Source: Fidelibacterota bacterium | GTDB lineage: Bacteria; Fidelibacterota; Marinisomatia; Marinisomatales; Marinisomataceae | Length of the DNA: 27,229 nt | Assembly (NCBI GenBank): GCA_036012065.1 | Contig: DASCOP010000079.1 | Span: forward strand, 1 to 27,229 | Direction of reading: 5' to 3' | In this document: in pieces, positions 1 through 27,229 of the stretch | How the letters are laid out: each line of letters begins with the position of its first letter | Numbering within the stretch: the first letter of the stretch is position 1 | Made by a program: the position numbers and the translations under genes | Notes under the pieces: model-generated | Databases searched by the model: none | What the model was told of the DNA's origin: nothing | Seen by the model: the letters and a program-made list of their open reading frames with translations, nothing else

Positions 1-1090
1 TACCATTTAGAAAAGATTGTACCATATGTCTATTTTCAGCTGTATAGCCATATGCTTCCGCTTCGTTACTAACCACGGGCATACCACCGGATTCTGCATT
101 CTGTTTTTCAACAAGATCTTCACCTTCTGAACCAGCCACCTTTCGACTAAAAAATACCTTCAAATCTGGGTCCAATGTATTAACAAACATAGAATATTCT
201 GGCCCAAATAGTTCCATGCTGAGACGTAATCCTTCACCTACAAAACACCAAGATGTGGTAGTTTCAACAATGAGTTTATTATTATCTTCATCTAGATACT
301 CAATTAATGAGCGGGCAAAATCTTCTGATGGACGTTTTGAATAGTCAGTTTTCCCATTACTATTGTCAGATAAGATTTTTACATATTCAGGGCGTTGCCA
401 TTTTAGACAATCTGTATGCGCACTAATACTGATTGGAGTGATAGAATCACGAGGTTTTCCTGGCTCTGTTAACATAAAACGTGCTTCTTCAACAGAATGG
501 CACATCATATCATTTAAAACACCACCACCTTGTAATGATCCTTCCCAAAACCATGGCATATGGGGACCACTATGCTCTTCGGCTGCACGTGCTAAGTAAG
601 GTCGACCAGTGGTTGCTGCACCTCTAGCCCAAACAATCTCTTTACCTCGCGTGATGGAAGGAGCAAAAATCTGATTTTCTAGATATCCATCTAGGAGATT
701 TACACTTTGGGTCAGTTCTAAAACTTTTTTTGCTTCTTCTACATTTCTGCCTAAAGGTTTTTCACAGGTCACTCCGATTAGTTCCCCTTTTCCAGATGAA
801 ATAGCATTGGCAATTTCTTCAAATGTTTCAACTCTTGCAAAATTTGGAGAACATACCCACAAAGCATGGATATTAGGATCGGCAATCATATCAGTAATGG
901 AATCATAAGCTTTCGCATCACTGCCTACACCAATCGTCCGCGCCAGAGTAGCTGATTCTTCAGCAGATGCTTTTGTACGAGACATGACACCTACTACATC
1001 TGCATCTCGTACCCCAACCAGAGATTGAATATGAAAGCGAGTAATAAAGCCTCCTCCAATAAATCCAATACCTAATCTATTTTTTTCCAT
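1..1090 (-). CDS. Gfo/Idh/MocA family NAD(P)-dependent oxidoreductase, 3'-partial (runs off left edge; absent from ORF track)
   Basis: Manual translation from ATG at 1090: MEKNRLGIGFIGGGFITRFHIQSL (Rossmann GxGxxG-like), ...LWVCSPN...TCEKPLG (EKP motif)...GGGVLNDMMCHS (D-x3-H). The frame is open to position 2 (363 codons). The ATG lies 1 nt after the permease stop codon. Confidence 0.9.
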   Translation of the reverse strand, partial: MEKNRLGIGFIGGGFITRFHIQSLVGVRDADVVGVMSRTKASAEESATLARTIGVGSDAKAYDSITDMIADPNIHALWVCSPNFARVETFEEIANAISSGKGELIGVTCEKPLGRNVEEAKKVLELTQSVNLLDGYLENQIFAPSITRGKEIVWARGAATTGRPYLARAAEEHSGPHMPWFWEGSLQGGGVLNDMMCHSVEEARFMLTEPGKPRDSITPISISAHTDCLKWQRPEYVKILSDNSNGKTDYSKRPSEDFARSLIEYLDEDNNKLIVETTTSWCFVGEGLRLSMELFGPEYSMFVNTLDPDLKVFFSRKVAGSEGEDLVEKQNAESGGMPVVSNEAEAYGYTAENRHMVQSFLNG

Positions 1091-1091
1091 T

Positions 1092-2300
1092 TTATAATTG
1101 CTCTTTAGAATTCAACTTATCTTTAAATCCAATAAAGAAATACACAATCACTACAGTGGTCATAAGAGCAAAAACCAACCAAAACTGTTGCCAGCTTTGA
1201 ACAGACAATACTGTTTGGTCATTTAATAATAAATTATAAACATACCCAGCAACTTGTGCTCCAATAAACATACCCAATCCATAAGTGATTAAAACTAGAA
1301 ATCCTTGTGCTTGACTTCTTATATCAGCTGTTGATTTTTTATCAACATAAATTTGTCCTGCAACAAAGAATAAATCATAGCAAATCCCATGTAAGATTAT
1401 ACCTAAAAAAACCAATGATGTAATCCCAGTTGGTGCAGAAACTGCAAATAGAGCATATCGAACAGCCCAGGCCAGCATTCCTCCTAATAGAATATATTTA
1501 ACTCCATACCTAGCAAATAATAATGGTAAGATTAACATAAAAAGAACTTCAGACATTTGTCCAAATGACATTTTAAATGCTGGACTTGCAATCCCCATAT
1601 CAGAAACAAAAATAGGTGCAAAATTATAATATGCAGCTAGGGGAATACAAATTAGAAAAGAAGATAACGCAAATACAAAAAATGATTTTGATTTCAGTTT
1701 ATTTAGAGCGTTTAAACCAATAATATCTCTAAAAGAAATAGGCGCATCTTTACTTAATAGAGGAGGAGTTTTAGGCAAACTAAAACTATAAAAACCCAAA
1801 AATATTCCAGCAGTCCCAGCAATATAAAATGGAGTAGCATCATTATCTGCATTCAAAATCTTACTTACTAAAATACCAACAACAATCCAACCTAATGTTC
1901 CAAAAACGCGAATAAGGGGAAATTGTTTTTCTTGATTATCAATATGGCGAAAGGCTACAGAATTAGCAAGTCCCAAAGTTGGCATATAACAAATCATGTG
2001 CATAGCTAGCATTAGAATAAATATCATAGGTTTAGATGTGAAAAAAGGTGTTAAAAGCAGAAAACAACCGCTCAAAACATGGAGAATTCCTAATACTTTT
2101 TCGGCATTAAAATAACGATCAGCAACAAAACCAAGAAAAAATGGAGATATAATAGCTGCAAGAGGACTCACTGAATAAGCCCAATGCGTAATGGTTCCCA
2201 TACCTTCAGCTACCATAAAATTCCCAACAGTAACATACCAGCCCCCCCAAACGAAAAATTGAAGAAACATCATTGTTCCTAAACGAAAATTTTTGGTCAT
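1092..2300 (-). CDS. MFS nucleoside:H+ symporter (NHS; NupG/XapB-like) family permease; substrate unknown, probably a sugar or glycoside
   Basis: 402 aa with about 12 hydrophobic segments. NHS-type motifs: MMFLQFFVWGGW, FPLIRVFGTLGWI, GQMSEVLFML, GIILHGICYDLFFVAGQIYVD, AQG. Confidence 0.88.
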   Translation of the reverse strand: MTKNFRLGTMMFLQFFVWGGWYVTVGNFMVAEGMGTITHWAYSVSPLAAIISPFFLGFVADRYFNAEKVLGILHVLSGCFLLLTPFFTSKPMIFILMLAMHMICYMPTLGLANSVAFRHIDNQEKQFPLIRVFGTLGWIVVGILVSKILNADNDATPFYIAGTAGIFLGFYSFSLPKTPPLLSKDAPISFRDIIGLNALNKLKSKSFFVFALSSFLICIPLAAYYNFAPIFVSDMGIASPAFKMSFGQMSEVLFMLILPLLFARYGVKYILLGGMLAWAVRYALFAVSAPTGITSLVFLGIILHGICYDLFFVAGQIYVDKKSTADIRSQAQGFLVLITYGLGMFIGAQVAGYVYNLLLNDQTVLSVQSWQQFWLVFALMTTVVIVYFFIGFKDKLNSKEQL

Positions 2301-2323
2301 TTATTCACCTTAAAATATCTGGT

Positions 2324-3919
2324 TTAAATCAATTTTCGATTGACTGGATCCCATTCAATTCTTCGACCAGTTAAATATGATTCTGTAGCCATATGACAAG
2401 CAACACCTTCATGAAGTGCTACCTCAATATTACATTTAGGCTGTCCTCCGCTTCTAATTGAATCTAGCCAGTCTTTAATATGAAGATGAGTTGGGTCAAC
2501 TCGTTTTCCCTCTCTATAAGTATATAATAGCCCTTTATTCGCAAAATATTTAGAAGTTGCTGATGTTACACCATCAATTTGCTTTGATCCAGGCGAATAG
2601 GTATAAATTGGATATTTTGAATTGATAATACCTTGCTCAATACGTTCTTTGTATTGCGTTGATTGAGAATCTGCTGTTACAATAAATCCATGCACAGATC
2701 CACCTCCACTTTGACCGCCCATTTGCATAGTCGCATCGTGGCCCATGATTCGATTCCCACGTGCTTCATTACTCGAAAGTGATGCACTATAAAGAACAGT
2801 TAAATCTTTATCTGGATATTCAAAAGTTGCATTCCAAACATCTGGGACATCGCGTCCATCTTTATAAAAATAAATTCCTCCTGTCGAAGATGAATATTTT
2901 GGAATTCCCAAATCCATAATTTGATTGATAGCATCAAAATCATGTGACAATAAATCACCCGAAAGACCAGTACCATAATCAAACCAACAACGCCAACGGA
3001 AGAATCGTTTCAATGCTTCTTCACCAAATGGTATTTTATTGGGGGCTGGCTCTTGAAAGGTATCCCAATCGATTGTTTGAGCATTGCCTTTAGGGTGAAT
3101 ATCCCAAACCCAAGCTCCCCATGGAGAATTACGGTTTGTAGTTAACTCCACTAGGTTTATTGTACCCAATAAGCCTTGTTGAACGATTTTTTTTGCTTTT
3201 TCATTAGCTTCTACCTGTCTATTTTGATGACCAAGCTGAAATGTAATTCCAGCCTCTTTTACTGCATCGTAAACTTCGATTGTTTCGTCAAATGTTCTCG
3301 TTAAACCTTTTTCACAATAAACATGTTTCCCTGCTTTTGCAGCATCGATTGTAATGCGGGAATGCCAATGATCTGGAGTAGCAATGATTACAGCATCAAT
3401 GTCATCATCGGCTAAAAGATCTTTATAATGGCGATATCTTGTAGCAGTTTTTTTCGGTTTTCCGCCAGGTCGCACTTCATTTTGAGAAGCATCTAAACCT
3501 TGTTCTGCACGTACATCAAACAAATCACAAACTCCCACAAGTGAGCAATTCAAATCTTCTTGATCCATAAATGTTTTAAATTGTTTATCCAATTTATTTT
3601 TTCGTGCATTCTCAGATACGGTATTAGTCCAACCCGTAGTAGCAAACCCCGCACCACGAACCAAGTGTCCACCTCGACCTCCATAACCAATAATACCAAT
3701 ATTTAAATGTTTGCTATCTGAAAGACCTTTGATGATAGCCGGTGCCGACTTCTTCTCTTGAACCAAACCAGAAAGGATATTTGATTTTTTTAATCTATCT
3801 CTGCGTATTTTTCTCCAAACTTGAGAAAGAAACAGGCCAAATACTGGTACAGTTGCAAGTCCTTTTAATAATTCTCGGCGGTCCAAATCATTGCTTTGCT
3901 GTTTATTATTTTCACTCAT
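2324..3919 (-). CDS. Gfo/Idh/MocA family oxidoreductase with N-terminal twin-arginine-like/anchor segment
   Basis: 531 aa. N-terminal DRRELLKG followed by hydrophobic LATVPVFGLFLSQVW; IGIIGYGGRG Rossmann motif; AVIIATPDHWH; YCEKG; FFRWRCWFDYGTGLSGDLLSH. An AGGA SD-like motif lies upstream. Confidence 0.9.
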   Translation of the reverse strand: MSENNKQQSNDLDRRELLKGLATVPVFGLFLSQVWRKIRRDRLKKSNILSGLVQEKKSAPAIIKGLSDSKHLNIGIIGYGGRGGHLVRGAGFATTGWTNTVSENARKNKLDKQFKTFMDQEDLNCSLVGVCDLFDVRAEQGLDASQNEVRPGGKPKKTATRYRHYKDLLADDDIDAVIIATPDHWHSRITIDAAKAGKHVYCEKGLTRTFDETIEVYDAVKEAGITFQLGHQNRQVEANEKAKKIVQQGLLGTINLVELTTNRNSPWGAWVWDIHPKGNAQTIDWDTFQEPAPNKIPFGEEALKRFFRWRCWFDYGTGLSGDLLSHDFDAINQIMDLGIPKYSSSTGGIYFYKDGRDVPDVWNATFEYPDKDLTVLYSASLSSNEARGNRIMGHDATMQMGGQSGGGSVHGFIVTADSQSTQYKERIEQGIINSKYPIYTYSPGSKQIDGVTSATSKYFANKGLLYTYREGKRVDPTHLHIKDWLDSIRSGGQPKCNIEVALHEGVACHMATESYLTGRRIEWDPVNRKLI

Positions 3920-3931
3920 AATACATTTCCT

Positions 3932-4396
3932 CTAATTTGATTTGGTGAATAATCGATCTAGACCAATTATGTGGCCAGTAGGGAATGTATACATTACCCA
4001 CAGAGCACAGGCCTCAATTAAATTTTTATTTACAATGATATAACTGCCTTCTCCGGGTCTGGAATATTCTAGACCAAGAAAGGGAGGTGCAAAAAGATAA
4101 TATAACATTACAAATCCCATGCCTACTAAAGCAGAATAGCGACTAAATAAACCTAAAAGAAGGGATACGCCAACTAAAGTTAAGCCCCACATATTCACAA
4201 AATCTGATATTGTCAATAAGGTAGGATTAGACGCAATGGTTTCGGCCAATCCTGAAAATATCCATTTCGAATCCAATAAATAAGCAGCTGAAGACCAATA
4301 TGGATTGAGTATTTTTGAAACACCTTCATACAAAAAATGCCAACCAATGAGAACTCTCAAAGTAACAAGGCCATATAGCTGAAACTTATTGTTTAT
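3932..4396 (-). CDS. DoxX family membrane protein; start uncertain (the track start at 4567 is unlikely)
   Basis: LRVLIGWHFLYEG, NMWGLTLVGVSLLLGLFSR, EGSYIIVNKNLIE and GLDRL are DoxX-type motifs across about 4 TM segments. No in-frame ATG lies near the expected N-terminus. ATA at 4396 would give (M)NNKFQLYGLVTLRV. Confidence 0.8.
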   Translation of the reverse strand: MNNKFQLYGLVTLRVLIGWHFLYEGVSKILNPYWSSAAYLLDSKWIFSGLAETIASNPTLLTISDFVNMWGLTLVGVSLLLGLFSRYSALVGMGFVMLYYLFAPPFLGLEYSRPGEGSYIIVNKNLIEACALWVMYTFPTGHIIGLDRLFTKSN

Positions 4397-4461
4397 GATT
4401 GACGAGTCTAAATTGTTTACATTGATTTTGAAATTTAAGGAAAAAAAATTTATATGCCAAC

Positions 4462-6315
4462 TTAAGATAGATTTTCGGCTACAATATCTGCTACATCTTT
4501 TACTTTGATAGGCTCTTGCCCAGAAGGAGTAAGTGGGCCAACTCCTTGATTCATCATACCATAACAAAAATTACATCCTGTTACAACCGTATCAGCCTTT
4601 GATTCAATCACCTGTTCTGCTCGTAATAGGTGAGTACGTCCTTCACCACCTTCTTTCTTCCACCACAGCGCTCCTCCAGCACCACAACATAGAGTTTGTT
4701 TTCCATTTTCATCTAGTTCAAAAAATTCTGGTGCAGCAGCTTTTATTGCATTTCTTGGTGCACTCACCTCATCAAGAGTTCGAGATAAATTGCAAGGATC
4801 ATGATAAGTTACCTTTTCTAAAGATCCCGGATTAATATTAATTTTTCCTTGCTCTAATAATTCTGAAATCACCTGCGTATGATGCTTGACTTCATATTTA
4901 ATCTCATGATACTTACTATATTCTTTTTGAAGATTGACTACGCAATGTGGACACATGGTTGTCACATTTCTAACCTTATTTAATTCTTTCACATTTTGAT
5001 CCATTAACAATTGATAGGTTAATTTGTCTCCTAGCTTATTGGCAGGGTCTCCAGAGCACTGCTCATTGCTTAATACTCCATATGTTACACCAGCCGAATC
5101 TAGAATTTTTGTAAAGTTCTTCACCGAAGTTATAAAATTTGGATCCATAGCATGTTTAGCAAAACAACCCAACCAAAGAACTAGCTCCTTATCGCTAGTA
5201 TAGACTGGCAGTTGCTGAAGTAATTCACTTGAGGATGCACCTTCTGTATTGCCTGTTTCTTGTAGATTGCGTAATAGTTTCTGATACTCCTGAGGAACAT
5301 CTCCTTCAGCTAATACTTGAAAACTTCTAATTTCATCTGCTTTTTCTACATGATTTCCAACAGGACATACTTCTGTACATGCTTGACATGTTGTGCACTC
5401 CCATCCCGCTTCTACATTAATTTTATTTACAACATTTACATCACCAGATTCCAACATAGGTTGCTTTAAATCCAATATAAAATGATATTTTGGATCCAAA
5501 ACTCCTCCTCCTCTATTTGCAGGACATACATCAGTACATCGACCACATTCAACGCATGTAAAAATATCGAGCGCTTGATCTTTGCTAAGTCGTGATAGAT
5601 CCAATAATAGGTTGTCTAACTCTTCTTCAGATGCTTCTAAATCTATTGGTATAGCTGGATGGTTAGGGATTTCAAATGGTCTTAGAAAAATATTAAATGG
5701 CGACAATACTAGGTGCATATGTTTTGATTTAGGAATTAAAAATAAAAAACCGCCAATTACACCTGAGTGTATCCACCAATTCACTTTAAATGCTAGCGGA
5801 CTCTTAAGTAAATGTAATTCATCAATGAGATAAGTAGTCATCAAAGTAACGATAAAAATAGCAACTACACCGGATGTTGCAGAAAACTTGCCTAAAGCCT
5901 TTGGTTTGAGAACGAACCTACGGTAAGCCAAAACCACAATACCAAATGAACATAGAAGAGCCCATGGGCCGCCAAATAATCTAAAATACCACAGGCGGAA
6001 TGTGTCATTAAATAAATGAAATCCAAATGCCATCAAGAAATGATTAATGGTAATTAATCCAAAAAAGATAAATCCGTACATAACAAATGCATGCATTGTT
6101 CCAGCAGATTTTCTTGCACCGCTTGCTACTTTCTTATGCAAAATTACTTCATCAAATACTCTTTTCAATCTATTAGGTAACTGATCAATGCTAAAGTCAG
6201 ATTTACCTTTTAAAACGATTTTTAATCGAAAAAGCAGTTGATATAGAAAGAAAGATAGCCCAGAAGATAAAAATAGGACTAATACTATTTGCTCTAATAG
6301 AGAGAAGGATACCAT
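4462..6315 (-). CDS. Membrane-anchored heterodisulfide-reductase-like Fe-S oxidoreductase (FadF/EtfD type; probable ETF:quinone oxidoreductase)
   Basis: 617 aa. N-terminal membrane domain with His residues (TMHAF, INHF, WIHS, SKHMH); two 4Fe-4S motifs (CVECGRCTDVCP, CTTCQACTEVCP); two CCG-type domains (GCF/CSGDP/CPHC and HDPC/CCGAGG/CNFC). It follows etfA directly. Confidence 0.88.
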   Translation of the reverse strand: MVSFSLLEQIVLVLFLSSGLSFFLYQLLFRLKIVLKGKSDFSIDQLPNRLKRVFDEVILHKKVASGARKSAGTMHAFVMYGFIFFGLITINHFLMAFGFHLFNDTFRLWYFRLFGGPWALLCSFGIVVLAYRRFVLKPKALGKFSATSGVVAIFIVTLMTTYLIDELHLLKSPLAFKVNWWIHSGVIGGFLFLIPKSKHMHLVLSPFNIFLRPFEIPNHPAIPIDLEASEEELDNLLLDLSRLSKDQALDIFTCVECGRCTDVCPANRGGGVLDPKYHFILDLKQPMLESGDVNVVNKINVEAGWECTTCQACTEVCPVGNHVEKADEIRSFQVLAEGDVPQEYQKLLRNLQETGNTEGASSSELLQQLPVYTSDKELVLWLGCFAKHAMDPNFITSVKNFTKILDSAGVTYGVLSNEQCSGDPANKLGDKLTYQLLMDQNVKELNKVRNVTTMCPHCVVNLQKEYSKYHEIKYEVKHHTQVISELLEQGKININPGSLEKVTYHDPCNLSRTLDEVSAPRNAIKAAAPEFFELDENGKQTLCCGAGGALWWKKEGGEGRTHLLRAEQVIESKADTVVTGCNFCYGMMNQGVGPLTPSGQEPIKVKDVADIVAENLS

Positions 6316-6331
6316 ATGGTATAGAATTTAC

Positions 6332-7303
6332 TTACTTTTTAAGTTCTTCTGTCAATTTTGGTACAATTTCCATTAAATCGCCAATGACAGCGTAATCTGC
6401 AATTTCAAAAATAGGAGCTTCCTCATCTTTGTTAATTGCAATAATATTTTTTGAGCCTTTCATACCTACTACATGCTGAATAGCACCAGAAATACCTACA
6501 GAGAAGTATAGCTTAGGTGAAACAGCTTGTCCTGAACTTCCAATCTGTCTGTATGATGGCAACCAGCCCATATCAACTACGGGTCTCGATGAGGCTATTT
6601 CTGCCCCCATTGCTTCTGCTAAGGATTCGACCATAGGGATGTTATCCTCGCTTTCAATTCCTCTACCAACAGATACGATTAAATCTGCTGTAGTTAAGTC
6701 TACACCAGAAGAAGACTCTTGAAACTCTGGCTCGCTAATAGACTTAATGTCTTCATTGTTAAGATTTACTTCAAATACAGATGCCGCATCAGAACCTCCC
6801 AATTCTATATCATCACTAGAAAATGCTGCAGACTGAAAACTAAGAAGTGTTGTATTGTTACTTGCATCTGACTCAATATTAGTAGCAAGTTTTGCATTAA
6901 ACACTTGACGCGCAAATGCCGGGGTATCTCCATCATAAGTAACGGATATAATATCACTCACAAATGGTAAATTTAATTTTGCACTTACTCTAGGTAAGAA
7001 ATCACGTACCATATAAGAGTGTCCCATAATAACATATTGAGGAGATAAATCTGTAATAACATCTGATAACACTTTTGAATATCCATCAGCAGAATATGTA
7101 TTAATCATATCATGTTCTGCTAAGATTAAATCTTTTGCTTTGTATTCGCTAGCTTGTTCTTTGAGTGAGCTAGCATTTTCACCCATACATAAAATAGATA
7201 ATTCCATGCCTAACTTAGATGCTAAGCTTTGTCCGGCAGCTACTGCTTCTCTACTAAAAGCATGAATATTTCCTCTTTGATTTTCTAATACAACTAAAAT
7301 CAT
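6332..7303 (-). CDS. etfA: Electron transfer flavoprotein alpha subunit
   Basis: DLIVSVGRGI, SSRPVVDMGW, RQIGSSGQAVSPKLYFSVGISGAIQHVVGM and AINKDEEAPIFEIADY motifs. ATGA overlap with etfB. Confidence 0.96.
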   Translation of the reverse strand: MILVVLENQRGNIHAFSREAVAAGQSLASKLGMELSILCMGENASSLKEQASEYKAKDLILAEHDMINTYSADGYSKVLSDVITDLSPQYVIMGHSYMVRDFLPRVSAKLNLPFVSDIISVTYDGDTPAFARQVFNAKLATNIESDASNNTTLLSFQSAAFSSDDIELGGSDAASVFEVNLNNEDIKSISEPEFQESSSGVDLTTADLIVSVGRGIESEDNIPMVESLAEAMGAEIASSRPVVDMGWLPSYRQIGSSGQAVSPKLYFSVGISGAIQHVVGMKGSKNIIAINKDEEAPIFEIADYAVIGDLMEIVPKLTEELKK

Positions 7304-8067
7304 GATACTACTCTTAGTTTATTTTTTAATACATCCATAAGTTTTGCAACTATTCCATCAACATCACCTTCAATTTTCTCTGTAGCTTTCTCATTTTTAG
7401 GAATAAATAAATTAATAAAATTTTGTTTTTGTAAACCAGGTTGTCCAACGATTACTTTTGATTCTTTGCGTTTAGCACCCATGATTCCTTTTAATGAAGG
7501 ATATCGTGGCTCATTAATACCAGATTGTATAGATACGCTAGCTGGAAAAGGCAGTGTTACCCATTGGAACCATCCAGACTCTAGCTCTCTCTTAACTTTA
7601 ATTTTACTTTCTTGAATGTCAGTTTCAATGCCTAAAGTTGCAGTAGACATACCTAACATTTCGCCAATAAGCACTCCAGTTTGTCCAGATCCTAAATCAT
7701 CTGATTGTAAACCAGAAAAAATGATATCAAAATTTTCATCTTTGATGTTGTCAGCAAATAATTTTGCAATTGTTAATGGATCGGTGTTGGAATCTTCATT
7801 TTTAATAAAAATAGCTCGATCAGCACCTTTAGCAAGGCCATCTTTAAGAACTTTTGATGTATTATCTTCAGACCCCATTGTTATCACAACAACCTCACTG
7901 CTATTATCTAGCTTTTCTTTAATTTGTAATGCTTCTTCCAAAGCATATGAGTCACTTTCGTTGACTACGAAGTTTACAACTGCTTCATCAATCCATTTTG
8001 ATGTGGAATCTATTCGAATACTAGATTCATAGCTTGGAATTGCCTTTGTTAATACTGCTATTTTCAT
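7300..8067 (-). CDS. etfB: Electron transfer flavoprotein beta subunit
   Basis: NESDSYALEEALQIKE, LAKGADRA, GLQSDDLGSGQTG and NEPRYPSLKGIMGAKRK motifs. Confidence 0.96.
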   Translation of the reverse strand: MKIAVLTKAIPSYESSIRIDSTSKWIDEAVVNFVVNESDSYALEEALQIKEKLDNSSEVVVITMGSEDNTSKVLKDGLAKGADRAIFIKNEDSNTDPLTIAKLFADNIKDENFDIIFSGLQSDDLGSGQTGVLIGEMLGMSTATLGIETDIQESKIKVKRELESGWFQWVTLPFPASVSIQSGINEPRYPSLKGIMGAKRKESKVIVGQPGLQKQNFINLFIPKNEKATEKIEGDVDGIVAKLMDVLKNKLRVVS

Positions 8068-8100
8068 AATTCAAGGTCAATATAATAATATTTTTTTAAC

Positions 8101-8132
8101 AAAAACAATAAAAAACCGACTAGATAGTCGGT
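8101..8132 (-). terminator. Perfect 8-bp inverted repeat followed by a U-rich tract on the minus strand (terminator, or alternatively an operator)
   Basis: ACCGACTA (8115-8122) -GA- TAGTCGGT (8125-8132). On the minus strand it is followed by TTTTTATTGTTTTT (8114-8101). Confidence 0.6.
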
Positions 8133-8146
8133 AATAATATTTTGAC

Positions 8147-8220
8147 AAAAAAAACAGGCTATAAAAGAAAGTTGATAAGCGGGGGAAAGTCTTTCAATCT
8201 TTCGAAATTTTTATAGCCTG
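8147..8220 (-). terminator. Long imperfect hairpin plus U8 tract (terminator-like; possibly part of a small structured RNA)
   Basis: CAGGCTATAAAA (8155-8166) pairs with TTTTATAGCCTG (8209-8220). Inner helices GAAAG/CTTTC, TTGA/TCAA and AAG/CTT are present. A8 at 8147-8154 gives U8 directly 3' on the minus strand. Confidence 0.65.
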
Positions 8221-8285
8221 AAAATTTTTACTCGTTCTAGCAATTTAATGGTAAGGGTGAGGTATTGTAAAGTAAAAAATCTCTA

Positions 8286-8687
8286 TTAGGAGTCAGAATC
8301 TTCTGTAGCAAACTTGGTCCAATCACTTGATATTGCAGATTCATCAATAGAAGTTTCTGATGGTGCTGTAGGATTATTAAATTTTGCATCATCTTCATAT
8401 ATATTCAAGCTATCTTTCTTTACTTCATACTTATCAAGATCCAATTCTTCATCCTCGCTATCTAAAGTTTCTTTATCTTGACTATATAAGTCTAAATCAA
8501 AGAAATCTAAGTTTTCTACGTGACCATTCTCCATGAGGTACTCAAGGAATGGCAGGTATATTCTTTGTTTGAGATTCGCCTTACACAATGGACATCTTAG
8601 CTTAGTTCCAATGTCTGAAGCTCTTATTTCTTCGTCACAACAAGGGCTAATAACTTCATCTACTCTATTTAAATCAAAATCATTCAT
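8286..8687 (-). CDS. Hypothetical protein with a putative Zn-binding CC-x14-CxxC motif and an acidic C-terminal region
   Basis: 133 aa ORF filling the gap between neighbours. Contains PCCDEEIRASDIGTKLRCPLC; about a quarter of residues are D/E. Confidence 0.7.
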   Translation of the reverse strand: MNDFDLNRVDEVISPCCDEEIRASDIGTKLRCPLCKANLKQRIYLPFLEYLMENGHVENLDFFDLDLYSQDKETLDSEDEELDLDKYEVKKDSLNIYEDDAKFNNPTAPSETSIDESAISSDWTKFATEDSDS

Positions 8688-8721
8688 ATAAGGACGAAGG
8701 TATTATTAGTTATCTATGGAG

Positions 8722-9489
8722 TCAACAATTTTTGTAAATACTATTTAAGGCTTCTTTCTTAGACGAAGAAAATGTTTTATCCCTTCTTTTCATAGCTTTC
8801 TCTGCAGTATCACAAAAGTCATCAAATTTGATTTTCATTAACTTATCTTTGTAGAATAATGAAAAGGCAGGAATATGTCTTGGAGGAAAAGATTGTGCAA
8901 CAATATTACAACCCATCTCAATCACTGTTCCGGTATTGAGAGTTGTCCCAATTGCTGTTTTAACATGCTCACCAATAATAGAGCCAAAAAATATCGATTC
9001 TGTATCTAATAGTTCTCCGCTCCATTTAACTTTTACAGATGAATAATTATTTTTGAGATTGCTAGTAGTGGTCCCTGCACCAAGATTGGCCCATGATCCA
9101 ATAAAACTATGCCCTAAAAATCCTTCATGCGCTTTATTAGAATATGGCTGAAAAATACAAGAGTGGACTTCTCCGCTCACTTTACAGTCGTGATTAATAA
9201 TAGAATTTGATATAGTAGAATGAGATTTTACTAATGTATTTTTTCCCAGAAATAAAGGTCCATTTAGCACAGTAAAAGGTTCTACTGTTGCAGTATTATC
9301 AATGACTACTGGTCCAGTCTCTTCATTAATAACAACATTATCAATTACGCTATTAGAAGATGAAATATCTGATAATAAATCACTAATCTTATGAATTAAA
9401 TCCCAAGGTTTATTATTATCAAGAAAAGAGCTTGGCTTGTCTAATAATATTAGATTCGATACAATAATATTTTTTAAATCTTTATTCAT
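8722..9489 (-). CDS. GlmU-like left-handed beta-helix acetyltransferase (FCB/archaeal-type), lacking the N-terminal nucleotidyltransferase-like domain
   Basis: PWDLI, hexapeptide repeats, NKAHEGFLGHSFIGSWANLGAGTTTSNLKNNY, FFGSIIGEHVKTAIGTTLNTG and AMKRR are typical of this family. Only 255 aa. ATGA overlap with the upstream ORF. Confidence 0.8.
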   Translation of the reverse strand: MNKDLKNIIVSNLILLDKPSSFLDNNKPWDLIHKISDLLSDISSSNSVIDNVVINEETGPVVIDNTATVEPFTVLNGPLFLGKNTLVKSHSTISNSIINHDCKVSGEVHSCIFQPYSNKAHEGFLGHSFIGSWANLGAGTTTSNLKNNYSSVKVKWSGELLDTESIFFGSIIGEHVKTAIGTTLNTGTVIEMGCNIVAQSFPPRHIPAFSLFYKDKLMKIKFDDFCDTAEKAMKRRDKTFSSSKKEALNSIYKNC

Positions 9490-10010
9490 ATTTTTATAAA
9501 CTGTTGAATCATAACAAATGTTTCTTCTAAATCTCTTTGATAATTAGTATCAAGTATAACATTATAATATTTTTTTGAATTATCATAACTAAAACCCATT
9601 CTTACCTTTGAATTGCAAGCTCTTAAAAGGAAGGAAGAAAAACGACTAAAATTGATATTGAGATCAATCATATTTTCATATTTTAAATCTTTTATTTTTT
9701 CTAAAAATTCGCTTGTTGGAATGCCAAGAGAATTGATATCCTTATAAGAAAAGAGCAACGTAGATTCACTCATTTCTTGAGGATAAAAATTAATGAGCGC
9801 ATCTTTGACAAGAAAATGGATTCTAGTATCATTGGATTTAATCTTTTCTAGAAAAAGGGCAGCTAAATCAAAAGCAACTTCTCCATCTGGCAATACAATT
9901 AGTATAGAATTTTTTTGATTCCCAGAATATTCATACTTTTTAGACTGATTAGAGAAATAATCCTTATAATGCCACCAGTACTTTAATTTTTCTATCGTTG
10001 AATATTCCAT
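9486..10010 (-). CDS. Hypothetical protein, DUF6913-like / GT9 N-terminal-like Rossmann fragment
   Basis: 174 aa. The segments ILIVLP and YENMIDLNINFSRFSSFLLRACNSKVRMGF resemble the FCB DUF6913/heptosyltransferase N-terminal pattern. Family recognised from memory only. Confidence 0.55.
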   Translation of the reverse strand: MEYSTIEKLKYWWHYKDYFSNQSKKYEYSGNQKNSILIVLPDGEVAFDLAALFLEKIKSNDTRIHFLVKDALINFYPQEMSESTLLFSYKDINSLGIPTSEFLEKIKDLKYENMIDLNINFSRFSSFLLRACNSKVRMGFSYDNSKKYYNVILDTNYQRDLEETFVMIQQFIKI

Positions 10011-10075
10011 ATAGTTACATCTTAACTAAAAATCATTAATTAGAATATTGAATTTAGAATTAAATTAGCTTAATC

Positions 10076-11560
10076 ATGGCAAATAAAAAAATAGGGAAAT
10101 TCCCATTTACAAAAGGTATTTACAAAGATATGTACCGCAATAGATTGTGGACCATGAGACAATATTCTGGTTTTTCCTCTGTATCTGAATCAAATAAAAG
10201 ATATTTATCGCTATTAGATAGCGGTGTCACTGGACTATCAATAGCATTTGATCTTCCTACACAAATAGGATATGACTCTAATGATGATATGGCTTTTGGA
10301 GAAATAGGAAAATCAGGAGTTCCTATATCAACTCCTGAAGATATGGAATCTTTATTTGACAATATTAATCTAGAGAAAGTTTCATTATCTATGACTATCA
10401 ATTCTACAGCACCTATATTATTAGCATTTTATATATCATTAGCTAAAAAACGAGGTTATTCTTTGAAAAAATTAAGAGGCACTCTTCAAAACGATATATT
10501 AAAAGAATACATTGCAAGAGGAACATATATATTCCCTATTAAATCATCCTTAAGATTGACAACTGATATATTCGAATACTGCCAAGAACACTTACCAAAT
10601 TGGAACTCCATATCTGTATCGGGATATCATATAAGAGAATCTGGGAGTACGGCTATACAAGAATTAGCTTTCACATTTGCTAATGCTATTACTTATTTAG
10701 ATGCTGCTAAAAAAGAAAAGATTGATATTGAACAGCTTACAAGGCAAATATCATTCTTTTTTAATTCTCATAGGAACTTTTTTGAGGAAATTGCAAAATT
10801 CAGAGCAGCAAGACAAATATGGGCACATATTGTTCGTGATCGTTTTAATATAGATAATATTAAGTCTCAGCTATGTAGGTTTCATGTACAAACTGGTGGA
10901 TCTACTCTTACAGCACAACAAATTGACAATAATAGTGTAAGAACTACGCTACAAAGTCTAGCTGCTGTATTGGGAGGTGCTCAGTCAATCCATACCAATA
11001 GTAAAGATGAGGCATTGAATCTACCATCTGAAGAAAATGCTCTATCAGCGCTAAGAATGCAGCAAATTATAGCCTATGAAAGTGGAGTACCAGAATTTGT
11101 TGATCCTATCGGAGATAGTTCTTTAATAGATAGTATGACTAAAGACATAGTAGAAAAAGTAAATAAGAAAATTGATGAAATGTTATCAAAAGGTGGTGTC
11201 AAAAAACTGATTGAGAATGGAGAGATCCAAAATGAAATTTCAGAATCATCCATAAAATTTCAAAATGATTTGGATAGTGAAAAAGCTATTTTAGTAGGAG
11301 TAAATAAATTTAGAAATAAAGAAGTAGCTCATAAAAAAGAAAAGCAAACAATTAAAGAAGATGACAGGGAAACTATTATTGATCATTTTAAATCTTCTCG
11401 AGATGAAAAAAATGTCACTAACGCCCTTGCATTACTTGAAAGCAAAGCAGGAAGCAGTGAAAATCTAATGCCATATATTATTGAATGTAGCGATAATCAA
11501 TGTACGCTTGGAGAAATAACTTATTCTTTGAAAAAAATATTTGGCGAATATTCTGAATAA
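10076..11560 (+). CDS. Methylmalonyl-CoA mutase, substrate-binding (TIM barrel) subunit of a split enzyme; no B12-binding domain
   Basis: WTMRQYSGF, GLSIAFDLPTQIGYDS, GTLQNDILKEYIARGTYIFP, SVSGYHIRE, FFEEIAKFRAAR and LGGAQSIHTNSKDEA motifs. No DxHxxG motif. 494 aa. Confidence 0.92.
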   Translation: MANKKIGKFPFTKGIYKDMYRNRLWTMRQYSGFSSVSESNKRYLSLLDSGVTGLSIAFDLPTQIGYDSNDDMAFGEIGKSGVPISTPEDMESLFDNINLEKVSLSMTINSTAPILLAFYISLAKKRGYSLKKLRGTLQNDILKEYIARGTYIFPIKSSLRLTTDIFEYCQEHLPNWNSISVSGYHIRESGSTAIQELAFTFANAITYLDAAKKEKIDIEQLTRQISFFFNSHRNFFEEIAKFRAARQIWAHIVRDRFNIDNIKSQLCRFHVQTGGSTLTAQQIDNNSVRTTLQSLAAVLGGAQSIHTNSKDEALNLPSEENALSALRMQQIIAYESGVPEFVDPIGDSSLIDSMTKDIVEKVNKKIDEMLSKGGVKKLIENGEIQNEISESSIKFQNDLDSEKAILVGVNKFRNKEVAHKKEKQTIKEDDRETIIDHFKSSRDEKNVTNALALLESKAGSSENLMPYIIECSDNQCTLGEITYSLKKIFGEYSE

Positions 11561-11621
11561 TTGAAAAAAATAAGGAACATTATAAAAAAAAATTAATAAT
11601 ATTAATTATATAAATTGAAAG

Positions 11622-12206
11622 ATGAGGAAGAAGATGAAAAACAATAAAATTTTAGTGCTATTAGGTGCTTTACTAATCATTAATTGTTCAGGAACTGTAC
11701 CAAATGTTGTTAGTGAAGTAGCTGTAAAAGAAACACCAGATAGTGGAGAAGAAATGGCTCAACAAGAAGTTTCTGTTGAAACATTTACTATTCAAGAACC
11801 TGAGTCTCCTCCGCTACCAGTAACTGTATTTGAACCATATATGATTAAGAGAGGCGACTATCTAATTAAGATTGCTGCTAGAGAATATGGTGATTCTTCT
11901 ATGTGGAGGGAAATATATGAATGGAATAAACAGGAAATTGGTCCTAATCCAGATAGAATATATCCTTACCATTTTTTATCACTCAAGAGAGATTCAGAAC
12001 AAGCAAAGAACTGTGAATTAGAATTTTTTGAATATACAATTCAATCAGGTGATACTGCATGGAGTCTTGCTCAAAAAATCTATAACGATGAATTAGCATG
12101 GGTTGTTATTTATATGGATAATTCTGATGTGATTAAAGATAATAATGGTGTATTGCAGCCAGGCACTACTTTCCAGATGAGAAAAAAACTAGATCCTTGC
12201 AGCTAG
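11622..12206 (+). CDS. Lipoprotein with two LysM peptidoglycan-binding domains (start may be ATG 11634)
   Basis: MKNNKILVLLGALLIINC signal/lipobox-like N-terminus. LysM1 YMIKRGDYLIKIAAREYG..W.EIYEWN...NPDRIYP; LysM2 YTIQSGDTAWSLAQKIY...W..IY..N. Confidence 0.85.
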   Translation: MRKKMKNNKILVLLGALLIINCSGTVPNVVSEVAVKETPDSGEEMAQQEVSVETFTIQEPESPPLPVTVFEPYMIKRGDYLIKIAAREYGDSSMWREIYEWNKQEIGPNPDRIYPYHFLSLKRDSEQAKNCELEFFEYTIQSGDTAWSLAQKIYNDELAWVVIYMDNSDVIKDNNGVLQPGTTFQMRKKLDPCS

Positions 12207-12802
12207 ACTATAAAAGCATATCTCTCAATACAAAATGGATTAAAAGTGGTTTAGATTCTATTATCTATAGAGAATCAATGGATTCTACTTTAGATATTGC
12301 TCTGAATAAAGATTATCAGGCTCAAAATTCTAAGAAGGTAGTGATCACCGACAATCAAACTGGTGGTCAAGGTACCCATGGGAAAAAATGGATTTCAACC
12401 CCTTATAAAGATTTAACATTTAGTTTAATCCTAGGAAAAGACTATTACTTTCAACAGAATCTTATTGATCAATGTTGTATTGGAATGTTAAATGTCTTAT
12501 CTACTTATGATATTCAAGGGCAAATAAAGTATCCAAATGATGTTTATGTGAATAATAAAAAAATTATTGGTATGCTTTTATCCAATGTCCAAAATAGCGG
12601 AGAAAATAATAAACCATATCAAGCGCTTAGTATGGGAATAAATGTTAATTCAGTTATTGATATTAAGAAGCTTGATTCTCAAGCAAAAGTAAATAGTACA
12701 TCACTATTTTCAGAATTGAATAGAGAAATTAATAGAGAGAAATTGCTAAAATTAATAATTGAAGAAATAGATCTAATTATTCAAAAGCTGATTCACCAGT
12801 AA
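12197..12802 (+). CDS. birA: Biotin-protein ligase (class I, no HTH); divergent and C-terminally short
   Basis: QTGGQGTHGKKWIS (for QTxGRGRxGRxW), KYPNDVY (for KWPND), KKIIGML, MGINVN and STSL motifs. 201 aa; the TTG start is uncertain. Confidence 0.75.
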   Translation: MQLDYKSISLNTKWIKSGLDSIIYRESMDSTLDIALNKDYQAQNSKKVVITDNQTGGQGTHGKKWISTPYKDLTFSLILGKDYYFQQNLIDQCCIGMLNVLSTYDIQGQIKYPNDVYVNNKKIIGMLLSNVQNSGENNKPYQALSMGINVNSVIDIKKLDSQAKVNSTSLFSELNREINREKLLKLIIEEIDLIIQKLIHQ

Positions 12803-13946
12803 TTTTTTGTCCAATGATCAGTGTATGAATTTCATGTGTTCCTTCATAAGTATACACTGTTTCTAAATTCATCATATGCCTCATCACTGAATAGTCATCC
12901 ATAATGCCATTTCCACCAAGAATCTCTCTAGCTAACCTCGCACAATCTCGCGCAATAGCAACATTATTTTTCTTACCTAATGAAATATGTGAAAAATCGA
13001 GTTGATTATTGTCCTTTAGTTTACCTAGTTGTATGGCTAATAATTGCGCTTTACTGATTTCTTGAATCATGTATGCTAATTTTTTTTGTGTTAATTGAAA
13101 GCCAGCAATTGGCTTAGAGAATTGCTTGCGTTCCTTGCTATAATTTAGTGCAACTTCGTAACAGTCTACTGCAGCTCCAATTGTTCCCCATGCGATGGAA
13201 TATCTTGCCTGTGTTAAACAAGACAAAGGGCCTTTTAATCCTTCAACGCCTGGTAATCTATTGCTATCTGGAACACGTACATCTTTCATAAATAATTCTG
13301 AAGTAATAGATGCTCTTAAACTCATCTTCCCATGAATATCAGAACTGCTAAACCCTTTTGTACCTTTTTCTATTAAGAATCCTCTGACTATACCTTCTTC
13401 ATCTTTTGCCCAAACAACTGCTACATCTGCAATTGATCCATTAGTAATCCACATCTTTGAACCATTAATAATCCAATCATCTCCATCTCTCTTTGCCTTT
13501 GTCAGCATTCCTCCGGGATCTGAACCATGATTAGCTTCTGTCAATCCAAAACAACCGATAGCTGTGCCAGCAGCTAATTTTGGTAGCCATTTCTTTTTTT
13601 GTTCATCTGTACCGTACTGATGAATAGGATACATCACAAGACCTCCTTGCACACTACAAACAGAGCGTAAACCAGAATCTCCCTTCTCTAATTCATGCAT
13701 GATTAGACCATAAGCTGTACTACTAATCTCACTACCACCAAACTCTTTAGGTAGTGTTGCTCCAAAAAATCCTAGTTCTCCCATTTTTGGAATTAAATCA
13801 AGAGGAAACGATCCCTTATCATAATATTCATTTACAATTGGATTGAACTCTTTTTCAACAAACTGATTTGCCGTTTTTTGTATGAGTAACTCTTCATCTG
13901 TCAACAAAGAAGTGATATTGCAAAAATCTGGACCAATATATTTCAT
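12777..13946 (-). CDS. gcdH: Acyl-CoA dehydrogenase, glutaryl-CoA dehydrogenase type
   Basis: DSGLRS (carboxylate-binding Arg), CFGLTEANHGSDPGGM, KMWITNG, GPLSCLTQARYSIAWG and C-terminal MRHMMNLETVYTYEGTHEIHTLIIG match GCDH. Confidence 0.85.
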   Translation of the reverse strand: MKYIGPDFCNITSLLTDEELLIQKTANQFVEKEFNPIVNEYYDKGSFPLDLIPKMGELGFFGATLPKEFGGSEISSTAYGLIMHELEKGDSGLRSVCSVQGGLVMYPIHQYGTDEQKKKWLPKLAAGTAIGCFGLTEANHGSDPGGMLTKAKRDGDDWIINGSKMWITNGSIADVAVVWAKDEEGIVRGFLIEKGTKGFSSSDIHGKMSLRASITSELFMKDVRVPDSNRLPGVEGLKGPLSCLTQARYSIAWGTIGAAVDCYEVALNYSKERKQFSKPIAGFQLTQKKLAYMIQEISKAQLLAIQLGKLKDNNQLDFSHISLGKKNNVAIARDCARLAREILGGNGIMDDYSVMRHMMNLETVYTYEGTHEIHTLIIGQKITGESAFE

Positions 13947-13964
13947 TTATGTATATCTATTCCT

Positions 13965-14744
13965 TTAATATAGTAGATCTGAAACTCTATTAAATAATGT
14001 AGAATTTGTGGCAATTATAGGGTCTGTAACAAGCGTTTTCTTTTGATTATAAATAATATTCTTATCATTGATTGTCTTAAATACTCCACCAGACTCTTTT
14101 ATAATACAGTCCCCTGCACAAATATCCCATTCGTTCTTTGGTGCAACTGTTGAAAAAATATCATATTGATTGGCTCCAACTAATCCTAGTTTGTATGCAA
14201 CACTTCCAATAGGTTCTATTGTAGAAAAATCTTCCTTATATTCATCCCATAATTTTTTTCTATACTCAGATCTACTTACAACAATAGAGGAATCTCTCAA
14301 TTTTTCTTTGATTGATATGTTAACATTTGAACCATTGAGATATGCTCCTTTATCTTTTTCAGCATAGAACATTTCTTCCGTATAAGGGTTATAAATAATT
14401 CCAATAACAGGATGACCATCTTCGACTAATGCTATACTGATAGAAAAGTGTGGGATACCTTCAATAAATTCTTTTGTTCCATCTAAGGGATCTACAATCC
14501 ATACACGAGATTTTTCTAATCGTTCTTTTGTATCTACAGTTTCTTCTGACAGCCAGCCATCATTTGGGAATTCCCCTCCAATAAACTCTGACAGATAATG
14601 ATCTGCTTCATGATCAGCAATAGTTACTGGGTTATTTAAACTTTTATACTCAATCTTCTTATCAGAAGCAGAAAAATGCTTCATTAGAATCTTGCCAGCA
14701 TTGCGTGCTGCGACTTTTCCTGCAATTAATTCCTCGTTAAACAT
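13965..14744 (-). CDS. Inositol monophosphatase superfamily, 3'(2'),5'-bisphosphate nucleotidase CysQ-like
   Basis: PVTIAD, LSEET, WIVDPLDGTKEFI, GSVAYKLGLV and KNEWDICAG motifs. Confidence 0.85.
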   Translation of the reverse strand: MFNEELIAGKVAARNAGKILMKHFSASDKKIEYKSLNNPVTIADHEADHYLSEFIGGEFPNDGWLSEETVDTKERLEKSRVWIVDPLDGTKEFIEGIPHFSISIALVEDGHPVIGIIYNPYTEEMFYAEKDKGAYLNGSNVNISIKEKLRDSSIVVSRSEYRKKLWDEYKEDFSTIEPIGSVAYKLGLVGANQYDIFSTVAPKNEWDICAGDCIIKESGGVFKTINDKNIIYNQKKTLVTDPIIATNSTLFNRVSDLLY

Positions 14745-14900
14745 AATTGTCAGATTATATGTATTTTAAATTTAAAAATCGCTAAATTACTTATGAAATT
14801 GAGGTGTAGATATTTAAAAACTAACTATTTTTTATTTTTATAATTTTAAACTAATAATTTTTTTATACCTAAGTATTCTCTCCTCTATTTCATAGAAAAC

Positions 14901-14950
14901 ATAAACTATATGACTATCTGTTCATCACGTATGATGTGCATTTAGTTTAT
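14901..14950 (+). promoter_or_regulatory. Stem-loop / inverted repeat immediately upstream of rng
   Basis: ATAAACTA (14901-14908) pairs with TAGTTTAT (14943-14950); ATG/CAT; apical CATCA-CGTA-TGATG (14923-14936). Confidence 0.45.
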
Positions 14951-14970
14951 AATATTAAAGTAAGGCTTTT

Positions 14971-16473
14971 ATGAAAAAAGAAATTTATATCAGCAAAGGT
15001 GTAGGAGAAACAAGAATTGCTGTCAAAGAAAATGGCAAACTTGCTGAGCTCCATGTTGATAAAGAATCAAAAGAAAGAACTGTAGGAAACATCTATAAAG
15101 GTGTTGTTGAAAATGTAATTCCTGGAATGCAAGCTGCATTTGTTAATATAGGTGAAGGCAATAATGCATTCTTACCATTCTCTGAAATTTCAGATCCAGA
15201 ATTGATTGCAGACCGCAAACCTAAATCTAAAAATTCAAAAGAAATCAATGTTTTGTTATCTCCAGGGCAAGAAATTATCGTTCAGGTGATTAAAGAGCCT
15301 TTCGATAATAAGGGAGCTAGAATTACTACCAATCTTTCAATTGCAGGTCGTTTCATTGTATTAATACCTAAATCAAAGTATGTAGGTGTATCTAAAAAAA
15401 TGCAGGACCGTTATGAGCGAAGAAGATTGAAAAAAATTGCGTTTGATATGAAAAAACATGGATTAGGAATCATTATTCGTACTGTAGCTGAAGGTAAGAC
15501 TGATAAACAAATTCAAAATGACTATATCAATCTAGAAGAAAAATATAATGGATTGATAAAATTAGCAGAAAAAAGTGAAGCTCCGATTCTAATTTATAAT
15601 GATTTAGAGATGACATCAAGCGTATTAAGAGATTTGATGAGCGATAAAGTTGAAAAAATTGTTGTTGATTCTAAAGACGATTATAAAAAAATACAGAAAA
15701 TGATTAAAGACGATGCGCTTGATATTGGAGATACTCTAGAACATTATCGTAAAAGAAATCCTTTATTCAAAGAAACTGGTATTGATAATTCTATGATTAA
15801 ACTATTAAGAAATAAAGCATGGTTGAAAAGCGGTGCATATCTGATTATAGAAAGAACTGAAGCGATGGTAGTGGTTGATGTCAATAGTGGAAAATTTGTT
15901 GGAAAAAAAGGACACGAAGAGAACTCTTTACAAATCAATCTAGAAGCAGCGAAAGAAATAGCAATACAGCTAAGATTAAGGCATTTATCAGGATTAATTT
16001 TAATTGATTTTATTGATATGGTTTCAGCAGAAAATAGAAAAAAAGTATATTCTCAAATGAAAAAAGAATTAAGAAAAGATAGGGCAAAAGTCGCTGTATC
16101 AGAAATTTCTGAGTTTGGCGTCCTTGAAATGACAAGAGAGAGAACAGGTTTAAGCATTATTGATTCTTTGACTGAATGCTGTGATACGTGCAATGGAGAT
16201 GGTAGAATTATATCAAAAGATACTCTTTTGACAAGAATTGACTATTGGTTACGCGATTATAAGCAAAAAAAGAAGGATCTTAGATTGAAACTATATCTTA
16301 ACCCTGAAATCTCTCATTACTTAAAACAAGAAAAGAAGAGAGATTATATCAGTCTAATGTGGAAAAATTTTGTATATCTGCAAGTTATTGATGATATATC
16401 AATGGGTAAAAATGAATTTAAATTTACTAAGATGTCAGATTCGACAGATATCACTCGTGAAATAGGTACTTGA
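14971..16473 (+). CDS. rng: Ribonuclease E/G family, RNase G-sized
   Basis: S1 domain GNIYKGVV..PGMQAAFV; catalytic DVNSG and IDFIDM; Zn-link CxxCxGxG. 500 aa, with no degradosome scaffold tail. Confidence 0.93.
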   Translation: MKKEIYISKGVGETRIAVKENGKLAELHVDKESKERTVGNIYKGVVENVIPGMQAAFVNIGEGNNAFLPFSEISDPELIADRKPKSKNSKEINVLLSPGQEIIVQVIKEPFDNKGARITTNLSIAGRFIVLIPKSKYVGVSKKMQDRYERRRLKKIAFDMKKHGLGIIIRTVAEGKTDKQIQNDYINLEEKYNGLIKLAEKSEAPILIYNDLEMTSSVLRDLMSDKVEKIVVDSKDDYKKIQKMIKDDALDIGDTLEHYRKRNPLFKETGIDNSMIKLLRNKAWLKSGAYLIIERTEAMVVVDVNSGKFVGKKGHEENSLQINLEAAKEIAIQLRLRHLSGLILIDFIDMVSAENRKKVYSQMKKELRKDRAKVAVSEISEFGVLEMTRERTGLSIIDSLTECCDTCNGDGRIISKDTLLTRIDYWLRDYKQKKKDLRLKLYLNPEISHYLKQEKKRDYISLMWKNFVYLQVIDDISMGKNEFKFTKMSDSTDITREIGT

Positions 16474-16506
16474 TAACCAATAAATTAGCTATTAAGTTCC
16501 CAAGCT

Positions 16507-16911
16507 ATGTTTGCAATTGTAGAAATATATGGAAAACAATATAAAGTCGCTAAAGGCGATACTCTCTTAGTAGATTCTAAGATAGATATTGCAGTAGGCA
16601 AAACTTTAAAGTTTGATAATGTGAAAGCAATATCAGATAAAAATACTAACATATTTAATCCTAAAGAATTAGACCCTTATAAAGTAAGTGCAAAAGTGCT
16701 TGAGCATAAAAGAGCTAATAAAGTTACTATTATTAAAAAAAAGAGAAGAAAAGGTTATCAAAGAAAAAATGGTCACCGTCAAGATTTAACGATGCTTGAA
16801 ATTCAGTCAATTACTGGATCTAAAGCAAAGACAGCAGCAAAAAGTACTAAAAAAGCTGCGCCAAAAAAGAAACCAGCAGCTAAGAAAAAAGTTGCTACAG
16901 AGAAAAAATAA
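16507..16911 (+). CDS. rplU: 50S ribosomal protein L21 with Lys/Ala-rich C-terminal extension
   Basis: MFAIVEIYGKQYKV and KKKRRKGYQRKNGHRQ motifs; followed by rpmA. Confidence 0.97.
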   Translation: MFAIVEIYGKQYKVAKGDTLLVDSKIDIAVGKTLKFDNVKAISDKNTNIFNPKELDPYKVSAKVLEHKRANKVTIIKKKRRKGYQRKNGHRQDLTMLEIQSITGSKAKTAAKSTKKAAPKKKPAAKKKVATEKK

Positions 16912-16924
16912 AAGGTAATAACTC

Positions 16925-17179
16925 ATGGCTCATAAAAAAGGACAAGGTAGCTCAAGAAACGGAAGAGACTCTAATGCACAAAGATTAGGAGTAAAAATGT
17001 CTGATGGACAATTAATCCTATCTGGAGGAATCATTATTAGACAAAGAGGTACTAAAGTACATCCTGGACGCAATGTTAAAAGAGGAAATGATGATACCTT
17101 GTTTGCTACATCAGCTGGATTAGTAAAATTCAGCAAAAAAGGTAATACAACCTTTGTTAGCGTCATCGAACAAAACTAA
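16925..17179 (+). CDS. rpmA: 50S ribosomal protein L27
   Basis: [34 protein letters not shown] and DDTLFA motifs. Confidence 0.98.
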
Positions 17180-17181
17180 AA

Positions 17182-18117
17182 ATGGCTAGACCAAAAATAG
17201 CACTAATCGGAGGTGGGCAAGTCGGTGGTAACATTGCTCTACTCTCTGCTCAAAAAGAATTAGGCGATATCGTTATTATTGATATCCCTCAAGCTGAAAA
17301 CTTCATCAAAGGAAAGGCTTTAGATATATCCCAACTTCTTCCACATGACGGCTATGATGCTAAACTAAGTGGTTCATCAGATTTTGCTACTATTAAGGAT
17401 TCAGATGTAGTAGTTATTACTGCAGGATTTCCAAGACAACCAGGCATGGATCGTGAAGATTTATTAAAGAAAAATTTAGATATCATGACAAATGTTGCAG
17501 AGCAAGTTAAGCTACATGCGCCTAATGCATTTGTAATAGTAGTATCTAATCCTTTAGACGCCATGGTATATGCGTTTTATAAAGTATCTGGTTTTGCTAA
17601 AAATAAAGTAGTCGGTATGGCTGGCGCGCTTGATAGCGCTAGATTTAGATCATTTATTGCAGAGGCAACCAATCTTTCTGCGCAAGATGTCACATGTATG
17701 GTTCTTGGTGGACATGGAGATACTATGGTTCCTGTCAGTCGATTAGCAACTGTAGGTGGTGTTCCATTAACATCGTTATTAGATGCCGATAAAATACAAG
17801 CAATTGAAGATAGAACGCGCTTTGGTGGTGGAGAGTTAGTTAAGCTTTTTGGTAAGGGATCTGCATTCTATGCTCCTGCACAATCAGCAGTAGAAATGAT
17901 TGAAAGTTTTGTAAAAGACAAAAAGAGAGTAATCCCTTGTGCATCATTGTGTGAAGGTGAATTTGGAGTAGATGGATACTTCATTGGTGTTCCAACTGTA
18001 ATTGGCGCTAATGGTGTAGAAAATATTCTAATTTTTGATTTAAATGATGAAGAAAAAGATGCACTTGATAATACTCTCAATGAAGTAAAAAAAACAGTTC
18101 AAGAAACTGAATTATAA
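17182..18117 (+). CDS. mdh: Malate dehydrogenase (LDH-like tetrameric type)
   Basis: GGGQVG; TAGFPRQPGMDRE with Arg at the MDH specificity position (Gln in LDH); VSNPLDAM, LDSARFR, VLGGHGD and GSAFYAPA motifs. Confidence 0.93.
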   Translation: MARPKIALIGGGQVGGNIALLSAQKELGDIVIIDIPQAENFIKGKALDISQLLPHDGYDAKLSGSSDFATIKDSDVVVITAGFPRQPGMDREDLLKKNLDIMTNVAEQVKLHAPNAFVIVVSNPLDAMVYAFYKVSGFAKNKVVGMAGALDSARFRSFIAEATNLSAQDVTCMVLGGHGDTMVPVSRLATVGGVPLTSLLDADKIQAIEDRTRFGGGELVKLFGKGSAFYAPAQSAVEMIESFVKDKKRVIPCASLCEGEFGVDGYFIGVPTVIGANGVENILIFDLNDEEKDALDNTLNEVKKTVQETEL

Positions 18118-18122
18118 TCCAT

Positions 18123-18869
18123 TTGAATACTATATTATCTACTTTATTTCTTTCTCTATTATTATCATCTAATCTTATTGCTCAATCTGGCTTTGTAACA
18201 AAAGAAAGCACTATAGCATCGTTTAAAATGGGATCTATGAAATCTTCTACTTATAGTTACTTCTCTGAAAATTCTTACTACTCTAAAATGGGTTTTTCAT
18301 TTAAAGGTAAGGGTCTTGCAAGACTTATGAGTAGAGATATAGAGAATGGGACTGTGATTTCATTTGAAGATTCTACTATTGTAAAAATTAATTATAAGAA
18401 AAATCGTTTTACCAGACAATCATTTTCAGAATTTTTAGCAGAAAAAAATTCTTCAGAAGAAGAGCAAACTGATAATCAGTCTGAAAATGAAGAATCGGAT
18501 GAGGGTGATTCCGATCCTATAGTATCTGATACTCCAGAAATGATCAATGGTTTCGAATCATATAAAATTACTCTAGATGATGGTGAAAACAAGCAGTTCA
18601 TTTGGGTTACTGCAAAAGAAGAACAATCTGATCTTGTAAAAACTATGAAAGAAAGAATTGTTAAATTTGAGGATAACTGGGGAAGTTTTGATATTAATTT
18701 TTCAGAATTGGGTATGAATGAAAATGCCATTCTTGTTAAAGCAGTTTTTAGTGATGAAGATGGTAGTTTTGAATATAATTTAGAAAAATATGCCCCAATA
18801 AATGGAATACCAGAAATGTTCAATATGTCGAAAGATTACAAAAAAGTTAAAAACCTAAAAATGTTCTAA
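18123..18869 (+). CDS. Secreted hypothetical protein, DUF4412-like
   Basis: TTG start. Sec signal peptide ending LIA|Q. Beta-rich body with EMINGFESYKITL..IWVT and a C-terminal MFNMSKDYKKV, which recalls the DUF4412 F-x-x-P-x-x-Y-K ending. Acidic internal linker. Confidence 0.6.
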   Translation: MNTILSTLFLSLLLSSNLIAQSGFVTKESTIASFKMGSMKSSTYSYFSENSYYSKMGFSFKGKGLARLMSRDIENGTVISFEDSTIVKINYKKNRFTRQSFSEFLAEKNSSEEEQTDNQSENEESDEGDSDPIVSDTPEMINGFESYKITLDDGENKQFIWVTAKEEQSDLVKTMKERIVKFEDNWGSFDINFSELGMNENAILVKAVFSDEDGSFEYNLEKYAPINGIPEMFNMSKDYKKVKNLKMF

Positions 18870-19609
18870 GATTTTTCCTTTTTTAATTGTTTAATCATAT
18901 CGTTATACATTAATTCTTCTCTCTTATAAGGCCTATCCAAATCAGTAGCTTCTCTAAATAGAAGTAATGCATCATCTTTTCTTCCAGTCTTCTGATAAGT
19001 TTTACCTAGCCAGTAATATGTACCAATATAATTAGGCTCTAATTCTAAACTCTTCTTTAGAAAATACTCTGCCATCTCAAAAGAACCTTGAGGTGGTTCT
19101 TCAAATATGATTGTAGCTAATCGACGTGATAATGAACTAATATCAGCAAGACGATAATGCCATTGTCCCATTATGTTATAACAAAAAGGATCATTGGGAA
19201 GTTGTTCAATAGCTTGCAAAGAATGGAACTCAATAATTTTAGAGCTTTCAATTTGTGTCCTTATATTTTGATTTTCAACGCTTTTACCGTATGAAACCGC
19301 ATACCATTTATGCACTTGAGCATTAGTAGAATCAATAGACATAGCTTCAACAATATATCCTAACGCCTTGTCCATATTCAATTTTTCTACTTTTTTTTCA
19401 TCCGCTTCTTCCGATAAGAAATGATGTGCTGCCGATAAACGCACTAAAACGTCTATATTTTTTGGAAAAGTGTTATTTAATTTTTGAAGTGGAATAATTG
19501 TTTCTTTGAAATTCAGATTATCTAAATCAATATCAATCTTACTAAAATCTTGCGCATATAAAGCGCTTGCTCCTAAAAAAAGAAAAAATAATTGGATATT
19601 CTTAACCAA
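18866..19609 (-). CDS. Secreted TPR protein of the RMDN1-3 (regulator of microtubule dynamics / PTPIP51)-like family
   Basis: TTG start; signal peptide ending LYA|Q. HKWYA...AIE..PND....MGQWHY..A......R..A..IF..PP..S.E.A......S.E..P follows the RMDN1 TPR pattern as I recall it. Confidence 0.75.
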   Translation of the reverse strand: MVKNIQLFFLFLGASALYAQDFSKIDIDLDNLNFKETIIPLQKLNNTFPKNIDVLVRLSAAHHFLSEEADEKKVEKLNMDKALGYIVEAMSIDSTNAQVHKWYAVSYGKSVENQNIRTQIESSKIIEFHSLQAIEQLPNDPFCYNIMGQWHYRLADISSLSRRLATIIFEEPPQGSFEMAEYFLKKSLELEPNYIGTYYWLGKTYQKTGRKDDALLLFREATDLDRPYKREELMYNDMIKQLKKEKS

Positions 19610-19617
19610 AATATTAA

Positions 19618-20658
19618 TTAAGGATAAAATGATAAAAATACTGGCTGATGATCTGAGATTCTATCAGCAACAGTGCTTGGAACAGTCCCAGTTTCATCTG
19701 GAGTAACAATCACACCCATTGTTGCTGTTGTTTCATATTGGAATAGAGGTGTATTAATTATTATGTGATCAAAGTGTGCTGGTGCATATGAGCTTGTCCA
19801 ACCCTGCCATGAATATCCACTACTTGGACCAGTCAAAATATCTTCATCAATCATAACAAAGCTTTGGGATGAAGCAATGCTAGTATCAGTAAAAGGACTA
19901 ATAGTTGGATTAGTAATAGATTGATCCCCTACATTATTAAAATCGCCAGCAATAATAACATTGTCAGTTGATCTGTTGTTAATAATATAATCAGTTAATA
20001 GCAAGCTCGCATGATGTCTTCTAGTAGTTTCATCTCCTGAATCATTGCTATCATATGTATCATCTCCACAACATTTATAATGGACATTTATCACGTAAAG
20101 ATCCATTGACTTAGTTCCATCAGTCCATGTGATATAACTTTCCATCGGAGGTCTACTAGCAAATTGGTATTGTGCATTGTTACTATAATCTCCATCTCCA
20201 TCATTGCTGTTTGGTGTATCTGACCACAATTCATTCTTAGATACAAATGTTACATTTCCAGTCTTATAAACTAATGCAAATCCAAGATTTCCAGATTCTT
20301 CATCTAAAACATATGAATAGTTTGTCATAGAATTTAACATTTCGATTAATTCAGCTTTTTTCGCATTACTGCCACTTACTTCTTGAAATAAATAAATATC
20401 AGCATTCCATTTTTCTAATAATGCTTTAACATAATCAATTGAACTACTATGCTGAGGAAAATTTCGAATATTCCATGTAACTATTTCTATTTGATTTAGT
20501 TGATCTAGATTGGTTGCATTTGGAAAATCGTAAGGATCAGTTCCATCGCCAGGATCAGTTCCATCGCCAGGATCGGTCGGAGAAGAACTTCCGCCGCCGC
20601 CACAAGCAAAAATTGCTAACAATAAAAGGATAAATAATCTATTGATGAGTTGAGCCAT
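19618..20658 (-). CDS. Endonuclease/exonuclease/phosphatase (DNase I-like) lipoprotein
   Basis: Lipobox IFAC. The full EEP catalytic set is present: TWNIRNF, FQEV, NVHYK, AGDFN, FDHII and SDHQPV. Confidence 0.88.
   Translation of the reverse strand: MAQLINRLFILLLLAIFACGGGGSSSPTDPGDGTDPGDGTDPYDFPNATNLDQLNQIEIVTWNIRNFPQHSSSIDYVKALLEKWNADIYLFQEVSGSNAKKAELIEMLNSMTNYSYVLDEESGNLGFALVYKTGNVTFVSKNELWSDTPNSNDGDGDYSNNAQYQFASRPPMESYITWTDGTKSMDLYVINVHYKCCGDDTYDSNDSGDETTRRHHASLLLTDYIINNRSTDNVIIAGDFNNVGDQSITNPTISPFTDTSIASSQSFVMIDEDILTGPSSGYSWQGWTSSYAPAHFDHIIINTPLFQYETTATMGVIVTPDETGTVPSTVADRISDHQPVFLSFYP
20533..20574. repeat. In-frame 18-bp tandem repeat (about 2.3 copies) encoding DPGDGT linker units
   Basis: AGGATCAGTTCCATCGCC is identical at 20533-20550 and 20551-20568, followed by AGGATC. 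Confidence 0.92.
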
Positions 20659-21568
20659 AGATATAATTTACTAATAAAGTTCCGACTTGTCCTAAGCTTT
20701 GTGGTGAACAATTCTTTGGGGTGTCATATTGAGTATGCCAATAATTATAAAACATATTTGGATATTGAAAATCAATAATATCAATTGCTGGTATTTGTGC
20801 TAATTCCCATAAAGGAACATGATCATCATAAATTTCATTTTCAATTTTCTTTTTAAAGGCAGGCAATGATAGTTCTTCTGCTAAACTCCATATCTCTTTT
20901 ACCTTATCTGGAGCAATGCTATATGAGATTCTTTCAATAGGTATAGTCAGATTCTTATCTCCAACCATGTCCACAATAATTCCAAAATCTGGTTTTTGAA
21001 TAGGAAGATTTTCAGCAAAAAATTTTGACCCAAGAGCAAAGGTTTCTGGTTGTCCTACAATACCGCCATCTTCAGCATCAAAAAATATAACATCAACACC
21101 AATATCTGGATTATAAACCGAAAGAATCTGGCATAATTCCATCAGAACTGCTGTACCGCTTGCTCCATCATTTGCTCCGAGAACTGGCAGACTCTGTTTA
21201 TCTAAAGACTCATCTTGATCCGATAAAGACCTTGTATCCCAATGTGCGCCAATTAAAAGACGATAGTTTGCCTTTTGATTGAATTGAATAATAAAATTTT
21301 TACCATCTCTTTCTGTGTTCGTAATGGGCTCTGTATAAACAAATTCCTGGATAATAAGATTTTCTGATAAATCACTTAAGAAATCGTTTAAATAATTGCT
21401 GAAATCAATGGCTCCATTCGAACCTGGATTCCTTGGACCAAATTCACATTGTTTTTCTAGATATGTAAATGCTTGATTAGAATCAAAAACAGGAATATTG
21501 GGGGACTGTTTTGATTTTTCTGTATTACAGCTGAATAAAAATAAAACTAAAAATAATATTTTTTTCAT
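20639..21568 (-). CDS. M28-fold lipoprotein, probable type II (Zn-dependent) glutaminyl-peptide cyclotransferase
   Basis: Probable start ATG 21568 (MKKILFLVLFLFSC, lipobox). Motifs GPRNPGS, GAHWDTR, GANDGASG, FFDAED, DMVGD, DDHVP and YWHTQYD. Confidence 0.75.
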   Translation of the reverse strand: MKKILFLVLFLFSCNTEKSKQSPNIPVFDSNQAFTYLEKQCEFGPRNPGSNGAIDFSNYLNDFLSDLSENLIIQEFVYTEPITNTERDGKNFIIQFNQKANYRLLIGAHWDTRSLSDQDESLDKQSLPVLGANDGASGTAVLMELCQILSVYNPDIGVDVIFFDAEDGGIVGQPETFALGSKFFAENLPIQKPDFGIIVDMVGDKNLTIPIERISYSIAPDKVKEIWSLAEELSLPAFKKKIENEIYDDHVPLWELAQIPAIDIIDFQYPNMFYNYWHTQYDTPKNCSPQSLGQVGTLLVNYIYGSTHQ

Positions 21569-21569
21569 C

Positions 21570-24500
21570 TTACCCTCTAATTGCCACATTAAGGTTCACT
21601 CCAAAATCACGATCAATTCTACGCCCTGTTAATCTAGTATCATTTTCACGATATTCATAAAATAAGCTACCAGAAACATCATCTGTTAATGAGTAAGTCA
21701 CTCGTAATACGCTCTTCATTGTATTGGTAAAGTTTTGTTCAGCAAAATTAATTTTATCTTTTGATCCTTCTTCTTTTTTCTGACTAATATCAAAATTTAA
21801 AGTGATATTCATATTATTTTTTAAGTATACATTCTTTTCTGTAAATGGCAATGAGAATCTAATCCCCTTAGAAAAATTATAGGTGATACTAGCTAATATA
21901 CTATTATCAGAAATATAAGTTAGACCATTTGCAACCTCATCTAAAGTATGAGTAATATTAGTTCTTACATTTGTTGATATACCATTTTTGAAAGAAGTGG
22001 TAATACCTAAGAGCGGTGTAAAACTACGAGAAGTACGTGAAAACTGTCTATTATCATCATTATCATCTGCAAATGATGAGATACTAAATAAATCAATTGC
22101 ACCAATACTGTCATCATTAAATTTCCAAGATAAATTCTCTTTTCCGCTAAACGAATGCTCTAAAGAAAGAGAATTAACATAAGGAGATATAAACTTAATT
22201 TTTTCTAAACCTCCTACACGTAAAGACCAATTAGAAAAAGGTATGCCCTTTGATAGCTTGTTACCATATGCAAGGTAATCTCTGCTAATAGATCTTGTAT
22301 CAATATTATAACCATTAATATTAGATGAAATACTTTCAGAAAAAGATATATTCAAAGACGTGCTCGGGTTAAAGCGCACCCCTGTTCTAATTGATAATGA
22401 TTTTTTGATATCCTCTGCTCCTGTATTAAGACCTACTTCTGGTACATTCTCTAATTCATGATCACTGCTTAGTCCAAATCTATAGCTCAAAGGAACATCG
22501 CCCATGACACCATTACCTGTTCTATTTGTATTATTAGTAATAGCAATACTTAAAGGTTCTATTTTTTTTGACATTTGATAAATTTGTTCCATGACAAAAC
22601 TATTTTCTATTTTTCTATTTTTCTTTTTCTGCTCAGATTTATCCAATTCAAGATTTTTATTGTTTTCTTTATCTTCAGCTTCACTGTCACTACCTCTTGA
22701 TAAGCCTGCCGGTACAGATCTTGATCTGGTTGTTGGGGTTGTTGCTTTTCTTTTAGAGGCTGGAGTATAAAATGTCTCAATAATCTCTGTACCAGATAAT
22801 GCAAAATTAATCCCTGTATTCTTAACAGCAGATACATTTGCTCCATTAATCACGCTAGATAAAGGCTTGTTCCATGAATAATTTGTGTTGTAAGTAAAAT
22901 TGGGTTTAAACCAACTTAACCATTGAGGATTGAATGTAGATCCAAAAGATTCAGTACTATTTACGACCCTTCCTATTTTCAAATTATCCAATACTTCTTC
23001 CCTATATTCAGACATATCACTTTTAATATTTTTATTGTATGTAAACTGTGTGTTATCAAATACCTTATAATTAATACTAAACTTTCTATCTAAACCCAAG
23101 TTAAAATCGTCAATCAACTCTGGATTAGCCCTTGATTGCTTTTCTGTTAAATTCCGATTAACTCTTATTCCTGTAGCAAATGATGTTGGAGTATAAAAAA
23201 ACTTAGTTTCACTAATCTTTTCTCCAACAACTGGCACCTTTGACATCCATTTAAATGCTTCAATATAGTTATCACTAGGAAATCTGAGATTATAATCAAC
23301 ATTTGTGGTTAATCTCTGAGTATCTACCGACTCCATAATCTCATCAGATCTATTTTGATTAGACATATTAAATGATGCGCTAAGATTGTCAATTGTATAT
23401 TTAACGAAAGGATTCTCTGATTTAATTTGCTTTGATATCTTACCATTCAAAGAAATTGTAGATGATTTTACTAATATAGAGTCTGGTGTTGCCCCGTTAG
23501 TTCTAATATCGGTTCCTGGGAAAAATTTTGGTGCATTATTTTGCATGTTATATGTCATATTAACTGGAAAAGAAATACCAAACCTTTGAGGAAATAGACT
23601 GCCTATTTGCATATTATTTGTAAAGATAAGATTTTCAGTTGTGGTGTTTGTTCCTACTCTTTCTTGGAGAATGTGGAAATCTGCATCTTTTTTACTATAA
23701 GATATAGAGCTCTTATTAAAATCAGATAAATTAAATTCAGATTTTAATCTTACTGCTGTTCCATTTTCCTTTTTTACTCCACTTAAGCGAAGTTCATCTA
23801 ACCAAATCTCACCTGTAATTGGATGGTCAGCATTATTTTCAACTCCTACAATAAAATATTGCAATCTTGATAATGAAGGTTGGCCTACAATCTCAACTTT
23901 TTTATACTCTTGATTATTGTCATCAATAAATTGATATCTTTTGTATCCCAATGAGTCAGTGAAGGTATCATTGGCATTAATCTTTTCAATAGACTCTTCA
24001 TCTATATTCTTTAAACTGGTCAACCAATTTAGGTCAAGATCTACGGCATTTCTCTGTTCATCTTCATCCCAACCATCATACACTGGCTTCGTGAGCTTGT
24101 AATATTCATCTCCAGTACCAAATTTGATAAAAAATCGTAAATCCGTATTACTATCTGATATATTTTCACTATCACCATAAACAAACATTTTCATTTGGTC
24201 GTACATCAAAAAGCTTTGTCCTTTTTGAGATGTCATAGAAGATAAAATTTTCCTTGCTGCTCCTTTAAAGTCTGGATTTAAATTATCAAACCTGAGAACT
24301 AAAGACTGCTCTTTGGATCGTATCTTATTGATTTGATCGTACTCACCAAAAACACCTTTAGGAGGTATATAATCAGGATTATCTTCATCGTTCACTACTG
24401 TCACTAAAAATGTGCTATCTTGTACTGCATAGTTATCTTGGTCTACAAGAGATGTACCCATCTCCTCCCATGCATTTCCTACAAGTTCAATTTTTGCAAT

Positions 24501-27229
24501 CTCTAGCTGTGAGGGTTTGTCAATTCCAGATACTACAAGCCTTACATACTTAATTTCGCTAAGCGTAATATCCTGTACTTTAGCAAAATGATTTAAAGGT
24601 ATTCTTATTAATTTCCAACCTGTTTCTGTACCGTTTACTATAGTAGAACCAGCAACATATGTACTATCATCTAAAGAGATAGTTTTTGTAAAATAATCAT
24701 TTGTCCTATCTAAGAAACCTGACTGATCCAAATCTTCACTATCAGGATATTTACCTCCAGCTTGAATTCTATCGCCAGTACCATTTCCTTCTGTACCATT
24801 AACCTTTGTATAGTCTGAACTACCTTCAATATAATCCCAATTATCACCATTTGGATCATTAACATTTACATCAGATGAAGCGTTGATAATTGATATTTCT
24901 CCGCTAGACAAGTAATCTTGATAGGTTAGTCCATCTTCTTGGCTCAAACAATCTCCCCAGCCATCTTCAAAACTATCAAAACAACCATCGAGTCCTGTAT
25001 CTTCACTATCTTCTAAGAATCCATTACCAAGGGCTAATCCTGCATCTGGAACATCTTCGTTATTCAGAGATCCGTTATCATTGTAGTCTTCACTAATTTT
25101 GCCTAAATCCACTGTTAAATTACCTTCATCTCCACGTAACCAAATTTCAAAAAATCTGCTTCTAGTTTGATCATAATCAGATATAAACATTGGAGTAATT
25201 ACGCCAGCCCATACAGAGTCAGGATCTACGGTTTCTTGATATTCTTTTGGTTCAAAATCTAAAACTAAAATATCTGTAGTAAGATTTTGTGCTCTTTGCG
25301 ATGTAGAAATATTCGGCCAAATATTATTTGTTAATACTTGGGAATAAGGATTGTACCAATGCATTCTCGCTCGATTTCTTTGATTAAAAGATTGATTGGT
25401 ATCAAGATTTAATGGAGCGGAAGAAATATTCCAAAATCTTCTCAATATTGATGGACTTGTAACACGTTTTGAGCCCTCAAAGTCATCGATATAAGCCACC
25501 CCATCACTGTCTCCAATAGCAGAGTTAGATATCGCATTGGGGTTAGGCAGTACTTGTGCGATTTCTCCTTCTAAAGTAAACCTAGATAACTTTTCAGCAT
25601 TAAACATATCAAGATTATTTAGAGATGCAGATAAATTCTCTAAATCCTTCTCATAACGACCATTAATATCCCAAATAAAATTTCGGATTGGTTCAAAGCC
25701 TACTTCTACTTTTTTATTAACAATATCCTGATTGTAATAAAGAGCTGTCATTCCTAAGAATGAATTTTTATCAAAATCAATTTGTGCACGAGAACCAACC
25801 ATAATTTTTCTATCGAATGTAACTAGGTCATGCTTATCATATACAATTTCTAAATCACTATTGGGATCAATATTGCCAGTAAGCATTATCATCCCAGAAA
25901 AATAATCAATCTGATAATCTTGACCTCTTTCAAGTTTCTCTCCATTAGAATAAATCTCTTCACTCCCCTCTACTAATGTAAATCCTAGATTAATAGTAGA
26001 CTTTGGATTGGTATAATTTGCTGCAATGGTAAAACGAGAATCTCCTGTATATTCTGTACGATTAGTGCTCGTATACATTTTACCCTGTTGGAGTAAAGAG
26101 TTTAATGTCGAATTATCATTTCCACCGTCCAAATTATTACTTGAAACAAAAGGTAGGAGTGCAGGTAAATGCACTTCTCCTGCTTTCAAATTCACAATAT
26201 TAGGGTTATTAAAATCAATAATTTCATCCGGTGAAGATGCACCGGATTGATTAAGGTTATCTAATCCAAATAAATTTAAGAATGTGGCACCACTGTTTGT
26301 TCTATCGCTTACAGGTGTAGAAAAATTATCTAGAATTCTAACGCCTAAACTAGTTTCATCAATATTAGTTGCTCCAAGAGAGTATACATTCTTAAACATA
26401 AGATCCCATGTTGGATGATTAGGGTGTGATGACTGTGCTTTTAGCATCTTCAAGACTAAGGTGGTATTGCCATCATCCCCAATATTTGATCCAACCTTTA
26501 AAACAACTTCTCCTGTTGTTCTATTTGCCAATTCAAAATGTGTACCTATAATTTCATTTTGAAGAGTATTTTGCATTCTTATAAATCCTAAATCTTCGTT
26601 AATGGCATAGTCGGAGCCTCGTTCTAGCTTAATAAACGCTCCTTCTTTACTACTATCATTATAAAGGGTGGTATCGTTAGGATCAATATATGCTGTTCCT
26701 GGATCTGCTTGTGGATTGTTAGATGCATCAATTTTATAAAGCTCAAAATTTCTTACTACTAAATTACCAATACTATGCAATCCGTTATTTAAAGGATAAT
26801 AAGAAGGTACATTGACTTGAAATCCGCTATCTGGTATTATATCAGAAGAACCATTTCTAAACCATTCGTGGATAAAGAAATATAGATTTTTTCTATACTC
26901 ATAATCTTCTATCTGATTTTCTCTTACTTCAGAAGTGCCTTTGTATTTTTCAGATTGCTTCTTGGTTCTCTCCAGTGATGCTATACTCGTAATGTTAAGT
27001 GGACCTAACTGTGAGAGAGCTTTAATACCAAAGAGACCTTTATTTTGTCCTGAAAATGTGACAAACTCAGTAGAAGGTAGTGCAAGCGAGATATTTCCTA
27101 TTTCAAGTCTTTGTAAAATATCATCTTCATCTCCAGCATAATCAACACGAATAGTATTCTCCCAATCAAAGTCTCTTTCGGAATTTTGATCTAAAGATAT
27201 AGTGATTCTTTCACCAACCTTCCCTTGAA
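21570..27229 (-). CDS. sprA: SprA/Sov family giant outer-membrane beta-barrel (T9SS translocon homologue), 5'-partial
   Basis: The frame is open from 27227 (at least 1885 codons); the ORF-track start at 26780 is internal. The upstream part reads QGKVGERITISLDQNSERDFDWENTIRVDYAGDEDDILQRLEIGNISL...GLFGIK, the SprA N-region pattern. Downstream: WDLMFKNVYSLG, GEIAQVLP, YIDDFEGS, RARMHWY, DPNGDNW, NGTEGN, PDSED, GEIWLDELRLSG and a C-terminal beta-signal-like FGVNLNV. Confidence 0.92.
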   Translation of the reverse strand, partial: QGKVGERITISLDQNSERDFDWENTIRVDYAGDEDDILQRLEIGNISLALPSTEFVTFSGQNKGLFGIKALSQLGPLNITSIASLERTKKQSEKYKGTSEVRENQIEDYEYRKNLYFFIHEWFRNGSSDIIPDSGFQVNVPSYYPLNNGLHSIGNLVVRNFELYKIDASNNPQADPGTAYIDPNDTTLYNDSSKEGAFIKLERGSDYAINEDLGFIRMQNTLQNEIIGTHFELANRTTGEVVLKVGSNIGDDGNTTLVLKMLKAQSSHPNHPTWDLMFKNVYSLGATNIDETSLGVRILDNFSTPVSDRTNSGATFLNLFGLDNLNQSGASSPDEIIDFNNPNIVNLKAGEVHLPALLPFVSSNNLDGGNDNSTLNSLLQQGKMYTSTNRTEYTGDSRFTIAANYTNPKSTINLGFTLVEGSEEIYSNGEKLERGQDYQIDYFSGMIMLTGNIDPNSDLEIVYDKHDLVTFDRKIMVGSRAQIDFDKNSFLGMTALYYNQDIVNKKVEVGFEPIRNFIWDINGRYEKDLENLSASLNNLDMFNAEKLSRFTLEGEIAQVLPNPNAISNSAIGDSDGVAYIDDFEGSKRVTSPSILRRFWNISSAPLNLDTNQSFNQRNRARMHWYNPYSQVLTNNIWPNISTSQRAQNLTTDILVLDFEPKEYQETVDPDSVWAGVITPMFISDYDQTRSRFFEIWLRGDEGNLTVDLGKISEDYNDNGSLNNEDVPDAGLALGNGFLEDSEDTGLDGCFDSFEDGWGDCLSQEDGLTYQDYLSSGEISIINASSDVNVNDPNGDNWDYIEGSSDYTKVNGTEGNGTGDRIQAGGKYPDSEDLDQSGFLDRTNDYFTKTISLDDSTYVAGSTIVNGTETGWKLIRIPLNHFAKVQDITLSEIKYVRLVVSGIDKPSQLEIAKIELVGNAWEEMGTSLVDQDNYAVQDSTFLVTVVNDEDNPDYIPPKGVFGEYDQINKIRSKEQSLVLRFDNLNPDFKGAARKILSSMTSQKGQSFLMYDQMKMFVYGDSENISDSNTDLRFFIKFGTGDEYYKLTKPVYDGWDEDEQRNAVDLDLNWLTSLKNIDEESIEKINANDTFTDSLGYKRYQFIDDNNQEYKKVEIVGQPSLSRLQYFIVGVENNADHPITGEIWLDELRLSGVKKENGTAVRLKSEFNLSDFNKSSISYSKKDADFHILQERVGTNTTTENLIFTNNMQIGSLFPQRFGISFPVNMTYNMQNNAPKFFPGTDIRTNGATPDSILVKSSTISLNGKISKQIKSENPFVKYTIDNLSASFNMSNQNRSDEIMESVDTQRLTTNVDYNLRFPSDNYIEAFKWMSKVPVVGEKISETKFFYTPTSFATGIRVNRNLTEKQSRANPELIDDFNLGLDRKFSINYKVFDNTQFTYNKNIKSDMSEYREEVLDNLKIGRVVNSTESFGSTFNPQWLSWFKPNFTYNTNYSWNKPLSSVINGANVSAVKNTGINFALSGTEIIETFYTPASKRKATTPTTRSRSVPAGLSRGSDSEAEDKENNKNLELDKSEQKKKNRKIENSFVMEQIYQMSKKIEPLSIAITNNTNRTGNGVMGDVPLSYRFGLSSDHELENVPEVGLNTGAEDIKKSLSIRTGVRFNPSTSLNISFSESISSNINGYNIDTRSISRDYLAYGNKLSKGIPFSNWSLRVGGLEKIKFISPYVNSLSLEHSFSGKENLSWKFNDDSIGAIDLFSISSFADDNDDNRQFSRTSRSFTPLLGITTSFKNGISTNVRTNITHTLDEVANGLTYISDNSILASITYNFSKGIRFSLPFTEKNVYLKNNMNITLNFDISQKKEEGSKDKINFAEQNFTNTMKSVLRVTYSLTDDVSGSLFYEYRENDTRLTGRRIDRDFGVNLNVAIRG

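Follow-up and report, generated by a model that had tools for sequence, protein, structure and literature searches.

The gene for SprA, a homologue of the outer-membrane translocon in type IX secretion systems (T9SS), and the gene for a predicted glutaminyl cyclase (QC) form an old, conserved two-gene unit in a lineage outside the Bacteroidota. In the window (the whole stretch of 27,229 nucleotides analysed here), this pair is followed on the same minus strand by the genes of an EEP-family lipoprotein and of a secreted RMDN (RMD1-3)-like TPR protein; outside the genus, conservation is limited to sprA-QC. The explanation that we favour, with some reserve, is that the string consists of a conserved sprA-QC core to which an EEP-TPR pair was joined by compaction, and that the partner set with which SprA works is reduced.

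The source lineage is SAR406/Marinimicrobia with a streamlined genome of about 1 Mb (0.7-1.1 Mb in the genus). The nearest loci belong to Candidatus Neomarinimicrobiota/Marinimicrobia MAGs and SAGs and to a closed chromosome of 969,550 bp, which bears out the probable assignment outside the Bacteroidetes made in an earlier, sequence-only reading of the window. The four genes run in the order sprA (21570-27229; ORF 21570-27227, open at the contig end), QC (20639-21568, 309 aa), EEP (19618-20658, 346 aa) and TPR (18866-19609, 247 aa, TTG start). The TPR stop overlaps by 4 nt that of the convergent plus-strand orf248 (18123-18869), which by its translation encodes a secreted protein of 248 aa and is considered here as context. 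The spacing reported earlier was reproduced from the ORF coordinates: 1 nt separates the sprA stop TAA (21572-21570) from the QC ATG at 21568, QC runs 20 nt into EEP, and the EEP-TPR gap is 8 nt. Tight spacing is, however, the genome-wide norm. The window is 97.3% coding with a median same-strand spacer of 12.5 nt outside the four genes, and neighbours as unrelated as L27 and mdh are also closely spaced. The near-zero gaps therefore say nothing about coupling, and the evidence for linkage is the conserved gene order. The envelope targeting of all four products, also claimed earlier, could be read directly from their signal peptides or lipoboxes.

SprA matched nearly the whole TIGR04189 model (672 bits; cut-off 200) and carries an SprA_N domain (117 bits). 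Its gene is 5′-truncated at the contig end; contig C59, whose sequence overlaps the end of the window, carries the first 190 codons or so, together with an rdgB gene that shares 8 nt with the start of sprA. The complete protein is about 2,070 aa long (2,034-2,104 aa for the orthologues of 22 genus genomes), and its signal peptide, ending in SQVMG, is followed by VEH, with no Gln at +1. This giant secreted protein is a clear homologue of Flavobacterium johnsoniae SprA and Porphyromonas gingivalis Sov, although about 300 aa shorter than the Bacteroidota proteins, and would serve a type IX-like export pathway as its outer-membrane translocon.

The partners of this translocon were found in part. 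As in the Bacteroidota T9SS, the genome has PorV-like barrels and three to four cargo proteins with Por_Secre_tail CTDs; inside the window, the lack of PorV, Plug and Gld genes was confirmed. PorU scored over cut-off in two larger relatives (G032 and G038); tests of three genus genomes (G013, G005 and the closed G041) did not detect it. In contrast to the Bacteroidota system, none of the GldK, GldL, GldM, GldN and GldM_1st models scored over cut-off in 41 Marinimicrobia genomes, of which 24 have a completeness of 90% or more. Those sub-threshold GldK matches that were inspected (G032 and G034) are FGE-sulfatase-domain proteins, the one in G032 adjoining a sulfatase. These results fit the proposal that SprA has a reduced partner set, and imply that export is unpowered, is powered in a manner still to be recognised, or has a motor so divergent that the models miss it. 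In the last case, a GldLM/GldKN-type motor and ring would be present beyond the reach of the TIGRFAM/Pfam models and the T9SS would be canonical in architecture, a possibility to which we give a minor but real weight because the Gld models were trained on Bacteroidota, could miss a divergent motor and were run with no T9SS-bearing genome from the Bacteroidota as a positive control. Against it, all five models stayed under cut-off in the 41 genomes, whereas the PorU and SprA models of the same source score strongly in the same order; moreover, the genomes of about 1 Mb leave little room and hold a single MotA/ExbB/TolQ-family gene. We infer that the motor is absent.

The sprA and QC genes are same-strand neighbours in all 22 genus genomes and in 15 of 15 genomes from other families of the order in which QC was found, QC being present in single copy and always directly downstream of sprA. 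The pair is thus intact in all 37 genomes, which sample 15 families of the order and differ in the flanking genes (prmA, CTD cargo, EEP). The same adjacency was observed in distant Marinimicrobia (L020, L022 and L023, the last two with prmA after QC), in an unclassified 'bacterium' MAG (L024), in Calditrichia (L049) and in two high-GC lineages (L068, with a 4-nt overlap, and L069; GC 56% and 68%). The expectation that the gene order would be conserved among relatives therefore held, order-wide for sprA-QC and in most of the genus for the four genes. No published description of the sprA-QC pair or of the four-gene combination was found, in agreement with the earlier remark that no description of the combination was known.

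The survival of the pair across changing flanks and distant lineages is hard to explain without selection. It is accordingly unlikely, in our judgement, that the adjacency is an inherited synteny without function and QC a general enzyme of the Sec pathway, although several observations would suit such a reading: QC acts on all signal peptidase I (SPI) substrates and not on T9SS ones alone (PMC10653852), pyroglutamate has been argued not to control T9SS export (PMC5837995), SprA itself lacks the Gln, and members of the QC family occur away from sprA in L071 and L075 (Bacteroidota-like contexts), L073 and L074. The QC gene is fixed behind sprA here, whereas PgQC heads a PG_2157-2159-type operon. 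To our knowledge, Bacteroides keep QC and the Q-rule (Gln enrichment at +1 of SPI substrates) without any T9SS. Unlike sprA here, which probably shares an operon with QC, sov of P. gingivalis does not have the PgQC gene beside it (PMC10653852). Mechanistically, the pairing is thus not a requirement.

The proposal that all four genes constitute one maturation-and-export module was not supported. EEP follows QC in 22 of 22 genus genomes and TPR is found in 20 of them; it is missing in G004 and G016, where sprA-QC-EEP remain. In the larger relative G038 the order is sprA-QC-(CTD protein, two unknowns, asparaginase II)-EEP-TPR-NUDIX-QueG, which places EEP-TPR 4.4 kb from sprA-QC, and in G040 EEP and TPR lie upstream of sprA. 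In G027 and G028 TPR sits on contigs separate from sprA-QC, and it went undetected in nine other families of the order; EEP was not detected at E<=1e-8 in four TPR-bearing families. EEP-TPR is an older gene pair, separate from sprA-QC. The intervening genes of G038 and the loss of TPR in two species indicate that the four-gene string reflects compaction and is not a shown module; EEP-TPR would have come to abut sprA-QC once intervening genes were lost in genome reduction. We find it improbable that the TPR protein is a periplasmic SprA adaptor or chaperone (PorW/SprE- or Plug-like) and EEP a processing enzyme or client of one dedicated module. Such a module would account for the four-gene order, which some 20 species of the genus keep down to 50% TPR identity, for the same-strand location of EEP and TPR near sprA-QC in G038, G040, G026 and G030, for an EEP-domain CTD cargo encoded in the unrelated L068 at 5 kb from its sprA-QC pair, and for the common envelope targeting. 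However, it is hardly compatible with the four unrelated genes that part QC from EEP in G038, with the scattered occurrence of TPR and EEP just described, or with the fold of the TPR protein, which matches lipid-binding RMDN3 and BstC and no T9SS part; an apparent EEP-TPR fusion (P0120) proved to be an artefact. Within the genus, rdgB-sprA-QC-EEP-TPR is probably a single transcript; one RNA-library contig spans the QC/EEP junction, in data made of few short, low-depth contigs from relatives 90-99% alike that cannot themselves show this.

The EEP protein matches PF03372 Exo_endo_phos (45 bits) and has the lipobox IFA-C, the lipid Cys being followed by a disordered G/S/P/D-rich tether. Residues C19, N63, E93, D239, N241, D297, H298, D336 and H337 are invariant among 24 homologues, so that it shares with EEP phosphodiesterases/nucleases both the domain and the full set of catalytic-type residues. 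Its predicted model (pLDDT 82) is nearest to TDP2, nocturnin, PDE12 and the Bacteroides EEP 3mpr/3g6s, with TM values of just 0.5/0.7 or so. In the sequence-only reading the protein was called a nuclease lipoprotein: the second term stands, as the lipobox shows, and MnuA is likewise a lipoprotein, while the first is a weak call, the MnuA and ExeM/NucH matches being weak and the subfamily models staying far under cut-off (32 bits for a cut-off of 185, 31 bits for one of 300). As part of the favoured explanation, and with the same guarded preference, we regard it as a predicted metal-dependent phosphodiesterase that may act on DNA, RNA, a nucleotide or a lipid head-group. Outside marine Marinimicrobia the family is essentially lacking.

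The TPR protein matches PF21033 RMD1-3 (59 bits) and a TPR model, and aligns by sequence with PDB 7cc7, the TPR domain of RMDN3/PTPIP51 (E 7.7e-17). Its predicted model (pLDDT 91) has 7cc7 as best fold match (TM 0.76/0.82, rmsd 2.1) and also resembles the sterol transporter BstC (7t1s; TM 0.65); all three are all-helical and TPR-like, of about 230 aa. The protein would be periplasmic and all-helical and, by analogy with these two folds, may bind lipid. Unlike RMDN3/PTPIP51, it is bacterial and Sec-exported, without the link of the RMDN family to microtubules or mitochondria. Its signal peptide (...ALYA, followed by QD) leaves a Gln, Q20, at +1, which is invariant in 23 homologues down to 26% identity.

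QC matches Peptidase_M28 (98 bits) and, in the PDB, 6qro best (E 4.9e-48), then 3gux, 3tc8, 4fuu and 6qql (the last at E 1.5e-41), so that PgQC (PG_2157), TfQC, PiQC, BtQC 4fuu, 3tc8 and 3gux are matched at E 1e-41 to 5e-48. Alignment to 6qro gave the zinc-ligand motifs GAND134, AE166-D167 and DDH250, the ligands of the bacteroidal enzyme being named in PMC7948796. The protein shares with bacteroidal type II QCs the mono-zinc ligand motifs, the bacteroidal 'ED' motif (Asp directly after the catalytic Glu) and a lipoprotein anchor (lipobox LFS-C), but lies outside the Bacteroidota. The earlier identification as a Bacteroidetes-type II QC is thereby strengthened as a prediction. That it is instead an M28 aminopeptidase, as the bare Pfam assignment and weak NCBIfam aminopeptidase matches would allow, is very improbable, since the top seven PDB matches (E 1e-30 to 5e-48) are all either bacteroidal QCs or structural-genomics twins of these, true aminopeptidases reach just E~1e-5, the QC-specific Asp is present and the genome supplies matching Gln(+1) substrates.

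The genome follows the Q-rule. Gln is the first polar residue in 56 of 172 signal-like N-termini (33%, against 7.6% expected), as counted by a rough heuristic screen with no non-Q-rule genome as control, and there are 32 clean sites with Ala, Ser or Gly before the Gln. The trait has been published as exclusive to Bacteroidetes (PMC10653852), although scattered high Q-values outside that phylum were noted (PMC5837995); the Q-rule here thus lies outside the phylum to which published work confines it. It also provides QC with plausible substrates. The enzyme, most likely on the periplasmic face of a membrane, would convert the N-terminal Gln left by SPI on most exported proteins to pyroglutamate, a cap that would shield them from aminopeptidases. 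Among the predicted substrates are the PorV-like barrels, a CTD-tagged peptidase cargo, the TPR protein of the operon and orf248, but not SprA. QC and pore on one transcript would, we infer, tie capping capacity to the export machinery. Gln at +1 was read in the PorV-like barrels, the C6 cargo and orf248, whose signal peptide (...NLIA) is followed by QSG. The orf248 product had no Pfam family match; the gene is kept at the same position across the genus, and is gone along with TPR in G004 and G016.

The four minus-strand open reading frames described by the sequence-only reading were recovered at the same places, with the same spacings and family assignments. The translocon gene sprA (TIGR04189; 21570-27227, minus strand) is open at the contig end. 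It is followed on the minus strand by the glutaminyl cyclase gene QC (20639-21568; Peptidase_M28, 98 bits), by the lipoprotein gene EEP (19618-20658; Exo_endo_phos, PF03372, 45 bits against a cut-off of 24.5) and by TPR (18866-19609; TTG start), whose product matches RMD1-3 (PF21033) with 59 bits against a cut-off of 26.7 and carries TPR repeats. The sprA stop codon TAA lies at 21572-21570 and the ATG of QC one base further on; QC shares 20 nt with EEP, and 8 nt separate EEP from TPR. The start of sprA was found on another contig of the same assembly (C59), whose end overlaps the window end. There, rdgB and the beginning of sprA share 8 nt, so that the co-directional string reads rdgB-sprA-QC-EEP-TPR. 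At the opposite end, the stop codons of TPR and of the convergent orf248, which encodes a secreted protein of 248 aa, overlap by 4 nt (18866-18869), leaving no room for a terminator between them. Envelope targeting was read from the sequence as a signal peptide in SprA, the lipoboxes LFS-C14 in QC (hence a lipoprotein predicted to be anchored in the periplasm) and IFA-C in EEP, and the motif ...ALYA-QD in TPR.

The near-zero spacing had been taken as a sign of coupling. This argument was dropped because close packing is common to other same-strand pairs of the window, which is 97.3% coding: the median spacer of 16 such pairs, unrelated neighbours included, is 12.5 nt. A promoter and terminator scan was uninformative, with fewer promoter-like sites than in shuffled sequences and terminators at chance level. 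The RNA libraries yielded short Logan contigs of relatives, 90-99% alike and of low depth, and the QC/EEP overlap is spanned by one of them.

The closest loci belong to MAGs of Candidatus Neomarinimicrobiota/Marinimicrobia (SAR406), to the SAG SCGC AAA160-B08 and to the closed chromosome OZ243041.1 of 969,550 bp. This bears out the suspicion that the lineage is no ordinary Bacteroidota. The assembly of the window amounts to 0.80 Mb and is 82% complete. The genus comprises at least 24 species with genomes of 0.7-1.1 Mb, the sole exception being a 0.4-Mb assembly that is 56% complete; genomes of the other families of the order measure 1.8-3.2 Mb. Marinimicrobia are among the most abundant lineages of the deep ocean.

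Conservation of the gene order was evaluated by comparing the coordinates of the SprA, QC, EEP and TPR matches in 41 genomes. The genus keeps sprA-QC-EEP-TPR followed by the convergent orf248 and mdh, with identities as low as 63% for SprA, 62% for QC, 55% for EEP and 50% for TPR. QC is immediately downstream of sprA, and on its strand, in all 22 genus genomes that have QC, and likewise in all 15 QC-bearing genomes of the other families; among these 15, the distance from the last SprA match to the start of QC does not exceed about 130 nt in 12 and 1 kb in all. The conservation that had been anticipated is thus found for this pair. EEP follows QC in 22/22 genus genomes, and TPR follows EEP in 20/22. 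In the remaining two (G004 and G016), sprA-QC-EEP is followed directly by mdh, TPR and orf248 having been deleted together. Outside the genus the positions of EEP and TPR are scattered. One genome (G038) carries on a single strand sprA-QC, a protein of 540 aa whose end resembles a CTD (the C-terminal domain of T9SS cargo), two further genes, asparaginase II and then EEP-TPR-NUDIX-QueG. In another (G040), a double-EEP protein and TPR are encoded upstream of sprA, while TPR is 12-22 kb distant in two genomes (G026 and G030) and on other contigs in two more (G027 and G028). In more distant Marinimicrobia, prmA comes next after QC. Since sprA and QC are adjacent in all QC-bearing genomes compared and EEP and TPR vary in position outside the genus, sprA-QC is the conserved unit, with EEP-TPR as another pair that is more loosely kept. 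The proposal that all four genes form one maturation-and-export module is not supported, given that EEP-TPR splits off outside the genus and that TPR is missing in two genus genomes. The layouts outside the genus suggest instead that the four-gene string is a remnant, left after the loss of intervening genes in a shrinking genome. The 540-aa protein encoded right after QC in G038 (7617-9239 of locus L051) has a FlgD_ig/CHU_C-like C-terminal end and is, from its sequence, probably T9SS cargo; it is followed by two proteins of about 300 aa without assignment, and the streamlined genus has lost all three.

The pair also occurs beyond the phylum, sprA and QC being adjacent in a Calditrichia MAG. 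The contexts of the QC family were sampled at 50%-identity representatives; at least 120 homologues among the matches listed are all from close Marinimicrobia. SprA is immediately upstream of QC in two sampled lineages with GC contents of 56% and 68% (loci L068 and L069), and not in four other representatives, two of which are Bacteroidota-like by their neighbours (SprB-type cargo; a hybrid two-component system). On Poribacteria chromosomes (L025-L048 and L050), QC homologues 39-44% identical to that of the window have no SprA within 8 kb. In L068 (GCA_003695105.1, GC 56%), which belongs to an unrelated lineage, sprA and QC overlap by 4 nt; 5 kb downstream, positions 7190-8932 encode a 580-aa protein combining Exo_endo_phos, LTD and Por_Secre_tail domains, an EEP enzyme that is itself a predicted T9SS cargo. 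No description of a sprA-QC pair was found in the literature on Marinimicrobia/SAR406 and T9SS or on QC and T9SS.

The seven best matches of the window QC in a PDB sequence search were bacteroidal type II cyclases or their structural-genomics twins (6qro, 4.9e-48; 3gux; 3tc8; 4fuu, 1.2e-44; 6qql, 1.5e-41), compared with about 1e-7 for human QC and about 1e-5 for true aminopeptidases. Its motifs GAND134, AE166-D167 and DDH250 align with their equivalents in 6qro. The single zinc of the Porphyromonas enzyme PgQC is held by Asp149, the bacteroidal-specific Asp183 and His299 (PMC7948796), and the window protein keeps this Asp-Asp-His mono-zinc motif with the specific Asp after the catalytic Glu. 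These likenesses argue for a bacteroidal type II glutaminyl cyclase with predicted activity on N-terminal Gln. Substrates of the expected kind, with Gln at +1 after signal peptidase I cleavage (the Q-rule), were sought genome-wide among ORFs with a signal-like start, defined heuristically as an N-terminal charged and then hydrophobic stretch. In 56 of 172 such ORFs (33%), the first polar residue to follow the core was Gln, against 7.6% expected from composition, and its share reached 63% where the hydrophobic region ends in Ala or Gly; 32 explicit ...[ASG]-Q sites were counted. The +1 Gln of TPR (Q20) is invariant in 23 homologues, down to 26% identity, and a +1 Gln is common to two PorV-like barrels, an M43-like CTD cargo protein and orf248. 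The Q-rule has been described as exclusive to Bacteroidetes, and PgQC heads the PG_2157-2159 operon rather than a sov operon (PMC10653852); the SAR406 gene, in contrast, is fixed behind sprA.

SprA of the window scores 672.4 bits on TIGR04189 (cut-off 200), with model positions 13-2299 covered piecewise. The 1,885 aa encoded in the window and the N-terminus on C59 give a protein of about 2,070 aa, in keeping with orthologues of 2,034-2,104 aa; its signal peptide is MRKIYLSTIFLFLSQVMG, and mature SprA begins with Val. Like SprA/Sov, it is thus giant (more than 2,000 aa), Sec-exported and above the family cut-off. A further feature of SprA/Sov is a 36-strand barrel whose lateral gate binds PorV or Plug. 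In the window's own genome, three proteins exceed the TIGR04183 (Por_Secre_tail) cut-off and a fourth falls below it; the CTD proteins include a PKD protein, an M43-like peptidase and an FG-GAP/LVIVD/fn3 protein. The same genome encodes two PorV-like barrels, one of them a weaker paralogue; NF033710 gives 118-124 bits, below its equivalog cut-off of 250. The orthologue of the better barrel in G013, a genus genome, adjoins bamD and reaches 69 bits on Pfam PorV (cut-off 27); the weaker paralogue is preceded by a TonB-dependent receptor and a 1,080-aa protein. This string of a TonB-dependent-receptor-like gene, the 1,080-aa protein and a DUF5723/PorV-like barrel was seen in G013 (locus L063, G013:C4:122000-133000, positions 28-6405) and on contig C16 of the window's assembly; the 1,080-aa protein has no Pfam match and a weak CTD.

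A canonical Bacteroidota T9SS has the GldLM motor, the GldKN ring and the PorU sortase; none of these was detected in the genus genomes searched. For the GldL/PorL-GldM/PorM motor, no protein of 41 Marinimicrobia genomes reached the cut-off of TIGR03513, TIGR03517 or PF12081. For the GldK/PorK-GldN/PorN ring, TIGR03525 and TIGR03523 had no match in the genus, including, for GldK, the closed chromosome. Overall, GldK, GldL, GldM, GldN and GldM_1st were all below cut-off in the 41 genomes, of which 24 are 90% complete or better, and the Gld models had no match on the Calditrichia and other loci tried as positive controls, none of which is from a T9SS-bearing Bacteroidota. Sub-threshold GldK matches in two larger Marinimicrobia (G032 and G034) were rejected as FGE-sulfatase-domain proteins, the one in G032 adjoining a sulfatase. 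The PorU model (NF033707) matched only cargo CTDs in the window's genome, in G013 (99% complete), in G005 and in the closed chromosome (G041), whereas it scored 604-660 bits, over cut-off, in the 2-Mb genomes G032 (C6:4296-7529) and G038 (C7:77797-81012). These two have 26-37 CTD matches versus three cargo proteins in the genus of about 1 Mb (G013, G005, G041). The contrast in PorU and CTD cargo is a stepwise reduction of the T9SS with genome size. The reduced partner set suggested for SprA is therefore what the genomes display: PorV-like barrels and CTD cargo are present, the Gld models are silent in the order and PorU is silent in the genus. A very divergent motor, beyond the reach of the Gld models, may nevertheless exist in Marinimicrobia. 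The near-complete G013 (C4:65573-65935) and the closed chromosome (C1:2099-2455) each have one gene of the MotA/ExbB/TolQ family, so that outer-membrane processes that run on proton-motive force must share this single stator or depend on a motor not yet recognised.

The GldLM motor and the GldKN ring are regarded as necessary for T9SS export. This requirement is touched by the 41 Marinimicrobia genomes, in which a bona fide SprA, PorV-like barrels and CTD cargo occur with no Gld match, and the genus of about 1 Mb has in addition dropped PorU while keeping a single ExbB/TolQ-type stator. We propose tentatively, and with less than even confidence, that export of CTD proteins by SprA-PorV without GldLM/GldKN, and in the genus also without PorU, represents a type IX core that is minimal and perhaps ancestral, with QC as its sole constant genetic partner, the Q-rule and the SprA pore being halves of one ancient trait of envelope-protein export and stabilisation across FCB-related phyla. 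More plainly, a T9SS translocon with a Q-rule cyclase is a variant of known systems, in a phylum where neither had been described. The Q-rule and type II QC, published as exclusive to Bacteroidetes, are here present in SAR406 with the cyclase gene tied to sprA. That high Q-values and T9SS occur together was left in 2018 as an unexplained "striking phylogenetic coincidence", and pyroglutamate was argued not to control T9SS export (PMC5837995); the conserved sprA-QC operon makes the link directly testable. The small, closed OZ243041.1 offers a compact place to seek the minimal set of parts for SprA-dependent export. In the ocean, an abundant and streamlined heterotroph may use such a system to display its few peptidases and adhesins at the surface.

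The EEP family scarcely occurs outside marine Marinimicrobia; in it N63, E93, D239, N241, D297, H298, D336 and H337 are invariant and the lipid Cys is also kept. Its sequence had no match in the PDB; the predicted model (pLDDT 82) is nearest in fold to TDP2, nocturnin, PDE12 and two Bacteroides EEP proteins. The MnuA and ExeM-NucH subfamily models scored far below cut-off (32.5 bits versus 185 and 31.5 versus 300), so that EEP is a putative phosphodiesterase and the label "nuclease" is not carried by the subfamily scores. The TPR model (pLDDT 91) fits best the TPR domain of RMDN3/PTPIP51 (7cc7; TM 0.76/0.82, rmsd 2.1 Å, 24% identity), the next compact match being the periplasmic sterol carrier BstC (7t1s, TM 0.65). 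By analogy, lipid handling by TPR is no more than a lead. An apparent EEP-TPR fusion (P0120), in which EEP minus its C-terminal 65 aa or so is joined to the full TPR precursor including the signal peptide, is read as an artefact of deletion, assembly or gene calling. The QC gene of G021, a 72%-complete MAG of the genus, has in-frame stops (TGA, TAG, TAA; G021:C3:40783-41692), which makes it a pseudogene or else an error of assembly. Elsewhere in the window (6332-8067 and 4462-6315), EtfB-EtfA precedes a 617-aa Fe-S/CCG-domain oxidoreductase, with acyl-CoA dehydrogenase and methylmalonyl-CoA mutase nearby; this region is ordinary fatty-acid and amino-acid catabolism.

Follow-up and report, generated by a model that had tools for sequence, protein, structure and literature searches.

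The gene at positions 18,866 to 19,609 of the window (the whole 27,229-nucleotide stretch of DNA that was analysed) encodes, as judged from profile searches and a predicted structure, a genuine bacterial member of the RMD1-3 (PF21033) family of TPR proteins, to which the eukaryotic RMDN1, RMDN2 and RMDN3/PTPIP51 belong. We read the gene product as a soluble periplasmic protein that is exported by the Sec pathway, and we tentatively favour, at somewhat less than even confidence, a role as a carrier or adaptor for lipid or lipid-like cargo at the outer membrane. The window corresponds to contig 79 of a 0.8 Mb assembly (82% complete) and derives from a genus of Marinimicrobia (SAR406) whose complete genomes are about 1 Mb in size. 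The family itself is known and Pfam already tags such bacterial proteins automatically. In the literature that we searched, no paper on bacterial RMDN members was found and RMDN proteins are treated as eukaryote-specific; a preprint counts PF21033 among the domains characteristic of Holozoa (bioRxiv 10.1101/2023.12.07.570557). The features of the window are as follows.

18866..19609, minus strand: RMD1-3 (PF21033) family TPR gene, TTG start, 247 codons (247 aa)
19553..19609, minus strand: predicted Sec signal peptide, aa 1-19, from sequence features and conservation in the genus and the phylum family
18869..19552, minus strand: mature 12-helix domain, aa 20-247, with short helix 8 (aa 159-168) and terminal helix 12 (aa 229-246)
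19070..19171, minus strand: most conserved core common to eukaryotic RMDNs (MGQWHY, helix 8, PP..SFE.A), from conservation
19618..20658, minus strand: EEP-fold lipoprotein gene, ExeM/NucH/MnuA-like nuclease, upstream of the TPR gene with a gap of 8 nt
20639..21589, minus strand: type II glutaminyl cyclase (M28 fold), phmmer match to 6qro, E 5.1e-48
21570..27227, minus strand: sprA/sov type IX translocon gene, TIGR04189, E 1.6e-201, 5′ end cut by the window edge
18123..18869, plus strand: convergent gene for a 248-aa exported protein, stop overlapping the TPR stop by 4 nt, syntenic across the genus

The best Pfam match of the TPR protein was RMD1-3 (E 5.3e-16, 59 bits against a cut-off of 26.7), spanning profile positions 38-217 of 235; the same match had an E-value of 1.8e-16 in the genome-level search. 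When the PDB was searched by sequence with phmmer, the TPR domain of RMDN3/PTPIP51 (7cc7) was matched at 22-23% identity in one collinear stretch of about 180 residues (query 50-233 against chain 37-220, E 7.7e-17). A search of 1.84 billion representative proteins returned 7337 matches at E ≤1e-3 and 790 at E ≤1e-10. Among these were named RMDN1 or RMDN2 proteins from snake, damselfly (E 5.2e-24), lobster, sea cucumber and fish (range 1e-17 to 5e-24), and the best-scoring eukaryotic relatives were of the RMDN1 type (E 5e-24 to 1e-20). Full-length matches in a single stretch were also obtained with acoel and dictyostelid proteins named RMDN1 or RMDN2, and with proteins from metagenome-assembled genomes of Spirochaetota, Chthoniobacteraceae and Cloacimonadota. 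In addition, PF21033 was matched by all 22 phylum relatives tested and by all 12 representative members of a branch from soil bacteria. NCBIfam assigned no family to the TPR protein.

Several generic TPR models of Pfam (TPR_1, 2, 8, 11, 17 and 19) also match the protein, and designed consensus TPR proteins outrank 7cc7 in the raw phmmer list, as would be seen if this were a generic TPR protein whose likeness to RMDN proteins is convergent or due to chance. The generic models match only the last repeat (aa 174-226, one canonical repeat pair), the remainder of the domain being recognised by PF21033 alone, and the designed proteins owe their rank to repeated matches to one repeat. The collinearity of the RMDN match, the reciprocal matches to proteins named RMDN1 and RMDN2 and the fold comparison described below argue against this reading, which the Pfam, phmmer, protein-library and fold matches together effectively refute and which we hold to be next to impossible. 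Membership of the TatT family was rejected on sequence, PF16811 being matched neither by the window protein nor by any of the 22 relatives.

An AlphaFold2 model of the TPR protein, made with a 77-sequence alignment (pLDDT 94.3, pTM 0.87), has a signal helix followed by 12 helices, of which helix 8 is short and helix 12 long and terminal, and it is helical to the last residues; this is the arrangement that characterises RMD1-3 domains. Foldseek ranked 7cc7 first (E 8e-10, TM 0.77/0.84, rmsd 1.9 Å). In a fold comparison scored by Z, 7cc7 stood 7 Z units above the next match and about 10 above generic TPRs. In the PTPIP51 domain, which also consists of 12 helices, TPR2 and TPR3 form a deep channel that is plugged by helix 8, while helix 12 runs across the cleft (PMC10243591). 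Across 77 bacterial and eukaryotic sequences P173 is invariant, and P138, G148, W150, A165, A180 and A214 are nearly so; apart from P138 and A214, these residues lie inside the core at 19070..19171, and the residues conserved across both domains of life fall mostly in helices 7-9.

The original prediction had assigned the protein to the RMDN family on the basis of a signal peptide and a series of motifs, all of which we located: HKWYA at aa 100-104 (nt 19298-19312), MGQWHY at aa 147-152 (nt 19154-19171) and R..A..IF..PP..S.E.A at aa 163-180 (nt 19070-19123). The assignment was borne out in the comparison of profiles, where RMD1-3 came out ahead of the generic TPR models and TatT gave no match, as well as in the PDB search, in which 7cc7 was the top match apart from the designed repeats, and in the comparison with the RMDN3 fold.

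Like PTPIP51/RMDN3 (7CC7), to which it is homologous over the whole domain, the window protein has 12 helices, of which helix 8 is short and helix 12 terminal, and it shows HKWY, G.W.Y, helix 8 and PP..S.E.A in the same series. Unlike PTPIP51/RMDN3, it carries a predicted cleavable signal peptide in place of the mitochondrial membrane anchor, lacks FFAT motifs and a coiled coil, and is a stand-alone protein of 247 aa in a bacterial clade. It is therefore not a strict RMDN3/PTPIP51 orthologue, lacking the N-terminal anchor, the FFAT motifs and the coiled coil and falling in a clade apart from the eukaryotic one. Animal RMDN1 resembles it in having a soluble TPR domain, reportedly in a compartment that is topologically equivalent to the periplasm, but is targeted by a mitochondrial presequence. 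Further close known systems are the sterol carrier BstC (7T1S) and the TatT/T-component proteins (3U64, 8G52), whose profile PF16811 is not matched; the next-closest folds belong to periplasmic proteins that carry hydrophobic ligands (PMC10942540).

The TTG start codon of the TPR gene is located 8 nt past the stop codon of the upstream EEP gene. The encoded N-terminus contains a single Lys as its only basic residue, a hydrophobic run of 15 residues and then A|QD, so that cleavage is predicted after A19 and would leave an N-terminal Gln on the mature protein. Of 13 orthologues checked from the genus, 12 retain a TTG or GTG start and a signal-like segment despite divergence of the DNA, the thirteenth (L040) having been read from an upstream ORF start. 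A comparable segment is present in all 22 aligned phylum relatives, where it usually ends in A-Q or G-Q. Many public gene calls for this protein are 231 aa long; these appear to begin at an internal (Leu) codon and would thereby lose the signal peptide. The conservation of the signal peptide speaks for a periplasmic location. The N-terminus has no cysteine lipobox, and a type IX C-terminal sorting domain (CTD) is absent, nothing being found beyond the 12-helix domain. The protein had initially been described as secreted; its export is supported by the conserved signal peptide, but with neither a lipobox nor a type IX CTD it is better called periplasmic.

In the window, the sprA, cyclase, EEP and TPR genes are separated by 1 to 20 nt or overlap, and the TPR gene probably shares a transcript with the sprA - glutaminyl cyclase - nuclease-lipoprotein operon. 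The true start of the cyclase is likely its second Met, which would make it a lipoprotein, and the EEP neighbour had no solved-structure relative by sequence. The gene order, including the convergent gene, was kept in 21 of 21 species loci of the genus and its close kin, counting L031, a short contig on which sprA itself would lie past the contig end. The 248-aa product of the convergent gene is DUF4412-like, an observation that we treat as a lead only. Linkage of the EEP and TPR genes recurs within the order, where sprA or an EEP gene was found near the TPR gene in three arrangements (L019, L056, L071 and L079; L058 and L109; L018, L069 and L075), with sprA itself in L019, L056 and L071 and in L058 and L109. 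Among the phylum, Cloacimonadota and soil loci compared, the TPR gene was not near sprA outside the window's order. The linkage of sprA and the TPR gene is thus real but specific to this lineage, that is, the genus and its order.

The operon could be taken to mean that the TPR protein is a dedicated accessory of the type IX translocon, as the original prediction had suggested among other roles. The tight spacing in the window, the order kept in all 21 genus-level loci (with sprA off the short L031 contig) and the nearby sprA in two further arrangements within the order agree with this proposal. However, SprA was found in 199 of 201 phylum genomes and the TPR family in 106 of them, which argues that the TPR protein is not a core type IX part; in family f24, SprA was present in 32 of 33 genomes and the TPR protein in none of the 33. 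Moreover, over most of the phylum, and also in Cloacimonadota and soil bacteria, the gene lies away from sprA, and the protein matched none of the NCBIfam models of type IX components. We therefore consider a translocon accessory very unlikely and this suggestion unsupported. A role of the TPR protein as type IX cargo was likewise rejected, as it has no sorting domain. The placement in the sprA operon suggests shared expression of envelope genes and not a function devoted to type IX secretion.

Across the phylum, PF21033 was matched in 106 of the 201 genomes sampled, almost always once per genome and with scores of up to 125 bits compared to 59 for the window protein, while none of 14 control genomes was matched. 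In some families, weak matches below the cut-off adjoin a gene encoding a putative barrel (see below), so the true prevalence is above 106 of 201. The RMD1-3 family also occurs in Cloacimonadota and soil bacteria. The lists of related loci were obtained with narrow peptide patterns, and the taxa recovered are consequently a biased sample and not a census.

Outside the genus, 40 of 59 species loci had a gene of about 255 codons directly upstream of the TPR gene on the same strand, with a gap of at most 181 nt in 37 of these 40. Its product carries a signal peptide and ends in E-(F/Y)-F at the C-terminus; Gly, Asp and Asn residues are invariant at many positions. The predicted structure is all-beta (pLDDT 83) and matches the folds of FapF, NanC, KdgM and designed 12-strand barrels, suggesting that this partner is a 12-strand outer-membrane barrel of an uncharacterised family. 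Its Pfam matches to OMP_b-brl and YjbH are weak and mostly below threshold, a single YjbH match (26.5 bits against a cut-off of 24) just passing. NCBIfam has no family for the barrel or for the other upstream neighbours, and in a protein atlas the barrel family is listed as hypothetical and occurs in Fidelibacterota and Calditrichota. The barrel-TPR pair often stands alone between unrelated genes and thus behaves as a two-gene cassette.

The barrel model was found in 136 of the 201 phylum genomes and in none of 16 genomes of the window genus (the window genome, 82% complete, and 15 others), including seven that are at least 90% complete. It was not found either in the two genomes of family f12, a relative within the order, where the TPR gene follows an EEP gene as in the window. 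We also asked whether the convergent 248-aa gene could be a disguised barrel and rejected this, as it had no phmmer similarity and its lead is DUF4412-like. Among 18 relatives from outside the genus, 62 alignment columns are conserved in at least 85% of the sequences; the window protein has retained 29 of these and differs at the other 33, the differences including two Trp, two Arg and the helix 5-helix 6 loop. At most of the changed columns the four sequences from the genus are in agreement, and the genus sits on a long tree branch (0.9). This pattern fits the loss of a partner with re-tuning of the protein under continued selection, and not a decaying gene.

Other neighbours were found outside the phylum. 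From a GC-rich branch of soil and peat metagenomes we sampled 80 loci. A cyclopropane-fatty-acyl-phospholipid-synthase-like (CMAS) gene (E ~1e-40) lay upstream on the same strand within 2.5 kb in 14 of the 34 soil loci that had at least 1.2 kb of upstream flank, typically in the order DUF1295 - CMAS - secreted alpha/beta-hydrolase esterase (BD-FAE) - TPR, the genes being a few nucleotides apart. Genes of the DUF1295 and CMAS-like types are components of stress-induced clusters for the modification of membrane fatty acids, one example being the furan fatty acid genes of Rhodobacter. Where at least 1.5 kb of downstream sequence was available (32 soil loci), a TonB-dependent receptor started 135-330 nt past the TPR gene in nine. 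No 12-strand barrel was present among the soil loci. In Cloacimonadota, the context as read from sequence consists of a MoxR-like ATPase, an OsmC-like protein and a small lipoprotein, and neither the barrel nor lipid genes were found near these loci.

Two themes therefore recur near bacterial members of the family, namely outer-membrane barrels and enzymes that act on membrane lipids. For the RMDN3 TPR domain, lipid binding and transfer in vitro have been reported, with phosphatidic acid and lipid radicals as ligands (PMC10243591, reviewing Yeo 2021; PMC11811300), although the lipid-transfer role of PTPIP51 is itself disputed (PMC10243591). It is because of these two themes, the reports on RMDN3 and the hydrophobic-ligand carriers among the next-closest folds that we favour a carrier of lipid cargo. 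The homology, the predicted fold, the signal peptide and the gene neighbourhoods come directly from the comparisons above; for ligand, partner and mechanism we infer the following. The Sec-exported, soluble TPR protein would bind a lipid or lipid-like hydrophobic molecule in a putative channel among its 12 helices and carry or present it on the periplasmic side of the outer membrane, a task that it would originally have shared with the 12-strand outer-membrane barrel. In the streamlined SAR406 genus, in which the barrel gene was not found, the TPR protein may then have been re-tuned at about half of the positions conserved in the family, and its gene may have moved to the 8-nt spacing with the sprA - glutaminyl cyclase - nuclease-lipoprotein operon. 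The neighbours of the bacterial relatives fit a lipid-handling role, which the original prediction had proposed and which thereby gains indirect support, and do not prove it. TPR folds usually mediate protein-protein contacts, and the gene contexts differ between clades, both of which speak against a lipid role. Near the window gene itself, no lipid-related gene adjoins and the barrel is also missing. As the genus has no barrel and 33 of 62 conserved positions are changed, features of the relatives may not hold for the window protein.

The main rival to a lipid-cargo carrier is a periplasmic protein-protein adaptor, in which the TPR protein would dock on an outer-membrane barrel or its cargo, and in the window lineage might help the neighbouring nuclease lipoprotein to reach the surface. 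This is compatible with lipid handling and the two are not mutually exclusive. Partner binding is the usual function of TPR domains, and periplasmic TPR proteins work with outer-membrane barrels in AlgK-AlgE, in PgaA, BcsC and PelB through their TPR parts, and in Slam, whose TPR serves surface lipoproteins. As in these systems, a periplasmic TPR protein and an outer-membrane barrel are paired genetically in most of the phylum, the cassette being present in 40 of the 59 species loci; in the soil relatives a TonB-dependent receptor adjoins the TPR gene, and within the order the barrel-TPR pair, or the TPR gene alone, has an EEP lipoprotein gene immediately upstream. The barrel also gave the weak YjbH (exopolysaccharide) matches, and one of the 22 relatives gave a weak TPR_Slam match. 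In contrast to these systems, however, the TPR protein belongs to another family, the 12-strand barrel is small, no polymer or polysaccharide synthesis genes adjoin, and the pair is missing from the window genome. The Slam match is below the cut-off and those to YjbH are mostly so, the one at 26.5 bits lying just over 24. Furthermore, eukaryotic relatives keep the same conserved core without such a barrel partner, and the protein persists without the barrel in the window genus and in the two f12 genomes. On balance, an adaptor seems to us rather unlikely, and less likely than the lipid-cargo carrier.

Whether the PTPIP51 TPR domain moves lipids at contacts between ER and mitochondria is disputed (PMC10243591), and a large exported bacterial branch could help to settle this question: its neighbours, barrels and lipid-modifying enzymes, are independent circumstantial evidence, and its members are small, soluble and easily expressed proteins for direct lipid tests. 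For SAR406 biology, one conserved envelope protein is added, along with an example of a streamlined lineage that gave up a partner gene and re-tuned the protein that remained. Of all members of the family, the window gene tells us the least, and the value lies in the family and not in this locus.

Human RMDN1 has been reported in the mitochondrial intermembrane space (bioRxiv 10.64898/2026.04.03.716438), which makes a continuity from periplasm to intermembrane space conceivable. A bolder and, in our estimate, improbable scenario is that RMD1-3 was an old bacterial periplasmic shuttle for membrane lipids, perhaps those that had been modified or damaged, running between the inner membrane and barrels of the outer membrane, and was acquired once by eukaryotes, with RMDN1 keeping the ancestral topology and RMDN2 and RMDN3 being redeployed to the cytosolic face. 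If this were true, the disputed lipid role of PTPIP51 would gain its first support from comparative genomics, in the form of the bacterial neighbourhoods with a 12-strand barrel, a TonB-dependent receptor or DUF1295 - cyclopropane-synthase-like - esterase genes.

The relationship to the eukaryotic proteins was also followed in a quick, unrooted maximum-likelihood tree of 101 domain sequences (LG+G4, SH-aLRT support); because it is quick and unrooted, we claim neither a donor nor a direction of transfer. Most rows are unnamed metagenome proteins with imperfect N-terminal category calls, and the tree is read through the placement of the named rows, which alone is reliable. All eight sequences named as eukaryotic fell in one clade of 46 rows (support 97), apart from the named bacterial rows. 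Phylum relatives score twice as high as the window protein against the eukaryote-built Pfam model, and the window protein is thus, by its sequence, not specially close to eukaryotes; its genus falls at the base of the tree without a resolved placement there. Soil, Spirochaetota and Verrucomicrobiota sequences form a third clade of 22 rows (support 99). Marinimicrobia and Cloacimonadota group in a clade of 29 rows (support 95), and a GC-rich group of four sequences (P0155, P0174, P0190 and P0200) is placed inside this FCB clade.

In the immediate surroundings of the RMD1-3 family TPR gene, we found three further genes for predicted exported or M28-fold proteins in the window:

18123-18869, (+) strand: convergent exported protein of 248 aa
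19618-20658, (-) strand: EEP-fold nuclease-like lipoprotein
20639-21589, (-) strand: type II bacterial glutaminyl cyclase of the M28 fold (match to 6qro, E 5.1e-48)

The glutaminyl cyclase gene is flanked by sprA and the nuclease-like lipoprotein gene. Once its signal peptide is cleaved, the TPR protein is predicted to present an exposed Gln, as is the convergent protein of 248 aa. A 'Q-rule' is known from Bacteroidota, and the Gln predicted in these two sequences is a match to this rule, which would thereby be extended to SAR406. The convergent protein is conserved in the genus and contains an acidic insert; no Pfam family was found for it, and the DUF4412-like assignment suggested by the protein atlas is a lead only. 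In the lipoprotein, the lipobox Cys is followed by a run of Gly/Ser residues and by a linker that is repeated and rich in Asp-Pro-Gly.

Searching related loci that carry RMD1-3 genes, we found an uncharacterised protein family, about 255 aa long and invariant at many positions, modelled as a 12-strand outer-membrane barrel, at about 40 loci in addition to these two:

L023, 10725-11495, (-) strand: 12-strand outer-membrane barrel gene
L018, 8755-9546, (+) strand: 12-strand outer-membrane barrel gene

The barrel gene nearly always lies directly ahead of an RMD1-3 gene, and throughout the order the TPR gene or the barrel-TPR pair is preceded upstream by one or two EEP genes. Of the 201 Marinimicrobia phylum genomes sampled, 136 were found to carry the barrel family; clusters of Calditrichota include it as well.

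Other neighbourhoods were found in soil and peat metagenome contigs (L166, L174, L177, L183, L186 and others). Here, the operon order is DUF1295, a cyclopropane-synthase-like methyltransferase, a secreted BD-FAE esterase and the RMD1-3 TPR protein, while in other such contigs a TonB-dependent receptor gene comes after the TPR gene.

Among the public homologues, P0004-P0018 (231 aa) appear to have been given an internal codon as start by the gene callers, so that the true TTG/GTG start and the signal peptide would be absent from many database entries. When locus L064, labelled 'uncultured Lentisphaeria', was compared with L012, its TPR protein was the same over the aligned domain as that of the Marinimicrobia genome G015; the record is probably mislabelled or mis-binned. 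In the representative library, P0155, P0174, P0190 and P0200 form a group that is GC-rich, has long N-terminal extensions and is nested within the Marinimicrobia/Cloacimonadota clade of the unrooted tree.
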